Of a DNA stretch of 64,000 bases, positions 1 through 64,000 are shown in pieces. The notes beneath the pieces are model-generated. The model was not told the DNA's origin, made no database searches, and worked only from the letters and a program-made list of their open reading frames with translations. The first letter of the stretch is position 1. The number at the start of each line of letters is the position of its first letter. The DNA is taken from assembly GCA_965218975.1 (NCBI GenBank), contig OZ244717.1, positions 338,347-402,346 on the forward strand. Reading direction: 5' to 3'. The stretch comes from Candidatus Oxydemutatoraceae bacterium. Lineage in GTDB: Bacteria; Pseudomonadota; Gammaproteobacteria; Poriferisulfidales; Oxydemutatoraceae. A program made the position numbers and the translations under genes.

Positions 1-1043
1 ATCAGGATAAAGCTAAGGCAGCTTATCCTGACGATCTGCTTGACTGCTTGCAGAAAGATACGACATGGGTGCGCTCTCACGGTTGGAATCGGCCGCCCGG
101 CAGTCGGCGTGTCTTCTATTGGCGACCATCCAATGCCATATCGGTTGGTGCCCCGAAGGCAAGAACAGCAGCTCGACGCCAGCCACGGGTTGAAGCCATG
201 CTTCTATCTCTCACGAATACCAGCCGCAACGACCACGCGTTGCCGCCGGTGACCAGAACTTTGCCACAGGCAGAATTGCTGCATCGCAATCTCGTCGGTA
301 TTGCAGCTAAGATGCTGAAAGCTCAGCAACAAGAAAAGCATGAGGAATTGCTATCACCTGAACTGACCGGGCGCGACGACAACCGCCGACCGCTTCGAGG
401 ACCGCATGAACACGCACACATCAATCCTCTTGATCTCGACGGCGACGGGCACCTGGACCACATTCTCGTCTGGGCGCCGGGGGGACTCGGTGCCGAAGCC
501 CAGGCGGCCATTCGCGCGGCACGGACAACTTACACCAAGGGCAGCGGCGAACCGCTGCGCCTGGCACCGGCCGTAACAGGTGACCTGCAAAATTTGGCTC
601 GGTTGCCTCTGGAATACGGACAACGTGTCATCCGTCTTGTTTCCCGTTCGGTTTCTTCGGATGGCGCGACGGTTTGGGAATCCCTGACGCCCTTCGTTCC
701 TCCAAGGTATCTCAAACTGCGTGGCAAAAACACATTGGAAGGACAAATACACGCCGAGCTTCAATCGAGAGGATATCCTGAACCAGCCTCGGTGCATCCA
801 TTCGCGCCAATGTTCCGGAATCAAAATGATGCCGTGTCGGCAGGTAGCGCTGCCGGCGAACGAAGCAAAACGACCTGGAGCCGTTTCCGCCATTTCAAGA
901 TCATGCGTCAACGCGGACCGACGCCACCGGTCGTATGCTGGTTTGGCATCCGGCTGGAGTTTGATCGTCCGGTCCGAGGTCCCATAGCGCTTGGATACGC
1001 CTCGCATTTTGGTCTAGGGCTGTTCACTGCTGTTGACCCATAA
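1..1043 (+). CDS. 5'-truncated (runs off the window start) Csb2-like Cas5/Cas6-family RAMP protein; paralog of the csb2-like gene at 5847-8036
   Basis: Frame 3 is open from nt 3 to the stop at 1041-1043. The C-terminal glycine-rich loop 'GYASHFGLGLFTAV' is typical of Cas6/RAMP C-termini. Segments 'HAHINPLDLDGDGHLDHILVWAPGG' and 'VWESLTPFVPPRY' parallel 'HDHIFLAADDVDRDGLIERLIVAAPW' and 'VWESRSPYRPTRH' of the downstream 741-aa protein. Confidence 0.5.
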   Translation, partial: QDKAKAAYPDDLLDCLQKDTTWVRSHGWNRPPGSRRVFYWRPSNAISVGAPKARTAARRQPRVEAMLLSLTNTSRNDHALPPVTRTLPQAELLHRNLVGIAAKMLKAQQQEKHEELLSPELTGRDDNRRPLRGPHEHAHINPLDLDGDGHLDHILVWAPGGLGAEAQAAIRAARTTYTKGSGEPLRLAPAVTGDLQNLARLPLEYGQRVIRLVSRSVSSDGATVWESLTPFVPPRYLKLRGKNTLEGQIHAELQSRGYPEPASVHPFAPMFRNQNDAVSAGSAAGERSKTTWSRFRHFKIMRQRGPTPPVVCWFGIRLEFDRPVRGPIALGYASHFGLGLFTAVDP

Positions 1044-1086
1044 ACAGCAGCGTTGAATAGCATTTGACGTATATACTTATCGGAAT

Positions 1087-3839
1087 ATGAAAGATAGTTT
1101 TGAGAAAGATTTCAAAGAGCTGACAGGATTTCCTCCGTTCAAATGGCAGAAACGCCTTTTCTATGAGCGTTTCGCCAAAGGTGATATTCCTTCTGCGCTC
1201 GACATCCCGACAGGTCTCGGCAAGACTTCGGTGATGGTAATCTGGTATTTGGCCCGGAAGGCCAAAGCTGCATTGCCCCGGCGTTTAGTTTATGTGGTTG
1301 ATAGACGGGCAGTCGTTGATCAGGCGACAACTGTGGCCGATGAAATTAAAAAGAAATCAAAGGACGATACATTGCGGGTGAGCACGCTGCGCGGTCAACA
1401 TGTGGATAATCGGGAATGGCTTGCGGACCCAGTTGCGCCGGCCATTATTGTCGGCACCGTTGATATGATCGGCTCACGGCTGTTGTTCTCGGGTTACGGC
1501 GTATCACGCAAGATGCGCCCCTATCATGCGGGTCTGCTCGGAGCGGATACGCTCGTCGTGCTTGACGAAGCGCATTTGGTTCCACCGTTTGAAAAACTTC
1601 TCGAAAAGATTGCGAAGATTGTGAACGGAGCCAACGTATTCGGTCCGCGCGAGCAAGAGGACCGAAGAATAACGCCGCCCCTCAAGTTGCTTTCGCTGTC
1701 GGCTACAGGACGTGAAAATGATCAAAGCAGAAAAGGAGGATTCTCGCTTCTTCGCGAAGACTGGGAAGATGAAGTTGTTAAGAAGCGTCTGGAAGCACGA
1801 AAACGACTTACGATCCAAGTGCTCAATGATGCAGAAAAGCTGGCACAGGAGCTGGCCGAGCGGGCATGGAAACTTGGAGAGAAGCCGGCACGTGTGCTCG
1901 TTTATTGCGATCGCAGAAAAGATGCTGTGGAAGTAAAGAATAAAATTGATAAGAAGTTTGAGAAAGGAACCCCCGAACCTGTTTCCGAACTTTTGGTCGG
2001 CGGGCGGCGTGTGTTTGAGCGGCAAACGCTTTCTGACTGGTTGAAAGAGTACGGTTTCTTTGGCGATGCCAAAGGATCGCCAAAGCAGCCGACTTTTCTG
2101 ATTGCGACCTCAGCCGGTGAAGTAGGCGTTGATCTTGATGCGGACCACATGGTGTGCGATTTGGTCGAGTGGGAGCGCATGGTGCAGCGCCTTGGCCGTG
2201 TGAATCGGCGCGGCAACGGGGATGCCCGTATTGAGGTCGTTGCCGCGCCCCGCACGGAAAAGCCCAGCAATCAAAAAAAGGCCAAAGAGTGGGAGAAACT
2301 CTTGGCCTGTTTCCGCAAGCCGCTGGACAGCCTGCGTTGTGTCGGCGTACAGGACGAACGGGACGCGAGCCCGGGTGCGCTCCTGGAACTCAAAGAACGC
2401 GCGGAAAATCATTCGGAACTACGAAACGCGATTGAAGCGGCAACAACACCGGTCCCGTTGCGGCCGGCATTGACTCGTGCCCTCGTTGATGCGTGGTCTA
2501 TGACCTCGTTGGACGAGCATACGGGGCGACCGGACGATATTCAGCCGTGGCTGCGCGGATGGGAGGAAGATCCACAACCGCAAACTACGGTTGTCTGGCG
2601 CAAGTATCTGCCGGTACGCGCAAATGGGACCGAGACGGAGGCAACGAAGAAAGAAATTGAAGCATTTTTTGAAGCAGCGCCTCCGCATACGAGCGAGAAA
2701 CTTGAAATCGAGACTGGTAAAATTGTTGGATGGTTTTCCGAACGTGCCGAGAAACAATTCCAAATAAAGAAAACCGTCGACTCGGCGGCAGAACCAAGCG
2801 AATCCGACGACAACTCCATCGCAGATATTCAACCGTTACTGAAGAAAGATATTTGTGCCTATGTCCTGTCGCCTGCTCACGATTTGCTCTCTATACTTAA
2901 AGGGCATGACTGCGATAATAATACGAAGGTTAAAGAATACATTCTTCCCGGTTCCACGCTCATAGTGGACGCGCGCTTTGGTGGTCTTTCAGAAGAAGGG
3001 ATGCTTGCAGAAGAGGGGATGCTTGATGAGAATGCTAGCGGTCCGCCGCGCACGATTGACGACGATGAAAATTGGCTGCCTGACGATGGAGAGGGCAAGC
3101 CAACCATAAGGTTCCGTGTGCGACACGTTACTGGCGTTACTGAAAGTGACAGCACCGAGTCAAAACCAGACTCAGGTTGGCGGGAGCGGCTGAGGTTTGA
3201 TCTTAAACGTAGCGAGGAAGGCGAAGCTACCAAGTGGCTGCTCGTTGAGAAATGGCGCGACGACTCCGAAACCGGGGACGACCGTTCCATAGGTAGGTTG
3301 CAAGAATTGTGTGAGCATCACGCCTGGACGGAAGCCAAGGCGCGTAAAATAGCCAACGCTTTAGATCTGCCTGACTCCCACATTGAATTGCTAGCCGTTG
3401 CGGCACGACTGCACGATAAAGGAAAGCAACACTCATTGTGGCAACGGGCTGCCAAGGCCCCGCAGGACGGTAAAATTTATGCAAAGACGGATAAACGGAT
3501 GAATGTTAATTTGCTGAATAAATATCGTCATGAATTCGGCTCGCTTCCGTTCGCTAAAGAAGATGCAGATTTTAAGGCTTTGCCTGCTGACTTGCAGGAA
3601 CTTTCTCTGCATTTGATCGCGACACATCACGGTTATGCGCGGCCTGTCATTTCTACTAGCGGTTGCGACGACCCTCCTTCTGTTCTTGAAAAACGCGCCC
3701 GCGATGTTGCACTACGATTCGCCCAAATGCAGAAGCGATGGGGGCCTTGGGGATTGGCCTGGTGGGAATCATTGTTGCGCGCCGCAGACCAACAAGCCTC
3801 ACGCGATAATGATGACCCCAATCGAAAGAAGGATAACTA

Positions 3840-3840
<1 letters not shown>
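1087..3840 (+). CDS. cas3: Cas3 helicase-nuclease of type I-G/I-U (SF2 helicase N-terminal, HD nuclease C-terminal)
   Basis: 917 aa. Helicase motifs are I 'DIPTGLGKTS', II 'VLDEAH', V 'TSAGEVGVDLD' and VI 'QRLGRVNRRG'. The C-terminal HD domain shows 'LHDKGK' and 'IATHHGY'. The HD-at-C-terminus arrangement is the subtype I-G hallmark. Confidence 0.9.
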
Positions 3841-5814
<1,974 letters not shown>

Positions 5815-5846
5815 CAAGAATCTCATTTAAGTTTCTTGAGTTAACT

Positions 5847-8036
5847 ATGAATCGGACACTTCTCCTCTCGGCTTATTTTCATGACGGTCGCTATCACGGT
5901 GAATGTGGGCATGGCAGCAGCGAGTGGCCTCCAGCACCGGCGAGACTATTTCAGGCGCTGGTTGCCGGTGCCGCAAGAGGTGCCGAATTAGCTGGCAGGG
6001 ACGAAACGGCGCTTGAATGGCTTGAGAAGCTTGGAGCACCGGTGATTGCCGCACCAACCGTTCGCCGGGGCCAACTCTACAAAATCTATGTGCCGAATAA
6101 CGATCTCGACGCGGTCGGCGGTGACCCGAGGAAAATCAACCAGATTCGAGTCGGGAAGTACGTACATCCACATATTTTCGATGCGAGAATACCACTACTC
6201 TTCGTCTGGACATTCAATAGCGGTGCATTCAGCGAAGATCATGCTCAAGCCGTCTGCCAAATCGCGGAGCAACTCTATCAATTGGGGCGAGGCATTGACA
6301 TGGCTTGGGCTTCGGCAGAGCTTCTGGACGCAGGCGAAGTTGAAACACGCCTCAATCGTCATGGCGGTGTTGTGTATCGGCCGAGCAAAGCTGGAGTCGG
6401 CAAGATGTTGTTGTTCTGTCCAAAGAAAGGATCATTTGCGAGCCTCAAAGAGCGATACGATGCGAACAGGAAACGCTTCACCTATATAAGAAAGGGTAGG
6501 GGGTTTCAGCAACTTTTCTCTCAGCCACCTAAGCCACGGTTTGCCAGGGTCGCGTATAACGCTCCACCTCAGCGTTTTCTATTTGAGCTACGTGCAGCTA
6601 CGCACAATGAATCTTTTGTGACATGGCCATCCGCTCGAACGGTTGAGCTCGTTGTAGCTTTGCGGGATAAAGCAGCTGATAAATTGAAAGACAAACTACC
6701 CGAAGAGGCTGGAAAGATTGACCGCGTATTTATAGGCTGTGAGGCAACGGAGGCAGACAAAGCTGCCCGGATACGGATTTTACCGCTTCCTTCTATTGGT
6801 CATATCCATGCGGATCGTGCGATTCGCCGGGTACTGGTTGAAGTACCGCCAAATTGCCCGCTACGCTCGGATGACGTAGCTTGGACATTTTCCGGCCTTC
6901 CTGAGGTTGACCGAACGACCAGAGAAATCCTATGGAATCTTGTGCAGACACAAGAACGGATGATGCTCAAACACTATGGAATTAATAGCAGTAAACAACA
7001 GAGCTTCCGTGTCTGGCATACGGTTACTCCCGCGGCTCTGCCGGTCATGCGGACAGGACGCAGAAATTCCGGAGCCAAACGTGTTGCAAGGGAAGCGAAA
7101 GTAACTCGCGCTGTTATGCAAGCGCTACGTCATGCCGGAGTGACAGAACCGGTAGAGTCTGTTCGCGTGCAACGCGAACCGTTTGATCGCAATGGTTCCC
7201 GGGCAGAAGAGTTTGCGATACCCGAGCGATTTGTCGCACGTGGTCTACATCACGTGGAGATTACTTTTGCGCGAGCCATACGCGGTCCTCTTATTATCGG
7301 GAACGGCCGCTATCTTGGGCTAGGGCTGATGGCGCCGCGAGAGATCGTCGTGCGTGACGCGCTGGCTTTTCCAATAACGCCAAATATCGCTGTCGCCGAT
7401 ACTGCGCTGTTGTTACGTTCGGTCAGGCGCGCATTGATGGCATTGTCGCGAGACGGTGCTAATGGGCATGTCCCTCGACTTTTCTCCGGGCATGAGCCCG
7501 ATGGCGCACCGGCAAAATCCGGTGGACATGATCATATTTTTCTTGCCGCGGATGACGTTGACAGAGACGGACTCATTGAGCGGTTGATTGTTGCTGCGCC
7601 ATGGGTTTGCGACCACACCACCAAGGAAACTCTTAAGGATCGCACTTGCTTTGATAGAGTATCCAGGCAGTTAACCAACGTTCGAGCCGGCAGACTCGGC
7701 ATTCTTACTATTGGTCCCGCACAGACTCTGACGGTCGGCGACCCACTTGTCGGGCCTGCCTGCGTATGGGAAAGTCGTAGCCCTTATCGCCCGACACGCC
7801 ATGCCGGGCGAGGCAAAGATTTAGATGCTGCTGTCGCACGCGACATAATCGCCGAATGCGAACGTCGCGGCTTGCCTAAGCCTGAAGTCGAATTGTTAGA
7901 GCTCAACGCCGGTCCAAACGGCGGCAATCTAACTGCTCGCGCACGTCTTCGTTTTGCTGTAGCAGTTACGAAACCGATCATGCTCGGATGTGACAGCCAC
8001 AGAGGCGGAGGCCTTTTTTCCGCCGTGAGCGGATAA
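5847..8036 (+). CDS. csb2: Cas5-Cas6 fusion (Csb2-like), unusually long at ~730 aa
   Basis: There are two RAMP glycine-rich loops, internal 'IRGPLIIGNGRYLGLGLMAP' and C-terminal 'GCDSHRGGGLFSAVSG'. The N-terminal 'EWPPAPARLFQALVAG' motif is present. The listed TTG start at 5811 overlaps the cas7 stop, and the ATG at 5847 is preferred. Confidence 0.6.
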   Translation: MNRTLLLSAYFHDGRYHGECGHGSSEWPPAPARLFQALVAGAARGAELAGRDETALEWLEKLGAPVIAAPTVRRGQLYKIYVPNNDLDAVGGDPRKINQIRVGKYVHPHIFDARIPLLFVWTFNSGAFSEDHAQAVCQIAEQLYQLGRGIDMAWASAELLDAGEVETRLNRHGGVVYRPSKAGVGKMLLFCPKKGSFASLKERYDANRKRFTYIRKGRGFQQLFSQPPKPRFARVAYNAPPQRFLFELRAATHNESFVTWPSARTVELVVALRDKAADKLKDKLPEEAGKIDRVFIGCEATEADKAARIRILPLPSIGHIHADRAIRRVLVEVPPNCPLRSDDVAWTFSGLPEVDRTTREILWNLVQTQERMMLKHYGINSSKQQSFRVWHTVTPAALPVMRTGRRNSGAKRVAREAKVTRAVMQALRHAGVTEPVESVRVQREPFDRNGSRAEEFAIPERFVARGLHHVEITFARAIRGPLIIGNGRYLGLGLMAPREIVVRDALAFPITPNIAVADTALLLRSVRRALMALSRDGANGHVPRLFSGHEPDGAPAKSGGHDHIFLAADDVDRDGLIERLIVAAPWVCDHTTKETLKDRTCFDRVSRQLTNVRAGRLGILTIGPAQTLTVGDPLVGPACVWESRSPYRPTRHAGRGKDLDAAVARDIIAECERRGLPKPEVELLELNAGPNGGNLTARARLRFAVAVTKPIMLGCDSHRGGGLFSAVSG

Positions 8037-8521
8037 GCGCATAGAACTGTTGCCGAGACGAGCGTGTGAACACCTGCTATGGTGGCGCCCTAATTTGATT
8101 TTCCCTTTACAGGTTCCAAAACCCCTTTTGGCTATAATAGATACTATTATTAACGTATTAACGGCATCCTCGCGAGGACGATTATGGTCGGAGCTATCAA
8201 GCTCGGATCAGTTGGTTATGGACGCAACCAAGTAAACCGGAGTGTTTTTGTCGTTTGCCACCGAAACAGACTGATCATTGGACAACAATCGGAAAATCTG
8301 GTGAAAAAATATTGATTTACCAACAGGATATTGTGAAATATATACTAATTAGATTAGAAGAGGGGAATTTCGGCAATTCTTATCTAGTATCGGCTCGGGC
8401 GAAAATGATTCAGAGCGATGTCTTTTACGGAGTAATGAAAAGCCTTGCGAGAAAGAAAAAAGGTTGCCGGTCACGCTATCGTGATTGGTCGAAATAAAAC
8501 CCGTCGATTGCGCTTAGCGCA

Positions 8522-10243
8522 ATGCTCATGCCAAGACAAGTGATCCAACAGGAATTACCCCTGCCTTTTCCAAAGCTTGGCGCAGACATGCCATTATTGC
8601 CGGCGCGTATGGTGAATGAGTACGAATATTGCCCGCGTCTCGCTTATCTGGAGTGGGTACAAAAAGAATGGGCAGATTCGTCGGATACCGTCGAGGGCAA
8701 GTATCGGCATCGTCGCGTCGATAGATTCGGGGGCAATTTGCCGGACCCGGAGCAGGTGGCGGCAGACGAAACATTTCACGCGCGTTCGATTACTTTGTCC
8801 TCGAATCAACTCGGGGTTATTGCAAAACTTGATTTGGTGGAAGGGGAAGGCAATGCCGTTATCCCTGTAGATTATAAAAAGGGGAAACGCCCCCATGTGG
8901 CACGAGGTGCATACGATCCCGAACGTGTTCAACTATGCCTGCAGGGCATGTTGTTGGAAGAGCACGGTTATGAATGTGCGGAGGGGATCTTGTATTACGC
9001 GGAATCGAAGGAACGGATACGTGTGATCTTTGATAAAGAATTGAAAAACAAAACCCTGTCCGCAGTCTCTAGCCTGCGCCTCATGGCTGCCGGCAAAAAA
9101 ATGCCGCCGCCTTTGGAAGACAGCCCTAAATGCCCGCGTTGTTCTTTGGTTGGCATCTGCCTTCCGGATGAAGTTAACTTTTTGAAGTATATGAAAACAC
9201 CGCCGAGACCTCTAAGTGTCGCGCAGGACGACAGCCTTCCGGTATATGTGCAGGCCAACCGCGCCTCTGTCAAAAAGGCAGGAGAGACTCTGGAAATCCT
9301 GGTTGAGGATAAGTTAGTCAAGAAAGCCCGTTTGCCGGAGGTTTCGCAAGTAGTCTTAATGGGCAATGTATATCTCACCACTCCCGCTTTGTGCGAACTC
9401 ATGCGCCGGGAAATTCCGATCACTTGGCATTCCTTTGGCGGCTGGTTTCTGGGGCATACCATTGGCACCGGACACAAAAATGTCGAGCTGCGCACGGCAC
9501 AGTTCAAGGCCAGTTTTGATGAACAGGTGTGTCTGACTTTGTCTAAAGGGTTCGTGCGCGCCAAGATTCAGAATTGTCGCATCATGATGCGGAGAAACTG
9601 GAAGCTGAAAGATAAGCCTGCCAGACTGTACCGTGCATTTCACCAAGATGCTAACCGGTCTGACCGTGTGTCTTCAATAACCGAATTATTGGGTGTGGAG
9701 GGTAATGCGGCAGCGCGATATTTCGGTGAATTTCAAAATTTGATCAAGCGGGAAAAGGACACGGATCAATTTATTTTTGAGTTTGAGAAGCGCAACCGTC
9801 GTCCGCCGGCAGACCCAGTCAATGCTTTATTGTCATACGCTTATAGCCTTTTAACACGTACCTGGACGGTTACCCTTACTGCGGTAGGGTTTGATGCATA
9901 CCGTGGATTTTTTCATCAGCCCCGCTATGGCCGTCCGGCGCTGGCGCTGGATATGATGGAACCCTTTCGTCCTTTGGTTGCCGATTCCACAGTGTTGATG
10001 GCAATTAACAACGGTGAAGTTCGTCCGGGCGATTTCATATCTGCGGCTGGTAGCTTCAATCTGACGCCTGCAGGAAGAAAACGGTTTATCGGAACATTTG
10101 AACGGCGACTGAGTCAGGAAATTATTCACCCGCTGTTCGGCTATAAAATCAGTTACCGCCGCCTGTTTGAGGTGCAAGCCAGACTGTTGGCTCGATTCCT
10201 TCTTGGCGAGTTGATTGAGTTTCCCCAATTTACCACGCGGTGA
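8522..10243 (+). CDS. cas1: Cas4-Cas1 fusion protein (adaptation module of type I-G)
   Basis: The N-terminal Cas4 domain shows 'YEYCPRLAYLEW' and a C-terminal Cys cluster 'CPRCSLVGICLPDE'. A Cas1 domain follows, giving 573 aa. The Cas4-Cas1 fusion is characteristic of I-G/I-U. Confidence 0.9.
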   Translation: MLMPRQVIQQELPLPFPKLGADMPLLPARMVNEYEYCPRLAYLEWVQKEWADSSDTVEGKYRHRRVDRFGGNLPDPEQVAADETFHARSITLSSNQLGVIAKLDLVEGEGNAVIPVDYKKGKRPHVARGAYDPERVQLCLQGMLLEEHGYECAEGILYYAESKERIRVIFDKELKNKTLSAVSSLRLMAAGKKMPPPLEDSPKCPRCSLVGICLPDEVNFLKYMKTPPRPLSVAQDDSLPVYVQANRASVKKAGETLEILVEDKLVKKARLPEVSQVVLMGNVYLTTPALCELMRREIPITWHSFGGWFLGHTIGTGHKNVELRTAQFKASFDEQVCLTLSKGFVRAKIQNCRIMMRRNWKLKDKPARLYRAFHQDANRSDRVSSITELLGVEGNAAARYFGEFQNLIKREKDTDQFIFEFEKRNRRPPADPVNALLSYAYSLLTRTWTVTLTAVGFDAYRGFFHQPRYGRPALALDMMEPFRPLVADSTVLMAINNGEVRPGDFISAAGSFNLTPAGRKRFIGTFERRLSQEIIHPLFGYKISYRRLFEVQARLLARFLLGELIEFPQFTTR

Positions 10244-10247
10244 GACA

Positions 10248-10538
10248 TTGGAAGAACATCTTTATGTCATTGCTTATGACATTTCCGATCAAGCAAGGGG
10301 GCGCCTGATATTCAAACTGCTGCATGGTTATGGGGAATGGTTGCAAATGTCTGTCTTTCAATGCCGGCTATCCCGTCGTCGTCATGCGGAATTGATTGCC
10401 ATGCTGGACGAAATTATCCACCACACGGAAGATCATGTTATGCTGATGGACCTGGGATTAGCGGATTCGGTTAAACCGAAAATTGTAAGTCTAGGCAAAG
10501 GTTTTCAACCGGTGGAAAGGGAACCGATTATTGTCTGA
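10248..10538 (+). CDS. cas2: Cas2
   Basis: 'EEHLYVIAYDISDQARGRLIFKLLHGYGEWLQMSVFQCRL' matches the Cas2 N-terminal beta-strand/DIS motif. The TTG at 10248 is 5 nt after the cas1 stop. The listed 10215 start would overlap cas1. Confidence 0.7.
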   Translation: MEEHLYVIAYDISDQARGRLIFKLLHGYGEWLQMSVFQCRLSRRRHAELIAMLDEIIHHTEDHVMLMDLGLADSVKPKIVSLGKGFQPVEREPIIV

Positions 10539-10614
10539 TGTTCTTCCGTTCTTCATAACTCCCGCGAGAGCCTAGGTGATGAACGTTTGTCCGGGCAGTG
10601 CTCGCATAAAAATG

Positions 10615-10690
10615 TTCTTTGACAATCAGTATCTTACAGGTGACATCTTGCAAAAAAAATACAAGAAACACGACAGTGTTATGATGCATT
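10615..10690 (+). promoter_or_regulatory. Candidate CRISPR leader promoter within the 211-bp AT-rich leader
   Basis: Consensus -35 'TTGACA' at ~10619. An extended -10-like 'TGtTATGAT' at ~10677 lies ~65 bp upstream of the first repeat. Confidence 0.25.
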
Positions 10691-10749
10691 TAGACCTCTC
10701 GAAATGGCTTTCTATAATCTTTGCCAAACAATAGGTTATGGGATGTGCT

Positions 10750-13700
10750 GTATTCCGTAGCTATATGCTACGGCCTCATTGAAGCATCTCCATTTTATAC
10801 GCGGCAGAATTACCGCGTGATGTATTCCGTAGCTATATGCTACGGCCTCATTGAAGCGATATGGCCACATTCGGCGATGAGGACGATGACATCAGTATTC
10901 CGTAGCTATATGCTACGGCCTCATTGAAGCTAGAAGTAGTGGTTTTATACCTTGATAGAAGTTTTGTTGTATTCCGTAGCTATATGCTACGGCCTCATTG
11001 AAGCCGACACTGTATGTGATCGCGAGCTACTCTGTGACACGTATTCCGTAGCTATATGCTACGGCCTCATTGAAGCGAGAATAATGAAAAGTAAGATGAA
11101 AACACCTGCTTATGTATTCCGTAGCTATATGCTACGGCCTCATTGAAGCTTTTGCAGCAAGCTGCTAAAATTATGATAACAGATTGTATTCCGTAGCTAT
11201 ATGCTACGGCCTCATTGAAGCTTCTAAGTTCGGCTTCCATCATTTGTTGAGCACCTGGTATTCCGTAGCTATATGCTACGGCCTCATTGAAGCATCTACA
11301 AGTCGCTCGCATCTCCGCACGTCATCGGCGTATTCCGTAGCTATATGCTACGGCCTCATTGAAGCAGCACCGGTAGTTTCTGTTGAAGAACTTGCTATGA
11401 AGTATTCCGTAGCTATATGCTACGGCCTCATTGAAGCCAATGCCAAAGACCTAATGCACCATGTCATTAGATGTATTCCGTAGCTATATGCTACGGCCTC
11501 ATTGAAGCATCGACCAGCCGCTCGCATTTCTGCACGTCATCGGCGTATTCCGTAGCTATATGCTACGGCCTCATTGAAGCGAGATAACCGTCAGTAATTC
11601 CGCAAAGAATTTTGTGGTATTCCGTAGCTATATGCTACGGCCTCATTGAAGCGATTACTTGGGCACAAGAAACGAAAGCAGCATATCGTATTCCGTAGCT
11701 ATATGCTACGGCCTCATTGAAGCGAATTTTCAAGCGTTTGCGTGTACCAGATATGCCGGGTATTCCGTAGCTATATGCTACGGCCTCATTGAAGCCGTAC
11801 AGGCAGTCACGCATCGGAGATCGGCATCGCGGTATTCCGTAGCTATATGCTACGGCCTCATTGAAGCGAGAGGTTAGCTGCACCTGCCGACTGGAAAGAA
11901 TCAAGTATTCCGTAGCTATATGCTACGGCCTCATTGAAGCTCGAGTTATCTTCGCGTTAGTCGGGTCAAAAAATAGTATTCCGTAGCTATATGCTACGGC
12001 CTCATTGAAGCCTGCAATTCAACCTGCAAACCGTTTTTTACAATGCGGTATTCCGTAGCTATATGCTACGGCCTCATTGAAGCTGCCGCAAGTGTCGGGT
12101 TGCCGAAGTCGTTAAATGCGTATTCCGTAGCTATATGCTACGGCCTCATTGAAGCTTTACCCCGCTCCACAATGGCCATGATTGCTGCGTAGTATTCCGT
12201 AGCTATATGCTACGGCCTCATTGAAGCTGCGGGTCGCCGACGCAAGAAAAAAGGTTGCATTAGGTATTCCGTAGCTATATGCTACGGCCTCATTGAAGCT
12301 TGGCGGGACGCAACTAAGTCGACCGAAGGGTTAGGTATTCCGTAGCTATATGCTACGGCCTCATTGAAGCTGGGCTGTACCCTGACGACTCCTGCGAATT
12401 TGATGATGTATTCCGTAGCTATATGCTACGGCCTCATTGAAGCGCGGTAAACGCTAACTCCATGTTCAGCTAATCGGCTGCGTATTCCGTAGCTATATGC
12501 TACGGCCTCATTGAAGCCTCACTGCCTTCGTTTCCTTCCAGCATAATTACAGCGTATTCCGTAGCTATATGCTACGGCCTCATTGAAGCTATATTTTTTT
12601 TCTACATCTTCCATGTTTTATCTCCGTATTCCGTAGCTATATGCTACGGCCTCATTGAAGCCCACGATTATCTTTGTGTTGCGAATGATTGCCGAGGTAT
12701 TCCGTAGCTATATGCTACGGCCTCATTGAAGCCGGTGTAAAATCATCCATCAAAATAACGGTCTTGCTGTATTCCGTAGCTATATGCTACGGCCTCATTG
12801 AAGCAAGAAATTGAACATCGGCTACAGCTATGATACCTGACGTATTCCGTAGCTATATGCTACGGCCTCATTGAAGCTGTTTTGTAGTAGTGCATTGTTA
12901 GCAGTTCGTTTGTGTATTCCGTAGCTATATGCTACGGCCTCATTGAAGCTTCTCCAATAACTGTTGGGTCAGGCACAAGGCCTGCGTATTCCGTAGCTAT
13001 ATGCTACGGCCTCATTGAAGCTAGTAAGATCATTAGTTCTGCTGTTTTGAGATTCCGGTATTCCGTAGCTATATGCTACGGCCTCATTGAAGCTGCAAGA
13101 GCTAATTGAAGGTGGAAAAAATGGCAGGTGTATTCCGTAGCTATATGCTACGGCCTCATTGAAGCAACGTTACACAGAATTAGTTGTATAGACTTATTAG
13201 GGTATTCCGTAGCTATATGCTACGGCCTCATTGAAGCCCACGATTATCTTTGTGTTGCGAATGATTGCCGAGGTATTCCGTAGCTATATGCTACGGCCTC
13301 ATTGAAGCCGGTGTAAAATCATCCATCAAAATAACGGTCTTGCTGTATTCCGTAGCTATATGCTACGGCCTCATTGAAGCTCATTGACTCGGGATATGGA
13401 CGTCCTCGATTCTTTAGTATTCCGTAGCTATATGCTACGGCCTCATTGAAGCTATGCAAAAGATACCGAAGAATACAATAATTTGAAGTATTCCGTAGCT
13501 ATATGCTACGGCCTCATTGAAGCTTTGAAGATCAATATGTATTCAATCGTTAAGTTGGGGTATTCCGTAGCTATATGCTACGGCCTCATTGAAGCACATT
13601 GGATAGTGCTGCGATTGAGCCTTTTATGAGAGGTATTCCGTAGCTATATGCTACGGCCTCATTGAAGCCCATTCTCCAAAGCTGCCGCGAGAAACCCGTT

Positions 13701-15981
13701 CCCGCGTATTCCGTAGCTATATGCTACGGCCTCATTGAAGCTCTACGGTGATCTGACCGAGCACTTCCAACTCAGCGTATTCCGTAGCTATATGCTACGG
13801 CCTCATTGAAGCTACGCAGCGGTACGGCGTCTCGGAGCCGCACACTTGGGTATTCCGTAGCTATATGCTACGGCCTCATTGAAGCGAGGCAGCTTTGTCC
13901 ATTTGCTGGAGCCGCACGCGGTATTCCGTAGCTATATGCTACGGCCTCATTGAAGCCGGTGTAAAATCATCCATCAAAATAACGGTCTTGCTGTATTCCG
14001 TAGCTATATGCTACGGCCTCATTGAAGCTCATTGACTCGGGATATGGACGTCCTCGATTCTTTAGTATTCCGTAGCTATATGCTACGGCCTCATTGAAGC
14101 TATGCAAAAGATACCGAAGAATACAATAATTTGAAGTATTCCGTAGCTATATGCTACGGCCTCATTGAAGCTTTGAAGATCAATATGTATTCAATCGTTA
14201 AGTTGGGGTATTCCGTAGCTATATGCTACGGCCTCATTGAAGCACATTGGATAGTGCTGCGATTGAGCCTTTTATGAGAGGTATTCCGTAGCTATATGCT
14301 ACGGCCTCATTGAAGCCCATTCTCCAAAGCTGCCGCGAGAAACCCGTTCCCGCGTATTCCGTAGCTATATGCTACGGCCTCATTGAAGCCTCACTGCCTT
14401 CGTTTCCTTCCAGCATAATTACAGCGTATTCCGTAGCTATATGCTACGGCCTCATTGAAGCTATATTTTTTTTCTACATCTTCCATGTTTTATCTCCGTA
14501 TTCCGTAGCTATATGCTACGGCCTCATTGAAGCGCGGATGATAATTTGTGCAATTCCCTCATTTGCCTTAAGTATTCCGTAGCTATATGCTACGGCCTCA
14601 TTGAAGCCCGGAAGTTAAAGTCCCCATGTCCGCAGTTAAAGCGGAGTATTCCGTAGCTATATGCTACGGCCTCATTGAAGCGGCTCGGCAATTTCAGTCA
14701 TCAAATCTTTATAACTCGTATTCCGTAGCTATATGCTACGGCCTCATTGAAGCATGATGGTGTTTTAGCACCGTCATGAATGATGTTAAGTATTCCGTAG
14801 CTATATGCTACGGCCTCATTGAAGCTTGTTGCAGTATTTATTTTTATCTCGCTTGTCATGTTGTATTCCGTAGCTATATGCTACGGCCTCATTGAAGCTG
14901 GTAAGCACATTCGACTCAACCATGGCTTTCCTCACGTATTCCGTAGCTATATGCTACGGCCTCATTGAAGCTGTGTGGCGGAATGTCCCTTTTGGGTATA
15001 GTTTATCCGTATTCCGTAGCTATATGCTACGGCCTCATTGAAGCAGCGAAGAAGCCGATGAGGCAGGCGTATATATAGTGTATTCCGTAGCTATATGCTA
15101 CGGCCTCATTGAAGCGACCGCTGTAACTACGACCTGTCACATTACATAATGTATTCCGTAGCTATATGCTACGGCCTCATTGAAGCGGTGCTTTACTCAC
15201 GCATTCAAGGAATCCGGCGCATGTATTCCGTAGCTATATGCTACGGCCTCATTGAAGCAAATCTCCGTTGTTGTGGTGCCGGCAAGAGCGCCGGGTATTC
15301 CGTAGCTATATGCTACGGCCTCATTGAAGCAACCTTTGCATCTGGGGATAAAAAACAGTACTGGAATGTATTCCGTAGCTATATGCTACGGCCTTATTGA
15401 AGCATTGCAAATCATCCATATACGGATAAGGAAACAAAGTATTCCGTAGCTATATGCTACGGCCTCATTGAAGCTTTGGCTTCTATTGTTCTGCGCGGTT
15501 CGGGTACGCATGTATTCCGTAGCTATATGCTACGGCCTCATTGAAGCCCAACTATTTGGTCAACACCTATCAACCCAGAAATAAGTATTCCGTAGCTATA
15601 TGCTACGGCCTCATTGAAGCGACTCAACGCTAATGACGCATACGGCAAAGCCGGATGTATTCCGTAGCTATATGCTACGGCCTCATTGAAGCGGCGTTGG
15701 GTAAATCTCAGCTAGTGCGTAAAGTGCACGTATTCCGTAGCTATATGCTACGGCCTCATTGAAGCGATTTTCTAAGTCAGGAAGCTCCAACCCGCAACAT
15801 AGGTATTCCGTAGCTATATGCTACGGCCTCATTGAAGCAAGCCGCTGTTATATCGAGTGGTCAAGGAGTGAGTGGTATTCCGTAGCTATATGCTACGGCC
15901 TCATTGAAGCTTTTCGTTATTGGGACGCAAGTCATTCCAGGAGACGTATTCCGTAGCTATATGCTACGGCCTCATTGAAGC
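10750..15981 (+). CRISPR. CRISPR array, ~73 repeats of 36 bp (GTATTCCGTAGCTATATGCTACGGCCTCATTGAAGC) with ~35-37 nt spacers
   Basis: A perfect 36-bp direct repeat recurs at ~72-73 bp periodicity, with an internal 7-bp palindrome CCGTAGC-TATAT-GCTACGG. The 3' 'ATTGAAGC' end resembles the I-C/I-G 'ATTGAAAC' handle. The leader is cas2-proximal. One repeat (15368-15403) carries a C>T variant. Confidence 0.97.
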
Positions 15982-16010
15982 GCGATTAAATGTTTTTCGT
16001 AAATTTATGC

Positions 16011-16901
16011 TCAACGTTCACCACTGAATAAAGCCTCTTGAATGTCGCCTTGAATACAATTCTTCACGCCATTCGCATTTCTTTGTTTTGTATTTTTAAC
16101 AGGTTTCCTAAGTGGTTGCCCATTATGTTCAAGATACCCAAGAACTCTCCGCAAGCCAATTTCAACATGCTTTTGTGATCTTTCAATACCGATGCTTTTT
16201 CTACCTAATGTTCGTGCAACTGCATTAGTAGTAAATGCTCCTGCAAACGGGTCAAGAATTATATCTTCTTTATTTGAACTTGCTTGAACAATTCTTTGAA
16301 GAAGCGTTTCAGGTTTTTGGGATGGATGATCTTCATATTCATCCATCTTGTAACGTACTCGAGGAAAATACCAAACATTTCCTGGAACTTTTTTCGTATT
16401 ATAAATCGTTGGAATCTTTTTTCTGTAGTCAATAAGTTTACGTTTAGCCCCCGTTTTAGCTTCTATAGCAATTGTGTCAGCGTTAAAAGTGTAATTATCA
16501 AGATCTTTCACACAGAAAAGAATCGGTTCATACATGGAACCATAATATTTTTTCGCTTGCACCCCCGAACTATCATATGACCAAATAATTCTGCTAAGTA
16601 TGTTTATTCTCTTTCTCAATATAATATCTATGTAGGGCATAGCTTGGGTGCTTGTCATCACATACATAGAGCCTTGAGATGAAAGTTTATCAATACAAAG
16701 AGTTAACCATTTCTCACACCATTCAGCATACGCTTCATCAGAAGGCCATTTGTCATCAAATCCATCAAAGCGTTTCCCAATGTTGTAAGGGGGATCAGCA
16801 AATATCAAATCAATTGAATTATTAGCAATTTTATCGCGTAATACTTCTATTGCATCGCCTTGGTAAATGGCATGATTTTTTATTTCGTATTTTTTAATCA
16901 T
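16011..16901 (-). CDS. DNA methyltransferase, beta-class (motif IV 'DPPYNIG' precedes motif I 'LDPFAGAFTT'); N6-adenine or N4-cytosine
   Basis: 296 aa with both catalytic and AdoMet-binding motifs. The start codon is 4 nt downstream of the IS1595 transposase stop. Confidence 0.85.
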   Translation of the reverse strand: MIKKYEIKNHAIYQGDAIEVLRDKIANNSIDLIFADPPYNIGKRFDGFDDKWPSDEAYAEWCEKWLTLCIDKLSSQGSMYVMTSTQAMPYIDIILRKRINILSRIIWSYDSSGVQAKKYYGSMYEPILFCVKDLDNYTFNADTIAIEAKTGAKRKLIDYRKKIPTIYNTKKVPGNVWYFPRVRYKMDEYEDHPSQKPETLLQRIVQASSNKEDIILDPFAGAFTTNAVARTLGRKSIGIERSQKHVEIGLRRVLGYLEHNGQPLRKPVKNTKQRNANGVKNCIQGDIQEALFSGER

Positions 16902-16905
16902 TAAA

Positions 16906-17826
16906 TCAAGCTACCAATTGTTCATAAGTAATCGTCTTCCCAACCATGGCCTTAAAGAGATCATCAAGTCTGTCCTGTGTATCACGTTTCACATTGCCTT
17001 CATTAAGTCTGAATGTAAACTCATTTACATATTGTTGACAATGCTTCTTGCTCCAATTGTGGTAAACACCATTGAAGCCACGTTTAATCACTGACCATAC
17101 AGATTCAACTCCATTAGTATGCGCCATCCCGTTAACATATTCTCTTGCTGAATGTTTTACGCTTTCATGCTGATAATAGTCGCCTCCAATATCTTTATAA
17201 CCCTTGTGGTCATCCGTATAAATGGTGGTACCCACTTCAATGTTAGCAAGAACAGCACTATGAATAGTAGCCTTGTCTTCACCTTCAACTGGCATAGCTT
17301 TTACACGGCCTTCCCGTTCTCTCATACCCAGCACAGCCTGCTTTCCCACAGTACCGCGTCCGGCCTTGAGTTTCTTATGAGAGTGTTTATTCTTTTCAGC
17401 CCTACCAATATAGGTGGCGTCCATTTCCACTTCACCACTCAAGGCTTCAAGATTGTTGCCGCAAGCTAAACGTAGCCTATGCAGCATGTACCAGGCTGTC
17501 GGATAGCTAACGTCCAGTTCCTTGCTTAATTGCATGGCGGAAATACCTTTACGGGCGGTCATAAGCAGATACGCTGCAAATAGCCACATACGGGCATCAC
17601 GCACCCTGTTATGTTCAAGTGGGGTTTCTGTGAAAGCATTGAAATATCCGCGACAATCGCCGCACCAATAACCTTTCTTGTAGTTCTTTTGCTTGGTGAT
17701 TCTGCCGGTACAGCCGCATTTGACACATACAGGCTTAGTTCCCCATCTAAGCTGCTCAAGCTTCGGCAAAAATGTTTTCAAGGGCAATTTCATAATTGGA
17801 CTCTTTTGGCGATAGACCCCGTTCAA
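16906..17826 (-). CDS. IS1595-family (ISXO2-like) DDE transposase
   Basis: N-terminal zinc ribbon 'CVKCGCTGRITKQ...CGDCRGYF', a 'TAWYMLHRLR' helix and a DDE core 'IYTDDHKGY...HTNGVESVWSVIKRGFNGVYHNWS' are present. The start may be the second Met (17793). Confidence 0.8.
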   Translation of the reverse strand: MNGVYRQKSPIMKLPLKTFLPKLEQLRWGTKPVCVKCGCTGRITKQKNYKKGYWCGDCRGYFNAFTETPLEHNRVRDARMWLFAAYLLMTARKGISAMQLSKELDVSYPTAWYMLHRLRLACGNNLEALSGEVEMDATYIGRAEKNKHSHKKLKAGRGTVGKQAVLGMREREGRVKAMPVEGEDKATIHSAVLANIEVGTTIYTDDHKGYKDIGGDYYQHESVKHSAREYVNGMAHTNGVESVWSVIKRGFNGVYHNWSKKHCQQYVNEFTFRLNEGNVKRDTQDRLDDLFKAMVGKTITYEQLVA

Positions 17827-18193
17827 TTGATTTATTGCGGGTCACGCCCCGTGCCTTTAGGCAGGCAACTTTTAGGAGCCACTCATCAACATCCGGAATC
17901 CATTGTTCCTTTGTATCCGAAGGCAGCAGAAAAAGTCTTTGCTTCCCACCTTCGAGAAAGGGACTTTGTAAATTGTCACGTATATTTTTTAAAAGTATAT
18001 CGCTTGCTACAGAATCATCATAAATTTTATGGCACCAATTCCAAATCGGACCAAGTTTATCGGCCTTATCAACCACTTCCCCTGTTTCATCAAGGAGGAT
18101 ACTAACAGGAATTAGCTTCTTGTCGAACGCCTTCTTAGGATCAACAAGAGATTTACCGATTTTGGAATTTCGGTAACGTAATTCTTCCTTCAT
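17756..18193 (-). CDS. Hypothetical protein (145 aa), last gene of the GHKL/desulfurase operon
   Basis: Co-directional ORF after the 300-aa gene. No recognisable motif. Confidence 0.4.
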   Translation of the reverse strand: MKEELRYRNSKIGKSLVDPKKAFDKKLIPVSILLDETGEVVDKADKLGPIWNWCHKIYDDSVASDILLKNIRDNLQSPFLEGGKQRLFLLPSDTKEQWIPDVDEWLLKVACLKARGVTRNKSIERGLSPKESNYEIALENIFAEA

Positions 18194-18298
18194 CTACCAA
18201 TTTAATCCAATCATGAATTGAGCGTTCTTTATAGATTGTTTCCATAGTCTGTTGTCCTCCTTATCGGAAATACAACCTCTGCATCGACAATTGCAGCT

Positions 18299-19201
18299 TC
18301 AATTCTTTCCATCTTCAGCGGCTTTGACTGCATCAACAACGTCATCAGCAAGTCGACGAAGTTCAACATATTCAAGCACTGCTAGTTCTCGAGAACCGCC
18401 GATAAAGCAAATCTCCCGGCATACATCTAGCACTTTGCCGGCAGGCGGCAGTTTGCCGCTACTTTCATTGTCGTCGGGAAGAAATCTTGTGAGACTCGCC
18501 GCCACGGCTTCTTGGACCGAAGCTATTCCAAAAACGGGATTCCTGGATACCATTGCAGATACAAACCATTCCCAGTGGGCTTTTGTTTGCCGAAGTATTT
18601 TTCCTATCCGGTCTTTCGCTATCCCGGATTGTATCTCGGCTCGCCGAACTAGCCGCTCCCGCCACCAAGCTCTCGCAAACGGACAATCAACAAGAACACT
18701 TTTGTTCCCCCGAACATGAGGCAATCCACCCAGTTGGCGTAGAACCGAACGCACGCAGTTGTCCGTTTGCTCTTTTCTTTTAGGGTTCTCGTTGGCCATT
18801 ATCCTGTCAATACGCTCTGCGCCTGTTTGTGATGCGATCCCATTACTTGCGAGGAAACTCGGTTCGATTCGACCTTCCCGAACGTGGCACATAGTGACAT
18901 GAGTCCAAAATAATGTGCTTGAGGCAATCGACAAAGAAAGGTTATTCCAGAGATCGTACATCTTGGATTCAGTGCTAGCTGGGGGATCCTTGAATTGCGC
19001 CTCGCTCATCTTGACCTGATACAGATCGGGATCAATCAAACCAGAAACCGGAATCTGCTCCATAGTTTTGATGAATGCTTCCCCGTCTCTGATCTCTTGA
19101 AGAAATGCCTCTTGTTTTTCGCTACCTTTCTCGCTAAGCAAATTCGCCCGGAATTTGGCCCACTCTTTGTCGTCAAGACATTTCCAATCAAGTTCACTCA
19201 T
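18299..19201 (-). CDS. Hypothetical protein (300 aa) in the GHKL/desulfurase operon
   Basis: Its start overlaps the upstream stop (ATGA at 19198-19201). No family recognised. Confidence 0.55.
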   Translation of the reverse strand: MSELDWKCLDDKEWAKFRANLLSEKGSEKQEAFLQEIRDGEAFIKTMEQIPVSGLIDPDLYQVKMSEAQFKDPPASTESKMYDLWNNLSLSIASSTLFWTHVTMCHVREGRIEPSFLASNGIASQTGAERIDRIMANENPKRKEQTDNCVRSVLRQLGGLPHVRGNKSVLVDCPFARAWWRERLVRRAEIQSGIAKDRIGKILRQTKAHWEWFVSAMVSRNPVFGIASVQEAVAASLTRFLPDDNESSGKLPPAGKVLDVCREICFIGGSRELAVLEYVELRRLADDVVDAVKAAEDGKN

Positions 19202-20087
19202 CTTCGTGCCTCAATGGTGGGGGTACATCATGCGGATAAAGCAGCGTTGCAGCCTCCTCAGGTCTGAAATCCGGATCTTCCCAATTACAATTAGTGCAGC
19301 CTTTCGTTTCCAGATCATTGGCAAGCGATTCTAGAGCTTTGTAACTGCACCATCCTTCTTCACTATCTCCGTCGGAATCCTTGTATTTCCGTTGCAGTGC
19401 AGAAAAGCACGAAGTCACGACATGAGTCATAATGTCCTTGCGTTTATCCGAATAGTGCCCTTTGTCTTGAAGAAAAGTATAAAGAGCTGGACCACAATGT
19501 ACTACGAAGCGGAACGTGTCTCCATCAACAGCCTCTGTATAAAATTGGCCTTGCTTTAAGCTTTCGTCCGACCAAATAGAAATGAGTCCTTGAAGACCTG
19601 ATGCCCCAAGATTAAATACCGGCCCCTGCGCAAGCCAAGCACCCTTCGGAAATATTACTTCCAAACCATTCCAGTCGGGATGTACATCATCCTTTTCAGA
19701 ATCCAGAGTACAGAATATTTCCCGGATGCATACAATTACTGGAGTGAAGTACGGAGGCTCACCAAAGTTTGTGTTATTCCAAGCAATTTCCTGGGTCGGA
19801 TCTTGAGAACACTGAAGTTCCCGATACGCCGAGCGAGGCGCGGCCAAAGAACAAGCATACCGGGCATGTTTTTGCGCAATCAGTCGCTCGACCAGACGGG
19901 CACCCGTCACCGAATGCGTTAGCAAGAAGCGGCTTTTGTCGGAACTAAACCTATGTTGAACCTGACTATGTTGAACCTGATAATTGCCATTCGGGAAGGC
20001 ATCATTGCCTTCCTCAATTGCCGGATAATTACGCGCCAGAATCGCGTTCGCCCCGGGGGCGCTCTTGGCGTTGATGTCGGTATTCAT
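19194..20087 (-). CDS. Hypothetical Cys-rich protein (297 aa) in the GHKL/desulfurase operon
   Basis: A 4-bp overlap with the upstream GHKL gene. The C-terminal 'GWCSYK...KGCTNCNWEDPD' may be a zinc-binding cluster. Confidence 0.55.
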   Translation of the reverse strand: MNTDINAKSAPGANAILARNYPAIEEGNDAFPNGNYQVQHSQVQHRFSSDKSRFLLTHSVTGARLVERLIAQKHARYACSLAAPRSAYRELQCSQDPTQEIAWNNTNFGEPPYFTPVIVCIREIFCTLDSEKDDVHPDWNGLEVIFPKGAWLAQGPVFNLGASGLQGLISIWSDESLKQGQFYTEAVDGDTFRFVVHCGPALYTFLQDKGHYSDKRKDIMTHVVTSCFSALQRKYKDSDGDSEEGWCSYKALESLANDLETKGCTNCNWEDPDFRPEEAATLLYPHDVPPPLRHEDE

Positions 20088-22051
20088 TCTGAAGTGCTTA
20101 TGGTGGGCTTAGTATCATCGGAGGGTCTCTTGCCAATCTCCACTCGGAGACTTGCTCCGGATTGGATAGGGACACCATCGGCTGCCAGTTTATATTCGGC
20201 CTCTACTTCGGTCGTAGTATTCTTTCCAAGATTGCCCAGCAAAATAGCAGGATAGGGTTTGGTAATTATTCTATCCGGCTGAATCGTTTTTCCATTGACC
20301 TTCGCCGCGGTGATTGCGGCAACACGATCAGTCCATATACGCTCAGTCGTTACATCCGAATGATCATCAACAACGAGACGGAGTTCCAGATCTTCACAAG
20401 GCTCAATGCAATGGATCCGGATTTTCCGGCGATTTGAAGCCGATGGAGTAACAACGATCTTAAAATATTGCGGCAAGGTCGGCCTTTCCCGAGAGCCGCT
20501 CCGGCTACTTTGCCGTCTTTTCCCGGTATTCTTGCTTCGGCCCTTGTTCCTGCCACCTGTCGTTCCCCCGGGCCCTGTTTCATGTGGTCGCCGTGAGGAT
20601 ATCCGTCTCTTAATCAGCGCGATTGTGCCCTGATATTCCCGACCGGCTTTTTTTCCTTGTCGGCTTCCGGCGGTGCTATCAGGGAAGACCAAGAAGTCGT
20701 CAGGGCTATACTCGTCAGAAGTAAGTTTTGGTATTACCTCTTCGATTTTCTTTTTAATCACATTAAATGCCTGACGTAGCTGCTTCCAGTCCTCGTTGCT
20801 GATAGCCTTCTTATCAAGCCGATTGTGTAGAGGCCCCTCAGCTTTTCCAATAAGATCGTGGAACCGGCGGGGCGCGCTCTTTGCGGAAACCAGAACCAAA
20901 CCTTCAAAGGCCTCATAGTCTGCAAAGTTAAAACCGGGAATGTTGCCGGTAATCCACATACCGTTCCTGCAAAGATTTACTCGCGTTCGCCCTGAAGGCG
21001 CCGGATGCTGAACGAAAAGTCTTACCGAGCCATCCAGGACCTCAACTTCATGGCGATAACCTCCTCGGTAGGCTTGATAGGCAAAAAATGCCTGTTCGCC
21101 CGGGAGATAGTCCTTTTTCCGTTTTTGTTCCCGATATTTCTCCAGAACAGTCTGCAACTGCTCACTCGTAAGTTCCCGCTGGGGCTTATTGCCCTCGCCT
21201 TCAATAACCACCTCGAGCTGCCCATCAGCTATTGCGACAAAAAAACTACAGGCAATAGCCTCCGGTACGGTATCAGATAGAAAATCCTTATCCTTACTAC
21301 GAAAACGGTTGAATGCAGGAACGATAACGGCAGTCCCATGTCCGGAATCCTTCTCAATATCCGCCAAAGCGTTTTTAATCAATATCGGAAGGTCATTTCC
21401 CCACGGGTATATGTATTCTCTTTTTTTGCGATCAACCAAGTAATAACCGTTAGCGCTCCGCCCTGTGTCGTCGCTCTGGTTAGCATAATGGGATGCGAGA
21501 ATTGCGTGGCCGCTTGCAATCCGTTTCCCGTTGCAAATACCACCGTAGAGTACATACCTGAGATCTGAGGCGGGAAATAACGAAAAATGCCCAACGCCGA
21601 AGGTACCGGACGCTCCACTTTCCTTGCGACTTCTGCCGTCCGACAATAATGCCGTCATTCTGTCTTTGTCGAGGCCAATACCATTGTCCGAAACAATAAG
21701 TGCCTGCTGCCAATCTTGTGATAGCGCTTCAGAGATTCTGTCAGCCACAATTTGCTCCTGATCATTGAGCGAACCGTTGTTTTCCTCCTCACGCCTTTTC
21801 ACTGCTTTCTTAAAAGCGGATTTATAACTCTCAATTCCAGGTATATCTTCGGTTTTTACCTCCGTAGTAGAAAAACGTACTATAGCCCTAGCCTCACGAA
21901 CCCCAGTGTAATGGAGGGCGGCGGCGGCATCCAGAGAATTTTGGATCAGCTCGCGCACAATTGCGAACGAACTCATCTCTCGGAAGCTGCTAATGCTAGC
22001 AGCCGTAAATCCGTAAGAGTCACTCGATTTGAAAAAATAAAGATCTGTCAT
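20084..22051 (-). CDS. GHKL-superfamily (MORC/MutL/Hsp90-like) ATPase, 655 aa
   Basis: Bergerat-fold motifs are 'VRELIQNSLDA' (N box), 'VSDNGIGLDKD' (G1) and 'GTFGVGHFSLF' (G2). There is a basic low-complexity linker and a C-terminal domain. The ORF overlaps the desulfurase stop by 4 bp. Confidence 0.8.
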   Translation of the reverse strand: MTDLYFFKSSDSYGFTAASISSFREMSSFAIVRELIQNSLDAAAALHYTGVREARAIVRFSTTEVKTEDIPGIESYKSAFKKAVKRREEENNGSLNDQEQIVADRISEALSQDWQQALIVSDNGIGLDKDRMTALLSDGRSRKESGASGTFGVGHFSLFPASDLRYVLYGGICNGKRIASGHAILASHYANQSDDTGRSANGYYLVDRKKREYIYPWGNDLPILIKNALADIEKDSGHGTAVIVPAFNRFRSKDKDFLSDTVPEAIACSFFVAIADGQLEVVIEGEGNKPQRELTSEQLQTVLEKYREQKRKKDYLPGEQAFFAYQAYRGGYRHEVEVLDGSVRLFVQHPAPSGRTRVNLCRNGMWITGNIPGFNFADYEAFEGLVLVSAKSAPRRFHDLIGKAEGPLHNRLDKKAISNEDWKQLRQAFNVIKKKIEEVIPKLTSDEYSPDDFLVFPDSTAGSRQGKKAGREYQGTIALIKRRISSRRPHETGPGGTTGGRNKGRSKNTGKRRQSSRSGSRERPTLPQYFKIVVTPSASNRRKIRIHCIEPCEDLELRLVVDDHSDVTTERIWTDRVAAITAAKVNGKTIQPDRIITKPYPAILLGNLGKNTTTEVEAEYKLAADGVPIQSGASLRVEIGKRPSDDTKPTISTSE

Positions 22052-23202
22052 GCTACTGCTACTCCTTCACCAAACTGCCGTTCAAACGCAAGAGCGGCAA
22101 GCATAATATCCTCCTCTGTGGTAAACCGGCCTAGGCTAATACGGACCGCCTGAAGCGCCGACAAAGGCGGTTGTCCGAGGGCCGTTAAAACATGAGACGG
22201 TTCAACCCCTCGTGACGAACAGGCAGAACCCGTTGAAATCGCCACGCTCCCTTCAAGCCCGGCAATTACTTCATCTCCGGATATCCCCGGAAACGACACA
22301 TTTAAACTTCCCGGTACACGTTGATATTTGTGCCCGTTCAGTTGAAGCCCTGGCGCGCTTTTCTGCAGTAACTGCCATAGCCGGGAAGTCAGTTTCCTGA
22401 TACGTAACGAATCCTTTTCTGTCTCATTCAACGCAATTTCACATGCCGCACCAAAGCCAACAACGAGATGTACGGGCAAGGTGCCGGGACGTAAGCCGCG
22501 CTCCTGACCACCTCCTGTAGCAACCGGCCCGATGCGATCAAAAGTATCGTTGTGGACATAGAGGACCCCAATCCCCATCGGGCCATATACTTTGTGCGAG
22601 GATAACGACAACAGGTCGATTCCAAGCGAATCGACATCAATTCCTATTTTTCCGGCGGCTTGGGTTGCATCCGTATGCATTAACGCACCATGCTCATGGG
22701 CAATCGACGCAATCTCGGCAACCGGATGAACAACTCCAATTTCGTTATTAACCAGCATAGCGGATACTATCGCAGTCTTATCGCTGATCGCATCTTGCAT
22801 TTCGTCCATATCCATAATGCCGTCCGGATTCACCCCGATCTTGCGGATAGGAACTCCATCCAAACCCAATGCTCGAACTGTTTCCAAAACTGCCGGGTGC
22901 TCGGTAGCTACAGTAATAATCTCGTTACGGCCAGTGCTTCTCTTGATCGTGCCTCGAAGCGCAATGTTGCAGGATTCCGTTGCGCCGGAAGCAAAAATAA
23001 TTTCTTGGTCGTCTGCGCCTAACAGGGCAGCTACCTGAGCACGACCTTCAGCTACGGCCCGCGCCGCATTCCATCCATAGGCATGATGGATTGCATGGGG
23101 ATTCCCAAAACGCTCTTGCAGAAAAGGCTGCATGGCATCTCGAACCCGGGGGTCAAGCGGAGTGGTGGCCTGGTAGTCCAGATACACCGGTGCAGAAGCC
23201 AT
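22048..23202 (-). CDS. Cysteine desulfurase (class V PLP aminotransferase; IscS/NifS/DndA/SspA-like)
   Basis: PLP-lysine motif 'SSHKVYGPMGIGVLYV' and active-site Cys loop 'STGSACSS'. The likely start is 'MASAPVYLDYQATTPLD' at 23202. The longer listed ORF to 23274 overlaps the upstream gene. Confidence 0.85.
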   Translation of the reverse strand: MASAPVYLDYQATTPLDPRVRDAMQPFLQERFGNPHAIHHAYGWNAARAVAEGRAQVAALLGADDQEIIFASGATESCNIALRGTIKRSTGRNEIITVATEHPAVLETVRALGLDGVPIRKIGVNPDGIMDMDEMQDAISDKTAIVSAMLVNNEIGVVHPVAEIASIAHEHGALMHTDATQAAGKIGIDVDSLGIDLLSLSSHKVYGPMGIGVLYVHNDTFDRIGPVATGGGQERGLRPGTLPVHLVVGFGAACEIALNETEKDSLRIRKLTSRLWQLLQKSAPGLQLNGHKYQRVPGSLNVSFPGISGDEVIAGLEGSVAISTGSACSSRGVEPSHVLTALGQPPLSALQAVRISLGRFTTEEDIMLAALAFERQFGEGVAVA

Positions 23203-23206
23203 ATGT

Positions 23207-24568
23207 TTAGTCAGTGCAATCACATGGCAACATGGCCTTGGTTTCAGTGAGCGCTTGGACTCCGCGGTCCGCAATGTTTCGGTAAGTCATCTTGCTGTTC
23301 GTTCCAAAGAAACCGACTGTACCGTCAATGCCTCGTTGTTCTGCTGTCAAATCCCGAGTGTAGGTATCCTCTATACGAGCCCACCAAGCGACATCCATCG
23401 GTGTGTTCTGCTGACTGTTAGGTAAATCTGCCTCGCATTCCGAATGAATACTCTCATAAACCTTAGTCAGGTTTGATGTTCCCTTGAGAAAACAGTAAAC
23501 ACAATTGGACAGATGCCCGGTCGCGGGGAGTTTCAATTCAAAATCCTTGTTTTTCCGCCAGAATGCCTTAACGTCTTCTTTTTTTACACACATGTCTGAA
23601 AGCGGCATATAGACATGTTCTCCTTCATACTCCCGAACCTCAGAACTGCCCGAGATTCTCGCTTCGACACGTTGCACACGTGCCTCTTCATCTCCCCTCA
23701 ACCCGATAAAAGCGACATATTGCACTCCACCCTCGCCAAATACAGCATTCCCCCCATACGCTTTCCCATCCAAGAGCTTACTGTCCATGGCGTCTGATGC
23801 TGTCGAAAAATCCTTATAACGTTGCTCCGGACGACATACCGGCTGTGACATCACAAATTTCTTCTTGGCCAGAAAAATATCTCTTGGGACCCCGCCATTA
23901 TTGCGACGGTGGCGTTGATAAAGCGTTTCCTCATCAACCTGGGGCTTATTCTCCCAATGGCCAAGACGAGGAATGATTTTTTTGCAGGCCAGCCAGTCGC
24001 GCAGAAACATTCGTGTTGTCTCAAGTTTCAGAGTTGCTGTGCAGGTCCGGCGGAACTGGTTGGGAACATACCCTGACCACGACAACATCTCCTCAAAGAC
24101 CTCGCCCCTCCAGCAGTAACCATCCGGGTTATTTTCCGAACGAGGCTTGGCATTCACTAGCCGATAGGAAGGCAAACGAGTCCAGTCGCCGTTGCGCACA
24201 TCTTCATAGGTTTGATACTCGATCAGAAAAAATGGAATTCCGTAGCAAGATTCTGCTCGTTTCTTGCATTGGGCTACAAAGTCATAGGTGGCCGGATGTT
24301 CGGCAGCAGTATTGTTAAAGAGTATGACATCACCGCGCTCGGCCTTTAGTACACGGTTTTCCAGCAGAGTAAACAAAAGCATTCCGCTGGATCGACCGCC
24401 GGAGAATTTGACAACGTGAGGAAAATTCTCGTGCCTTTTAGACCGATATCGAAACTGATACTCGAACTCCGGATCGTATTTTTTTGGTTTGCGAAGGCGT
24501 TTCGAAACTACTAGCTTGGGAATTCCTTTTACAGAATGTTTAACAAGATTTTCTACAACGGTCTGCAT
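23207..24568 (-). CDS. PAPS-reductase-family PP-loop ATP pyrophosphatase (DndC/SspD-like), 453 aa
   Basis: PP-loop 'VVKFSGGRSSGMLLF', 'FNNTAAEHPATYDF', and a C-terminal Cys cluster 'MLPCDCTD'. Confidence 0.7.
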   Translation of the reverse strand: MQTVVENLVKHSVKGIPKLVVSKRLRKPKKYDPEFEYQFRYRSKRHENFPHVVKFSGGRSSGMLLFTLLENRVLKAERGDVILFNNTAAEHPATYDFVAQCKKRAESCYGIPFFLIEYQTYEDVRNGDWTRLPSYRLVNAKPRSENNPDGYCWRGEVFEEMLSWSGYVPNQFRRTCTATLKLETTRMFLRDWLACKKIIPRLGHWENKPQVDEETLYQRHRRNNGGVPRDIFLAKKKFVMSQPVCRPEQRYKDFSTASDAMDSKLLDGKAYGGNAVFGEGGVQYVAFIGLRGDEEARVQRVEARISGSSEVREYEGEHVYMPLSDMCVKKEDVKAFWRKNKDFELKLPATGHLSNCVYCFLKGTSNLTKVYESIHSECEADLPNSQQNTPMDVAWWARIEDTYTRDLTAEQRGIDGTVGFFGTNSKMTYRNIADRGVQALTETKAMLPCDCTD

Positions 24569-24623
24569 TACGGCCTGCCTCCAAAAATCCGGGAATTATT
24601 AAGATTCGTTGACAAGGACTGAC

Positions 24624-24968
24624 TTATTCAACCTCTTCCATGATTGGTTTTCCCTTGCGACCTACCCGCATTCTAAACTTTCTTTGCAAGTCTTTCTTGA
24701 AAACATAGGTTCGATTAAGAGGGTAAAACTCGTTCATCATCGAAAGTTTAGACATGACAAAAGAGTCTTTATCGTAATTTTCATCAAAATCGCAACCCCA
24801 TCCAAAGCAAACAAACGGCGTCAGAGCCTCATGGTTCATCGCTGCCCTGATGCCTATCAGATTCTTGCCAAGTCGTTCTATAGCGTTTCCTTGTGCCTGT
24901 TTTTTCTTTCCTTCCTGTTCACGTTCCCTATTCGTTCCCTGTTTCTTTATTTCTGAAACAACAATCAA
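24624..24968 (-). CDS. Possible small protein (114 aa) at the head of the sulfur-modification-like operon
   Basis: Co-directional ORF 55 bp upstream of the PP-loop gene. Lys/Glu-rich N-terminus, no motif. It may be non-coding. Confidence 0.25.
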   Translation of the reverse strand: MIVVSEIKKQGTNREREQEGKKKQAQGNAIERLGKNLIGIRAAMNHEALTPFVCFGWGCDFDENYDKDSFVMSKLSMMNEFYPLNRTYVFKKDLQRKFRMRVGRKGKPIMEEVE

Positions 24969-25031
24969 TTTGCGGTAGTTGGCATCATTTTCCTTTCTCA
25001 GCCAGATTACCCCGCCATCGGGTATTATTGT

Positions 25032-25781
25032 TCAATCAGTAAACACCAAATCAAACTCATGTCTCTGGCCGGCCCCTTTGATTATAGATGGCTTTGTCGC
25101 TCCGTTTGGAGTCTTTATTCTTGACCTTGTGTTGCGCCGTGTTTTGGCGCAGATCCTCTGCTCTAGCCACTGTAGAAATAATGCCCCTTTTAGCCCATGA
25201 ATATTGAAAATCAAAACTTCACTATGGAATAGAACATCGTTGTATATGTCTTTCGGCAAGGCCACTATAGACGTGATTTCAGGGTAGGTTCCATCTACAA
25301 AACGCATCCAACGCTTGCTATTCAGAGTCTGGTTAAGACGTAACCCATAAGGCGCAAACAAAACAATCGGGATGTTTTTACCAAATAACTCTATCGTTTT
25401 ACGCAACCAGACTTCAAGTAAAAGCGGACGTCTGCCGAATGTTTCCGATACCAACTGTTTTGTTTTTTCTTCAATATTAAAAGGCGGGTTCGCAATGACA
25501 AGTGCGGGTTTTTCCACTTCACCTCTTGAAAGGGAAATAAAATCCCTGACAATCGTGTCGGGAAATCCTTGATCCTCTATGTCAACCCCTTTTGTTTTGA
25601 ACCCCGCTTGCTTAAAAGGGATAAGAAGCGAACCCTTACCTACACACGGGTCAAATACGATTCTGTCGGATTTGATTTTCTTATGAACAATACTAAACAG
25701 GAATTGGCTTAATTCCGGCGGGGTGTAGACTGTGGAGTTCTTTTGCTCCTTGTAAAAGTCGTTGCGGTCAACGCGATACAT
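25032..25781 (-). CDS. N6-adenine DNA methyltransferase, gamma-class (motif I 'FDPCVGKGSL' then motif IV 'NPPF')
   Basis: 249 aa. The ATG immediately abuts the TGA of the upstream IS1595 transposase remnant (tgaATG). Confidence 0.8.
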   Translation of the reverse strand: MYRVDRNDFYKEQKNSTVYTPPELSQFLFSIVHKKIKSDRIVFDPCVGKGSLLIPFKQAGFKTKGVDIEDQGFPDTIVRDFISLSRGEVEKPALVIANPPFNIEEKTKQLVSETFGRRPLLLEVWLRKTIELFGKNIPIVLFAPYGLRLNQTLNSKRWMRFVDGTYPEITSIVALPKDIYNDVLFHSEVLIFNIHGLKGALFLQWLEQRICAKTRRNTRSRIKTPNGATKPSIIKGAGQRHEFDLVFTD

Positions 25782-26130
25782 TCATGCTACCAGTTTCTCA
25801 AACGTTACGGTCTTCCCAACCATGGCCTTAAACAGGTCATCCGGTTTGTCTTGTGTATCACGAGCAACATTGTCTTCATTCAGGCGAAAGGTGAACTCGT
25901 TGACGTACTGCCGGCAATGCTTCTTGCTCCAATTGTGGTAAACACCATTGAAGCTGCGTTTGATGAGCAACCATACAGACTCGACCCCGTTTGGTATGAG
26001 CCGTCCCGTTCACATACTCTCTGGCCGAATGGTTGACCTTTGCCTTTATACCCCCTGTAATCATCGGTGTAAGGAGTAGAGCCAAGCTCAATGTGCTCGC
26101 GGAATGGCATTGCTGGTCGTTTCATGGTCC
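25782..26130 (-). pseudogene. 5'-truncated, frameshifted remnant of an IS1595-family transposase
   Basis: The 62-aa ORF 'FNGVYHNWSKKHCRQYVNEFTFRLNEDNVARDTQDKPDDLFKAMVGKTVTFEKLVA' is ~85% identical to the C-terminus of the 16906-17826 transposase. An upstream 81-aa ORF in another frame matches the 'IYTDDHKGYK' region. Confidence 0.75.
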
Positions 26131-26544
26131 TCGGCCCGTATCGGCATGGCCTTTATATGGCCGCCACGCTCCTGCATCCCCAGCACGGCCCGTTCGTCTA
26201 CCGATCCTCGTCCAGCTTTCAGCTTCTTGTCCATGTGCTTGTTCTTTCATTTACGGGCATCCATGAGCTTGTTGTGCTCAAAAAGACTTAGCGTTTTAGC
26301 GTGTTTTCTAGACATCTTTCTTGTTCCTACAGAATATGAATTAATGCCTTTGAAGCCCCGCAACTTTGAAGAATATGGGCTAGTGATTATACACGCTTCG
26401 CTTCTGCTCTCCCGCTTCTCTCCTTACCTTTCTGCACAGGAGGCATGTCAACAGATGAGCCAACGACATGCCCTTCAAACTACCTCAATCGGTCGCAAGG
26501 CAGTGCCTTATTGGTCGTTCCCCCGTTCGCGGGTGCATAAGCTC

Positions 26545-27060
26545 AGAAACATTTGAAACCGTTTTGTGTTTGGTGGCAGATTGTCGGCGGATTGTGCCGG
26601 ATTATTGGTGGATTGTTGGTAGGTTGTGCCGGATTATTAGCAAAGTGCATGTCGTCCATGACGCGACTGGGTTCTGTCAACAAGCCCCAGCCCCGACATC
26701 CTTGTCGGGTCGTTCGCCGCTGAAAACCGTTCGGTTTTCCGGGCGCGGCTTACCCATGACGCGACTGGGTTCTGTCAACAAGCCCCAGCCCCGACATCCT
26801 TGTCGGGTCGTTCGCCGCTGAAAACCGATCGGTTTTCCGGGCGCGGCTTACCCATGACGAGACTGGGTTCTGTCAACAAGCCCCAGCCCCGACATCCCTG
26901 TCGGGTCGTTCGCCGCTGAAAACCGTTCGGTTTTCCGGGCGCGTCTCACCCGACAACGGACAGAAAGCACCGATCCGAATGTTGCTGCCGAATGCTTCCC
27001 CGGAAGCCCTTCAAGAATCCCATTTAGGGTGGCATCGTACATTCTTGACAAGCCCGCCGC
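26545..27060. repeat. Composite intergenic repeat locus R1: GGATTGTCGG-type short repeats, 3 tandem ~98-bp two-hairpin units, and a conserved ~110-bp tail
   Basis: The unit 'ATGACGCGACTGGGTTCTGTCAACAAGCCCCAGCCCCGACATCCTTGTCGGGTCGTTCGCCGCTGAAAACCGTTCGGTTTTCCGGGCGCGGCTTACCC' recurs three times. It carries hairpins CCGACA-tcct-TGTCGG and GAAAACC-gttc-GGTTTTC. Confidence 0.9.
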
Positions 27061-27166
27061 TTTCCCCTAACCTGAGCTTAAGTTACGAGGCGCAGGCCTT
27101 ATTCTTTACTCGCCCGCGGGGAGGATCCTCGCGGGGACCTTCCAGCGGTAACAACAGGAGACTATT

Positions 27167-27376
27167 ATGGAAATTACTGCTGAGAAATTTGAGCAGGAGC
27201 TTCAAAAGCTTGAACAGAGGCTTGAGCGAAAGTTTGATACGAAGCTTGATACGAAGTTTGATAAGCTCGAAGCCAAACTCGACTCGGTGAAGACTTGGTT
27301 TGTCGGTTTAATGGTCACTACCGTTTTAGTCGTGACCGCGTTGATGACAACATTCGTCAACATTAACATGAACTAA
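27167..27376 (+). CDS. Small membrane-anchored coiled-coil protein (69 aa), XhlA-like architecture
   Basis: A strong RBS (AGGAG) sits 7 nt upstream. The N-terminal heptad-like 'KFEQELQKLEQRLERKFDTKLDTKFDKLEAKLD' is followed by a single TM helix 'WFVGLMVTTVLVVTALMTTFV'. The gene sits between repeat loci R1 and R2. Confidence 0.5.
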   Translation: MEITAEKFEQELQKLEQRLERKFDTKLDTKFDKLEAKLDSVKTWFVGLMVTTVLVVTALMTTFVNINMN

Positions 27377-27487
27377 CCCGGGCATCACCGCCTATTCTTA
27401 AAACTTGGTTTCGCGTCTGCTCGCGAAATCCTACTCTAAATTGATGATACAAACCATGGGTTTTTATCCTTAGCCTGCCTATCAGCA

Positions 27488-27852
27488 TCGTTCGCCGCTG
27501 AAAACCGTTCGGTTTTCCGGGCGCGGCTCACCTGTTTTGTGTTTGGTGGTAGATTGTCGGCGGATTGTGCCGGGTTGTTGGTGGATTGTTGGTAGGTTGT
27601 GCCGGATTATTAGCAAAGTGCATGTCGTCCATGACGAGACTTCGTGCTGTTAATGAACCCCAGCCCCGACATCCTTGTCGGGTCGTTCGCCGCCCGCTAA
27701 AAAAGGTGGCACCGTTCGGTTTTCCGGGGCGCGGCTCACCCATGACGAGACTTGGTTCTGTCAATGAGCCCCAGCCCCGACATCCCTGTCGGGTCGTTCG
27801 CCGCTGAAAACCCCGCTGAAAACCGTTCAGTTTTCCGGGCGCAGCTCACCCT
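27488..27852. repeat. Composite repeat locus R2 (same family; head plus ~2.5 units)
   Basis: Same head ('gattgtcggcggattgtgccgggttgttggtggattgttgg...caaagtgcatgtcgtccatgacg') and same hairpin units as R1. Confidence 0.9.
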
Positions 27853-27909
27853 GCGGCGTCAGGGTGGGCCTTATCCGCACGTAGCGGTCAACCGTATATA
27901 GCGTCAGGC

Positions 27910-29661
27910 ATGCGAGCCGAAATCGGACAGCGCCGGCAACCGATATATCCTCGCATCCCGGTAACATTGCCTGCGCGGACCGCGCAGCTCATTGGGTTAC
28001 AATACCCCGTAGCTAAAAATAAAAAAGGTCTGACTGACAACTACATGTTTTACCTAGATACGACAACGCCTTTATTTCAAGACAAAGAGAATCAAGACCT
28101 GATTACCATATATCAGGCGAGTGTTTGGATATCAAAGCACCTAAACAAAGAAGTAACCTCCTCCAATATCTCGTATCTAATCCAATACGGAAGGATTGCC
28201 AAATATTCGGAGAACGGGACAACCGCGGTCAGTAAAAACGAGCTGGTCAATTACTATAAAGGCTTTCTTCAGGACCGGGAAAGTGTTTGGAAGAATAAGC
28301 TCGGGGACGACCTAAACTGGAATCTTTCATTCGACTTCCTCAGAGAGAAAGACACAACGAAGCATGTGCATCGATTTCATCCCTACAAGGGGAAGTTTAT
28401 CCCTCAATTAGTTGAGTATTTCTTGGATGGCCACACGGATGAGTTTAAAAAAGAGGCCTTTTTCCAAACCGGGGATATTGTTTTAGACCCGTTCTGCGGC
28501 AGCGGAACAACGCTGGTGCAAGCAAACGAACTCGGAATGCACGCCGTCGGCGTTGACATTTCAGCTTTCAATACTTTGATTGCCAACGTAAAAATAGCGA
28601 AGTATGACCTCAACGAGCTGCGCAACGAACTGAGATGCATAGGCCTTTTACTTCGGCGGAAAACATACGATTCTCCGAATATTGAGTTTGAAAGAGAATT
28701 GTCGGAAGCGTTAAACGTCTTTAATAAAAACAACTTTCCGACACCGGATTTCAAAAGAAAGCTTCGGGTAAAGGAAATAGATGAAAAAACTTATGCCTGC
28801 GAAAAAGAGAAGGAATTTATGCCTGCTTATGACAAATTGGTTAAGAGGCATCGTATTCAAATTAAGCAGACTAAAACCGGCCGTTTTACGGACAAGTGGT
28901 TTTTGAGGCCCGTAAAGGATGAGATAGAGTTGTTGCTCAAACAAATCAGGGAAGTCAAGAATGAGCGCATCAGAAAAATCTTGGAAATCGTTTTAAGCAG
29001 AACCGTTCGGTCGTGCCGAGCTACGACCCATGCCGACCTGGCCACCTTGAAAGAGCCCGTAACAAAACCGTATTACTGCAAAAAACACGGCAAGATTTGC
29101 AAGCCCTTGTTTTCTGTCCGGTCGTGGTGGAAGAGATACGGTGAGGACACTTTAATCAGGATTCAGGCATTTAATACTCTGCGCACTGAAACCAAACAAA
29201 TCTGCCTGCAGGGAGATTCGAGAACAATAAACTTGATTGATCGCCTGCCGGGGAAAGAGAAGCGCCTTGCGGGACTTATAAAAAGCAAAGGAATAAACGG
29301 CATATTTACCAGTCCTCCTTATGTCGGACTGATTGACTACCACGAACAGCACGCCTACGCATACGACCTATTTGGCTACAAAAGAAACGACCGGCTTGAA
29401 ATAGGCCCCCTGTCCGAAGGGCAAGGCGCTATAGCAAGACAAACTTACTCGGAGTCAATTGCCGAAGTGCTACGAAATTGCAGAAAATACCTTGCGAAGG
29501 ACTTTAATGTTTTTCTTGTCGCGAATGATAAATACAACTTGTATCCATCAATCGCCAAACTTGCCGATATGCGCATAGCGAATACGTATAAGCGACCGGT
29601 TCTTAACCGAACGGAAAGGGATAAAGGGGCTTATTCGGAGATGATATTTCACTTGAAATAA
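27910..29661 (+). CDS. DNA methyltransferase (motif I 'DPFCGSGTT', motif IV 'SPPYVGLIDY'; SPPY suggests N4-cytosine or N6-adenine), 583 aa
   Basis: Both MTase motifs are present. The true start may be internal (e.g. Met at ~28045). Confidence 0.75.
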   Translation: MRAEIGQRRQPIYPRIPVTLPARTAQLIGLQYPVAKNKKGLTDNYMFYLDTTTPLFQDKENQDLITIYQASVWISKHLNKEVTSSNISYLIQYGRIAKYSENGTTAVSKNELVNYYKGFLQDRESVWKNKLGDDLNWNLSFDFLREKDTTKHVHRFHPYKGKFIPQLVEYFLDGHTDEFKKEAFFQTGDIVLDPFCGSGTTLVQANELGMHAVGVDISAFNTLIANVKIAKYDLNELRNELRCIGLLLRRKTYDSPNIEFERELSEALNVFNKNNFPTPDFKRKLRVKEIDEKTYACEKEKEFMPAYDKLVKRHRIQIKQTKTGRFTDKWFLRPVKDEIELLLKQIREVKNERIRKILEIVLSRTVRSCRATTHADLATLKEPVTKPYYCKKHGKICKPLFSVRSWWKRYGEDTLIRIQAFNTLRTETKQICLQGDSRTINLIDRLPGKEKRLAGLIKSKGINGIFTSPPYVGLIDYHEQHAYAYDLFGYKRNDRLEIGPLSEGQGAIARQTYSESIAEVLRNCRKYLAKDFNVFLVANDKYNLYPSIAKLADMRIANTYKRPVLNRTERDKGAYSEMIFHLK

Positions 29662-29669
29662 AAAACAGA

Positions 29670-30455
29670 ATGGCACTTGATGAACGACAAATAACAGGAA
29701 TCGGGGGCACTATAAGGGAAAGCCTAAGGAATAAGCTCAGCAATTATAAACCCGAGACAAACCACATGCCCTTTCACTACAGATTGATCGGTAAAGACAG
29801 AATGGCGTTGTTTTCTTTTATTCACTCTCTGAATACAACCTTCGGAACTTCTATCTTTGAACCTGCGGCAGAAGCTTTGGCGAAACCGAACTTCCGGTCC
29901 GTAAACAAACAATACGAAGTCGGCAATAAAATCAGCAAACGGTCCCAGTCCGAAATTCAGAGCATTATCAATGATCTTACAACCGGAAAAGACCCGGATA
30001 AAAAAGCAGAGAGCGAAAGAATAAGAAAAGTATGTAACAGCGGCAGTATGGAAGAACTACAAACTGTAAAAGTAGATTTATACGCTCAAAGTTTTGACGG
30101 AGTAGTCCATTTGTTCAACCTGAAACCCGCCAAACCGAACATTAGCGACTTCAAAGACTTTAAAAGAACCCTGTTAGAGTGGACTGCAATTTTTCTGGCC
30201 AACAATCCACAAGCAAGAGTAAATTCATATATTGCCATCCCCTACAATCCTTATGAACCGAAACCTTACGAGAGATGGACCTTAAAAGGAATGCTAGACT
30301 TGGAAAATGAACTGAAGGTTGCGGAAGAGTTCTGGGATTTTTTAGGCAGCGAAGGCACTTACGAGGACTTGCTCGGATGCTTTGAAAAAGTGGGAGTCGG
30401 AATGAAGGAAGAGATAAGCGATTATTTCCAGAGATTTAATCAGGTTTTAATATGA
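29670..30455 (+). CDS. Putative type II restriction endonuclease partner (261 aa) of the upstream MTase
   Basis: It starts 8 nt after the MTase stop, has no homolog family I can name, and the size is typical of type II REases. This is a context-only inference. Confidence 0.35.
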   Translation: MALDERQITGIGGTIRESLRNKLSNYKPETNHMPFHYRLIGKDRMALFSFIHSLNTTFGTSIFEPAAEALAKPNFRSVNKQYEVGNKISKRSQSEIQSIINDLTTGKDPDKKAESERIRKVCNSGSMEELQTVKVDLYAQSFDGVVHLFNLKPAKPNISDFKDFKRTLLEWTAIFLANNPQARVNSYIAIPYNPYEPKPYERWTLKGMLDLENELKVAEEFWDFLGSEGTYEDLLGCFEKVGVGMKEEISDYFQRFNQVLI

Positions 30456-30584
30456 AAAGGCCAAACCAAAGCGGCCTTGCGGGTAGCCGCCGAAGAATAT
30501 CCCGCATACCCGGGATACACCGCCGCTTAGTCCATCATGCTAGGAAAGTGCGCATAAGGCAAAAATTGCCATTCAAAGATTGCA

Positions 30585-30701
30585 TGGGGCTGTCATAATT
30601 TACACACTTGATGTCGCGCGGGTGTCCTCCGCGGGATTGATCCGACCGCGAGGCAAAGTCAGGCTCCTGCGGGAGCTTCAAAGCAGCCGAGACACAACGG
30701 A
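30585..30701 (-). other. Conserved GC-rich ~115-nt element immediately 3' of the Sel1 gene (copy 1)
   Basis: 'gcgcgggtgtcctccgcgggattgatccgaccgcgaggcaaagtcaggctcctgcgggagcttcaaagcagccgagacacaacgg' with several short palindromes (GCTCCCGCAGGAGC). It is duplicated at 31335-31456. Confidence 0.5.
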
Positions 30702-31295
30702 TCAGCAATTCTTAAAGTTCTTCTTAATACATTCGCGAGCAAGGTCTTGCGCTTTAGAGATATCGGCAGAGGTCATTTTTTTTGCCATCGTCTCTCTTAA
30801 TTTTCTTCCGTCCTCAGCCCCGTTTGCGGAAGCGATGTTCGCCCACATATGGGCATAAACATTATCCTTTATTAACCCCCGACCTAAAGCATACATCAAA
30901 CCCAGATTATTTTGCGCGGACGCATGTCTCTGTCCGGCGGCGAGCCTGTACCATTTCACTGCCTCGCGATAATCTTGAGGAACACCGTCTCCGTTGCGAT
31001 ACATCACACCCAGACTGTGCTGCGCGTCCGCATGTCCCTGTTCGGCGGCGAGCCTGTACCATTTCACTGCTTGCCGACCGTCTTGAGGAACACCGTGTCC
31101 GTTGTCATACATCACACCCAGATTGTACTGCGCGGACGCATGTCCCTGTTCGGCGAGAGGCATCCACTTTTGCAGGGCGGTCGCAAAGTCTCGTTTTAGA
31201 GCGACATCCAACCCTTTCTGAAAATCAGCAGAATAGGCAAACGACCCGAATAAGAGTGCGAACAGTAAAATAGAAATGATAGACAGAGTTCTCAT
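30702..31295 (-). CDS. Sel1-repeat (TPR-like) secreted protein, 197 aa
   Basis: An N-terminal signal peptide. Repeated 'AQYNLGVMYDNGHGVPQDGRQAVKWYRLAAEQGHADAQ' Sel1 units. Confidence 0.8.
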   Translation of the reverse strand: MRTLSIISILLFALLFGSFAYSADFQKGLDVALKRDFATALQKWMPLAEQGHASAQYNLGVMYDNGHGVPQDGRQAVKWYRLAAEQGHADAQHSLGVMYRNGDGVPQDYREAVKWYRLAAGQRHASAQNNLGLMYALGRGLIKDNVYAHMWANIASANGAEDGRKLRETMAKKMTSADISKAQDLARECIKKNFKNC

Positions 31296-31334
31296 CCTTG
31301 GATTGTAATCCGAATAATGTTAACGGCGAAAAGA

Positions 31335-31456
31335 TTGTATGGAGCCGCTGTAGTTTACACACTCGGTGTTGCGCGGGTGTCCTCTGCGGGATTGACCCGC
31401 CCGCGAGGCAAAGTCAGGCTCCTGCGGGAGCTTCAAAGCAGCCGAGACACAACGGG
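31335..31456 (-). other. Conserved GC-rich 3' element (copy 2) downstream of the second Sel1 gene
   Basis: ~90% identical to copy 1. Confidence 0.5.
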
Positions 31457-32374
31457 TCAACAATTCTCAAAGTTCTTTACGATGCATTCGCGAGCAAGGT
31501 CTTGCGCTTTGGAGATATCGGCAGGGATCATTTGTTCCGCCATTATCTCTTTTAATTTTTCGCCGCTTTCATCGCCGTTGATGGAGCCGATGCTTCCCCA
31601 CATATAAGCATAAATATTATCTTTTGATAACCCTTTACCCAGAGCGTACATCAGGCCAAGTTTGGTCTGTGCTCTCGCATCCCCCTGTTCGGCAGCGAGT
31701 TGGTACCACTTTACCGCTTGCCGATTATCTTGGGGAATGCCGTCTCCGTTATAGTACATTGATGCAATATTGTACTGTGCCTTTGCATGCCCCTGTTCGG
31801 CGGCAAGTTGGTACCACTTTGCTGCTTGCCGACTGTCTTGAGAAATGCCGTCGCCGTTGTGATACATCACTGCCAGATTGGTCTGTGCGGTAACTCGTCC
31901 CTGTTCGGCGGCTAACCTGTACCATTTCACTGCTTGTCGACTGTCTTGAGGAATGCCGTCGCCGTTGTCGTACATCAACGCCAGATTAGTCTGTGCTAGC
32001 CCTTCTCCTTGTTCAGCAGCTCGCTCGTACCACCTCATCGCCTCGCGATAATCTTGAGGAACACCGTCGCCGTTGTAGTACATCCATGCCAGATTGGTCT
32101 GCGCTTTTACGTCTCCTTGTTCGGCGGCGAGCCTGTACCATTTCACTGCTTGCCGATCGTCTTGAGGAACGCCGTCGCCGTTGTCGTACATCACGCCCAG
32201 ATTGCACTGAGCCCTTGCATCTCCCTGCTCGGCGAGAGGCATCCACTCTTGCAGGGCGGTCGCAAAGTCTCGTTTTAGAGCGGCATCCAACCCTTTCTGA
32301 AAATCAGCGGAGTAAGCGGACACACCAAACAGGAGCGTATGCAGTAAAACAGAAACGACAAACAGAGATTTCAT
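31457..32374 (-). CDS. Sel1-repeat secreted protein, 305 aa (tandem paralog)
   Basis: A signal peptide plus ~7 Sel1 repeats. The C-terminus 'ISKAQDLARECIVKNFENC' is nearly identical to the 197-aa paralog. Confidence 0.8.
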   Translation of the reverse strand: MKSLFVVSVLLHTLLFGVSAYSADFQKGLDAALKRDFATALQEWMPLAEQGDARAQCNLGVMYDNGDGVPQDDRQAVKWYRLAAEQGDVKAQTNLAWMYYNGDGVPQDYREAMRWYERAAEQGEGLAQTNLALMYDNGDGIPQDSRQAVKWYRLAAEQGRVTAQTNLAVMYHNGDGISQDSRQAAKWYQLAAEQGHAKAQYNIASMYYNGDGIPQDNRQAVKWYQLAAEQGDARAQTKLGLMYALGKGLSKDNIYAYMWGSIGSINGDESGEKLKEIMAEQMIPADISKAQDLARECIVKNFENC

Positions 32375-32725
32375 ACTCGCATTGTAATCAAATAATTTTT
32401 GAACTGTAAAGAAATTGTATAGGCCCGCTATATATCACGCTTAAGTGAATTTTTTTTATCAATGACACGATATGAATTTGAATTTATACACCTTTTTCTA
32501 ATAATACGGCCTTTTTCATATAAAAATGATTGACATCAGGAATAGCGGCTTCCGGAAAAATGAGTCGCTTTCATCGCCAACATGAGCCGTCTAAGAAAGC
32601 CGGAACTTGAACGACGTCAGAGCGGCGACGCCCTTACAAACACCGAAGAGTTTGTAGACTTGATATATAGCAATTCCATCAAACAGATCGTTAAATTTCG
32701 TTGATAAGCGACCTGGTTTCTATAA

Positions 32726-35700
32726 TCACCTTTCCCCGATACGCAATAAACAGGGTAACAGCACTAGCGTAAATAAAGTGCTCAGCAGCAATCCGCCCAC
32801 AATCACCGTCGCTAACCCGCGATAGAGTTCGGCGCCGGCGCCGAATGCCATCAGCAATGGGAGCATGCCGAATAAACTGGTCAATGTGCTCATTAGAATA
32901 GGGCGCAGACGCAAACGAATCGCCTGCCGTACCGCATCGCAACGATTGCAACCGCCGCGTTCCGCCTGACGTGTTTGATGCACTAGCAAAATGGCATTAT
33001 TCACAACCAAACCCAACAGGATGATAAGACCGATCATCGTCAACAAATCCATCGGCTGAAATGTGATGAAATTGACAATTCTTAACAAAATCACACCGCC
33101 GACAGTTGCCAGCGGTAAAACAATCACTACGAATAAGCTATCGCGGAAAGAACGGAATAACACCGCCATCAGCAAATACAGAATTAAGACCGCCAGTGCA
33201 AATGCTTGCGACATACCGGATAGGGCCACTTTTAATTTATCTGCGCTTCCGGTATATGTAATTTCCCCGTCCTCAGGCAATTGTTCGCGCAGAATCGGCT
33301 CGACTCTTTCGCGCAACAATTTCGCCGTTACTTCAAGCGGTAAAAACGGCGGCGAAATCACTTCCAATGTAACGGTGCGACGTCGGTCAAGGCGACGAAT
33401 GCGATTGGGGCCTGCGGTTCGGCTGATTGTAACCAGCTCGCCAAGCGGTACGGTCCCGGCATTTGGCGTCGCCAACGGAACTGCTGCCAATTCCTCAGGA
33501 GTTTTCCAACCGCTGATTCTACCGATAACATCAATCTTCTTGTCGCCGTCAAAGTAATCGGTAATAAACAAACCGTCGCCGATCATACGAGTGAGCAGTC
33601 CCATTGTCGTATAATCCCACCCCACCTCGACAATCCGCTCTTCGCGGGGAAGCAGCGAAATCTGAGATTCCGCCAGTTCGAGTCCCGGTTTCGGGTTGAC
33701 TCTTGCACCGGGGACCTCGCGCATGATTAGACCATAACCGGTATATGCGGCTTGCAATAAACTCTCAATATCGCGCGTTTGTAAGTTCACCTCAACGCTA
33801 CGAGTGTTCCCTTGACTGAATAAAGATGCGATTCGCGCAAATGAGAATGTGTCAGGGAAATCACGAAATACATTCCCGATAATTGATGATAGTTGTTTCA
33901 CTTGACTCGGTATTCGCGCGACCGCGCCCATGAATGCCCCATTGGCAAAGGCGACAAAAAAATAATGTCGTATCGCGGGTTGTTTGTCGCCGATAACATG
34001 CGGCTGTAATTGTTGCGTAACAACCTCCCCCATTTCTTTTTCCAGCGTTGCAAGATTCATCCCCGGTGGCGTCAGTAGAAATGCAAAAACCAAATTGCGA
34101 TTACCCGCGGGCAAATAATCAGCTTTAGGCAGCAATAACCCCGTCAGAACGACCGGCATTAGAAATAACCCGGCAATTAAAATATGTCTGTGTGTCTTCG
34201 CCGCGGTCAAGCGCATCAAGTGTTCCGTAATTCGGTCCCAAACTTTTGCGAATAAATCCGTATTGCACTCTTTATGCAACCACTCCTTGCTCATCGCCGG
34301 AACTAAAATCAGTGCAGCAACCATTGAAGCGGTGACCGCTGCCGACAGCCCGACGGCAAGATCGGCAAACAATTGCCCGGCCTCGTCCTCCAACAAAATA
34401 ATCGGCAGAAAAACCGCCACAGTGGTAATGGTTGATGCGATCAACGCAACCTTGATTTGATCGCTGCCTTCAACCGCCGCTTCGCGCAAGCCACGCCCCG
34501 CTTCACGCAAACGCAAAATATTTTCAATCGCAATAATTGACGCATCCAGCACCATGCCGACTGCTAACGCCAATGCCGCCAGCGAAATCACATTGAGCGT
34601 GCGTCCGGTAATTTGTAATACAATCAATGCGGCAAATAGCGAGATAGGAATGCTAACGGCAACGATCAAAACCGTACGCACACGGCGGGTGAACCACCAC
34701 AATATCGCACCGGCGAGCACAATGCCAAGCAACAAGTTCGTCAATAACACTTCAATCGACTTCTCGATATAAATCGTCTCGTCGTACACTTGCTCCATTT
34801 CGAGTCCGACACGTTTGAGCGGGCCTTCTGCCAATGCGTTTGCCACCTCCCGCAAACGCGCCATCACCTCGATGACATTCACACCGACTTCACGGTACGC
34901 ATTGACCGCTAACGACCCCTCGCCATTGTTGATTACAAATGATTGACGGTCTTCATAATCCGGACGAATATCGGCTATATCGCGTAAACGTACGGGTCTT
35001 CCGTCGCGCCATTCCAGAATCATTTCCGATAAACCGACGATATCAAACGCGCCTTCAAAGCGAATCGTATAACTCCGCCTGCCGATATCTTCCGTTCCGC
35101 CGGAAATATTTTCTTGTCCGGTAATCATCCGTGCCGCCCGCGGTAGGTCTATACCCAAACCGGCCGCTTTATAAGGGTCCACGGAGATTCGAATTTCCTG
35201 CTCCAAACCGCCGCGCACTTCAGATTGCGAAATTCCCCATACCCGTTCAAACCGAGATTGCACCACTTCTTCGACAAATCGTTTGTACTCCGCAATGTTT
35301 TTGTCGTTACCGTGTATCGGCTTGATAATAAACCAAGCGATCGGACGTGCCGCTTCGCCGACAGTGCTTAATATCGGTTCGTCGGCATCAACCGGATAGT
35401 CCGCCACTCGATTCAAGCGATTGAGCACTTCAATCAACGCACGTTCGATGCTGTAACCTAAATCAAATGTCAAAGTAACAGAACCTTGACCACGGCTTGC
35501 TTCCGAAAGCATCGATACGACTCCCGGCAGTCCTTTTAACGCATCTTCTTGCGGCTCAATAATTTCAGACTCGATTTCTTCAGGCGCCGCCGCGCGCCAA
35601 GTCGTTGTAATAGTAATCTCAGGCTTAATAATTTCCGGAGTGAGCTGAATCGGTAATTTAAGCAACATTACAATCCCAAAGGTCATCACTAACAAGAGGA

Positions 35701-35749
35701 TGACATATCCCATAATCGGATTGTCTATTACCGTACGCGTCAGCTTCAT
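32726..35749 (-). CDS. RND-family efflux transporter permease (AcrB/HAE1-like), 1007 aa
   Basis: 12-TM architecture with two large periplasmic loops. The size and the start overlap with the upstream MFP gene are typical. Confidence 0.85.
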   Translation of the reverse strand: MKLTRTVIDNPIMGYVILLLVMTFGIVMLLKLPIQLTPEIIKPEITITTTWRAAAPEEIESEIIEPQEDALKGLPGVVSMLSEASRGQGSVTLTFDLGYSIERALIEVLNRLNRVADYPVDADEPILSTVGEAARPIAWFIIKPIHGNDKNIAEYKRFVEEVVQSRFERVWGISQSEVRGGLEQEIRISVDPYKAAGLGIDLPRAARMITGQENISGGTEDIGRRSYTIRFEGAFDIVGLSEMILEWRDGRPVRLRDIADIRPDYEDRQSFVINNGEGSLAVNAYREVGVNVIEVMARLREVANALAEGPLKRVGLEMEQVYDETIYIEKSIEVLLTNLLLGIVLAGAILWWFTRRVRTVLIVAVSIPISLFAALIVLQITGRTLNVISLAALALAVGMVLDASIIAIENILRLREAGRGLREAAVEGSDQIKVALIASTITTVAVFLPIILLEDEAGQLFADLAVGLSAAVTASMVAALILVPAMSKEWLHKECNTDLFAKVWDRITEHLMRLTAAKTHRHILIAGLFLMPVVLTGLLLPKADYLPAGNRNLVFAFLLTPPGMNLATLEKEMGEVVTQQLQPHVIGDKQPAIRHYFFVAFANGAFMGAVARIPSQVKQLSSIIGNVFRDFPDTFSFARIASLFSQGNTRSVEVNLQTRDIESLLQAAYTGYGLIMREVPGARVNPKPGLELAESQISLLPREERIVEVGWDYTTMGLLTRMIGDGLFITDYFDGDKKIDVIGRISGWKTPEELAAVPLATPNAGTVPLGELVTISRTAGPNRIRRLDRRRTVTLEVISPPFLPLEVTAKLLRERVEPILREQLPEDGEITYTGSADKLKVALSGMSQAFALAVLILYLLMAVLFRSFRDSLFVVIVLPLATVGGVILLRIVNFITFQPMDLLTMIGLIILLGLVVNNAILLVHQTRQAERGGCNRCDAVRQAIRLRLRPILMSTLTSLFGMLPLLMAFGAGAELYRGLATVIVGGLLLSTLFTLVLLPCLLRIGER

Positions 35750-36882
35750 TGACGTGACTTCAAAGATGGCTGGGAATCGCCTTGCGGCGCATGAAGCGGC
35801 CGTACCGACATCCCTTCGCGTACCCGCTCGGCGCCGCGAATAATCACTTGGTCGCCGATTTTTAATGTGCTGTTGCGCACTTCAATCAAACCATCGCTGG
35901 TGGATACTCCGACTTGTACCGGCACACGTTGCGCCATCTGATCACGAGTCACTCTCATCACGCTCATCCCGGTGTTGCGAATAACCAATGCATCTTCCGG
36001 TACTACCAAACTATTGCGCGGCGATGAAATCGGTACTGCAACGCGCACCAACTGCCGAGCATAACCCGTCGGTATTATCCAATCCAAACGCAACTCAAAC
36101 AGCCGCGATACGCTGTCGGCAACCGGCACAACGGTGCGCAGATTTGCTTGTTGAGCTTGCCCGTTGACCTCGATTATCAACAGGTCGCCTACGGCAACTT
36201 GCGATAGGATGTAGGCAGGGACCGATGTTGTAATTTCCAAACTCTGCGGGTCTGTCAATGCGACAATTTCATCTCCCGCCGACACCCATTCGCCTTCTTC
36301 CGCGTGCCTTTCGTTAATCACTCCGTCAAACGGCGCAACAATGCTCATCCGGCGAAGTAATTCATCCGTCCGTGCCACTCTTGCTTGGTTTGCCGCATAC
36401 ATTGCTCTAGTCGCATCCAAATCGGCCTGCATCTGTTCAAGCCGGCTTAAAGCCGCATTGTTATTTTTCGCAAGTTCGTTAAGACGCCCAACTTCCCTAT
36501 TCAGAAATCCGATGCTTGCTTGCAGGCTAACACTTTCCGCTTTCTGCGCGATCAATTCTTGTTGCAACAATGCATCGTCAAGCCGCACGATGACTTCACC
36601 GCGCTTAAAGTAATCGCCAACTTCCGGTACCGCGATAATCCGCCCGGCATTTTCAGCAGCGATGTCAGCGTGATTGCGACTTATCACACTGCCGCTAAAC
36701 CATAATTGTTCGCGTAATTCCTGCTGTTGCACCGGAGCAAGAATTACCGGCATTGAGGGGACTGCCCCGCCGGGCGGTCCTCCCGGCAGTTGCGCGACAC
36801 TCGACGCTACCGTAAACAACAGCGCCACACAAATCATGCCTGCTGCCGACACACTCAACTTTACTTTTAATATTATTGACAA
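35746..36882 (-). CDS. RND efflux periplasmic adaptor (membrane fusion protein, HlyD/AcrA family)
   Basis: A signal/TM anchor, coiled-coil hairpin 'LQQELIAQKAESVSLQASIGFLNREVGRLNEL', and biotinyl/lipoyl-like and beta-barrel segments. It is translationally coupled to the permease. Confidence 0.8.
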   Translation of the reverse strand: MSIILKVKLSVSAAGMICVALLFTVASSVAQLPGGPPGGAVPSMPVILAPVQQQELREQLWFSGSVISRNHADIAAENAGRIIAVPEVGDYFKRGEVIVRLDDALLQQELIAQKAESVSLQASIGFLNREVGRLNELAKNNNAALSRLEQMQADLDATRAMYAANQARVARTDELLRRMSIVAPFDGVINERHAEEGEWVSAGDEIVALTDPQSLEITTSVPAYILSQVAVGDLLIIEVNGQAQQANLRTVVPVADSVSRLFELRLDWIIPTGYARQLVRVAVPISSPRNSLVVPEDALVIRNTGMSVMRVTRDQMAQRVPVQVGVSTSDGLIEVRNSTLKIGDQVIIRGAERVREGMSVRPLHAPQGDSQPSLKSRQ

Positions 36883-37001
36883 CTTACCCTTTGCGTTATT
36901 TGCTTATAGTTTAAACCAAGATCGGACTGTACTCGTTCCTTAGCGGAAGAATAAAATTTTCGACTTAGAATCGGGGCGCTGCCGCCGCAATCCGCGCACT
37001 T

Positions 37002-37751
37002 TTACCAGTAAGCTTCAACCGTGATGTGTCCTGGCGTGCGTCGCCGATTTCTCTCTAACCCCTTCTTGCGCAGAACAGTCATGGTGTCTTTTACCATATC
37101 CGGATTGCCGCAAAGCATCACCTGCGAATCTGCCGTATTGAACCGGCAGCCGGTTCCCGCTTCCAGCGAACCATTCCGAATCGCCGCGGGGATTCTTCCC
37201 GGCAAAGCGAAGTCGCTTTGTTCACGACTAACAAAATGTACCAATGTGAACTGATTCGGGTGTTGCGCGGCAAACTGCCGAAGAATGTCGCGGTAAGAGG
37301 CTTCTTTAATCATTCTTACCGCATGGATAAGAATCACTTTCTCAAACCTTTGCCATGGCGTTGCAGTTTTGAGTATGGATAAAAATGGCCCTATTCCCGT
37401 GCCGGTCGAAATTAACCAAAGATGCTTGCCGTGCGGAATTTCATCAAGAACTAAAAAACCGACGGGCGATTTCGCGACCAAGACCGAATCGCCGGATTGT
37501 AATTCGGCAAGCTTTGAAGACAAGCGGCCGGCGGAAACGACAATGGAATAAAACTCTTTGATCGGATCGCCCGGTGCATTGACATATGAATAGGGGCGAG
37601 CCACCTGCTCTCCGTCAATCATCAACGCCAATTTGCCGAACTGTCCCGCTTGGAACAGATCGGTTTCCACATCCACACGCAGCGAATACAACCGATTTGT
37701 CCAGTGTTTATTCTCGACAACTGTTCCTTCCGCATACTTTGCATTGACCAT
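37002..37751 (-). CDS. fpr: Ferredoxin-NADP(+) reductase (flavodoxin reductase)
   Basis: 249 aa collinear with E. coli Fpr: 'RPYSYVNAPGDP...EFYSIVV', 'LWLISTGTGIGPFLSIL', and the C-terminus 'RRTPGHITVEAYW' vs Eco 'RRRPGHMTAEHYW'. Confidence 0.9.
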   Translation of the reverse strand: MVNAKYAEGTVVENKHWTNRLYSLRVDVETDLFQAGQFGKLALMIDGEQVARPYSYVNAPGDPIKEFYSIVVSAGRLSSKLAELQSGDSVLVAKSPVGFLVLDEIPHGKHLWLISTGTGIGPFLSILKTATPWQRFEKVILIHAVRMIKEASYRDILRQFAAQHPNQFTLVHFVSREQSDFALPGRIPAAIRNGSLEAGTGCRFNTADSQVMLCGNPDMVKDTMTVLRKKGLERNRRRTPGHITVEAYW

Positions 37752-37949
37752 TTCTTTGTACCGATATTTTTTAAAAACGCATTGTAGTGCAGAATAAATT
37801 ACCTGTCTTTATTACTTAAGGATGAACATACGTTATAGATCAATCGGGTGGATACGGCGTTAGTTGCCGAGCATAATAATCATTGATTGACGTAGAGATT
37901 TTTTCTATAGTACCCGTTACGATTACAATTGTTTGCAAAGGAGAAACGA

Positions 37950-38027
37950 ATGGATATCTATCGCATCACCGCTATTATCGTTGGTCTGTTTATAATGGGC
38001 CTTGCGGTGTATATGGGCATGCACTAA
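37950..38027 (+). CDS. Possible 25-aa hydrophobic micro-protein (MDIYRITAIIVGLFIMGLAVYMGMH)
   Basis: ATG preceded by 'AAGGAGAAACGA'. A single predicted TM helix. It lies in the fpr/pilin divergent intergenic region. It may be spurious. Confidence 0.2.
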   Translation: MDIYRITAIIVGLFIMGLAVYMGMH

Positions 38028-38136
38028 ACGCCGCGCTTAATCAATCGCAACCCAATCGCGACCGCTGGTTACCTGCTTCGCAACCGTTTATCGGTTGAGC
38101 TGCCGTCTGTTCCGCCATCTCTGGTAAAACACCCGA

Positions 38137-38673
38137 ATGATGGCATGGCGGCACGCAACACTTGGCTTCACTCTGGTAGAACTATTAATTACATTGACTC
38201 TGATCGCAATTGCATTAAACGGTGCGGTATACGGCTACCGTGACTGGCAGAAACGCACTTTGATTAGCGAACACTTAAACTTGTGGGTCAAGACTTTGCG
38301 CTTTGCTCGCAATTATGCGTTAATTTCAGGTAACGCAACGGTTCTTTGTCCGAGCTCAAGCATTGTCGGATGTAATGGGAACGATTATGCAAAAGGCTGG
38401 TTGGTCTTTGCAGAAAATTCTCATGGCGACGCGGGACGCTACGACAGCGAAGATCGCATCATTGCTCGCTCGGATGCTTGGCATTCCTCGCTAACATTAC
38501 ATAGCAATTTTAAAACGCCGGTGCGGTTTAACTCTTCGGGCAGAACCAATGCCAACGGGCGGTTTGTCCTCTGCATTGATCATGACCCCGGATTAATGCG
38601 CGGAATCTTTTTGATTCGTTCCGGACGGCTGCGTTTGACACGAAGCGGCGAACTCAACGAGTGTTTATCGTGA
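38137..38673 (+). CDS. Type IV pilus minor pilin, FimT/FimU (GspH-domain)-like
   Basis: N-terminal prepilin motif 'LGFTLVELLITLTLIAI'. 178 aa. Confidence 0.7.
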   Translation: MMAWRHATLGFTLVELLITLTLIAIALNGAVYGYRDWQKRTLISEHLNLWVKTLRFARNYALISGNATVLCPSSSIVGCNGNDYAKGWLVFAENSHGDAGRYDSEDRIIARSDAWHSSLTLHSNFKTPVRFNSSGRTNANGRFVLCIDHDPGLMRGIFLIRSGRLRLTRSGELNECLS

Positions 38674-39176
38674 CGAACACGGCAAACCGCTTGCAGAAAT
38701 CAACATGCGGATTTGCTTTAGTGGAATTGCTGATCACTATTTTACTGCTAACGGTCGGTGTACTCGGCACTTTACATTTGCAACAATACGCCGCCATGAT
38801 AGAGCGTGATCTGCAATATCGCATTCGCGCAAGCGCCTTAATCGAAGACATCGTCCGCAAGATGGATGCGGCAGAACATCATGCCGATAATTTTTTAACC
38901 GGTTTCGGCGCACCGCCCGCAACTACTAATTGCTGGCAAACAAACTGCGGAGAAACTCAACGTCACCGCTTTCATCTCGCTCATTGGAAATGCCGCTTAG
39001 GGAGATGGCAAAATACAAGCGTTTGCCGCACCCGACTTCGCACTCGCGGATTACTGCCTTACGGTGACGGTGAAATTCAACGCGGCCATCAAACCTTGCG
39101 CATTGCCGTGCGCTGGCATGACAGTCGCCAACAGATACAAACACTGACCCACCATTATGTTCCGTTACATCCTTAG
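38661..39176 (+). CDS. pilV: Type IV pilus minor pilin PilV-like
   Basis: Prepilin motif 'CGFALVELLITILLLTVGVLG'. Confidence 0.6.
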   Translation: MFIVTNTANRLQKSTCGFALVELLITILLLTVGVLGTLHLQQYAAMIERDLQYRIRASALIEDIVRKMDAAEHHADNFLTGFGAPPATTNCWQTNCGETQRHRFHLAHWKCRLGRWQNTSVCRTRLRTRGLLPYGDGEIQRGHQTLRIAVRWHDSRQQIQTLTHHYVPLHP

Positions 39177-40179
39177 CGCCAACAATCCTAAATTCTTAAG
39201 CATTGCGGGCACAGCTCTTCTCGAATGGATACTTGCCTCATTACTCGGGATTTTTCTGATAGTCGCATTAGAACGATTGTTTCAGACGATCGCTACCGAT
39301 CATAGCTTTAGGGAGGCACAATCCGCCGCGATAATAACGTTGGCAGTAACCGAGCAAACCGTCAGTAAACGCTTGCACCTTAGTACCGCGCTTCCTTGCG
39401 GTAACACCCCGGGACAAATCAACCTTGTGAACGACGGAAGCGCTCTCTATTGGCTTGACCTGTTTGCAAGTGCAAAACAAATACATCCCTACGATAGCGA
39501 GGAAGCATCAGCGATTCGTCGCCTCGGCACTGCTGCGGGCGAACGCGCCGCCGGCAGCGATGTATTAGTGATTCTCGCCGCACAACAACCGATTCGGGTT
39601 GTCACACACAATGTTGAAGAGGGCATATTAGTTTTAGCCGAAGCTTCCTTATTGCGGCCCGGTGAATTTGCGATCGTCTGCGACCCGCAAGTAACCGCGT
39701 TATTCCAAATCACCCGGCAATTTGATCAAGGGCAGCGATTGGCATATCGTGGTGGCGGCGTGTCGCCGGGCAATTGTGCAAACGATTTTGATATAAATCG
39801 GCCGTGTGCCCCGAACACTGCTTACATATTTTCCGACCACGCCTTGCTCACGGTGTTTGAACCGGCTGTTCTGTTTGTCGGGCAATCGCATCATCCCGGT
39901 CGTCGTTCACTTTATCGCGAACGGCTCAGTCTGACTCAATCCGGCGATGGCAACATTCGTGCCGGCATGCGCCGCGAGGAAATTATTGAAGGTGTTGAAA
40001 TTCTGCGTGCCCGCTCGCTAAGCGATAACGTGGTTGATTTTGGAATTGTCGCCGCCGCTCCATTACCGGTTGCCGACCTAACGCCCGCTTCCGTTCATTT
40101 GCTTGGCAGGGATGTTACATCATGGCTATCCGACCACGGAAGCTTATATGACGTAACGGAGTTCAGCGTTGCACTATAA
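39157..40179 (+). CDS. pilW: Type IV pilus assembly protein PilW-like
   Basis: N-terminal 'GTALLEWILASLLGIFLIV' prepilin-like helix. 340 aa. Confidence 0.55.
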   Translation: MFRYILSANNPKFLSIAGTALLEWILASLLGIFLIVALERLFQTIATDHSFREAQSAAIITLAVTEQTVSKRLHLSTALPCGNTPGQINLVNDGSALYWLDLFASAKQIHPYDSEEASAIRRLGTAAGERAAGSDVLVILAAQQPIRVVTHNVEEGILVLAEASLLRPGEFAIVCDPQVTALFQITRQFDQGQRLAYRGGGVSPGNCANDFDINRPCAPNTAYIFSDHALLTVFEPAVLFVGQSHHPGRRSLYRERLSLTQSGDGNIRAGMRREEIIEGVEILRARSLSDNVVDFGIVAAAPLPVADLTPASVHLLGRDVTSWLSDHGSLYDVTEFSVAL

Positions 40180-40591
40180 ATATTTCATTGACCAATGTTT
40201 GGCGTATCCTCATTCGAAAACTCGTGGCAGTAGCCTGATTATTACTTTAGCATTACTGTTGATTTTGACACCTTTAGCGCTCGGCAGCATGTACCGATTG
40301 CAATATCAGTCTCAAACCTTATATGCGCTAGACAACAAACGCCGCCTGCAAACCGAAGTCAGGCAGCAACTCGTTCTAGCCGCCGCAATTGCGCAGACGC
40401 TGCCGGCAAATATCTCAGTAGCCAATTCAAATTGGCAAATCACCGCCTTAGCCAATACCGCCTCAACTCAAACCATCAGTTATTTTCAGCTCAGCGGGCA
40501 AGTTGAAAATGCTTCCGGTCGCGTTACCGCTCACGCCCTGTACCGACGCGGCATTGATCCGGCAATACGGATGTTTCAGTTTGCTCAATAG
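40169..40591 (+). CDS. pilX: Type IV pilus minor pilin PilX-like
   Basis: 'RGSSLIITLALLLILTPLALGS' N-terminus. 140 aa. Confidence 0.5.
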   Translation: MHYKYFIDQCLAYPHSKTRGSSLIITLALLLILTPLALGSMYRLQYQSQTLYALDNKRRLQTEVRQQLVLAAAIAQTLPANISVANSNWQITALANTASTQTISYFQLSGQVENASGRVTAHALYRRGIDPAIRMFQFAQ

Positions 40592-41006
40592 CTCGAATAA
40601 CGCGAAATACGGTTGCCGTATTGCAGCCTTCTCTTTGCTTGAACTGCTGTTTGCAATGGTCATCAGCGCCATTATTTTATCGTTGGCGATCAACACTTAT
40701 GATCGTTATCAAATAAAAATTCAATATTTAGACGGGCGCAATAAACTGCTTGAAATCATGCAGAAACAGCATCACCATTTTGCCGAACATTTAACTTTCA
40801 CCGACCAACTCGAATCTCTAGGGTTTTCCTCGATTGATCATGCCGTCTTATCCGATCACCAACATTTTCGCATCCGTGCCGCACCTTGCCAAACCGTGAT
40901 TGCTCAATGTGTCCGCTTAACCGCAACTGCAACCGATCCCACAAACGATGTTGACACTTTAACTTTGGACTCCATGGGGCGCCGAACTCCAGCAGATATC
41001 TGGTAG
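40581..41006 (+). CDS. Type IV pilin PilE-like minor pilin
   Basis: 'AAFSLLELLFAMVISAIILSLAI' prepilin helix. The start is uncertain: TTG at 40581 or upstream ATG at 40503. Confidence 0.5.
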   Translation: MLNSSNNAKYGCRIAAFSLLELLFAMVISAIILSLAINTYDRYQIKIQYLDGRNKLLEIMQKQHHHFAEHLTFTDQLESLGFSSIDHAVLSDHQHFRIRAAPCQTVIAQCVRLTATATDPTNDVDTLTLDSMGRRTPADIW

Positions 41007-41276
41007 ATTGAACAAGTGAAAACAGGATTTATTAGTTTAAGGTAATTGCTTAATTTTTTATATATTTTGCACGATGCCACCCTAAATGGGATTCTTGAAT
41101 AGCTTCGGGGGAAGCGTTCGGCAGAAAGCACCGATCCGAATGTTATGGTCCTATACATATTGTTGACATGCTGTTGTAAAGTCAATATACTTTGACGCAA
41201 ACCAAACAAGATGGCGCAACGCTTAGTGGCGTTACGGCGTTTAATAAAATACCCCGAATTCGAAGGAATGTAAGAT

Positions 41277-42803
41277 ATGAAAGAAATAACCCCGCGTCGT
41301 TTCCAGCGTGCCAGATTAACCGCCTTTCTCCTAATCAGCGGCTTTGCGTTAAGCGGTTGTTTTGATTCGGGCGGAAGCGGTTCAAGCGGCGCTTCGGTTG
41401 AGCGGTTTTTATACACGAGTAGCAATAGCAGTAGCGGGAATGAAATTATACGGATGGGTATTGCTTCCGACGGCACACTCAGTAGTAGCACCGTAACTCG
41501 AATACCGACCCATGGTTTTGGCGATGCCGACGATGACGACTTTGACGGGCAACATTCGTTGCATATCGTGCATAATTATCTGCTTGCCGTCAATGCCGGG
41601 GAAGATCCTGCATTTTCGGACATGAAATTTAATGGCGAGTTTGCCGCTCGCACCAGCGGCAACGGAACTATATCGGTATTTCGTTTTGAAGATGACGCTT
41701 TAACCCAAGTGCCGCAGGGAGAGGATTCTGCAAGCAGTAATGTGGAGTCGCACGGAATCAGACCGGTGAGTCTGACATCGGCAATAATCGACGATGTAAC
41801 ATGGGTATTAGTCGCAAACCAATACGACAATCCATTTTGTAAGTGGTTTGACGGCAAGGAGCCGCAATGTCCTGCTATTCCGTCGCCGCGTGAGGATGAC
41901 AAACCGAGTATTGATGCGTTTAAATTCAATCCCGAGGACGGACAATTGACTTATTCCGGCGAAATGGACCTTTTTAATTTCGGCGACAACGGCGGGCCGT
42001 CACAAGTTTCTTTTAGTCCGGACCGGAGCAAAGTTGCGGCAACGATGTGGGGAATACCGTTTCTAAGTTCCACAGGAGTGGAAACGATAGATATATTGCG
42101 GAGTACAACTGTCAATACTTTCCGTGAAGGTGGGGTGTTCGTATGGGATGTGGAAGTACAGGATTCCACTCAGGGTTCCAATTTGATGCTTATCAAGCGC
42201 CGCTTTTGGTTTGAACCGGGGGTTTCGGGTAGTATCGGGTTTGTTTGGAGTCCGGATAGCCGGTATCTTTATGTAACAAACTTCAATGTCCCGATCAACG
42301 GGGATAGGAACTTCAGCGTAGTTTCGTTGGAAGATACGTCTTCGGAACTGACTCCTGTCGATCAGTCGGGAACACGCGACAATGACGGCGCGATGCAGGT
42401 GCGACATGCCGATGAGGCCTGTTGGGCATGGCTTGAACCCGACGGGAGCAGGCTTTATACGGCAAGTTTTAGCGGAAACATCGTGTCGTTCTTTGACGTG
42501 ACACCCGAGACCGGCATGATTGATCACAATTCGTATTATCCTCGTCGTGACCAAGCGCTCCCATTTCCGATCGCTCCTTCTTTAAGAATATCCGAAGCTC
42601 CGGATACAAAGGATATTTACGTTTTATCGAACGGAACATTTCTCTATGTTTCCGGCGCATTAAATTCGCACACGATTTCAATTTATGCGGTGAACAGCAA
42701 GGGAACTTTAGTGGAAATAAATTCCTCGCCGTTTAGCGTCCCGTTTCCGGATGCAAGGACGGATAAGCGCGAAGAAGCATTTTTGGGTCTTGTCGGCTAC
42801 TAA
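41277..42803 (+). CDS. Lipoprotein, probable beta-propeller (lactonase-like) fold, 508 aa
   Basis: Lipobox 'ALSGC' after the signal peptide. Repeated 'YV(T/S)N' / 'SFSGNIVSFFDV' propeller-blade-like segments. Confidence 0.5.
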   Translation: MKEITPRRFQRARLTAFLLISGFALSGCFDSGGSGSSGASVERFLYTSSNSSSGNEIIRMGIASDGTLSSSTVTRIPTHGFGDADDDDFDGQHSLHIVHNYLLAVNAGEDPAFSDMKFNGEFAARTSGNGTISVFRFEDDALTQVPQGEDSASSNVESHGIRPVSLTSAIIDDVTWVLVANQYDNPFCKWFDGKEPQCPAIPSPREDDKPSIDAFKFNPEDGQLTYSGEMDLFNFGDNGGPSQVSFSPDRSKVAATMWGIPFLSSTGVETIDILRSTTVNTFREGGVFVWDVEVQDSTQGSNLMLIKRRFWFEPGVSGSIGFVWSPDSRYLYVTNFNVPINGDRNFSVVSLEDTSSELTPVDQSGTRDNDGAMQVRHADEACWAWLEPDGSRLYTASFSGNIVSFFDVTPETGMIDHNSYYPRRDQALPFPIAPSLRISEAPDTKDIYVLSNGTFLYVSGALNSHTISIYAVNSKGTLVEINSSPFSVPFPDARTDKREEAFLGLVGY

Positions 42804-42844
42804 AAGTGAGTCTTTTCGGAAGAAAAGATATAACTTAATAGGCA

Positions 42845-43585
42845 ATGCGCAACGCATTATTTTTGCTCGGTGTGGTACTGATGCTCGCGTTCGTTTGGAA
42901 TCGGATGCTACCCTCCGCATCTGAAAGTGGTGCGGAGAAAAACGGGCACAACCACGCGACAGCAAAAATGTCCGCTCCCACTATGATTCTTACGGCATCG
43001 GATGAAAAAGTGTCCGATTTGTCCGATGCAAAAGCGGTTCCGTCGCGGCAACTATTCCCTCGTTCAATGATTGAAGCTGAATGGCAAATTTCCGAGGAGA
43101 TTATTCCTTGGCTTGGCACTTTCGGCCCTTTCTCCAGAGAAGAACTCCGACAGTTTGCTTCAAACCCAAGCTTTATTCCGCGTTTTCTCGAGATTGGGCT
43201 TTCGGACAAGGAGGTACGCCCTGCAGATATCGGTCAAGGAGCAGAACAAAGAAGAAAAGTTCATTTTCGACACAACGCTTTACCGCAGTCTCGGGACGCT
43301 GCGATACCGCCTGATTTTCCAATCGATCAAAAAAGAATTTATGCTCACTTTACATATCACAACCTCCCGCATGATCAGGTGCTGGTCAAATGGAGCGAGT
43401 CGGCGGAAAATGGGGAAGTGTTGTTGTTTAAGCGATATCCGCTGATTACTTCAAATCAGCATCATTATGTTTGGTTTGATAAAGACGCTCCATGGGACCC
43501 GGGCGTTTATCGCGTTGAGATATTTTCCGCAGATGCCGACCTAACGGCGCTTGCGGCAGGAACTTATACGGTAAACGTTAATTAG
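42845..43585 (+). CDS. Secreted/anchored hypothetical protein (246 aa)
   Basis: N-terminal hydrophobic signal 'LFLLGVVLMLAFVW'. Confidence 0.5.
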   Translation: MRNALFLLGVVLMLAFVWNRMLPSASESGAEKNGHNHATAKMSAPTMILTASDEKVSDLSDAKAVPSRQLFPRSMIEAEWQISEEIIPWLGTFGPFSREELRQFASNPSFIPRFLEIGLSDKEVRPADIGQGAEQRRKVHFRHNALPQSRDAAIPPDFPIDQKRIYAHFTYHNLPHDQVLVKWSESAENGEVLLFKRYPLITSNQHHYVWFDKDAPWDPGVYRVEIFSADADLTALAAGTYTVNVN

Positions 43586-43664
43586 TTAATTGCATAGATC
43601 ACTTATCCTGTCGGACCCCATGAAGAAACCTGCATACTAGTGAAAAACTTTACATCGCTATAGA

Positions 43665-44420
43665 ATGCTTGTCGGAGGCACCATGAAACGTACGCTCATA
43701 CTCTTATTTATATTGCTTGTTTCGTCCGTCGCTTACGCGAAGGGAAGCGCCGTGCTTTACAAGGTTAACGGACAGTCTTATGAAGGCTATTTCGTGATGC
43801 CGTCTCCCGGCGCGCCGCTGGTGTTGCTCATCCACGATTGGGACGGTTTGACCGATTATGAAATCCGTCGTGCCGAGATGCTTGCCGGGATGGGGTATGC
43901 AGTGTTTGCAGCCGACCTGTTCGGGGCAGGAGTACGACCGTCCGAACTTGCCGATAAACGCCGGCACACCGGCGAGTTGTACGCAGACCGCAAGAAAATG
44001 CGTGCTGTACTACAAGGCGCGCTCAACACCGCCCAAGCGAAAGGCGCCAGCGTTCGCAACGCTGTGGCAATAGGCTACTGTTTCGGCGGGGCTGCCGTGC
44101 TTGAGCTGGCAAGATCAGGCGCGGCGCTCAAGGGATTTGTTACTTTCCACGGCGGCTTGAGCACCCCGCCTGGGCAAGGGTATGCCGACACTAAGGGAAA
44201 GCTGCTGATCCTGCACGGCACAGCAGATACTATCATCACGATGGATCAGTTTGCCGCACTCGGTAGCGAGCTGGAAAAAGCGAACGTTGACCACGAAATG
44301 ATCACGTACGGCGGCGCGCCGCATGGGTTTACTGTATTCGGCTCAAATAACTATCGGGAAGACGCCGATAGAAAGTCATGGCGACGGTTTTCGAAGTTTT
44401 TGGTTGATACGCTGGGATGA
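43665..44420 (+). CDS. Dienelactone hydrolase family protein (secreted)
   Basis: A signal peptide. Nucleophile elbow 'GYCFGG', and 'HG..D' late in the sequence. Confidence 0.75.
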   Translation: MLVGGTMKRTLILLFILLVSSVAYAKGSAVLYKVNGQSYEGYFVMPSPGAPLVLLIHDWDGLTDYEIRRAEMLAGMGYAVFAADLFGAGVRPSELADKRRHTGELYADRKKMRAVLQGALNTAQAKGASVRNAVAIGYCFGGAAVLELARSGAALKGFVTFHGGLSTPPGQGYADTKGKLLILHGTADTIITMDQFAALGSELEKANVDHEMITYGGAPHGFTVFGSNNYREDADRKSWRRFSKFLVDTLG

Positions 44421-44844
44421 CGAACGTACTAGATATTTAAAAATATACACCGAGAGAATCTAAAATATATTAAATGGCGTCGTGCCGGTTCCGTCCGAAG
44501 AAATAACGGATGCCAATCTCGGTTATTCACCGTCTTTGGACTTCGTTTTTATCCCACGGCACATCGGAGAGGAAATAACGGATGCCAAGCTCGGTGATTC
44601 ACCGGGAATACGGTAATGATAGATTGGCTTACATTAGAGTCACCACAGAGTCACCACTAACTCATGGAGGGGCATTTTCCTTGTCGCAGGCTGCACAATT
44701 CACTAAGAATGCCGTCGCCGGATTGTGGCTGATCTTCTCCCACAAATTGAACACTATGCGAAGGGAAGCTCGGTGCAAAATAGCTCCGGAGGAAACGAAC
44801 CTCCCGAATAATCGGCCGTGTCTCCTTGAAGTTCAAATCAGAAA

Positions 44845-47433
44845 ATGCCGCACCTTTTTGAAGCATTAGAACATTCTGCTGCCAGCTGGCGTAAGAAGGG
44901 TTATCCTTGTGACGCCTATCCGCTCATAGGCGAAATTCTTGCTTACCAAACGGAAAAGCAGGAGGACAGGTCAACCCCGAAGTTTCTGCGCGAACCCCAA
45001 TTCCTTGCCTTGGAGGTTTACTGGTATATCCGCCTTATACGGGAAACCCCTCATATCATAGACCTTTACAAGCATTATCACGGCAGCAATAAAGAAGATT
45101 TTTTTGATGCGCTTGGAATCTCAGTATCAAGAGATGCTTTGGAGTTTGCAGAAATAGACGGAATGATTGAAAAAATTAAAAGGGATGAGGGTTTTGTCAA
45201 AGACAAAAGAATTCAAGCGTTGCACGAAGCCGTCAAATTAGACTATCCGAGCTACATTTTTGCTTTGGCTATGGGTGCGGGCAAAACCGTTCTGATAGGG
45301 ACGATTATCGCAACCGAGTTTGCAATGTCGCTGCGTTATCCCAAAGATAGATTTATGAAAAATGCCCTCGTTTTTGCTCCGGGCACGACAATCATAGAAA
45401 GTTTGCGCGAACTCAGCGATATATCTTATGAGCAGATTTTGCCGCCCGGCCTTAACCGCGATTTCCTTGCTAATTTGAAGATTGAATTTCCGGGCAAGGA
45501 AAAAGACATACAGGCGCAGAGAAACAGCAGTTATAACTTGATTGTTACCAATGTTGAAAAAATCAACCTGCGTGCCAGGCAGCGGGAGAATCAAACACAA
45601 TTATCTTTTGAACACGAAGAAGCACAGGCGAATCTACGGCTTCAAAAGATCGCAAGCCTGCCCGGCCTCGGGGTTTTTTCAGATGAAGCGCACCACACAT
45701 ACGGAAACACCTTTGACAAACTCAAACGCGTGAGGGAAACCATCAACTACATACACGAGCAGACTGAAATAGTGGCGGTGATCAACACCACCGGAACGCC
45801 TTACTATAAAAAGCAACCCTTAAAGGAGGTGGTTGTCTGGTACGGGCTTGGCGACGGCATCAAAGATAATATCCTCAAAGGCCTCAATAACGGCATTCAT
45901 CTATACGATATCGGAGAGCAGCCGGAGGAAGAGGTTTTTAGGGACATCATTCGAGAATTTTGGGAGGGCTACGGAAATGTTTCTCTTCCCAACGGCGCAC
46001 CGGCAAAGATTGCCTTTTATTTCAAAACGCAACAGCATCTGGTAAGTTCAAAACAACAAATAGAGAAGGCGATGACGGAAATCGGGCAACCTGTTTCCCA
46101 TATATTAGTTAATACACAACAATCCGATGCAGCGCAGATCGACGAGTTTAAGCGTCTCAATAATCCCGAAACCCAGAAGCGAGTTATTCTGTTGATCGGC
46201 AAAGGGGTTGAAGGTTGGAACTGCCCCAGCCTGTTTTCCTGCGCACTGATAAAGGAGCAGACGAGTAAGAATTACGTTTTGCAAGCATCAACGAGATGTT
46301 TGCGGCAGGTTCCGGGCAATAGCCTTCCGGCGAAGATATTTCTAGATTCCGTCAACGCAACGATTCTAGACAAAGAATTACAAAATAACTTCGGCACCGA
46401 TCTTGATAGACTTAGCGGGGAAACGGGAGACAAAGAAACCATCACTCTGCGTATTCTTAAAACAGAACTGCCGAAACTGGAAATCACCCGCACTGTTAAA
46501 AGAGCTATAAGAAAAGGGGAAATAAACAGAAATATACGTTTGGAGAAACCGAAGGCGCAAAAACTGCCCGTTGTATTGCGCAGCATTTGCACCCCTGATT
46601 TCAGCGGTCCAAAGGAAATATTAATGCCGACAGGACAAACGAAGGAGCTACCGGCGGGAAGACGTGTTACCGGTTGCCATACTGCCGCTTGGAGAATCGC
46701 TTCACGATACCATGTACCGGTTCTACCGATCTTGAAAAAACTCAAAAGCTTTTATCCGAAAGGAGTAATGCCGGATAGTCATTTATACGGGCTTTTTCAG
46801 CAGGTTGAACGGCAACAAACAAGTTACACAACGGTTGAAGAAAAAGTAACCGAGGCGATGGCGTTGATCCGAGTTCAGGATGAGAACGGAGAAGGCATCT
46901 TTGATAAGGATGAAAAGGGGGTTTTTGTTCACCGTTTGCGGTTGCTTAAAAGGACTGTTGAACGTATGGAAGAAGGCGGATTGTTTGCAGAGAGGGAAAA
47001 TTATGAGGACCAGCACGAGTTGAGTTTTCACTATACCCCCTACAACTTTGACAGCAAACCGGAACGTTCCCTGTTCCGAAGGATTTTATCCATGTTGAAT
47101 ACAGAACCTTATGACGTGGAAGTGTTTCTGTTCACCGGTGGGCTAACAGACCCGAAGAAAACTGATTTCCATTTTGAATATCTGGGCGAAGACAAGCGGT
47201 ATCATCGCTACTTTCCGGATTTTGTGATTGCCAAAAAGACCGGTGAGTTTTATATTGTCGAGGTGAAAGAAGATAAGCGCGAGGATAAAACTGTGGAGGC
47301 CAAGAAAAAGGCAGTTGAGAAACTGCAGAATTTGCCAACGAACAAGTTCGGATACCATATTATCTATGCTTCTACAGCGACGCTAGGCGTGAGAGAAACC
47401 ACGCCGATTCAGAATTGGATACAAAAAAACTAA
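44845..47433 (+). CDS. Type III restriction enzyme Res-like subunit: SF2 helicase plus C-terminal PD-(D/E)xK nuclease, 862 aa
   Basis: Motifs I 'AMGAGKTVLIG', II 'FSDEAHH', III 'NTTGTPY' and VI 'QASTRCLRQ'. The C-terminus 'YFPDFVIAKKTGEFYIVEVK' is a PD...EVK nuclease motif. Confidence 0.7.
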   Translation: MPHLFEALEHSAASWRKKGYPCDAYPLIGEILAYQTEKQEDRSTPKFLREPQFLALEVYWYIRLIRETPHIIDLYKHYHGSNKEDFFDALGISVSRDALEFAEIDGMIEKIKRDEGFVKDKRIQALHEAVKLDYPSYIFALAMGAGKTVLIGTIIATEFAMSLRYPKDRFMKNALVFAPGTTIIESLRELSDISYEQILPPGLNRDFLANLKIEFPGKEKDIQAQRNSSYNLIVTNVEKINLRARQRENQTQLSFEHEEAQANLRLQKIASLPGLGVFSDEAHHTYGNTFDKLKRVRETINYIHEQTEIVAVINTTGTPYYKKQPLKEVVVWYGLGDGIKDNILKGLNNGIHLYDIGEQPEEEVFRDIIREFWEGYGNVSLPNGAPAKIAFYFKTQQHLVSSKQQIEKAMTEIGQPVSHILVNTQQSDAAQIDEFKRLNNPETQKRVILLIGKGVEGWNCPSLFSCALIKEQTSKNYVLQASTRCLRQVPGNSLPAKIFLDSVNATILDKELQNNFGTDLDRLSGETGDKETITLRILKTELPKLEITRTVKRAIRKGEINRNIRLEKPKAQKLPVVLRSICTPDFSGPKEILMPTGQTKELPAGRRVTGCHTAAWRIASRYHVPVLPILKKLKSFYPKGVMPDSHLYGLFQQVERQQTSYTTVEEKVTEAMALIRVQDENGEGIFDKDEKGVFVHRLRLLKRTVERMEEGGLFAERENYEDQHELSFHYTPYNFDSKPERSLFRRILSMLNTEPYDVEVFLFTGGLTDPKKTDFHFEYLGEDKRYHRYFPDFVIAKKTGEFYIVEVKEDKREDKTVEAKKKAVEKLQNLPTNKFGYHIIYASTATLGVRETTPIQNWIQKN

Positions 47434-48389
47434 TGGAACGCCACTCATTCTCGCCCGACAACCGAACAGGCCGGAAAGTTTTCCATGGACTGTATTACCG
47501 CAGGCGCATCCTGCTTGCCATTCTGGCGCAAAGAAAGAGGCGCATAGAGAAACTGCGTTTGCAGAAGCTGCTCTTCCTTTTCACTCAACAGCAAGAAAAG
47601 CCGGCATACTATTTTCTTCCTTATAAATATGGAAGCTACTCATTTCAGGCCTCCGAAGACGCAAGAATACTCGCTTGCCATTACGGTTTGATAATAAATA
47701 GCCGGGACGACTCTTATTCCTTGAACAAAAAAAACGTTAAAGAAGAATATTTTGCACTAAAAGACACGGACCACGATCGGCTGGCACATGTATATAAGCA
47801 ATACGGACCTCTCTCAACAAAGGAGTTAATTTACCAAGTTTACAAACAGTATCCGTACTATGCGGTCAGAAGTGAAATAATTGGTGAGCAGCGCTTCAAG
47901 GCGTTACATAAGAGCATAAAGAAAGAGCAGCTACAATTCCAAACAAGCAACGGTCGCCGTTGTCTCTACACAATCGGTTATGAAGGCATAAGCATAGAGC
48001 AATATATTTCCCGCCTGATGAGAAACGGCATATCCGCTCTGGTGGATGTCAGACGCAACCCCTTCAGCATGAAGTACGGATTTTCCAAAACTCAGTTACG
48101 GCGTATCACTAAAAAATTTGACATAGAGTATTACCACATACCTGAGCTCGGGGTCGAAAGCGACCGTCGCGTGAACTTGACGACCCGCGCCGACTATAAT
48201 CAACTCTTCAGAATGTATCGTAGATCATTGCGGCAAGAGGAGGAAAGTCTGCAATGTATTCAAACTATTTTGCGTGAACATTTGCGTACGGCGCTGACGT
48301 GCTTTGAAAAAAAACACGAGTGGTACCATAGAGGAATTTTATCCGAAGCAATTCATGCTCAATGCGGTATAACCGTAAAGCACTTTTGA
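47415..48389 (+). CDS. Two-domain protein: unknown N-terminal domain plus C-terminal DUF488 domain
   Basis: The C-terminal 'LYTIGYEGISIEQYISRLMRNGISALVDVRRNPFS' matches the DUF488 N-terminal signature (TIGY...VDVRR.P.S). 324 aa. Confidence 0.6.
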   Translation: MDTKKLMERHSFSPDNRTGRKVFHGLYYRRRILLAILAQRKRRIEKLRLQKLLFLFTQQQEKPAYYFLPYKYGSYSFQASEDARILACHYGLIINSRDDSYSLNKKNVKEEYFALKDTDHDRLAHVYKQYGPLSTKELIYQVYKQYPYYAVRSEIIGEQRFKALHKSIKKEQLQFQTSNGRRCLYTIGYEGISIEQYISRLMRNGISALVDVRRNPFSMKYGFSKTQLRRITKKFDIEYYHIPELGVESDRRVNLTTRADYNQLFRMYRRSLRQEEESLQCIQTILREHLRTALTCFEKKHEWYHRGILSEAIHAQCGITVKHF

Positions 48390-49007
48390 AAGGCGTGGGA
48401 ATCCAAAAAATAAAGGCAAAACAGTTTACAGATTTTTCTCATGCGCCTATTCCAAACCCGGAACGTCAAAAATACCAAGCAAAGAGAGAGAACATTCTGA
48501 ATAGTCGGAAGCAGGGGTCGCTGATAGATGATGGCCTGAGAGATGCCGAGCTGGTATCTGCCCCCGACTATCGTTTCTACTATCACTTTGACGATCTAAA
48601 CGGCAAAAACAGTAAAATGATGATAGCAGATTGGGAAATACAAGCGTTATACAGAAATTGTTTGCGAGGGAAAAATAAGCAACAAGCGCTTGAGGATGTG
48701 CGCAAAAAATACTCTGGCGGGCCGACAGACTCGAACAAAACCGATTTCCATTTTTGAATATCTAGGCGAAGACAAGCAGGATCATCGCTACTTTCCGGAT
48801 TTTGTGATTGTCAAAAAGACCGGCGAGTTTTATATTGTCGAGGTGAAATCGAAAGATGAGCGCGGGGATGAAACCGTAGAAGCAAAGAAGAAAGCGGTGG
48901 AAAAGTTACAAAATCTACAAGCTGATAAGGTTAAATATAATATCATTTACACAAAGACGAACACAATAGGGGTTGAGGACATTGACATCAATACGATTGT
49001 GGATTAG
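48362..49007 (+). pseudogene. Frameshifted duplicate of the Res C-terminal PD-(D/E)xK domain
   Basis: The 131-aa ORF ends '...YSGGPTDSNKTDFHF*' and the next-frame 105-aa ORF continues 'EYLGEDKQDHRYFPDFVIVKKTGEFYIVEVK...'. Together they parallel Res residues '...FTGGLTDPKKTDFHFEYLGEDKRYHRYFPDFVIAKKTGEFYIVEVK'. An extra T in 'ccattttt' causes the shift. Confidence 0.65.
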
Positions 49008-49022
49008 GTAGGAGTCGGATGA

Positions 49023-49893
49023 ATGCGACCACTTGATGAGTATATCAAATCTCACCTGAATGATTACATTAAAGAAATCGGTGAGGCATTGGGAGGGGTT
49101 GACACAATGTCAATAGTTAGCCCGATTATTCCCGGTGTTGATCAAAAAGTTAGAAATGTTATTGATATGAAGCAAGAGAAAAAATCCGCAATCGCTGTGG
49201 TTCTACAGACTCCTGGTGGCGTAGTTGAAATTGTTGAAAGGATGGTTGAAGTAATCAGAAATTTTTATACTGAAGTAAGTAGTAGTGATAGTACCAGACC
49301 GGGCAATGTCTGCCGGAACTGTTTTTACGTTGAGTGCAGACAGAATAATGATGGACTATTTTTCTCGATTGGGTCCGATTGACCCACAAATTGTTAAAGA
49401 CGAAAAACTTGTACCCGCTCTCTCTTACTTGAATCAGTATGAAATTTTGAATAAAAAAGCTAAACAGGGCCAACTCACCACGGCAGAGTATGCCATGCTT
49501 GACAAACTTGATTTGGGTGAATTGTATCGATTTGAGCAAGCCCGCGAACTCTCCATAGAACTTCTCAAGAAGTGGCTTTTTACATACAAATTTAAAGATT
49601 GGAGAAAGACAGAGAGTAGAAAACAGGCGGTTACAGAAGAAATGAAAGAGGAGCGTGCCGAAGAGATTGCTCAAAAATTAAATGATACAAACAGATGGCA
49701 TTCGCACGGACGAGGAATAGATATTTTCACTTTAAGGGAAGAATTAAATTTGAGAATTGAAGACTATTCGGAAAACAAAAAATTAAGCAAATATATACAG
49801 AATTACTATAATCTTCTAATTGATTATTTGGAACGAGAGAGGGTGGGTTCTTTCGTTCACACGGAGGAATATTTCTCGGAGGGATATTTTTAG
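49023..49893 (+). pseudogene. ClpP-like SDH-family (serine dehydrogenase proteinase) serine protease, frameshifted
   Basis: 'LQTPGGVVEIVERMVEVIRNFY' in one frame continues in the next frame as 'IVPDRAMSAGTVFTLSADRIMMDYFSRLGPIDPQ'. The shift is near 49276-49290. Confidence 0.6.
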
Positions 49894-50088
49894 ACATGGG
49901 GGAAAAATAAATCGACTGGAGAAAATTCCATTTAGTCAGTTGTCCAAAAACAATCCGAAAATATCAACATCTGTTGTTACCCAACATCGTGAGTTGGAGG
50001 AAAAATTGAAAAACATAGGTGTGCGTAAAAAAGCTCGCTACACGCTTTCTCCCCCACTTGGCGAGACCATTAATCTATCAAAAATAGT

Positions 50089-51810
50089 TTGAAGTCTCTA
50101 AAAATCACCCCAGTTAAAGGTCGCCCGATGCTACACTGGATCGGTAAGAAGCCGCTGGATGTTGTCCGCCATTTTCCGGCGCAGTTATGCGAGAGTATCG
50201 GCATTGAAAACCCGCCTGTTGAGCCGTCGCACAAGAAATTTATTAAAAGCGATTACAACCTGCTCTTTCACGGCGACAACAAAGAAGTTCTTTCCTCTCT
50301 TTTGATTGCCGGGTTTCGGGGCAAGATAGATCTGATTTACATTGACCCGCCGTTTGATTCCGGCGCGGATTATGTCCGCAAGGTGACGTTGCGCGGGCAG
50401 TCTGCGAAACTTGCGGGTGAGGGGCATACTTTTATTGAGCAGGTGCAATACGAAGACATTTGGGCCAATGATAACTATTTGCAGTTTATGTATGAACGAC
50501 TGATTCTGATGCGCGAGTTGTTGAGTGATAAGGGAAGTATTTATCTGCATTGCGATTGGCACAAAAGCCACCATCTGCGGTTTTTATTGGATGAAGTATT
50601 TGGTGCGGAAAACTTTATAAATGAGATTGTTTGGTATTACAAAGATGCATCGGGAATTCTTAAGAAAGGTTTTAGAAAAAAGCACGACGGCATTTTTATT
50701 TATTCTAAGAGTACAGATTTTTATTTTGACGTAGATTCTGTTCGTCAGGAGTATGGAGATTCAACGAAAAAAGCGGCAGAAACAGGAACATTTTCTTTTG
50801 GCAGACCTACAAGGATTAATCCTTTGGGGAAGTATCCCGATGATGTTTGGGAAATAGCTATAATTAACAGTCAAGCAAAAGAAAGACTCAATTTCCCCAC
50901 CCAAAAACCCGAAGCACTTTTAGAGCGTATTATCAAAGCCTCCAGCAACGAAGGTTCCATCGTCTTGGACTGCTTTTGCGGCAGCGGCACAACCGCCGCA
51001 GTCGCCGAAAAGCTGGGACGGCGCTGGATTATGGCGGACTTGAACAAAGGCGCGATTCAAACGACCATCAAGCGATTGCAAAGTGTTATCAAAGAAAAGA
51101 ATGGCGACCTTGCGGAAAAAAACGGACGCGGGTTGATTCATTATCGGGTCAACAACTACGATTTCGCAAAGCAGGCCGAACTCAAGAAAATCATCGTCTC
51201 TAAATACGGTATTCAAACAGACCACAAGGATTTGTTCTTTGACGGAACGGCCGACGGCCGGTTGGCAAAGATTACCGATTTGGACAAGCCGCTGACGCGG
51301 TTGGATATTCAGATTATCAAAGACGAAATTGCCGATAACCGGCCGGACGAAACACGACACATCATCGTTTTCTGTAATGGTTCCGAGTTGGAATTGATCA
51401 AAGAGCTTAACGAAGAAATAAGACCGATCAATAAAATTAGCATCTGCGATATCCGGCAGGACGGAATGATTACCGATCAGCTGGCGCAAGCGGAGATTAA
51501 AATTACGAAAAGAGGCAAAAAGGCGATTATCAAAATTGAAGATTACATCAGCCCTACGATACTTGCCCGACTGGAGATTGACCGCAGTTTGTTTAATGAG
51601 CAGGTCGAAGATTTCCGATCGCAAATAGATTGCGTATTGATTGATACCAATTACAACGGCAAGGATTTCAGAATAACGGAAAGCGACTTGCCTGAGAAAA
51701 AGACCGGTCTCATCAGAGGGGAATACACACTGAACTTGCCCCGAGCAGGCGTCAAAGTGGCGGTAAAAATCGTGGATATGCTCGGAGAGGAAGTTTTGGC
51801 GATTAAGTAG
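50089..51810 (+). CDS. Beta-class N6-adenine DNA methyltransferase, type III Mod-like
   Basis: Motif IV '[16 protein letters not shown]' precedes motif I '[15 protein letters not shown]'. The '[15 protein letters not shown]' box is present. 573 aa. Confidence 0.8.
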
Positions 51811-51889
51811 AAGGGTTATATACCTGACTTCGCGTACCGCCGGCGTCGGCGGATCTGGCCGCAGGCGATCCGCCATAGAATCAAACGCC

Positions 51890-52560
51890 TGCGTCGGGTG
51901 AATCTCGGTAGCTTTGTGTTCGGTGTGGGGTTGTCGGTGGATTGTGCCGGATTGTCGGCGGATTGTTGGCGGATTGTTGGCAAAGTGCCTGTCGTCCATG
52001 ACGCGACTTAGTTCTGTCAACAAGCCCCAGCCCCGACGTCCTTGTCGGGTCGTTCGCCGCTGAAAACCGTTCGGTTTTCCGGGCGCGTCTCACCCTGTCG
52101 TCCATGGCGAGACTTGGTTCTGTCAATGAACCCCAGCCCCGACGTCCTTGTCGGGTCGTTCGCCGCTGAAAACCGTTCGGTTTTCCGGGCGCGTCTCACC
52201 CGTTTTGTGTTTGGTAGCAGATTATTGGCAAAGTGCTTGGTGCAGGTTTGTCGGCGGATTGTGCCGGGTTGTTGGCAAAGTGCCTGTCGTCCATGACGAA
52301 ACTTAGTTCTGTCAATAAACTCCAGCCCCGACATCCTTGTCGAGTCGTTCGCCGCTGAAAACCAGTAGGTTTTCCGGGCGCGGCTCACCCAGCCCCGACA
52401 TCCTTGTCGGGTCGTTCGCCGCTGAAAACCGATCGGTTTTCCGGGCACGTCTCACCCGGCAACGGACAGAAAGCACCGATCCGAATGCTACTGCCGCACG
52501 CTTCCCCAGAAGCTCTTCAAAAATCCCATTTAGGGTGGCATCGTACACGGTGTTGGCAAG
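51890..52560. repeat. Composite repeat locus R3 (same family as R1/R2): two heads, ~3.5 hairpin units and the conserved tail
   Basis: 'caaagtgcctgtcgtccatgacgcgacttagttctgtcaacaagccccagccccgacgtccttgtcgggtcgttcgccgctgaaaaccgttcggttttccgggcgcgtctcaccc', and the tail 'cggcaacggacagaaagcaccgatccgaatgctactgccgcacgcttcccc...'. Confidence 0.9.
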
Positions 52561-52745
52561 TGTTGTCGTTTAATGTATATTAGCAACCTGCTACAGCACT
52601 ACGTGTCCGCCCTGTCGGGCGGCCCGTGAATATAAAACCGTTCGAAAATAAGCGGGAATACTTCTTTACGTAGTGTTTGTAGCAATCGCCTGACTCCTTA
52701 AGTCAGGCGATTAAGCAGATTTAATTTAATCTATGGAGAAATATA

Positions 52746-54761
52746 ATGAAACTATTAATTCGAACGGCTACTCTTTTAATGGCCTTTGCTTTTATTCTCA
52801 CCTCGACAACGCAAGCGCAAAACGCCCCGGCGGATCAAGCGGAGTTCGAGAGGCTGGTTGCAGGTATGCAGATAGAGGCTGCTGTTGGTAGCACCATGAC
52901 CACACTGCAATTCCCGAATCCAGGGCGTATCCTAGAAATTAGTGAAGAAGGAAACTTCCTTGGTAATTATCAGTACACAAATACCGGCGACAATACGGGA
53001 ATGCTCACTTACACCTACGACGCGAGCGGTAACAATGCGGCTATGGAGCAAACCGAGGGTACACTCACGTTCACTTCGGCGACAATGGGAACATTCGAGA
53101 GTACCTATTTCTATGTCACAGCGAGCGAACCCCGTGTGATGAGCAGTGGCACATTTGAAATCGTCGACGCCGAACCTCCAGCTGTGTTTGCCCCACTGGA
53201 TCAAGCGGAGTTCGAGAGGCTGGTTGCAGGTATGCAGATAGAGGGGATTGATGCTCGCGGCAGCATGGGCACACTGCAATTCCCGAATCCAGGGCGTATC
53301 CTGGAAATTGTGGAAGAAGGAAACTTCTTTGGTGATTATCAGTACACAAATACCGGCGACAATACGGGAATGCTCACTTACACCTACGACGCGAGCGGTA
53401 ACAATGCGGCTATGGAGCAAACCGAGGGTACACTCACGTTCACTTCGGCGACAATGGGAACATTCGAGAGTACCTATTTCTATGTCACAGCGAGCGAACC
53501 CCGTGTGATGAGCAGTGGCACATTTGAAATCGTCGACGCCGAACCTCCAGCTGTGTTTGCCCCACTGGATCAAGCGGAGTTCGAGAGGCTGGTTGCAGGT
53601 ATGCAGATAGAGGCTGCTGTTGGTAGCACCATGACCACACTGCGATTCCCGGACTCGGGCCGTATCCTAGAAATTAGTGAAGAAGGAAACTTCCTTGGTA
53701 ATTATCAGTACACAAATACCGGCGACAATACGGGAATGCTCACTTACACCTACGACGCGAGCGGTAACAATGCGGCTATGGAGCAAACCGAGGGTACACT
53801 CACGTTCACTTCGGCGACAATGGGAACATTCGAGAGTACCTATTTCTATGTCACAGCGAGCGAACCCCGTGTGATGAGCAGTGGCACATTTGAAATCGTC
53901 GACGCCGAACCTCCAGCTGGGTTCGCCCCGCAGGATCAAGCGGAGTTCGAGAGGCTGGTTGCAGGTATGCAGATAGAGGGGATTGATGCTCGCGGCAGCA
54001 TGGGCACACTGCAATTCCCGAATCCAGGGCGTATCCTGGAAATTGAAGAAGAAGGAATCTTCCTTGGTAATTATCAGTACACAAATACCGGCGGCAATAC
54101 GGGAATGCTCACTTACACCTACGACGCGACCGGTAACAATGCGGCTATGGAGCAAACCGAGACTATACTCACGTTCACTTCGGCGACAATGGGAACATTC
54201 GAGAGTACCTATTTCTATGTTGAAGCAAGCGAAACCCCCGAGGTGAACACAGGTACATTTGAAATCGTTGCTGCTCCGGTCGCCCCGGCGACTCAAGCGG
54301 AGTTCGAGAGGCTGGTTACAGGTATGCAGATAGAGGCTGCTGTTGGTAGCACCATGACCACACTGCGATTCCCGGACTCGGGCCGTATCCTAGAAATTAG
54401 TGAAGAAGGAAACTTCCTTGGTAATTATCAGTACACAAATACTACCGCCGTTTCCACCAGTGTAGGAAGCCTCACTTACACCTACGACGCGAGCGGTAAC
54501 GATCCGGCTATGGAGTACGTCACGGTCAACCTCGTGTTCACTTCGGCGACAATGGGAGCATTCGAGAGTACCTATTTCTATGTTGAAGCAAGCGAACCCC
54601 GTGTGATGAGCAGTGGCACATTTGAAATCGTCCCTATTCCTGGTAGCAGCGGTGGCGGTGGCGGCAGCGGCAGCGCGGGTTTGTGGCTGTTATTGCTACT
54701 GCTTGCATCAGTTGTCGGCAATCGCTGTGCTCCTGTCATTTTTCGGACCGGATCATCCTAG
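52746..54761 (+). CDS. Secreted repetitive protein with a GlyGly-CTERM-like sorting signal, 671 aa
   Basis: Signal peptide 'MKLLIRTATLLMAFAFILTSTTQAQ'. Five ~121-aa repeats. The C-terminus is 'GSSGGGGGSGSAGLWLLLLLLASVVGNR'. Confidence 0.8.
   Translation: MKLLIRTATLLMAFAFILTSTTQAQNAPADQAEFERLVAGMQIEAAVGSTMTTLQFPNPGRILEISEEGNFLGNYQYTNTGDNTGMLTYTYDASGNNAAMEQTEGTLTFTSATMGTFESTYFYVTASEPRVMSSGTFEIVDAEPPAVFAPLDQAEFERLVAGMQIEGIDARGSMGTLQFPNPGRILEIVEEGNFFGDYQYTNTGDNTGMLTYTYDASGNNAAMEQTEGTLTFTSATMGTFESTYFYVTASEPRVMSSGTFEIVDAEPPAVFAPLDQAEFERLVAGMQIEAAVGSTMTTLRFPDSGRILEISEEGNFLGNYQYTNTGDNTGMLTYTYDASGNNAAMEQTEGTLTFTSATMGTFESTYFYVTASEPRVMSSGTFEIVDAEPPAGFAPQDQAEFERLVAGMQIEGIDARGSMGTLQFPNPGRILEIEEEGIFLGNYQYTNTGGNTGMLTYTYDATGNNAAMEQTETILTFTSATMGTFESTYFYVEASETPEVNTGTFEIVAAPVAPATQAEFERLVTGMQIEAAVGSTMTTLRFPDSGRILEISEEGNFLGNYQYTNTTAVSTSVGSLTYTYDASGNDPAMEYVTVNLVFTSATMGAFESTYFYVEASEPRVMSSGTFEIVPIPGSSGGGGGSGSAGLWLLLLLLASVVGNRCAPVIFRTGSS
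52838..54652 (+). repeat. Five near-identical tandem 363-bp coding repeats in A-B-A-B-A order
   Basis: 'DQAEFERLVAGMQIE...' recurs five times. It alternates between 'AAVGSTMTTL(Q/R)FP(NP/DS)G' and 'GIDARGSMGTLQFPNPG' variants. Confidence 0.9.
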
Positions 54762-54879
54762 AAGGTTGAGATATAGCGCATAAAATCCGTATTGTCGCCT
54801 AGAAATAGGCGGCAATACGGTTTATCAGTGTATGCTGCTTTAAGAGAGACCTGCGCAAGTGTTTTTGTGTGGGTCACTC

Positions 54880-55125
54880 TCGGCCGGAGGCAAAGTGCTT
54901 AGTCCAGGTTTGTCGGCGGGTTGTGCCGGGTTGTTGGCAAAGTACATGTCGTCCTTGACGAGACTTGGTGCTGTCAATGAACTCCAGCCCCGACGTCCTT
55001 GTCGAGTCGTTCGCCGCTGAAAACCAGTAGGTTTTCCGGGCGCGTCTCACCCAGCCCCGACGTCCTTGTCGAGTCGTTCGCCGCTGAAAACCAGTAGGTT
55101 TTCCGGGCGCGTCTCACCCTTACAA
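54880..55125. repeat. Composite repeat locus R4 (head plus ~1.5 hairpin units)
   Basis: 'gtttgtcggcgggttgtgccgggttgttggcaaagtacatgtcgtccttgacgagac...ccagccccgacgtccttgtcgagtcgttcgccgctgaaaaccagtaggttttccgggcgcgtctcaccc'. The second hairpin loop changes from GTTC to AGTA while the stem is kept. Confidence 0.85.
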
Positions 55126-55180
55126 AATTTTGCGAGTCGGGTATGATTAGCATATTGTTAAACTCGTTAGGTGAAATATT

Positions 55181-55948
55181 GTGATTGCCGTTATTTCTCC
55201 CGCAAAAACTTTAGACTTTAAAACACCTCCTTCAACCAAGATATATTCGGAACCGATCTTTTTGGATGATAGCGCCAAGCTGATACGGAGGTTGAAAAAA
55301 ATGACTGTGGAAGACTTATCCGGTTTGATGGATGTAAGCGAACGAATCGCGCAGTTGAATTATGCGCGGTATCGATCATGGAACAAGCCTTTCACACCGA
55401 ATAATGCAAAGCAGGCAATCCTTGCTTTCAAAGGCGACGTTTATGCCGGGCTTGATGCTGAAAGTTTCACCAATGCCGATTTCAAGTTTGCGCAAAAACA
55501 CTTGTGTATCTTGTCGGGCCTTTACGGCATTTTGCGCTCATTGGATTTAATTCAGCCGTACCGTTTGGAAATGGGAACACGTTTGGATGTCGACGGTAAT
55601 AGGAATTTGTATCAATTTTGGGACAATCGTGCTACCGATTGGCTGAACGGTCTTCTGCATGTCGAGAGAAGCCCGGCGCTGATTAATCTTGCTTCCAATG
55701 AATACTTCAAATCAATTAAACTTGATAGAATCAACGCAAGAGTTGTGACTCCGGTGTTTAAGGAGCGTAGGAAAGGAGTATTCAAGGTGATTAGCTTTTC
55801 TGCGAAAAAAGCGCGCGGGATGATGAGCCGCTATATCATCAGAAATCGGCTCCGCAACATTACCGCGATTAAACAATTCTGTGAAGCAGGTTATTGCTAT
55901 CACAAAAATTTATCCGGTCATGATACATGGGTATTTGCTCGCGGTTAA
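55181..55948 (+). CDS. yaaA: Peroxide stress protein YaaA (UPF0246/DUF328)
   Basis: Collinear with E. coli YaaA: 'ISPAKTLD', 'QAILAFKGDVYAGL', 'QPYRLEMGTRLD', 'INLASNEYFKSI', 'ISFSAKKARGMMSRYII'. Confidence 0.9.
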   Translation: MIAVISPAKTLDFKTPPSTKIYSEPIFLDDSAKLIRRLKKMTVEDLSGLMDVSERIAQLNYARYRSWNKPFTPNNAKQAILAFKGDVYAGLDAESFTNADFKFAQKHLCILSGLYGILRSLDLIQPYRLEMGTRLDVDGNRNLYQFWDNRATDWLNGLLHVERSPALINLASNEYFKSIKLDRINARVVTPVFKERRKGVFKVISFSAKKARGMMSRYIIRNRLRNITAIKQFCEAGYCYHKNLSGHDTWVFARG

Positions 55949-56002
55949 TTGATCGGAGCTTGCTAATTAGCTAATCGTAACTTTTGGGCGTCAAGCACGC
56001 AT

Positions 56003-57377
56003 GTGAAAATTTATCTGGCAGGTATTTGCGGTGCTTTTATGGCAGGGCTTGCGCGTCTAGGGCAAGAGATGGGACATATTGTCGGAGGTTGCGATGTTGC
56101 CGCTTGGCCGCCGATGAGCACCCAACTTGAGCAAATCGGTATTATTCCCGATCAAGGTTGGGATCAGGTGGAACCGGAGCAAGGTTTGGGACTGCATCAT
56201 TATAGGAAATGCGTTACCGCGCGGCAATCCTTTGGTTGAAAAAGTCCTAACCGAACGTTTGCCTTTTACTTCGGGCCCGCAATGGCTGCGCGATGAAGTT
56301 CTTACCCAACGCGAAGTTATCGCTATTTCCGGCACTCACGGCAAGACAACGACAACCGGCATGTTAGCGTGGATTTTAGAAAACGCAGCGCTATTTCCAG
56401 GATTTTTACTCGGCGGACTAGCAAAAAAATTTTCAGCCTCGGCACGATTCGGTAAAACATCGGCGCCTTTTGTAATTGAGGCCGATGAATACGACACAGC
56501 TTTTTTCGATAAACGGCCGAAGTTTATTCATTACTACCCGCGTGTTGCGGTTTTGAATAATCTTGAGTTTGATCATGCTGATATCTACCCGGATATTCGG
56601 GCAGTTCAGCGTCAATTTCATTATTTTTTGCGTACCGTGCCGAGTGACGGGATGATACTATATCGTGCGGCTGATTCGGTTTTGCAAGAAGTTATTAATG
56701 AAGGTGTATGGACACCGATAGAAACCTTTGGTATTGATGGCGGCGGTCTGCGGGCGGATTGGACGGCACGTTTGATCCCCGATAAAGATAGTAACCGATT
56801 CGCTGTGTTTTATCGCGGGAAGGAGCAGGGAGTCTGTCGAATGAACGCTGTCGGAAAACACAATGTTGAAAATGCGCTGGCGGCAATTGCAGCGGCCTAT
56901 CACGCGCAAGTTGACGTTGCGTGTGCAATAAATGCGCTTGAGTTTTTTACCGGTGTCAGTCGCAGACTCGAAGTCGAGGCGGAAGTTTCCGGGGTCACCG
57001 TGTATAATGATTTTGCTCATCATCCGACAGCAATTGCGGCAAGTTTGCAGGCGTTAAAACAGTATGCGGCGAAAGGTCGTTTGCTTGCGGTGTTTGAACC
57101 GCGTTCCAATTCAATGAGAGCAGGTGCGCATCGTAAAGGATTAGTAACGGCGTTTGTCGATGCGGACCAGGTGTTTATGTATCAATCCGGGCGGTTAGAT
57201 TGGTCGCCGGCAGAGGTATTGCCTGCGGCGCAATGCTTCACCGATACCAAAATGCTATTGGAAAGCGTTTGCGCCGAAGCACGTGACGGAGATTGCATTA
57301 TTGTCATGTCAAATGGTGCTTTTGATAATTTGCCGACTCGTATCAGCGAGCGCTTATCGGCGCGAATGCCGCATTGA
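56003..57377 (+). pseudogene. mpl: UDP-N-acetylmuramate:L-alanyl-gamma-D-glutamyl-meso-DAP ligase (Mpl) with an apparent +1 frameshift near 56185
   Basis: The 78-aa ORF 'MKIYLAGICGAFMAGLARLGQEMGHIVGGCDV...PPMSTQLEQIGI' matches the Mpl N-terminus. The main ORF resumes in another frame at 'DCIIIGNALPRGNP...GTHGKTTTTGM...DEYDTAFFDKRPKF'. The 7 nt 'ggtttgg' between the 'gagcaa' and 'gactgc' codons is one base too many. Confidence 0.8.
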
Positions 57378-58324
57378 AAGGCGGAGACGCAAGCATGTCT
57401 AAAATGTTTGGCGTATGGCTTTGGAAAAAGATTGCAAACTGGTTGTCTCAGATCACCATTGATGAGTTTTTATCGCCGAATGACATGAACTGTGTCATGC
57501 GGGAAATACGTGCGGGCGATGTGCTGTTGGTTGAAGGGCGCACGCGTATCGGTAACGTTATTAAAATTATTACACGCAGTTCGTGGAGTCATGCGGCAAT
57601 ATGTATCGGGCGACTCGAAGAAATAAAAGATGAGAAAACTCGCGCATTGATTTTACAGCATTATGACGGGGATACCTCAGTGCCGCTGATTATTGAAGCT
57701 GAGCTGAATAAAGGAACAGTGGTTGAACCGGTTACTTTTTATCTTTACCATCATGTGCGAATTTGCCGTCCGGCAGGGCTCTTAAAAGAAGATGCCGACA
57801 AAATTGTCGCCTATGTTGCATCGTATCTCGGCAGTCATTACGATGTTCAACAATTGTTTGACTTGGCGAGGTTTCTAATTCCGTGGTGGGTTGTTATTCC
57901 GCACCGTTGGCATTCGACGTTATTTGAACACAATGCCGGTATTCCGACGCGTACTGTCTGTTCAACGATGATTGCCAGCGCATTCCGGCATGTTGATTTT
58001 CCTATATTGCCGCTAATTGAGCGATGTCCCGACGGCGGATTTAGAATGCGCCGGCGTAACCCAAAAATTTTCACGCCGCGTGATTTTGACTATTCACCAT
58101 TTTTTCGTACGATCAAATGCCCGTTGTTGATAGATATGCATCACGGTTATTATCGTAAGTTACCATGGAACGATGAACAGAAAATGCATGATAAGATCAG
58201 CGATTATCTGGATTCGGCGGACGTTATTCATGTAAAAAGCGCTACCGATCCGAACGATGAAAAATTTGGGCGACAAGATCACTCCGCCGATACGGTGCAA
58301 TCCGATGAGAAACCAATCCGATGA
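57374..58324 (+). CDS. Conserved hypothetical protein (316 aa)
   Basis: Long ORF, with the start overlapping the mpl stop. 'SSWSHAAICIG' is possibly a permuted-papain-like His/Cys pair. No firm family call. Confidence 0.5.
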   Translation: MKGGDASMSKMFGVWLWKKIANWLSQITIDEFLSPNDMNCVMREIRAGDVLLVEGRTRIGNVIKIITRSSWSHAAICIGRLEEIKDEKTRALILQHYDGDTSVPLIIEAELNKGTVVEPVTFYLYHHVRICRPAGLLKEDADKIVAYVASYLGSHYDVQQLFDLARFLIPWWVVIPHRWHSTLFEHNAGIPTRTVCSTMIASAFRHVDFPILPLIERCPDGGFRMRRRNPKIFTPRDFDYSPFFRTIKCPLLIDMHHGYYRKLPWNDEQKMHDKISDYLDSADVIHVKSATDPNDEKFGRQDHSADTVQSDEKPIR

Positions 58325-60783
58325 TATTTGATATCGTTTCCGAACTGATTCTACTTGTGCTGCTTGGTATTGCTTTGCTCGGAATCATTTATCTCAAAGC
58401 AAGGCTCCCGGTTGCAGTCGCTCTGACGGTTGTTACGGTAATCGCATATAAGGCTTATTCGATACTGCCGCTGTGGTTGCATCTGATATTGTGGTTATTG
58501 ATTATCGCCGGAATAACTCTATTCAACGTTCCGTTTTTGCGCCGCCAATGGGTTAGTCGATTTGTGCGTTTATATATGCAACGCAGACTCCCGCATATTT
58601 CAACCACTGAGCGTGAAGCGCTTGAGGCCGGCACGACTTGGTGGGATGCCGAACTGTTTTCGGGCAAACCGGATTGGAATATATTTCTTGCAGGACGGAA
58701 GCCTGAGTTAAACGATGAGGAGAAATTTTTTCTGGAAGAGACAACGCAGACTTTGTGTTCCATGATTGATGACTGGAAAGTAACGACAGAGCACTATGAT
58801 TTGTCGGAACCGGTGTGGGATTTTATAAAGCGGAATAAATTTTTTGGAATGGTTATACCCAAACAATACGGCGGACTTGGGTTTTCGGCTTATGCACATT
58901 CTTGTGTAGTGCAAAAAATCGCCAGCCGTTCGGTTACCGCTGCCGTAACCGTGATGGTGCCTAATTCTTTGGGACCCGGTATGCTGCTGCTGGAGTACGG
59001 CACCGACGAGCAGAAAAATCACTATCTACCACGTCTCGCGAGTGGTGAGGAGATACCATGTTTTGCATTAACAAGTGCACAATCAGGTTCGGATGCGGCA
59101 AGTATGATTGATACCGGGGTTGTATGTCGCGGAACATTTGTCGGTGAGGAGATGATCGGTATTCGTTTGAACTGGAGCAAACGGTACATCACACTGGCGC
59201 CGATTGCGACAGTGCTTGGAATTGCATTTCATTTGTACGACCCCGACGGTCTGTTGAGCGATCAGCAAGATGTCGGTATCACGTTGGCGTTGGTCCCGTC
59301 CGGAACTCCCGGTGTTGAGGTTGGTGATCGTCATATGCCGCTAAATACACCATTTATGAACGGACCGATACGTGGTAAGGATGTATTCATTCCGGTGGAT
59401 TGGCTCATCGGCGGAAAGAAATACGCAGGACAAGGATGGCGTATGTTAATGGAATGCTTGGCCGAAGGACGCGGTATTTCATTACCTGCCTTGGCCGCCG
59501 CCGCGGCAAAGTTTGCTTGCTTTAATACGGGCGCTTATGCGCGCGTACGGAATCAATTTAAGCTCCCGATTAGCGAATTTGAGGGGGTTGCCGAACCATT
59601 ATCACGAATTGCCGGAAATGCTTATTTGATGGAAGCGGTACGTAGTGTGACTGCGGCGGCGATTGATACGGGCGAGAAGCCGGCGGTTATTTCTGCAATT
59701 GCAAAATATCATTTGACCGAACGGATGCGTTCGGTTATCAACGATGCGATGGATGTCCATGGAGGCGCCGGCATCTGTATAGGGCCGCGTAACCATATTG
59801 CACGGCTTTATCAATCTGTTCCCATTGCAATTACCGTCGAAGGGGCAAACATTCTTACACGTAGTATGATTATCTTCGGGCAAGGTGCGGCACGTTGTCA
59901 TCCGTGGTTGAGTAAGGAAATGGCAGCCGCTTCGGATACCGAGAACTACACACTCGAAGATTTTGATGAAGTACTCTACGGACACATCCAAAGTATTTTA
60001 CGCAATACCGCAAGATGTTTGTTCTTAGCGCTTACGAATGGGCGTTTGGCAAAATACATTCCCTCGCATGTTCAGCTCAAAAATCATTTTCGGCAAATTT
60101 CCAGAATGTCGGCAGCGTTTGCTTTAGTATCCGACTATACCCTACTTAGGTTAAAAGGAGGTTTTAAGCGCAAGGAACATTTATCGGCTCTACTCGGCGA
60201 TATGTTGAGCGCCATGTACTTGGCATCATCAACACTTAAATATTTTCACGACAATAACTGCCTGAGCGAACAAATCGTGTTTGTTGATTGGGCAATGAAA
60301 GAATGCCGGAATTGTTTTCATGCCGCATTACTGAATTTGCTTGAAAATCTTCCTGGCGGATTGCTTAAAATAAAACTACGCTGGCTGATTTATCCGTATG
60401 GCAAGCCGAACATAACGCAGAATGAGCAGATGATCGCGCGAGTCGCCGACACAGTGAGCGAAGCATCGCCGGCACGTAAACATTTGATTAAGGGAATGTT
60501 TGTTCCGCAATCTGCCGACGAACCGCTGGCAAAATTAGAGGATGCTTTCTATAAAGTGCTTGCCGCCGAGCTGCCGGAGAAAAAATTGCGCCGAGTCCAA
60601 CGTGAGAAAAATATCAAAAGCCTCAATTATGAACATTTGCTGGATATTGCCGAGACACAAAATATTTTAACCGGTGAGGAGTTGAAGATTGTGCGTCAGG
60701 CACATCGAGCACGACTGGAAGTAATCGCGGTGGATCAATTCAATCCGGCTTACTGGCAACGTTCTTATTCGGTCAACGAATAA
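58321..60783 (+). CDS. fadE: Acyl-CoA dehydrogenase FadE
   Basis: 820 aa collinear with E. coli FadE: 'TEREALEAGTTWWDAELFSGKPDW', 'NSLGPGMLLLEYGTDEQKNHYLPRLA', 'IPCFALTS', 'RYITLAPIATVLG', 'ITVEGANILTRSMIIFGQGA'. Confidence 0.95.
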   Translation: MIFDIVSELILLVLLGIALLGIIYLKARLPVAVALTVVTVIAYKAYSILPLWLHLILWLLIIAGITLFNVPFLRRQWVSRFVRLYMQRRLPHISTTEREALEAGTTWWDAELFSGKPDWNIFLAGRKPELNDEEKFFLEETTQTLCSMIDDWKVTTEHYDLSEPVWDFIKRNKFFGMVIPKQYGGLGFSAYAHSCVVQKIASRSVTAAVTVMVPNSLGPGMLLLEYGTDEQKNHYLPRLASGEEIPCFALTSAQSGSDAASMIDTGVVCRGTFVGEEMIGIRLNWSKRYITLAPIATVLGIAFHLYDPDGLLSDQQDVGITLALVPSGTPGVEVGDRHMPLNTPFMNGPIRGKDVFIPVDWLIGGKKYAGQGWRMLMECLAEGRGISLPALAAAAAKFACFNTGAYARVRNQFKLPISEFEGVAEPLSRIAGNAYLMEAVRSVTAAAIDTGEKPAVISAIAKYHLTERMRSVINDAMDVHGGAGICIGPRNHIARLYQSVPIAITVEGANILTRSMIIFGQGAARCHPWLSKEMAAASDTENYTLEDFDEVLYGHIQSILRNTARCLFLALTNGRLAKYIPSHVQLKNHFRQISRMSAAFALVSDYTLLRLKGGFKRKEHLSALLGDMLSAMYLASSTLKYFHDNNCLSEQIVFVDWAMKECRNCFHAALLNLLENLPGGLLKIKLRWLIYPYGKPNITQNEQMIARVADTVSEASPARKHLIKGMFVPQSADEPLAKLEDAFYKVLAAELPEKKLRRVQREKNIKSLNYEHLLDIAETQNILTGEELKIVRQAHRARLEVIAVDQFNPAYWQRSYSVNE

Positions 60784-62084
60784 TGTCGCAAGATGAAACG
60801 CGCAGTGTCTATATCGTTGACGGCACTCGAACCCCGATACGAAAATTCCGCGGCAAACCGGGGGGTCTGACTGCGACAAACCTTGCGGTTTCAGCCGGTA
60901 ATGCATTATTGATTCGTCAAACTTTTGACATGAATGCGATTGATGAAGTAATTCTCGGGTGTGTGATGCCTTTACCTAAGGAGGCGAATATTGCCAGAGT
61001 CGCGGCATTGCGGCTGGGTTTGCCGGTGCATATTCCGGCATGGACGGTACAACGTAATTGCGCTTCGGGAATGCAAGCTTTAGATAGCGCAGCGGCTCGC
61101 ATCACACTCGGAGCATCGAATATCGTGCTTGCCGGCGGGGTGGAAGCGATGAGCCATGCGCCGTTGTTATTTGATTCTATGGCAGTGGCTTGGCTAGGGG
61201 AATGGCGCAACGCCCGCTCCGTTCGGCAGAAAATTCGGGCTCTTACTAAACTGCGCTTGCGATATTTCAAACCGGTTGTTTCATTATTGCGCGGACTCAC
61301 CGATCCTACGGTTAATTTGTCGATGGGGCAAACTGCAGAAAACATTGTGCACCGCTTTGGCATCACTCGCGAAGCGATGGACTTGTTTGCGTACGAGAGT
61401 CATAGTCGTTTGGCACGTGCTCAGGATGAAGATGTGTTTAGTGAGGAAATCAGTCCGATCTATGATGATCAAGGGAATGTGTTTATACATGATGATGGTT
61501 TGCGTCGTGATACCGATGCGGAAAAGTTATCTGCGTTACCGGCAGTGTTTGATCGTCGATTCGGTAACGTTACCGCCGGCAATAGCGCACAAATTAGCGA
61601 CGGTGCCGCTTGGTTAATCTTAGCTTCGCATGAAGCAGTGCGCAAGCATCGTCTGCCGGTGTTGGGGAAATTGTGCGCGACTCGTTGGGCGGGATTAGAT
61701 CCGGCACAGATGGGTTTGGGGCCGGCTTTTGCCGTTGCGGCATTATTGTGCGAACGGAAACTTTCACTGCAGGAAATTGACTACTGGGAGATTAATGAAG
61801 CATTTGCGGGGCAGGTGCTTGCCTGTCTTGCCGCTTGGGAAGACGAACGCTTTTGCTGCGAGCAGCTGCGGCTAACCTGCGCGCTAGGGCGATTGAATCG
61901 CACCCGCTTGAATGTTGACGGAGGAGCAATTGCCTGCGGTCATCCGGTGGGCATGAGCGGAGCGCGAATCGTTCTGCATCTACTGCATGTATTGCGTAGA
62001 AATCAGGTAAGGCAAGGCATTGCGACAATGTGCATCGGTGGCGGACAAGGCGGTGCAATGCTAATTGAGCAACCAAATGATTGA
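60783..62084 (+). CDS. fadI: 3-ketoacyl-CoA thiolase FadI
   Basis: 433 aa. Thiolase motifs 'VQRNCASGMQAL' (active Cys), 'NVTAGNSAQISDGAA' and 'NVDGGAIACGHPVGMSGAR'. The fadE-fadI-fadJ context supports the call. Confidence 0.9.
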   Translation: MSQDETRSVYIVDGTRTPIRKFRGKPGGLTATNLAVSAGNALLIRQTFDMNAIDEVILGCVMPLPKEANIARVAALRLGLPVHIPAWTVQRNCASGMQALDSAAARITLGASNIVLAGGVEAMSHAPLLFDSMAVAWLGEWRNARSVRQKIRALTKLRLRYFKPVVSLLRGLTDPTVNLSMGQTAENIVHRFGITREAMDLFAYESHSRLARAQDEDVFSEEISPIYDDQGNVFIHDDGLRRDTDAEKLSALPAVFDRRFGNVTAGNSAQISDGAAWLILASHEAVRKHRLPVLGKLCATRWAGLDPAQMGLGPAFAVAALLCERKLSLQEIDYWEINEAFAGQVLACLAAWEDERFCCEQLRLTCALGRLNRTRLNVDGGAIACGHPVGMSGARIVLHLLHVLRRNQVRQGIATMCIGGGQGGAMLIEQPND

Positions 62085-64000
62085 GCATGGTCGACAAAGT
62101 CATCGCCATTGGTCGCTTAATTACAATGCGGACGGGATCGGTCGTTTAACTTTGGATTATGCCGATGGCGCGGTAAATGTATTAAATGCCGCAGTGTTGG
62201 AAGAATTAGAAGCGGCATTAACGGACATTATGCAATCTGCTCCTCACGGCCTGATTATTGCGTCGGCAAAGCTTCGGGGATTTCTTGCCGGCGCCGATAT
62301 CGCCGAATTTATTAAATTGGAAAGTCGCCGGCAGGCGTTGGAAAAATTGCGTTACGGACAAGTATTATTTGAACGTATTACACAGCTGAAATGTCCGTCG
62401 GTCGCGATAATTCACGGTTATTGCCTCGGCGGCGGGTTGGAATTGGCGCTTGCTTGTGATTGGCGTGTTGCCGAAGATGCGTCGTCATGCCGTCTCGGCT
62501 TTCCCGAAGTGCGTTTGGGAATCCATCCGGGTTACGGCGGCACTGTTCGCTTACCGGAGTTAGTCGGTGATTTGCCGGCGATGTCTTTAATGTTGCGCGG
62601 ATGCCTAGTCCCTGCACGGCAGGCGCAAGCAATGGGGCTTGTTGACTATGTCGAACCGTTTAGACAATTGGATACTGCCGCAAATCAGCTTGCGGTCAAA
62701 ATATCGCAACGAAAGAAGCCCCGATTTCATGCAATCACACGGCTTTTTCCGGTGCGTCAGACGCTTGCAAAGATTATGCGTCATCAAATCGGGCGGCATG
62801 TACGCCGCGATCATTACCCGGCGCCATATCAGTTGATTAAGCATTGGCAAAGCGCACCTAAAAAAAGAGCGCTGCAACTTGAAGCGGAAGCGCAATCGGT
62901 CGCAACATTGTTTTTATCTCAAACCGCAAGAAATCTTGTACGAGTATTCTTTTTGCGTGAACAGCTTAAAGAGCAAGGAAAGAAACGCACGTTCGAGGCG
63001 CGTCATGTGCATGTGATCGGTGCCGGTGTTATGGGTGGCGACATCGCCGCATGGTGTGCGCTACAGGGGCTTAGGGTTACATTACAAGATCGTGAACCGC
63101 GATTGATTGCCCCGGCAATTGCTCGTGCATACGGCCTATTTCAAAAGAAACTCAAACAGCCGCATCGGCGAATTGCCGCTCGCGACCGTTTGATACCGGA
63201 CCCGAATGCGTGCGGACTTCGGCAAGCGGATGTGATTATTGAAGCGGTATCTGAAAATCTTGAGATTAAACGTGAGATTTTTGCCGCAATTGAACCGCAA
63301 ATTAAAGCGGATGCGATATTAGCGACGAACACTTCAAGTATACCGCTAAAACAGCTGGCGCAAGGGTTGAATCATCCCGAACGTATAGTGGGCTTACACT
63401 TCTTTAATCCGGTCGCTAAAATGGAATTGGTTGAAGTAGTGTACGATACGGCAACCGCTTCCACGCTTGTCGAACAAGCAGCGGCATTTGTTTCGGCAAT
63501 TCGTCGGCTGCCGTTATCGGTGCGGTCGGCGCCGGGGTTCGTCATCAATCGTATTCTGATGCCCTATCTGTCGGAAGCGATTTTATTGGTCGAAGAAGGT
63601 GTGCCGCCAGCTGCAATTGATCATGCGGCTGAGAGTTTCGGGATGCCGATGGGCCCAATTGCCTTAGCAGATACTGTCGGTTTGGATGTGTGTTTGTCGG
63701 TTGCGCAAGTGCTCGGGCAGGCATTTGATCGAATCATACCGGATTCTTTGATACGGCATGTAAACGCACAACGCTTAGGACGCAAAACCGGTCGCGGCTT
63801 TTATGTTTGGAAGAACGGCAAACCGAAACGTGCTCGTTTGCGGCGTTCGCGTCGGTTCGAATTTGATGTCACCGAGCGATTGACAATGACGTTGCTGAAG
63901 GAGTCTATGGCATGTTTAAGCGAGCGGTTAGTCGCTTCATCCGATTTGCTTGACGCCGGTATGATTTTCGGCACCGGTTTTGCGCCGTTTCGCGGCGGGC
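62069..64000 (+). CDS. fadJ: Fatty acid oxidation complex alpha subunit FadJ (enoyl-CoA hydratase/3-hydroxyacyl-CoA dehydrogenase), 3'-truncated by the window end
   Basis: The ATG at 62069 overlaps the fadI stop, and the frame stays open to the window end. Crotonase motif 'IIHGYCLGGGLELALACDWRVA', 'GFPEVRLGIHPGYGGTVRLPELVG', and an NAD-binding 'IGAGVMGGDIAAW' follow. Confidence 0.9.

What the first reader, a model, noticed from the sequence alone, without database searches (positions are those of the whole stretch)
25032..26130. Second, non-homologous MTase abutting an IS1595 transposase remnant with identical stop-start geometry
A gamma-class N6A MTase (NPPF) starts immediately after the TGA of a 5'-truncated IS1595 transposase fragment (tgaATG). 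Only the last ~120 codons of that fragment survive. They are ~85% identical to the intact copy at 16906-17826. The same tight tnpA-MTase junction with an unrelated MTase argues for a modular 'transposase + exchangeable MTase' unit rather than chance adjacency.
Basis: seen in the sequence. Interest (0 to 1): 0.6.

Follow-up and report, generated by a model that had tools for sequence, protein, structure and literature searches.

The report
Decayed restriction-modification-carrying IS1595 transposons
The two transposase–methyltransferase pairs are worn-out copies of a known kind of jumping gene (an IS1595-family "transporter" insertion sequence) that carries a restriction-modification system directly behind its transposase; only the methyltransferases have stayed readable.

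Summary
The adjacency is real and is not chance. MTase2 (25781-25032, minus strand) starts right after the TGA of an IS1595 transposase remnant. A terminal inverted repeat of the relatives' type (GGGAATTAT…GTTGACA, 24591-24614) lies beyond the MTase, so the MTase sits inside the element.

Relatives elsewhere are intact, multi-copy units of 2.6-3.2 kb with 8-bp target duplications. Their layout is IRL, tnpA, cargo, small ORF, IRR. The cargo starts within a few bases of the tnpA stop and is usually a DNA MTase of one of at least six Pfam families. It often comes with a restriction enzyme (EcoRI, BglII or SacI family) or is fused to HNH or GIY-YIG nuclease domains.

Close homologues of MTase2 sit in tnpA–MTase–EcoRI-like REase–small ORF units. 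The MTase1 junction recurs in two other metagenome contigs.

- The remnant is internally deleted, not 5'-truncated.
- The "intact" copy lacks its first ~27 codons and both ends.
- The spacers differ (0 versus 4 nt).
- Both restriction genes are dead.

The modular-unit interpretation holds. Passenger-carrying IS1595 elements are already described, so this is a new member of a known kind.

The parts
26446..26461 (-). IRL-like inner repeat of element 2 (GGCTCATCTGTTGACA), containing a -35-like TTGACA. The outer terminus and target duplication are not identifiable.
   Evidence: Read. It resembles GGAACATTAGTTGACA at the left ends of L001, L003, L004 and L017. No 8-bp duplicate of the IRR flank was found.
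25782..26315 (-). tnpA2: an IS1595-family transposase pseudogene. The start and 13 N-terminal codons are kept, the Zn-ribbon and HTH regions are internally deleted, the catalytic region is frameshifted, and the last 62-69 codons are in frame.
   Evidence: tblastn against tnpA1; sequence; PF12762 hit on the last 62 aa; 79% nucleotide identity to 16906-17165.
25032..25781 (-). MTase2: a compact gamma-type N6-adenine MTase (motifs X, I and NPPF). Residues 1-198 are collinear with 205-aa homologues. A frameshift near 25185 gives a 51-aa foreign tail.
   Evidence: 297 homologues, typically 205 aa; 68% identity to the L032 MTase, with KGHYFYSG found in another frame.
24690..25170 (-). EcoRI-family restriction endonuclease pseudogene. 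Codons 1-30 are in one frame, about 31-65 are deleted, 66-197 are in another frame with an internal stop, and the 3' end is deleted.
   Evidence: tblastn with the L032 and L037 REases (74% and 65% identity); weak PF02963 hit; intact homologue versus EcoRI structures E=4e-7.
24624..24698 (-). C-terminal half of the conserved backbone small ORF (KKDLQRKFRMRVGRKGKPIMEEVE*), fused by a deletion to REase codon 197.
   Evidence: tblastn with the small ORFs of L004, L005 and L007; sequence.
24591..24614 (+). IRR of element 2 (GGGAATTATTAAGATTCGTTGACA). This is the right terminus, lying beyond the MTase and REase cargo.
   Evidence: Only match in the window, with 0 mismatches, to the IRR pattern built from relatives. 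The pattern alone is not significant: 57 of 100 shuffles of the window gave at least one match within 3 mismatches. What supports it is the exact match, its position just beyond the cargo and its correct orientation. Compare the IRRs of L001, L005 and L006.
16906..17826 (-). tnpA1: an open reading frame of 295-306 codons with the DDE domain and Zn ribbon. It is 5'-truncated relative to relatives (no IRL, no promoter, first ~27 codons replaced).
   Evidence: PF12762 at 3e-43. In the alignment with L001-L004 and L017, homology starts only at about the '…LEQLRWG' codons. No IR was found.
16011..16901 (-). MTase1: a beta-class N6/N4 MTase (DPPY, PF01555), full length (296 aa), GC 0.36 against 0.44 for tnpA1. 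Its ATG lies 4 nt (TTTA) after the tnpA1 TGA.
   Evidence: The same junction, TGATTTA…ATGATTAAAAA, occurs in L039 and L041.
15989..16024 (-). First 12 codons of the cognate REase of MTase1 (VVNVEHKFTKNI). It overlaps the MTase1 3' end by 14 nt, as in L040 and L041. It is cut off 7 nt before the last CRISPR repeat.
   Evidence: Compared with the L041 REase N-terminus VANVKHEFTKDI. The last CRISPR repeat is at 15946-15981.

Best explanation
Both tnpA-MTase pairs are decayed copies of transporter insertion sequences of the IS1595 family. Their ends (GGGAATTAT…), 8-bp target duplications and DDE(x6)K motif are ISNwi1-like.

The intact form is IRL (with promoter), tnpA, cargo, a ~55-aa conserved ORF, then IRR. 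All genes are packed as one operon. The first cargo gene starts at or within a few bases of the tnpA stop.

The cargo is a DNA-modification module. Usually it is a type II R-M system with the MTase first and the REase overlapping its end, or an MTase fused to an HNH or GIY-YIG nuclease. Different cargos occur behind closely related transposases, and the same cargo occurs behind distant ones.

In this window:
- Element 2 (about 26461-24591) keeps its right end and part of its left end, but tnpA and the EcoRI-like REase are pseudogenes.
- Element 1 (about 17790-15989) has lost both ends, the tnpA 5' end and all but 12 codons of its REase. The break abuts the CRISPR array.
- Each MTase reading frame survives. 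They are now orphan MTases.

Inferred, not shown:
- The tight junction gives co-transcription and translational coupling of the MTase to tnpA, so methylation is established on arrival before restriction.
- The R-M cargo acts as a defence and addiction module that favours retention of the IS.
- REase and tnpA decay afterwards.
For: **The cargo is inside a transposable unit.**
- The IRR at 24591-24614 lies beyond MTase2 and the REase remnant.
- L012-L015 are four copies of a 2664-bp unit in one genome. L007/L008 is a 3182-bp unit with 36-40-bp IRs and the duplication CTCGTTTT. L037/L038 is a 2590-bp unit with the duplications CTGATTAT and AAACGGAT.

**Cargo identity.**
- MTase2 homologues lie in tnpA(316-321 aa)-MTase(205)-EcoRI-family REase(239)-small ORF units.
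- The window holds the matching REase pseudogene and a small-ORF remnant.

**The MTase1 junction recurs.**
- It recurs in L039 and L041, both with decayed tnpA.
- L041 has an overlapping 370-aa downstream ORF. The first 12 codons of that ORF survive at 16024-15989.

**Backbone.**
- The conserved small ORF occurs in 11 relatives. In L003 it overlaps the tnpA stop directly (ATGA), and in L009 it starts about 30 nt after the stop.

**Discordance.**

**Literature.**
- Transporter IS were defined from the IS1595 family (Siguier 2009, as cited in PMC3129680).
- RM and solitary M genes associated with IS are cited to the same paper in PMC2853133.
- tISCpe8 and MTnSag1 have 25-bp IRs and 8-bp DRs (PMC5704250).
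Against: - No target-site duplication and no outer IRL terminus can be shown for either window copy.
- Copy 1 has no recognisable end at all, so its membership rests on the tnpA, the conserved junction and the REase stub.
- No expression, methylation or transposition data exist.
- Translational coupling and the addiction/defence role are inferred from geometry and from general knowledge of R-M systems.
- Part of the wider clade carries non-MTase cargo (KilA-N, Bro-N, PIN, DUF2513, unknown), so MTase cargo is frequent but not obligatory.
- The ISNwi1-subgroup criteria are recalled from ISfinder, not checked against it.
Confidence: 0.85

Rival explanations
1. Chance adjacency: two IS1595 copies happened to insert just upstream of two resident, unrelated MTase genes.
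For: Homology between the two copies ends at the stop codon, and the sequences after it share nothing. The region is a defence island where both IS and MTases are common.
Against: The IRR of element 2 lies downstream of the MTase and REase. The same tnpA-MTase1 junction occurs in L039 and L041, and the MTase2 cargo follows tnpA in L032-L034, L037 and L038. In relatives, 17 of 24 have a coupled downstream ORF.
Confidence: 0.03
2. There is no dedicated cargo slot. Each cargo was picked up independently by one-ended or read-through transposition, with the IS using a surrogate right end beyond an adjacent R-M system (ISEcp1-like capture). The tight junction would then be only what remains after selection for compactness.
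For: Junctions differ between backbones carrying the same cargo: TGA|ATG in the window, TAATG in L032, TAG+10 nt in L037. No conserved recombination site flanks the cargo. L040 has an MTase1-type M-R pair with no tnpA homology detected in the locus.
Against: A surrogate-end capture should leave the original IRR and the small ORF between tnpA and the cargo. Instead the small ORF and IRR are found downstream of the cargo in 9 relatives and in the window. Only L009 shows cargo after the small ORF.
Confidence: 0.15
3. The IS-encoded MTase chiefly regulates transposition by methylating the element's own ends or promoter, as host Dam does for IS10 and IS50. It would not be acting as R-M or defence cargo.
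For: The MTase is the gene coupled to tnpA. MTases without a recognisable nuclease partner exist (L018; L029 is uncertain).
Against: Many different MTase families with different specificities sit behind near-identical IR types. Most cargos include a REase or nuclease domain. No shared candidate methylation site co-varying with cargo was seen in the IRs (inspection only).
Confidence: 0.07
4. The two directly oriented IS copies form a composite transposon that moved the intervening 6.8-kb SspA/DndA-like operon.
For: Both copies are on the minus strand and bracket 17.8-24.6 kb. The operon starts 23 nt from IRR2.
Against: Copy 1 has no ends and a truncated tnpA. Copy 2 has a dead tnpA. The outer ends needed (IRL2 and IRR1) are degenerate or absent, and there is no flanking duplication.
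Confidence: 0.04

Closest known systems
Transporter insertion sequences (tIS) of the IS1595 family (Siguier, Gagnevin & Chandler 2009; examples tISCpe8 and MTnSag1)
   Same: Both have a DDE_Tnp_IS1595 transposase with an N-terminal Zn ribbon, terminal IRs of about 25-40 bp, 8-bp target duplications, and passenger genes downstream of tnpA inside the IRs (PMC3129680, PMC5704250).
   Different: The cargo here is R-M systems, MTases or MTase-nuclease fusions rather than lincosamide resistance. The first cargo gene abuts or overlaps the tnpA stop. A conserved ~55-aa ORF sits before the IRR. The two window copies are immobile remnants.
ISNwi1 subgroup of IS1595, including the passenger-carrying 'ISNwi1+' forms (ISfinder classification, recalled from memory)
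   Same: Ends are GGGAATTAT (subgroup consensus ggnnatTAT), the DR is 8 bp, the catalytic motif is D, D, E(x6)K (…HTNGVESVWSVIKR…), and unit sizes are 1.6-4.4 kb.
   Different: Not compared with ISfinder entries, and no named IS was matched. tnpA identity to annotated plasmid copies is at most 43%.
Transposon-like mobile forms of R-M systems (Furuta, Abe & Kobayashi 2010, PMC2853133)
   Same: R-M genes are flanked by imperfect IRs and 8-bp duplications. Their Neisseria unit contains a COG3677 transposase-like gene. That paper cites IS1595 work for IS-associated RM and solitary M genes.
   Different: Here an intact cognate transposase, multiple identical copies and a repeated architecture across many cargos show autonomous transposition. 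That paper could not say which enzyme moved its units.
EcoRI-family type II R-M systems
   Same: The cargo REase of the MTase2-type elements matches PF02963 and EcoRI structures. L031 carries a bona fide EcoRI_methylase plus an EcoRI REase.
   Different: The partner MTase of element 2 is a 205-aa PF02384-like protein, not PF13651. It has no match in the PDB by sequence. In the window the REase is a pseudogene.

Membership tests
IS1595 family insertion sequence | Transposase with a DDE_Tnp_IS1595 catalytic domain and an N-terminal Zn ribbon | tested here: met
   tnpA1: PF12762 at 3.3e-43 and PF12760 at 2e-4 (21.6 bits, below Pfam's curated cut-off of 25.4). Last 62 aa of tnpA2: PF12762 at 1.8e-7. 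tnpA2 lacks the Zn ribbon through deletion.
IS1595 family insertion sequence | Terminal inverted repeats bounding the element | tested here: inconclusive
   Element 2: the IRR is an exact match to the relatives' pattern, though that pattern is not significant on its own (57 of 100 shuffles gave a match within 3 mismatches). The IRL is present only as an inner part. Element 1: no IR found. Relatives: clear IRs of 19-40 bp.
IS1595 family insertion sequence | 8-bp target-site duplication | tested here: not met
   Not detectable for either window copy. It is met in the relatives L013 (TAAACAAG), L007 (CTCGTTTT), L037 (CTGATTAT) and L038 (AAACGGAT).
ISNwi1 subgroup (criteria recalled from ISfinder) | Ends ggnnatTAT and a DDEK catalytic signature | tested here: met
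   GGGAATTAT at 24591-24599 and at the ends of relatives. E(x6)K in …GVESVWSVIKR… of tnpA1. The criteria themselves were not verified against ISfinder.
Transporter IS (tIS) | Passenger genes unrelated to transposition located between the IRs and moving with the IS | tested here: met
   Identical units that include cargo occur at different sites: L012-15, L007/8, L037/38, L032/33. In the window, the IRR lies beyond MTase2 and the REase remnant.
Type II restriction-modification system | Adjacent MTase and functional cognate REase | tested here: not met
   In the window both REases are destroyed: an EcoRI-like pseudogene at 25170-24690 and a 12-codon stub at 16024-15989. Intact M+R pairs exist in the relatives L005, L006, L007, L032 and L037, and probably L041.
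Gamma-class N6-adenine DNA MTase | Motif order X - I (FxGxG-like) - IV (NPPF/Y), then the target-recognition domain; N6-adenine methylation activity | tested here: inconclusive
   The motif order can be read in the sequence (TVYTPP, FDPCVGKGS, NPPF). PF02384 covers only residues 14-58. The family is only about 205 aa, so its target-recognition domain is unclear. Activity and target base are not testable here.
Composite transposon | Two IS copies with usable outer ends and at least one working transposase bracketing cargo | tested here: not met
   Outer ends are absent or degenerate. tnpA2 is dead and tnpA1 is truncated.

The most novel reading that the evidence does not exclude
This clade of IS1595 elements may have a dedicated, translationally coupled cargo position between tnpA and a conserved small accessory ORF. 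That position would shuffle complete type II R-M systems and single-chain MTase-HNH or MTase-GIY-YIG enzymes between backbones. If so, these IS would be a major vehicle for R-M mobility in sponge-symbiont and marine genomes. Their decay (REase and tnpA lost, MTase kept) would be a recurrent source of orphan MTases. As far as I could find, this has not been described as a system. Siguier 2009 could not be read.
Probability: 0.4. Interest if true: 0.55.

Novelty: new member of a known kind. Interest (0 to 1): 0.4.

Why it matters
How R-M systems move between genomes is only partly understood. Here an autonomous IS family carries them as built-in cargo, with the MTase coupled to the transposase. 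This gives a simple route for their spread. Decay of the nuclease and transposase also gives a route by which orphan MTases arise inside defence islands.

For this window the practical points are annotation ones. Both MTases are likely orphan relics of mobile R-M systems. The 'intact' transposase is probably immobile. The CRISPR array's distal end was truncated by the event that removed the right half of element 1.

Tried and rejected
- **Ends of element 1.** Inverted-repeat searches around element 1 gave only chance-level pairs. Pattern searches for the relatives' IR found nothing near 16.0 or 17.8 kb. I considered reading 15982-16010 as a degenerate IRR. I rejected this once the stretch proved to be the 5' end of the cognate REase.
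- **Left end of element 2.** A target duplication for element 2 was not found, and the outer IRL end is unresolved. The L032/L033 flanks also did not give a clean 8-bp duplication.
- **Viral contigs.** No relative of tnpA1 was found.
- **PDB.** A sequence search with MTase2 gave no match.
- **Recombination sites.** Inspection of the cargo boundaries showed no conserved flanking motif.
- **Literature.** The FEMS review was not held, and Siguier 2009 is only available as a citation in other papers. Whether it lists MTases among passenger genes therefore rests on the citation context in PMC2853133. Searches for ISNwi1 and for IS1595 with sponge/methyltransferase terms returned nothing relevant.
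- **Annotated plasmids.** Hits are labelled only 'IS1595 family transposase', with at most 43% identity. The three neighbourhoods inspected showed an AAA ATPase, a hypothetical protein with PIN, or hypotheticals, but no MTase.

Full report
**1. What is at the coordinates**

On the minus strand, a 249-aa ORF (25781-25032) begins with ATG directly after a TGA (…CTG GTA GCA TGA ATG TAT CGC…). It carries motif X (TVYTPP), motif I (FDPCVGKGS) and NPPF in gamma-class order. It has a partial PF02384 hit.

Upstream lies an IS1595 transposase remnant. tblastn with the other copy aligns about 172 codons (26264-25785) at 55% identity, with several stops and frameshifts. Only the last 62-69 codons are in frame (84% aa identity). 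Nucleotide identity is 79% over 261 nt and ends exactly at the stop codon.

The remnant is not 5'-truncated. ATG at 26315 opens MSRKHAKTLSLFE, the N-terminus typical of relatives. This is followed by EHNKLMDARKW and then KNKH…, so two internal deletions removed the Zn ribbon and the HTH (compare).

The second pair is tnpA1 (17826 or 17793 to 16906) and MTase1 (16901-16011; PF01555, DPPY, 296 aa). They are separated by TGA-TTTA-ATG. The geometry is therefore tight in both pairs but not identical.

**2. The 'intact' copy is not intact**

I aligned tnpA1 with the five closest relatives (70-79% aa identity). Homology starts only around the codons for …LEQLRWG. The relatives' IRL (…ATTAGTTGACAA), promoter and about 27 N-terminal codons (…AKTISLFELM..YPTEEDAI.YFE) are replaced by unrelated sequence, into which a 145-aa upstream ORF reads. 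No inverted repeat could be found for this copy.

**3. Relatives show a real transposable unit with cargo**

A scan of one genome per species returned 31 loci, mostly MAGs assigned to Gammaproteobacteria and Ca. Poriferihabitaceae, together with other phyla.

- Four copies in one Amylibacter MAG share a 2664-bp unit. Two of them (L012, L015) additionally carry a nested insertion.
- L007 and L008 share a 3182-bp unit with 36-40-bp perfect IRs.
- Units end in GGGAATTAT… and are flanked by 8-bp duplications: TAAACAAG in L013 and CTCGTTTT in L007.
- Further IR pairs delimit units of 1.6-4.4 kb in about a dozen other loci.

In 17 of 24 distinct elements, an ORF starts within -8 to +9 nt of the tnpA stop (ATGA, GTGA, TAATG and similar).

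**4. What the cargo is**

| Locus | Cargo |
|---|---|
| L001, L013, L017, L027 | PF01555 MTase fused to HNH |
| L004 | PF01555 MTase fused to T5orf172 / GIY-YIG |
| L005 | PF01555 MTase + BglII-family REase |
| L006 | D12 MTase + SacI-family REase |
| L007 | MT-A70 MTase + BglII-family REase |
| L031 | EcoRI_methylase + EcoRI REase |
| L024 | HNH protein + C5 MTase |
| L018 | 578-aa PF01555 MTase |
| L029 | D12 MTase + overlapping 244-aa ORF |
| L009 | Remnant read as an MTase from sequence motifs only |

Thirteen of the 24 carry an MTase. Other cargos are KilA-N, Bro-N, DUF2513, PIN or unknown.

Ten more distant metagenome loci show the same tight junction in 7 of the 8 that could be scored. 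Two of them carry what look like MTases by sequence motifs only (a C5 type and a DPQY type); these were not scanned against Pfam.

A Roseomonas plasmid has tnpA overlapped by a hypothetical gene followed by PIN.

**5. Element 2 of the window is one of these**

A pattern built from the relatives' right ends has a single match in the window, and it is exact: GGGAATTATTAAGATTCGTTGACA at 24591-24614, oriented as an IRR and lying beyond MTase2. The pattern alone is not significant: 57 of 100 shuffles gave at least one match within 3 mismatches. The exactness, position and orientation of the match are what count.

MTase2 homologues (297 found, typically 205 aa) sit in units of tnpA (316-321 aa), MTase (205 aa), PF02963 REase (239 aa) and a small ORF:
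- Two identical 2590-bp copies occur in one 5.8-Mb genome, with 8-bp duplications.
- One 2592-bp unit occurs in two unrelated samples.
- The REase matches EcoRI structures at E=4e-7.

The window contains the matching REase as a pseudogene:
- Codons 1-30 are in one frame.
- Codons 66-197 are in another frame, with an internal stop (74% identity).
- At FKKD the sequence switches to KKDLQRKFRMRVGRKGKPIMEEVE*.

That last stretch is the C-terminal half of a small ORF conserved just before the IRR in L001-L007, L009 and L016-L018. A deletion therefore fused the REase to this backbone ORF.

MTase2 itself is collinear with its homologues to residue ~198, then frameshifted (KGHYFYSG sits in another frame). 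This explains 249 aa rather than 205 aa.

**6. Element 1 was the same kind of thing**

MTase1 belongs to a large family of ~296-aa adenine MTases.

- In L041 (82% identical) it is followed by an overlapping 370-aa ORF. It is preceded by ATGGCTAAAAAATTAAGTCTTTTTCAGTTAATG|TCTTGA|TTTG|ATGATTAAAAAG. That is a tnpA reduced to its first 11 codons plus its last codon and stop.
- In L039 (83.5% identical) a frameshifted tnpA 3' half ends in …KTITYEHKVS* TGATTTAATTTGATGATTAAAAAG.
- The window has …TGATTTAATGATTAAAAAA.

The junction is therefore inherited, not local.

Downstream of the MTase1 stop, GTG at 16024 opens VVNVEHKFTKNI, matching the N-terminus of the L041 downstream ORF (VANVKHEFTKDI). Homology ends at about 15988, 7 nt before the last, perfect, CRISPR repeat at 15946-15981. 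The right half of element 1 (REase, small ORF, IRR) was removed by a deletion whose other end lies in the CRISPR array.

**7. Modularity**

Over the last 69 tnpA codons:

| Comparison | tnpA identity | MTase relationship |
|---|---|---|
| WIN1 vs WIN2 | 84% | unrelated families |
| WIN1 vs L001 | 84% | 22% over a local alignment (both PF01555; L001 is a 498-aa HNH fusion) |
| WIN2 vs L032 | 36% | 68% identical |
| WIN2 vs L037 | 39% | 67% identical |

The same cargo joins three backbones through different junctions (TGA|ATG, TAATG, TAG+10 nt). In L003 the small ORF overlaps the tnpA stop directly (ATGA). L003 looks like the cargo-less ground state. In L009 the small ORF starts about 30 nt after the stop, and an MTase remnant follows it. 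I saw no conserved recombination motif at the cargo borders, so how exchange happens is unknown.

**8. Mechanism**

Shown: the architecture, mobility of the relatives' units together with their cargo, the identity of the cargo, and the decay state of the window copies.

Inferred:
- Transcription of the whole element starts from the IRL promoter. TTGACA lies within the IR and a TATAAT-like box downstream.
- Translational coupling links the first cargo gene to tnpA.
- The MTase-first order lets methylation precede restriction.
- The R-M cargo acts as a defence and addiction module that aids retention of the IS.
- Loss of the REase and tnpA later leaves an orphan MTase.

**9. Comparison with known systems**

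Passenger-carrying IS ('transporter IS') were defined on the IS1595 family (Siguier et al. 2009, cited in PMC3129680). tISCpe8 and MTnSag1 are characterised members with 25-bp IRs and 8-bp DRs (PMC5704250).

Furuta et al. [quoted passage not shown] They also describe a Neisseria unit with 26-bp IRs, an 8-bp duplication, a type IIG R-M gene and a COG3677 transposase-like gene.

The kind is therefore known. What may be under-described is the regular coupled cargo position, the conserved small ORF, and the breadth of R-M and MTase-nuclease cargos in this clade.

**10. Verdict**

- The finding is a new member of a known kind.
- The window copies are immobile relics within a defence island. That island also holds CRISPR-Cas, an SspA/DndA-like operon and a third R-M system.
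- Interest is moderate (0.4).

Noticed in passing
window 10750-15981: CRISPR array of 73 repeats of 36 nt (72 identical, one with a single mismatch). Large ORFs at 48-10243 are presumed to be cas genes but were not checked. The distal repeat is perfect and sits 7 nt from the truncated REase stub of element 1, so the array end appears to have been cut by a deletion rather than ending in a degenerate repeat.
   Followed up: partly
window 17756-24568 (minus strand): Six-gene operon between the two IS remnants. It has an SspA/DndA-type cysteine desulfurase (22048-23274, E 2e-140) and a 453-aa protein with weak SspD and BrxP similarity. It also has PDC-M33A and PDC-M33B candidates (20084-22051 and 19194-20087) and two ORFs with no family (300 and 145 aa). 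It may be a phosphorothioation-type or uncharacterised defence system.
   Followed up: partly
window 27910-30455 (plus strand): A third, apparently intact type II R-M pair: a 583-aa MTase (PADLOC MTase_II, E 3e-224) followed by a 261-aa REase_II. It is not associated with an IS1595 transposase.
   Followed up: partly
window 26561-26949 and 27488-27850: Family of ~98-nt repeats: three tandem copies at 26656-26949 (96-99% identical) and further copies about 0.6-1 kb away. Each contains a short palindrome (GAAAACCGTTCGGTTTTC). They lie next to the left end of element 2. Nature unknown.
   Followed up: no
L001 7362-7517; L004 7596-7754; L007 7206-7391; L017 7210-7365; window 24698-24624: Conserved ~50-60-aa ORF (…KAA.ALL.MG…PTKKDLERKFKM.VDRKGKP…EV) just inside the IRR of this IS clade. 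In L003 its start overlaps the tnpA stop, and in L009 it starts about 30 nt after the stop. It may be an accessory protein of the IS. It was not scanned against Pfam.
   Followed up: partly
L001 5852-7348; L013 5846-7084; L017 5849-7213; L027 5864-7300; L004 5855-7201: The cargo genes encode single polypeptides that fuse a PF01555 MTase to a C-terminal HNH domain, or in L004 to a T5orf172/GIY-YIG domain. They could be single-chain R-M enzymes or MTases linked to homing-type nucleases.
   Followed up: no
L012 7048-8018; L015 and L011 7103-8268: Some copies of the 2664-bp Amylibacter-type element carry nested insertions of about 970 bp or about 1165 bp in the region between the MTase-HNH gene and the IRR.
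   Followed up: no
L041 about 735-810; window 26315-26247: Independent decayed elements keep the first 11-13 tnpA codons (…K.LSLF…) while losing the interior. In L041 the N-terminus is joined directly to the last codon. This is a recurrent pattern of internal tnpA deletion that leaves the cargo expressed from the IS promoter.
   Followed up: no
window 16011-16901 vs 16906-17826: MTase1 has GC 0.36, against 0.44 for the adjacent tnpA1 and 0.48 for the whole window. This fits a cargo of different origin from its backbone.
   Followed up: yes

Follow-up and report, generated by a model that had tools for sequence, protein, structure and literature searches.

A mosaic intergenic repeat with two-hairpin tandem units at the seams of a defense-rich region

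Betaproteobacterial repeat elements (BREs) are intergenic repeats with a unit of about 75–91 bp, GC-rich hairpins, and a GC content above that of their surroundings (Hot et al. 2011, PMC3110155). They occur singly or in head-to-tail arrays of up to eight units, with a unit number that varies between strains, and the number of loci per genome ranges from a few to a few dozen; they are conserved across families of a proteobacterial class, and their function is unknown (PMC3110155). For the REP and BIME elements of enterobacteria and pseudomonads, there are links to recombination, to the binding of proteins, and to the stability of mRNA (PMC3184786, PMC3116915). BOX elements, from Streptococcus, have terminal inverted repeats (boxA pairs with boxC) and target-site duplications (PMC3049150). 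Correia elements are bracketed by 26-bp inverted repeats (PMC3049150).

The original prediction was that the 64-kb stretch of DNA that we analyzed (the window) contains a dispersed, composite family of repeats whose hairpins are conserved. The family is real, and every feature that was described is present in the sequence. All four predicted loci stand, with their limits corrected to 26561–27041 (R1), 27488–27852 (R2), 51911–52547 (R3), and 54868–55119 (R4), all on the + strand. Because R3 contains two blocks of head plus units, there are five blocks in total. Each block has a head of phased GGATTGT-like repeats (10–11-bp spacing), followed by tandem units of about 98 bp (or 67 bp) that contain two hairpins and, optionally, by a tail of about 90 bp. 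There are 1.7–3 tandem ~98-bp units per block, each hairpin stem is 7 bp long, and some units are 67-bp derivatives without the first 31–33 nt. Just two of the four loci (R1 and R3) have a tail; R2 and R4 do not. In a scan of the window for these modules, hairpin 1 (CCCGACA-n4-TGTCGGG) and hairpin 2 (GAAAACC-n4-GGTTTTC) each occurred 11 times, and a further hairpin 2 near 27692–27739 is damaged by an indel. The scan also found nine copies of the 35-nt part that lies 5' of hairpin 1, five heads, and two full tails; all of these modules are on the + strand. When the 64 kb was compared to itself with a sensitive BLAST search, the only match beyond the modules of R1–R4 was a tail fragment. The matches are 60–230 nt long at 90–100% identity, which excludes chance as their origin. 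The GC content of the repeats is 57–58%, as compared to 48% for the whole window.

We used Tandem Repeats Finder (TRF) to obtain the periods and copy numbers of the arrays. The head of R1 (26561–26655) starts with GTTTTGTGTTTGGTGG and has about six of the phased repeats and a linker, AGCAAAGTGCATGTCGT. It is followed by 3.0 tandem 98-bp units (26656–26951; 96% matches in TRF), each made up of a 35-nt leader, hairpin 1 (CCCGACA-TCCT-TGTCGGG), and hairpin 2 (GAAAACC-GTTC/GATC-GGTTTTC). The tail (26952–27041) consists of sub-modules T1 and then T2, with the 3' end ...GGTGGCATCGTACA, and stops 126 nt short of a 69-aa gene at 27167. The R1 tail and the tail region of R3 share 93% identity, and the junction between unit and tail is identical in R1 and R3. 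R2 opens with half a unit (27488–27533, the hairpin-2 part only), and the junction from this half unit to the R2 head (27534–27628) is the same as the unit-to-head junction inside R3. The R2 array (27629–27852) has two units of 111–112 bp (TRF: 27629–27851, 111 bp x 2.0), in which insertions have either disrupted the 5' arm of hairpin 2 or doubled it.

In R3, the first head (51911–51995) precedes an array of two units (51996–52201) with a 106-bp period that includes a CTGTCGT linker (TRF: 51988–52201, 2.0 copies), and the hairpin-1 stem has an A-to-G variant. The second head (52202–52290) is a variant with GCAAAGTGC inside it, and the second array (52291–52457) has one full unit with the hairpin-2 loop AGTA and one short, 67-bp unit with the loop GATC (TRF: 52322–52457, 67 bp x 2.0). 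The R3 tail (52458–52547), with a promoter-like site just past it (52553–52581, TTGGCA-17-TATATT), stops 199 nt short of the gene for a 671-aa repeat protein. The R4 head (54868–54952) starts about 45 nt past a terminator-like hairpin of the upstream gene (54784–54823). The R4 array (54953–55119) has one full unit and one 67-bp unit, lacks a tail, and abuts the upstream region of yaaA; its two 67-bp stretches (TRF: 54984–55119, 67 bp x 2.0, 100% matches) are identical and have the loop AGTA. The tail fragment, which was predicted at 41095–41150, does exist, with a true extent of 41068–41144, and it is rearranged. The larger part is an inverted T2 (41068–41127, 90% identity over 60 nt), joined to a direct T1 (41122–41144, 23 of 23 positions identical). 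This orphan tail is 11–14 kb from the nearest blocks in a different context, and past it is a promoter-like site (41163–41191, TTGACA-17-TATACT) upstream of a gene at 41277.

We considered whether the repeat is a gene and rejected this, as the unit length is not divisible by three, there are indels between the copies of the head, and there were no protein matches: a 529-aa composite of the peptides from all six frames of the repeat gave no scored match among 5.8 billion proteins. The family is a non-coding intergenic repeat. A weak match to the ComP_DUS pilin prompted us to consider a DNA-uptake sequence, but no 9–12-mer is enriched outside of the repeats, and we dropped this idea. We also dropped the resemblance of short words to the inverted repeats of Tn21, to the nick site of IncP, and to DnaA boxes, as these matches span only 6–7 nt.

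Like BREs, the family has a GC-rich intergenic unit of about 90 bp that occurs singly or in tandem and is kept across distant genera, so that it behaves as a BRE does. Its sequence is unrelated: the published Bordetella BRE list reads TTTTTTGCCGCCGGGCGCCCAAGGCAAAAAGCCCCCTCGGGGGGCAGC..., which differs throughout, and the sub-strings TGTCGGG, CCCGACA, GTCGTTCGCC, and GGCGAACGAC of the core (the conserved part around hairpin 1) are absent from the supplements of the BRE paper (PMC3110155). Also, BREs have neither a head of phased short repeats nor a tail module, and the host here appears to be a gammaproteobacterium. The original prediction called the element REP-like, which is a fair description of its appearance. 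As with REP/BIME and REPIN-RAYT elements, there is a GC-rich imperfect palindrome of 30–40 nt with conserved flanks (PMC3184786, PMC3116915); the hairpin-1 core, at 32–34 nt, has the length (20–40 nt), GC richness, and extragenic position of a REP palindrome. REPs and BIMEs, too, lie outside genes, frequently in 3' regions and within operons, and form mosaic arrays with other motifs. However, the REP signature GTAG/CTAC is absent, and an alignment of 13 copies has CCAGC and TCGTTCGCC as flanks instead. There are no inverted pairs as in REPINs (11 of 11 copies in the window are on the + strand, and three copies in another organism, described below, are direct), the repeat unit is about 98 bp with two distinct hairpins, and no RAYT gene was found when the window's open reading frames were scanned with Pfam. 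REP and REPIN sequences usually form inverted pairs with GTAG; that all copies here are direct and without GTAG is an observation against the explanation that we favor below.

The units of Neisserial intergenic mosaic elements (NIMEs) have 20-bp inverted repeats at both ends. The blocks described here have no bracketing inverted repeats of the NIME or Correia type, but they resemble those elements in being mosaic intergenic arrays at sites of genome plasticity. NIME and Correia elements have been implicated in recombination (at the pilE/pilS locus), and some of them carry promoters (PMC3049150, PMC3184786). The order of head, variable tandem middle, and tail, which R1 and R3 show, is that of BOX elements, which also reach similar sizes (to about 640 bp), have long open frames on both strands although they are not genes, and lie near promoters and terminators (PMC3049150). 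Unlike in BOX, the head and tail are not complementary, there are no target-site duplications, the host is unrelated, and the sequence is probably unrelated to boxA, boxB, and boxC. Mycobacterial interspersed repetitive units (MIRUs) and other intergenic variable-number tandem repeats share tandem units of 40–100 bp at dispersed intergenic loci, including in operons, as well as co-orientation with flanking genes, which the copies in the window have (PMC3184786); but MIRUs carry short frames that overlap the stop and start codons of their neighbors, these units do not, and the sequences are unrelated. An integron cassette array has one imperfectly palindromic attC site per cassette, along with IntI and attI, whereas these blocks have multiple units and the window has no integrase. 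Overall, the kind of element is already known, and the sequence family is new.

To describe copies elsewhere, we defined the hairpin-1 core as CCAGCCCCGACATCC(C/T)TGTCGGGTCGTTCGCC (32–34 nt), which can also be written as CCAGCCCCGACATCCCTGTCGGGTCGTTCGCC; the family can be searched for with the pattern CCCCGACNTCCNTGTCGNGTCGTTCG or with covariance model R1. A scan of the JGI metagenomes with the core pattern found four contigs, in three high-GC genome contexts, with hairpin-1 cores that are 94–100% identical. What these contigs share with the window is only the first half of the unit (about 34–70 nt), either as a single copy or as a tandem of three 95-bp units, and always between genes. In L005 (GC 69%), 3.1 tandem units of 95 bp lie between thiS and thiG, antisense to these genes and with all three copies direct, and they are 68–77% identical to the window's units over 83–286 nt. 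(We rejected GGCTCACCC, which follows this array, as a conserved end of the unit, as on the opposite strand it forms the end of thiS, Gly-Gly-stop.) L007 (GC 65%) has one copy, identical at 34 of 34 positions, with a stop codon on one side and a terminator on the other. In L008 and L006, a single copy lies at the contig end, 60 nt from tRNA-Phe, and the copy in L008 diverges from its tRNA. All 17 of the hairpin-1 cores that we found are intergenic. The core is preserved nearly base for base between a genome with 48% GC and contigs with 58–69% GC. Such near identity across GC contents could also reflect a function at the RNA level or recent horizontal spread, which counts against the explanation we favor.

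Other searches found no further copies. Exact-pattern scans of 185,579 species genomes with a 43-nt degenerate unit and with hairpin 2 gave no match, nor did hairpin 2 against the JGI metagenomes, exact patterns for hairpin 2, tail, and core against IMG/VR, or R1 and the core against plasmids by BLAST. No paper turned up when the literature was searched for the core sequence. In the collections searched, neither the head nor hairpin 2 nor the tail had a match beyond the window, so part of the architecture may be a local invention. The first ~70 nt of the unit are its old part, of which the 32–34-nt core is kept in distantly related high-GC bacteria.

For the hairpins, the original prediction suggested structure-level constraint. 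It cited two kinds of variation, and both are present. The hairpin-2 loop does change from GTTC to AGTA, in three copies (one in R3 and two in R4, so that AGTA is restricted to the second block of R3 and R4), and a GATC loop is also found. The CGACG variant of the first stem exists too, but it is a one-sided A-to-G change that yields a G.T pair and is not compensatory; another variant, TGTCGAG, loses a pair on the + strand. A covariation check found no compensatory pairs among 11 units in the window or among 13 copies from four sources, which does not support constraint on structure. Instead, the stems are invariant in sequence, and their rare changes are one-sided and favor neither strand. 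Hairpins without covariation imply that conservation acts at the level of sequence. A stretch of two units folds with z = -3.9 and single units with z of about -2, while neither the head nor the tail by itself folds better than shuffled sequence does (z of +0.35 to -0.9). In Rfam, no match to the repeat reaches its gathering score; in the window, only CRISPR-DR16 passes.

Within the window, nearby copies are the most alike. The blocks of R1 and R2 are 93% identical over 160 nt and 65–70% identical to the other blocks; similarly, the second block of R3 and R4 are 92% identical over 231 nt and 63–64% identical to the others. Thus, each of the single-gene cassettes lies between two blocks that are more closely related to one another than to any other block (92–93%). 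The units of R1 are 96% alike, and neighboring units are identical or nearly so. These data show that the arrays expand, contract, and homogenize locally, and that a 67-bp deletion derivative was re-duplicated.

The gene content around the loci supports the prediction that the repeats lie at intergenic seams of accessory and defense modules: the blocks fill the spacers between genes, their surroundings are rich in defense genes, and the copies are co-oriented with the flanking genes. R4 was predicted to sit where a module meets core genes, and this position coincides with a break in synteny. Three relatives (L002, L003, and L004) have the order smc-zipA-ligA-yaaA-mpl-fadE, with ligA directly upstream of yaaA and a spacer of 140–170 nt without the repeat, whereas in the window R4 precedes yaaA. 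The data show that R4 marks the edge of a large, variable, defense-rich region. The nearest relatives (with protein identity of only 59–73%) have no copy of the element, and it is in none of the loci around yaaA and fadE that were taken at random from named or close relatives (L001–L004 and L009–L018). The only mobile genes in the window are an IS1595 copy and an IS1595 remnant; the Pfam scan of the window's open reading frames found no transposase, RAYT (Y1 HUH transposase), integrase, or recombinase that could act on the element.

We think it probable, with some reserve, that the family is a new mosaic (modular) intergenic repeat like REP/BIME, BOX, or BRE, whose arrays lengthen through slippage or unequal exchange and whose dispersed copies supply the homology at which a defense island can recombine. 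The core would be recognized by a trans-acting protein, for which a transposase of the REP or HUH type or some other DNA-binding enzyme is the most plausible candidate, and would be conserved in sequence because of this recognition. The same protein would seed new copies, and slipped-strand or unequal exchange would then build the arrays. The dispersed direct copies may serve as portable homology, so that recombination could insert, duplicate, or delete the cassettes between them, and the layout of block, tail, promoter, gene, and block would be the outcome. That the repeats are a recombination hotspot is plausible, on similarity patterns in one genome. A bolder reading, which we consider unlikely, is that the core is the recognition site of a putative HUH/RAYT-type enzyme or recombinase that moves units across distant Gammaproteobacteria, with the blocks as landing pads in the seams of defense islands, where single-gene cassettes with a promoter would be captured.

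Other explanations account for parts of the evidence. It does not seem likely that the unit or hairpin 1 acts in transcripts as a structured RNA, whether as an sRNA or 3' UTR element, an RNA stabilizer, or a mimic of a ribosome-binding site. The pyrimidine-rich loop of hairpin 1 (UCCU, UCCC, or CUCCCU) resembles an anti-Shine-Dalgarno sequence, and tandem copies would multiply its effect; the hairpins are stable, the loop of hairpin 2 varies while its stem does not, and the window's copies are oriented like the flanking genes. In L007, the core lies between the stop codon and an intrinsic terminator in a three-hairpin, U-tailed unit, which weakly resembles the Burkholderia sRNAs anti-hemB (31.9 bits) and Hrs13, both with CAUCCCUGU or UCCCUG in a hairpin loop. 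However, these scores are far below the Rfam gathering thresholds (49.5 and 52; for anti-hemB, 31.9 versus 49.5), covariation is zero, the one-sided stem changes favor neither strand, and the orientation to transcription is inconsistent, given the antisense array in L005 and the diverging copy in L008. R4 may see little transcription, as it lies past a terminator-like hairpin and before the next promoter-like site. It is quite improbable that the blocks are att- or attC-like sites at which a putative site-specific recombinase inserts cassettes of tail, promoter, and gene between direct copies. The layout of block, tail, gene, and block does occur twice with flanking blocks that are 92–93% identical, with the same unit-to-tail junction at R1 and R3, in a defense island and at its edge, and the core shows the conservation of sequence that one would expect of a site bound by a protein. 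But homologous recombination gives the same layout without a dedicated enzyme, and there is no integrase or recombinase within the 64 kb. Furthermore, the blocks are not single, defined sites but tandem arrays that are long and variable, attC signatures of integrons are not evident, and elsewhere the element sits in ordinary operons without cassettes.

The two remaining explanations concern how the copies arose. The original prediction proposed that confinement to the window would indicate plain local tandem duplication. Neighboring loci are indeed the most alike, all of the copies have one orientation within 28 kb, and the head, hairpin 2, and tail were matched in no collection searched. Nevertheless, the first half of the unit, both single and in tandem, is in four metagenome contigs of other organisms, and the orphan tail is in another context 11–14 kb away. 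Two of the foreign contigs end inside or beside the element, which is what a repeat with many copies would be expected to cause. We therefore think it very unlikely that the loci are leftovers of segmental duplications in the island with no wider family. There is an even slimmer chance that the element is a MITE or similar transposon, as the original prediction had it. The element is dispersed, modular, and rich in secondary structure, R1 adjoins the IS1595 remnant, and related copies lie in differing genomic contexts of other organisms. Yet an inverted-repeat search of all the loci found no terminal inverted repeats, just the internal hairpins and the terminator-like hairpin of the upstream gene; direct reading of the flanks of the five blocks found no matching short direct repeats, and so no target-site duplications at any block edge; and the element is GC-rich, not AT-rich. 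The ends of the blocks differ among loci (with a tail or none, and a half unit at R2), only ~34–70 nt are common to the copies in other organisms, rather than a whole element, and the IS1595 remnant ends about 250–300 bp 5' of R1 and has no sequence in common with it.

Small intergenic repeats are common and mostly unexplained. This family offers a clean modular architecture, with a phased short-repeat head, a two-hairpin tandem unit, and a promoter-adjacent tail, and the conservation of its core by sequence across very different genomes points to a specific protein partner. Near-identical copies bracket single-gene cassettes at the seams of a defense island. If the blocks are landing pads, then the family would represent a REP-like mobile system of a new sequence class, one that takes part in cassette capture. 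If the copies mediate the gain and loss of cassettes, this would help to explain how defense islands are assembled without obvious integrases at their seams. If they do not, the number of units could be used for strain typing, and the family is a likely cause of assembly breaks.

Four loci of the window, R1 (26561-27041), R2 (27488-27852), R3 (51911-52547), and R4 (54868-55119), hold five blocks of a modular repeat, because R3 holds two. A block starts with a GTTTTGTGTTTGGTGG-like sequence, and its head has about 5-6 GGATTGT-like repeats at a spacing of 10-11 bp. A linker, GCAAAGTGC(A/C)TGTCGTCC, follows, and 3' of the linker are 1.7 to 3 units. Each unit (usually about 98 bp) consists of a variable 35-nt leader, hairpin 1 (CCCGACA, a loop of TCCT or TCCC, and TGTCGGG), TCGTTCGCC between the hairpins, hairpin 2 (GAAAACC, a loop of GTTC, GATC, or AGTA, and GGTTTTC), and an end, CGGGCGCG(G/T)CTCACC(C). 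Some units are 67 bp and lack the leader, with CCCAG common to both deletion endpoints. The 5' end of R2 is a half unit, and its junction to the R2 head is the same as the unit-to-head junction inside R3.

Tandem Repeats Finder identified arrays in R1 (26656-26951; 98 bp x 3.0, 96% matches), R2 (27629-27851; 111 bp x 2.0), R3 (51988-52201, 106 bp x 2.0, and 52322-52457, 67 bp x 2.0), and R4 (54984-55119; 67 bp x 2.0, 100% matches). We also counted the copies of each module with an approximate-match scan of the window. There were 11 copies of hairpin 1 (CCCCGACATCCTTGTCGGGTCGTTCGCC, at most two mismatches), 11 of hairpin 2 (GCTGAAAACC-n4-GGTTTTCCGGGCGCGGCTCACC; R2 has another that is damaged by indels), nine of the 35-nt leader, five heads, and two complete tails, all on the + strand. 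Sensitive self-BLAST of the 64 kb found no further copies beyond a tail fragment. The repeats are 57-58% GC (versus 48% for the window). Reading the sequence, we found every piece of the dispersed composite hairpin repeat that the original prediction described, at the four loci and in the tail fragment.

That prediction also proposed structure-level constraint. Across the 11 units in the window, 90.9% of the stem cells are paired, and stem sequences are constant while the loop of hairpin 2 varies. One A-to-G change in stem 1 gives a G.T pair on the + strand only, stems 1 and 2 tolerate G-to-A changes on the - strand only, and the outer GCCGC/GCGGC extension is disrupted in six of the 11 copies. 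No pair is changed on both sides, so the covariation check gives no demonstration of structure-level constraint. Conservation is instead seen in the sequence: the core of hairpin 1, CCAGCCCCGAC-TCC-TGTCGGGTCGTTCGCC, is essentially invariant across the window and in copies from other taxa, with zero compensatory changes.

The repeat is not restricted to the window, which by the original prediction would have counted against a mobile-element reading: the hairpin-1 pattern matches four JGI metagenome contigs. In the first (L005; GC 69%), 6338-6628 is a tandem array of 3.1 units of 95 bp. The units, which are antisense to thiS and thiG and occupy the spacer that separates these genes, are 68-77% identical to the window's units over 83-286 nt. 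The second (L007; GC 65%) has one copy, identical to an R1 unit at 34/34 positions, in the interval from a ubiH-like gene's stop codon to an intrinsic terminator. The other two (L008 and L006; GC 58-63%) have one copy in common, 60 nt from a tRNA-Phe gene, and both contigs terminate in or beside it, as expected if the repeat breaks assemblies. From 13 copies we built a covariance model, which recovers the 11 window copies and six foreign ones, and no copy in about 110 kb of other loci. Patterns that include hairpin 2, the complete unit, or the tail were not matched exactly in IMG/VR, in plasmids, in JGI metagenomes, or in 185,579 species genomes. In YaaA and FadE, identity to the nearest other organisms is just 59-73%, so the collections hold no close relative of this lineage. 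By the foreign copies and the near-invariant core, the opening ~70 nt of the unit are an old and widely distributed element with conservation in its sequence. The head, hairpin 2, and tail seem specific to this lineage.

The repeats are non-coding: the length of the unit is not divisible by three, there are indels between heads, and a 529-residue composite of the six-frame peptides had no match among 5.8 billion proteins. Nor do they belong to a known RNA family, as only CRISPR repeats pass the Rfam thresholds in the window and permissive scans of the repeat loci gave chance-level matches only. A classical MITE, as originally proposed, is also rejected. The only inverted repeats at the loci are the hairpins, none of the block edges has a target-site duplication (as read directly from the sequence), the element is GC-rich, and block ends vary from locus to locus.

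The loci are intergenic and lie at the edges of accessory modules. Besides the repeats, the window contains a type I-G CRISPR-Cas locus whose array has 73 repeats, an SspA/DndA-like module that includes candidate defence genes, a PDC-M19A candidate defence gene, and restriction-modification genes (a TdeIII-type pair and a type III system). It also has methyltransferases, one IS1595 copy and one truncated remnant, Sel1 proteins, minor pilins, and an AcrB-type efflux pump. R1 separates a methyltransferase and the IS remnant from a 69-aa membrane protein, R2 that protein from the type II restriction-modification genes, R3 the type III methyltransferase from a 671-aa repeat protein, and R4 the repeat protein from yaaA. 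The gene content on either side thus agrees with the predicted junctions. In three loci from relatives (L002-L004), the gene order is smc-zipA-ligA-yaaA-mpl-fadE-thiolase, with a ligA-yaaA spacer of 140-170 nt that lacks the repeat. The window keeps yaaA-mpl-...-fadE-thiolase, with R4 and accessory genes 5' of yaaA, so gene order places R4 right at the edge of a large variable region. On one side of R4 is a terminator-like hairpin (54784-54823), and on the other a weak promoter-like site.

The CRISPR array (10750-15981; 73 repeats of GTATTCCGTAGCTATATGCTACGGCCTCATTGAAGC, Rfam CRISPR-DR16) adjoins genes for Cas3, Cas8g2, GSU0053, Csb2, and a Cas4-Cas1 fusion, and two multi-spacer blocks are duplicated exactly (12480-12661 = 14352-14533, 182 nt, and 13269-13568 = 13917-14216, 300 nt; both 100%). 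The one intact IS1595-family transposase gene is at 16906-17826. The remnant (25785-26264), which ends ~250-300 bp before R1, is truncated and frameshifted, retains only residues 135-306, and is 55% identical to the intact copy in amino acids and 79% in DNA over 261 nt. On the - strand, 18299-24568 encodes an SspA/DndA-like cysteine desulfurase (E = 2e-140), PDC-M33A/B candidate defence proteins, and a weakly SspD-like ORF in which there is an SGGRSS motif of the PAPS-reductase type. The region may be an unusually composed defence module of the DNA phosphorothioation type. Two neighbouring Sel1-repeat genes (30575-32400, - strand; 108-nt repeats) have duplicated upstream parts (30575-30874 versus 31330-31629, 83%). 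Two 36-nt direct repeats (44497-44532 and 44569-44604; 92% identical, 72 nt apart) extend from just before a small ORF into its start, and this ORF precedes the type III res-like gene (44845-47433). The 3' end of that gene (47137-47268) is repeated 1.58 kb downstream at 48716-48848 (97 nt at 95% and 39 nt at 85%), with the DUF488/PDC-M19A gene (47415-48389) in between; the duplicate may be left over from a second res gene or from a rearrangement.

Two genes are bracketed by blocks as cassettes. The 69-aa protein (27167-27376, between R1 and R2) is coiled-coil at its N-terminus and has a membrane helix at its C-terminus; it matches no Pfam or NCBIfam family, and its "XhlA-like" label comes solely from a weak PHROG hemolysin match (E = 0.004). 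The 671-aa protein (52746-54761, between R3 and R4) has 4.9 tandem 369-nt (123-aa) repeats at 88% identity, and its N-terminus weakly resembles type IV minor pilins (ComGD model, E = 6e-10, below the cut-off). Both cassettes have the layout block, tail, promoter region, gene, block.

The ~90-bp tail at R1 and R3 joins the last unit at an identical position and ends in GGTGGCATCGTACA, beyond which the two loci diverge. The fragment at 41068-41144 is a rearranged tail in which the 60-nt sub-module T2 is inverted and 23 nt of T1 are direct. The orientation of T1 (21-23 nt, AAAGCACCGATCCGAATGTT) relative to T2 is therefore opposite to that at R1 (26952-27041) and R3 (52458-52547). Short inverted repeats (CGGACAG ... 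CTGCCG) border T1 in R1, and the orphan arrangement looks like a small inversion via inverted repeats. All three tail copies have a + strand gene 125-200 nt downstream, and two have a strong promoter-like site 6-20 nt past the tail (R3, 52553, TTGGCA-17-TATATT, 10/12 matches; orphan, 41163, TTGACA-17-TATACT, 11/12 matches). By eye, R1 has only a weak match (TTGACA-17-TAACCT), which is absent from the listed promoter-like sites. This is a hint of either a role close to promoters or a preference in insertion, with three cases too few to conclude.

For both cassettes, the closest relative of each flanking block is the block on the other side. R1 and R2 are 93% identical over 160 nt (65-70% to other blocks). 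The second R3 block and R4, which are also alike in their odd head, AGTA loop, and 67-bp unit, are 92% identical over 231 nt (63-64% to others). Units are also homogenised within loci (96% in R1; 100% for the two 67-bp stretches of R4), so arrays change locally. In this one genome, we infer slipped-strand or unequal exchange inside arrays; homologous recombination between dispersed direct copies would be expected to give the same pattern. Such recombination could be, for example, a single crossover that inserts a circle with one block and a cassette, or duplication and then conversion. We propose that copies are seeded by a protein partner for which the core is the recognition site, and that recombination between blocks would shape the cassettes.

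The main rival to a protein-recognised DNA core is that hairpin 1 acts as RNA. Its loop is pyrimidine-rich (UCCU, UCCC, CUCCCU), and the L007 copy is a three-hairpin, U-tailed unit weakly like the Burkholderia sRNAs anti-hemB (31.9 bits; gathering score 49.5) and Hrs13 (21.8 bits), both sub-threshold. That sRNA-like unit (L007 1019-1087) runs from the core through GTTCGCCGCATGCGGCGAAC to a CCCCGCCGCAGCGGGG-U6 terminator. However, the orientation of the copies relative to transcription is inconsistent, and covariation is absent.

Among known elements, the nearest in behaviour to the proposed DNA repeat is the BRE of Betaproteobacteria, which is ~90 bp, GC-rich, single or tandem in variable number, and conserved class-wide (PMC3110155), although its sequence is unrelated. 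REP/BIME elements (PMC3184786) likewise combine a GC-rich palindrome of 30-40 nt, mosaic clustering, and links to recombination, but our repeat lacks the GTAG motif and inverted pairing, and we saw no RAYT gene within the window. BOX elements (PMC3049150) are likewise built of a head, a tandem middle, and a tail, but terminal inverted repeats and target duplications occur in BOX only. All that MIRU and NIME have in common with our repeat is an intergenic, tandem or mosaic habit. The family is best called a new addition to this general kind of intergenic repeat, outside every named family. The original observation is thus confirmed and its interpretation upheld in part, without the MITE and the structure-level constraint. 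The repeat is ordinary in kind; what makes it worth genome-wide follow-up is a near-invariant core of 32-34 nt across very different genomes, and also the bracketing of cassettes at the seams of a defence island.

Follow-up and report, generated by a model that had tools for sequence, protein, structure and literature searches.

We regard the locus studied here as likely to be a two-gene type III-like restriction-modification (R-M) module, arranged res-then-mod, with a slot between the two genes for swappable defense cassettes. It lies in a 64,000-nucleotide stretch of DNA, the whole of which is referred to below as the window. Comparison with related loci shows the short res-mod junction to be a slot for accessory, putatively anti-phage cassettes, and these are exchanged far faster than res and mod themselves diverge. 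The R-M family is apparently shared among sponge-symbiont bacteria and apparently undescribed; literature searches on this arrangement, on 8xMP and on DUF488 in defense did not find the family described in the searchable literature.

Coordinates of the elements are given in Table 1. The two genes that the first-pass annotation had read as a Res-like and a beta-class Mod-like gene on the same strand were both found on the + strand and at full length, 2,655 bp apart, and GC content across 45-51 kb is 0.38-0.45 versus ~0.5 in the flanks. To judge from their sequences, the R-M core and the first cargo gene (M19A) look functional, and the second (M19B) and the protease look dead. No tRNA gene was found in the window, and there is thus no sign of a tRNA-targeted island; a scan for promoters and terminators gave signals not above those of shuffled sequence. 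Elsewhere in the window, a 917-aa open reading frame (ORF) at 1087-3840 is a type I-U Cas3.

Table 1. Elements of the res-mod locus, with positions in the window.
Feature	Position	Strand	State and basis of assignment
res	44845..47433	+	862 aa, intact; Pfam ResIII and motif conservation
Cargo gene 1, PDC-M19A-type DUF488 fusion	47433..48389	+	Intact; PADLOC and Pfam DUF488
Cargo gene 2 remnant, truncated PDC-M19B	48362..48757	+	Partial PADLOC match; DNA alignment with L011
res 3' remnant	48716..49007	+	Direct repeats of the res end; tblastn
Cargo gene 3, SDH-type ClpP-like serine protease pseudogene	49023..49893	+	Pfam, NCBIfam, alignment
Small ORF travelling with the protease	49820..50092	+	tblastn partners in related loci
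mod	50089..51810	+	573 aa, intact; Pfam N6_N4_Mtase, PADLOC MTase_III
Hypervariable central segment of Mod (residues ~176-270)	50614..50898	+	Per-residue identity, 50 homologues

The Res and Mod proteins

Pfam ResIII covers residues 123-319 of Res (E 4e-8, above the gathering score), and the helicase motifs GAGKT (144-148), DEAH (280-283), TGTP (315-319), EGWNCP (456-461) and Q480...R487 are accompanied by a C-terminal nuclease motif, PD...EVK (P791 D792 ... E806 V K808). All of these motifs are invariant or nearly so in 46 homologues, and the protein is full length compared with homologues of ~864 aa. An AF2 model from a 46-sequence alignment with 50%-identity representatives reached a pLDDT of 84.5, an earlier one from 22 close homologues having been poor (pLDDT 59) and set aside. 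Foldseek finds its closest folds in SF2 helicases of a generic kind, RadD and EcoR124I HsdR among them, and places EcoP15I Res fifth (E 2e-9, TM 0.30). By its motifs and predicted fold, Res is an SF2 helicase-like ATPase with a C-terminal PD-(D/E)xK nuclease, which is the type III architecture.

At the level of sequence, Res does not appear recognizably akin to canonical type III Res. The PADLOC restriction-enzyme models did not match it, and PDB sequence searches with two Res profiles gave no significant match; alignment with EcoP1I Res by hhalign was confined to 53-133 columns around helicase motifs V-VI, at a probability of 20-59%. The NCBIfam model NF046055 (BPTD_3080 family restriction endonuclease, ~970 aa) has the same layout, its positions 140-310 aligning with the helicase region of the window Res (122-293) and its C-terminal nuclease region (894-936) matching the res remnant, and the score of 52.9 bits against a cut-off of 800 suggests a distant relative at best and not a member.

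The assignment of Mod draws on closer matches. Pfam N6_N4_Mtase covers residues 80-326 (E 6e-57), the best PADLOC model is MTase_III (E 5e-77), and the best solved-structure matches of the family profile are EcoP15I Mod (3e-30) and the type III Mod 6k0w (4e-29); matches to type III Mods take in an N-terminal region absent from small type II enzymes. The motifs run from DPPF (86-89) through the hypervariable segment (176-270) to FCGSGTT (near 296-302), and the window copy is full length with all catalytic motifs kept. On these grounds Mod is classified as a beta-class DNA methyltransferase of the type III Mod kind, whose predicted product is probably N6-adenine methylation. Across 50 homologues the hypervariable residues are 0.17-0.38 identical to the window protein, against 0.7-0.9 in the flanking motif blocks, and between L020 and L022 (loci of the survey described below are designated by L numbers) the segment is swapped within mod genes otherwise 94-99% identical; it is presumed to be the target-recognition domain. 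Mod also bears an extra conserved C-terminal domain of ~230 aa, with no match in Pfam or the PDB.

Like EcoP1I and EcoP15I, then, the system has two subunits: a beta-class Mod whose target-recognition region is central and variable, and a Res in which an SF2 ATPase is followed by a PD-(D/E)xK nuclease. It differs in that similarity of its Res to EcoP1I Res is limited to helicase motifs V-VI, in the additional Mod domain, and in gene order, since canonical type III genes run mod-res and are adjacent or overlapping (the order seen in phage P1), whereas this family runs res-mod, mostly with cargo between. Type III enzymes methylate a single strand of their asymmetric site, and to cleave, with ATP, they require two such sites, unmethylated and in inverse orientation. 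The R-M reading put forward in the first-pass annotation withstands the refutation proposed there: the 862-aa protein does not fall among unrelated helicases, and no second partner of Mod is present. We infer from the gene content that the window system restricts and methylates DNA: Mod would methylate adenine in a short target read by its central variable domain, and Res, as an ATP-driven SF2 motor with a PD-ExK nuclease, would join Mod to cut unmethylated incoming DNA.

Genes between res and mod in the window

The first gene in the slot matches PADLOC PDC-M19A almost end to end (E 9e-94; protein residues 26-321 against profile positions 1-291 of 294), and Pfam DUF488 covers its residues 193-312. 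Its ORF spans 47415-48389, in which the ATG at 47433, overlapping the res stop codon as TAATG, is the more likely start and would give a protein of 318 aa. The homologue in L011, a locus that holds both of the window's cassettes intact, is 54% identical in protein and about 65% in DNA.

The 131-aa ORF that follows matches only positions 128-227 of the 269 in PADLOC PDC-M19B, a protein in which Pfam found nothing. Relative to the intact 269-aa gene of L011 (PADLOC E 7e-101), ~370 bp of the 5' part (about the first 120 codons) are deleted, and homology is lost after about 48712, the 3' end being replaced by a remnant of res. M19B is thus truncated at both ends, and candidate system PDC-M19 is incomplete in the window, where a full-length M19A is followed by the M19B homologue; both partners are intact in the slot of L011. 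PDC-M19 is itself only a computational candidate system. The first-pass annotation had correctly listed a DUF488 fusion, a nuclease-domain duplicate and a split protease between res and mod, and the identification of the 131-aa ORF as a truncated PDC-M19B corrects that list.

The res remnant (292 bp) duplicates the last ~97 codons of res, the PD...EVK motif included. One direct repeat (47137-47175/48716-48754) is 85% identical; a second (47172-47268/48752-48848) is 95% identical over 97 nt, with a 1-nt offset from the first, after which similarity to res fades to about 70% and reaches 49007. A T5 run at 48751-48755 (T4 in res) splits the 131-aa ORF from one of 105 aa, and this one-base frameshift could be a sequencing error. 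The remnant is detected by tblastn with Res homologues (E 1e-32) and is closer, by the slight margin of 80% vs 76%, to the L020/L027 clade.

In the protease gene, Pfam SDH_protease and NCBIfam Clp_like_SDH match the second ORF only: compared with the intact 283-aa genes of L027, L023 and L011, a 4-nt insertion at about 49269-49272 splits the frame, and a continuous SDH-type protease (Pfam PF01972 / NCBIfam NF047768) of ~283 aa is not present in the window. Homology of the small ORF to its partners of 66-76 aa begins near 49930; its tblastn matches lie directly after the protease in L011, L023 and L027 and are found also in L015. The small-ORF stop at 50092 overlaps the Mod start, as TTGA in the window (TTG start) and in L023 and as GTGA in L027. 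With strong domain matches and the 97-nt repeat, the elements of the window are not chance ORFs.

Order, spacing and cargo in related loci

The survey took in the 80 loci most similar to a sponge-symbiont query, a choice that means its frequencies may not hold for distant members. Among the 77 with enough downstream sequence, which come from many phyla, 75 have a Mod homologue downstream of Res on the same strand; only in L028 is Mod directly upstream. Res-first order is thus the family norm. Res and Mod diverge together, their pairwise identities being strongly correlated (r=0.89, Mantel p=0.001, n=50). The gap between the genes, measured in 74 loci including the window, is tight (<=150 bp) in 24 and 0.5-4.5 kb in 47, which makes a filled gap the majority state. 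Tight pairs, often with overlapping res stop and mod start codons, imply by their number that res and mod look sufficient alone, and when a third conserved gene was sought within 3 kb on either side no cluster occurred in more than six loci. The family is large, with 3,395 protein clusters at 90% identity (E <=1e-5), and relatives occur at 509 places in species-representative genomes; these relatives also suggest a sponge-symbiont origin for the window. Carriage by phages was considered and set aside, as 2.9 million viral contigs held only three distant relatives (42-44% identity).

The gap is filled by a varied set of genes, and 99 of its 100 ORFs of at least 100 aa lie on the res/mod strand. 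The cargo falls into recurrent defense-type families and comprises TIR+8xMP, TIR-TPR, PDC-M24, PDC-M34, PDC-M19, the SDH protease with its small ORF, ParE-like pairs and an OLD/AriA-like ATPase. The cassettes, being on the same strand and often joined by overlapping stop and start codons, probably share one transcript. Cargo differs even between Res alleles that are 93-99% identical: with res genes 97-98% identical, L020, L027 and L022 hold TIR+8xMP, SDH plus the small ORF, and a TIR_2 protein, respectively, and L016 is a tight pair where L072 and L073 (res 93-94%) hold PDC-M34A and a Ymh-HEPN protein. Near-identical res and mod were also found in different bacterial orders with different cargo.

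Footprints of exchange are visible at the edges of the slot. Homology between L020 and L027 ends at the res stop codon and returns 5 nt before the mod start; stubs of the res 3' end stand in the slot in the window, L001, L011 and L030, stubs of the mod 5' end in L002, L011, L023, L037, L044 and L049, and deletion scars in L018 and L003. Site-specific insertion was rejected as a route, there being no conserved junction motif evident when the sequences around the end of res and the start of mod were read by eye in 38 loci, and many junctions being overlapping stop and start codons. Such footprints lead us to infer that cassettes are exchanged by recombination, likely homologous recombination between family members with the conserved res and mod as arms, and that the stubs of either gene would be left by occasional illegitimate joins. 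One such join seems to have produced the window copy, linking [res - PDC-M19A - PDC-M19B] to [res 3' end - SDH protease - small ORF - mod], with breakpoints within M19B and within the nuclease domain of the old res, the protease frameshift presumably being acquired after that join.

The first-pass annotation had taken the arrangement as an anomaly of a canonical mod-res pair, to be explained by decay, an insertion event or a different helicase-nuclease/methyltransferase system. The genes between res and mod are indeed insertions, two of them decayed. Decay of a canonical type III pair, rearranged and split by random insertions and heading for loss, would accommodate these two pseudogenes, the duplicated res fragment and the GC content below that of the flanks; nevertheless decay is confined to the cargo, Res and Mod being intact with all motifs, and the comparative survey, in which res comes first almost throughout and the gap exceeds 500 bp in 47 of 74 loci, largely refutes it, leaving it highly improbable. 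That faulty assembly or sequencing of a metagenome-derived genome produced the duplicated res end and the frameshifts we find scarcely credible: the source does seem to be a metagenome assembly, the only record of an identical Res is on a 2.08-Mb contig and one frameshift sits in the T5/T4 homopolymer, yet the protease defect is a 4-nt insertion and not a homopolymer slip, the same kinds of stubs and cassettes occur in independent assemblies, and the res copies differ at so many positions (85-95%, then about 70%) that neither collapse nor duplication of a read pile explains them. Of the options in the first-pass annotation the different system came closest, more precisely as a separate family that resembles type III and has a slot for cargo as part of its layout.

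The readings that give the intervening genes a larger part call for more weight. Were the locus another modification-based defense, with BREX- or DISARM-like logic and the intervening genes as integral subunits, the failure of Res to match restriction-enzyme models or solved R-M motor sequences, the unmatched Mod domain and the extra operon genes of most loci would follow; tight pairs of res and mod, however, make up about a third of the loci, the architecture is that of type III (helicase plus PD-ExK, Mod with a central variable domain), and cargo of many unrelated families, differing between near-identical res alleles, means that none is an obligatory subunit, so that we hold this to be improbable. 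PrrC offers another model, being held latent by EcoprrI and firing when a phage inhibits restriction. Cargo wired as effectors to the R-M complex in that style is possible, if rather doubtful: it is nested within the operon, where start and stop codons overlap, and is nearly all of abortive-infection type (TIR, membrane proteins, HEPN, toxins, protease), and there is precedent in the anticodon nuclease gene prrC, embedded in the type IC EcoprrI locus (PMC12707154). On the other hand, no single protein-protein interface could serve cargo of such diversity, and these families also occur apart from this R-M system: PDC-M19, M24 and M34 each have a PADLOC definition of their own, and in L003 and L033 SDH cassettes are found at a distance of 7 kb from res. 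In the window, two cargo genes are dead while the R-M genes are intact.

Implications of a cassette slot in a probable R-M module

Accessory defense genes inside an R-M operon are common to EcoprrI-PrrC and the window family; the former is a type I system with one specific partner and a demonstrated regulatory interaction, whereas the latter, which is type III-like, places many unrelated cassettes in one slot. P2-like phages and P4-like satellites are reported to have defense hotspots between conserved genes (PMC9122126), which likewise hold a fast-changing anti-phage set at a fixed position; there the carrier is self-mobile, whereas the genes flanking the slot of the window family are themselves defense genes, with no visible mobility genes.

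The two-gene module with an exchangeable slot bears on how defense genes are counted and found. Sponge symbionts are known for heavy defense investment. PADLOC finds no restriction enzyme in this family, and its Mod genes would therefore probably be scored as orphan methyltransferases, which could lead R-M systems in these bacteria to be undercounted. The slot is a precisely bounded place of defense-gene accumulation, and about half of its recurrent cargo families are of unassigned function or are candidates at most (PDC-M19, M24 and M34, the SDH protease with its small ORF, the 8xMP partners and several unmatched ORFs); with so many, association with the slot could serve as a guide to new anti-phage genes. 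The occurrence of nearly the same res and mod across orders, with different cargo, provides a concrete, testable example of defense-gene movement and recombination in a host-associated community.

A more speculative proposal, to which we give limited credence, is that res-mod forms a shared platform that expresses and controls the embedded effectors as a two-layer immune operon, in which TIR, membrane, HEPN, protease or toxin modules would stay latent under the control of the R-M complex, or alternatively be released once that complex sensed phage anti-restriction. If so, these loci would represent a family of type III-like modular two-layer immune operons, traded across phyla in sponge microbiomes, and if cargo and R-M enzyme prove to be functionally coupled, PrrC would no longer be a single case but an instance of a general design.

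The res-mod locus and its surroundings in the window

The first-pass annotation had labelled the genes at 44845-51810 as a helicase-nuclease (Res), a DUF488 fusion, a frameshifted duplicate of a nuclease domain, a frameshifted ClpP-like serine protease (SDH) and a beta-class methyltransferase (Mod), and domain searches bear out all of these labels (see table). The duplicate is genuine, with 85-95% identity between the paired segments and weaker similarity extending to the end of both copies, and the frame shift between the two short ORFs arises from one extra T in the T run at 48751-48755. The res-mod region has a GC content of 0.38-0.45 against about 0.5 in the flanks, and its neighbours are ordinary: a pilin-like gene, a dienelactone hydrolase, YaaA and a Mur-ligase-family gene.

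Features of the window and of related loci (L numbers) with their positions
Locus	Feature	Position	Strand	Remark
Window	Res ORF, 862 aa	44845-47433	+	ResIII helicase domain; weak C-terminal TnsA-like nuclease match
Window	DUF488-containing ORF, 324 aa	47415-48389	+	Domain search
Window	Two short overlapping ORFs, 131 aa and 105 aa	48362-48757, 48690-49007	+	TnsA-like nuclease match in the 105-aa ORF (domain search)
Window	Duplicated nuclease segment	47137-47268, 48716-48848		
Window	Two overlapping protease-region ORFs	49023-49382, 49285-49893	+	ORF scan; SDH/ClpP-like protease match in the 202-aa ORF (domain search)
Window	Small ORF, 90 aa	end at 50092	+	ORF scan
Window	Mod ORF, 573 aa	50089-51810	+	N6_N4_Mtase match
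Window	CRISPR-Cas locus	1087-10243, 11113-15910		
Window	917-aa ORF	1087-3840		Type I-U-type Cas3 helicase, judged by homologues' source names
Window	REP-like repeat copies	26656-26951, 27629-27851, 51988-52201, 52322-52457, 54984-55119		
Window	671-aa repeat protein	52746-54761		
Window	36-nt direct repeat	44497-44532, 44569-44604		
L030	Tandem Mod genes	12619-16690		Mods a and b intact
L045	Tandem Mod genes	12764-16962		Mods a and b intact
L053	Tandem Mod genes	12828-19783		Mods b and c intact
L028	Cargo, Mod, Res	5726-12613		
L003	SDH-protease homologue	3139-3996		
L033	SDH-protease homologue	2844-3689		
L033	Small-ORF homologue	3831-3959		
L018	Res-mod gap, 90 bp	12589-12680		
L003	Res-mod gap, 131 bp	12589-12721		
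L020, L027	Compared module	9963-15409		

The DUF488 fusion is a full-length M19A of the PADLOC candidate defence system PDC-M19 (E 9e-94); its start is most likely the ATG at 47433, in a TAATG overlap with the stop codon of res. The 131-aa ORF is the middle part of PDC-M19B (profile positions 128-227 of 269 in PADLOC). Alignment with the related locus L011, in which M19A and M19B are both intact (308 and 269 aa; M19B E 7e-101), reveals that the window M19B has lost about 370 bp from its 5' end and has had its own 3' end swapped, from about 48712, for a duplicated res 3' end. L027, L023 and L011 have an intact protease gene (283 aa), and relative to these the window copy is indeed frameshifted, by a 4-nt insertion near 49269-49272 rather than by slippage in a homopolymer. 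In all four loci the protease is directly followed by a small ORF; the stop codon of this ORF overlaps the Mod start, as TTGA in the window and L023 and as GTGA in L027.

At a distance of about 30 kb from the res-mod pair, the CRISPR-Cas locus gives the window a further defence system; the Cas3 ORF is followed by further large ORFs and then by an array of about 66 units with a 36-nt repeat, GTATTCCGTAGCTATATGCTACGGCCTCATTGAAGC, and a period of about 72. Dispersed intergenic REP-like repeats (67-111 nt, core CCAGCCCCGACATCCTTGTCGGGTCGTTCGCCGCTGAAAACCGTTCGGTTTTCCGGGCGCG) include copies directly downstream of Mod, at the right edge of the low-GC island. The 671-aa protein has a signal-peptide-like N-terminus and consists of about five tandem repeats of 123 aa (369 nt) at 88% identity, with no informative Pfam match. 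Just 5' of res, the two copies of the 36-nt direct repeat are 92% identical and 72 nt apart, with no further copies elsewhere in the window; they could be a regulatory or island-boundary feature.

A res-first family and its kinship to type III systems

Res homologues of equal length fall into 3,395 clusters at E ≤1e-5 among the scored candidates, the best being 60-74% identical to the window Res, and with each species represented by one genome, scanning revealed relatives at 509 places. The loci of the 80 closest relatives, together with L001 (recovered by exact look-up), were searched with the window's proteins. Nearly all of the 80 are metagenome-assembled genomes whose names refer to groups of sponge symbionts (Poribacteria, Latescibacterota, Spongiihabitans, Poriferihabitaceae, Nitrospirales, Thermodesulfobacteriota, Arenicellales and Limisphaerales among them), but as the nearest kin of an apparently sponge-symbiont query they may bias both this link and the slot frequencies reported below. 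Only three relatives, all distant, lie on viral contigs.

Of the 77 loci with enough downstream sequence, 75 have a Mod homologue downstream of Res and on its strand, the exceptions being L028, where Mod is immediately upstream, and L054, with no Mod within 10 kb. No third conserved gene was found within 3 kb on either side of res-mod in the surveyed loci, and the pairwise identities of Res and Mod across 50 loci are correlated (r=0.89; Mantel p=0.001). Res and Mod are thus a co-inherited two-gene unit for which res-first is the normal order, and the comparison alters the first-pass view of the order and the split pair as an anomaly. Distant members from Saccharibacteria (48-50% identity) are for the most part tight pairs, with no more than 150 bp between the stop codon of Res and the start of Mod. 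L028 alone shows the canonical order and resembles a permuted unit: its cargo (PDC-M24B, an 8xMP fragment and a TIR-like 370-aa protein) precedes Mod, and Res comes straight after Mod. Two or three tandem Mod genes, mostly intact, stand behind one Res in L030, L045 and L053, and also in L048 and L072, which hints at one Res serving multiple specificities.

The kinship of Mod to type III enzymes is seen in its motif order: motif IV (DPPF, 86-89) comes first, then a hypervariable segment, then motif I (FCGSGTT, about 296-302). A family profile of 26 sequences has the two solved type III Mods as its top hits (EcoP15I Mod, 3e-30; 6k0w, 4e-29), and the match covers an N-terminal region absent from small type II enzymes; the conserved C-terminal domain of ~230 aa found no match in Pfam or in the family-profile search of solved structures. 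Res resembles type III enzymes in domain order, from an N-terminal helicase to a C-terminal PD-ExK nuclease, and keeps every motif; its sequence is very distant from known enzymes. It was matched by no restriction-enzyme model in PADLOC, two Res profiles found nothing in a PDB sequence search, and hhalign against phage P1 EcoP1I Res aligned motifs V-VI alone. An AF2 model (pLDDT 84.5) matches RadD, EcoP15I Res, EcoR124I HsdR and other SF2 motors about equally well, EcoP15I Res ranking fifth (TM 0.30). The NCBIfam 'restriction endonuclease' model BPTD_3080 has the same layout and is a distant relative; a whole-library search gave 1,133 representative proteins at E ≤1e-3, about 35 of them full-length clusters. 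We call the system type III-like because it has the type III architecture, but the res-first order reverses that of type III systems and Res is no more than a possible homologue of type III Res.

A slot for defence-type cargo between res and mod

Among 74 loci including the window, the gap between res and mod is ≤150 bp in 24, 151-500 bp in 3, 0.5-1.5 kb in 23, 1.5-3 kb in 18 and >3 kb in 6. All but one of the 100 gap ORFs of ≥100 aa lie on the res/mod strand, and clustering groups the gap ORFs of the surveyed loci into recurrent families. The TIR and TIR-like families are ThsB-type TIR proteins that come with an 8xMP membrane protein; TIR-TPR proteins (500-740 aa); and TIR-like proteins of about 250 aa along with one TIR_2 protein. 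PADLOC candidate systems are represented by PDC-M19A/B, by PDC-M24A/B (DUF6978 and DUF1828) and by PDC-M34A (DUF5343), the last together with a Hypoth_Ymh HEPN-type protein. The others are the SDH protease accompanied by its small ORF; ParE-like toxin pairs and HI1420-type antitoxins; an OLD/AriA-like ATPase; a homologue of peptidase C26; and several proteins matching nothing. The SDH cassette also exists independently of the res-mod junction, as its homologues in L003 and L033 lie outside the slot, about 7 kb upstream of Res, with the small ORF following in L033.

Slot contents are replaced much faster than the flanking res and mod diverge. With res 97-98% identical among the three, L020 carries TIR plus 8xMP, L027 SDH plus small ORF, and L022 a TIR_2 protein; L016 is a tight pair while L072 and L073, 93-94% identical to it, carry PDC-M34A and HEPN; and L060, L061 and L064 are 97-99% identical yet all different in cargo. 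Between L020 (Pseudohongiella) and L027 (Spongiihabitans), res and mod are 97-98% identical at the DNA level, with homology running from 38 bp upstream of the res start codon to the res stop codon, restarting 5 nt upstream of the mod start and ending at the mod stop codon. The flanks outside the module are unrelated. This pattern indicates that the module moved recently between bacterial orders and that exactly the slot contents were exchanged.

Several gaps contain stubs of the flanking genes. Res 3' remnants are present in the gaps of the window, L001, L011 and L030, and mod 5' remnants in those of L002, L011, L023, L037, L044 and L049. L011 reads Res, SDH, small ORF, M19A, M19B, a mod 5' stub and a res 3' stub, then M24A, M24B, another mod 5' stub and eventually Mod, as if slot-plus-arm pieces of other members of the family had been nested there. 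The short gaps of L018 and L003 retain the first codons of a TIR gene, and that of L003 also the last codons of an 8xMP gene; they are deletion scars of lost cargo. The central segment of Mod is likewise swapped between otherwise near-identical mod genes. Reading through the flanks at the end of res and the start of mod in 38 loci revealed no conserved junction motif, and many of the junctions are overlapping stop and start codons. On the simplest reading, cargo would be exchanged by homologous recombination among family members, with res and mod as arms, accompanied by occasional illegitimate joins. The window copy fits this reading, as a res-M19A-M19B segment that would have been fused to a segment of res 3' end, SDH, small ORF and mod. 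Its res remnant is 78-80% identical to the L020/L022/L027 clade, weakly favouring that clade over the one to which its own res 5' part belongs.

Proposed function and standing of the family

Mod would methylate adenine, with its residues ~176-270 reading the target; Res and Mod would use ATP to restrict unmethylated DNA, and the cargo would be co-transcribed with both. Placement of a defence gene inside an R-M operon has a known precedent, prrC of the type IC EcoprrI locus (PMC12707154). In the literature searched, neither a type III-like family with res first nor a cargo slot between res and mod was described. In the window, Res and Mod are intact and belong to a conserved, co-inherited pair, M19A is intact, and M19B and the protease are disrupted. 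The surveyed loci establish that the slot exists, that its cargo is co-oriented and that turnover is rapid. The window copy is an ordinary, partly decayed member, and it is the family itself that is of interest.
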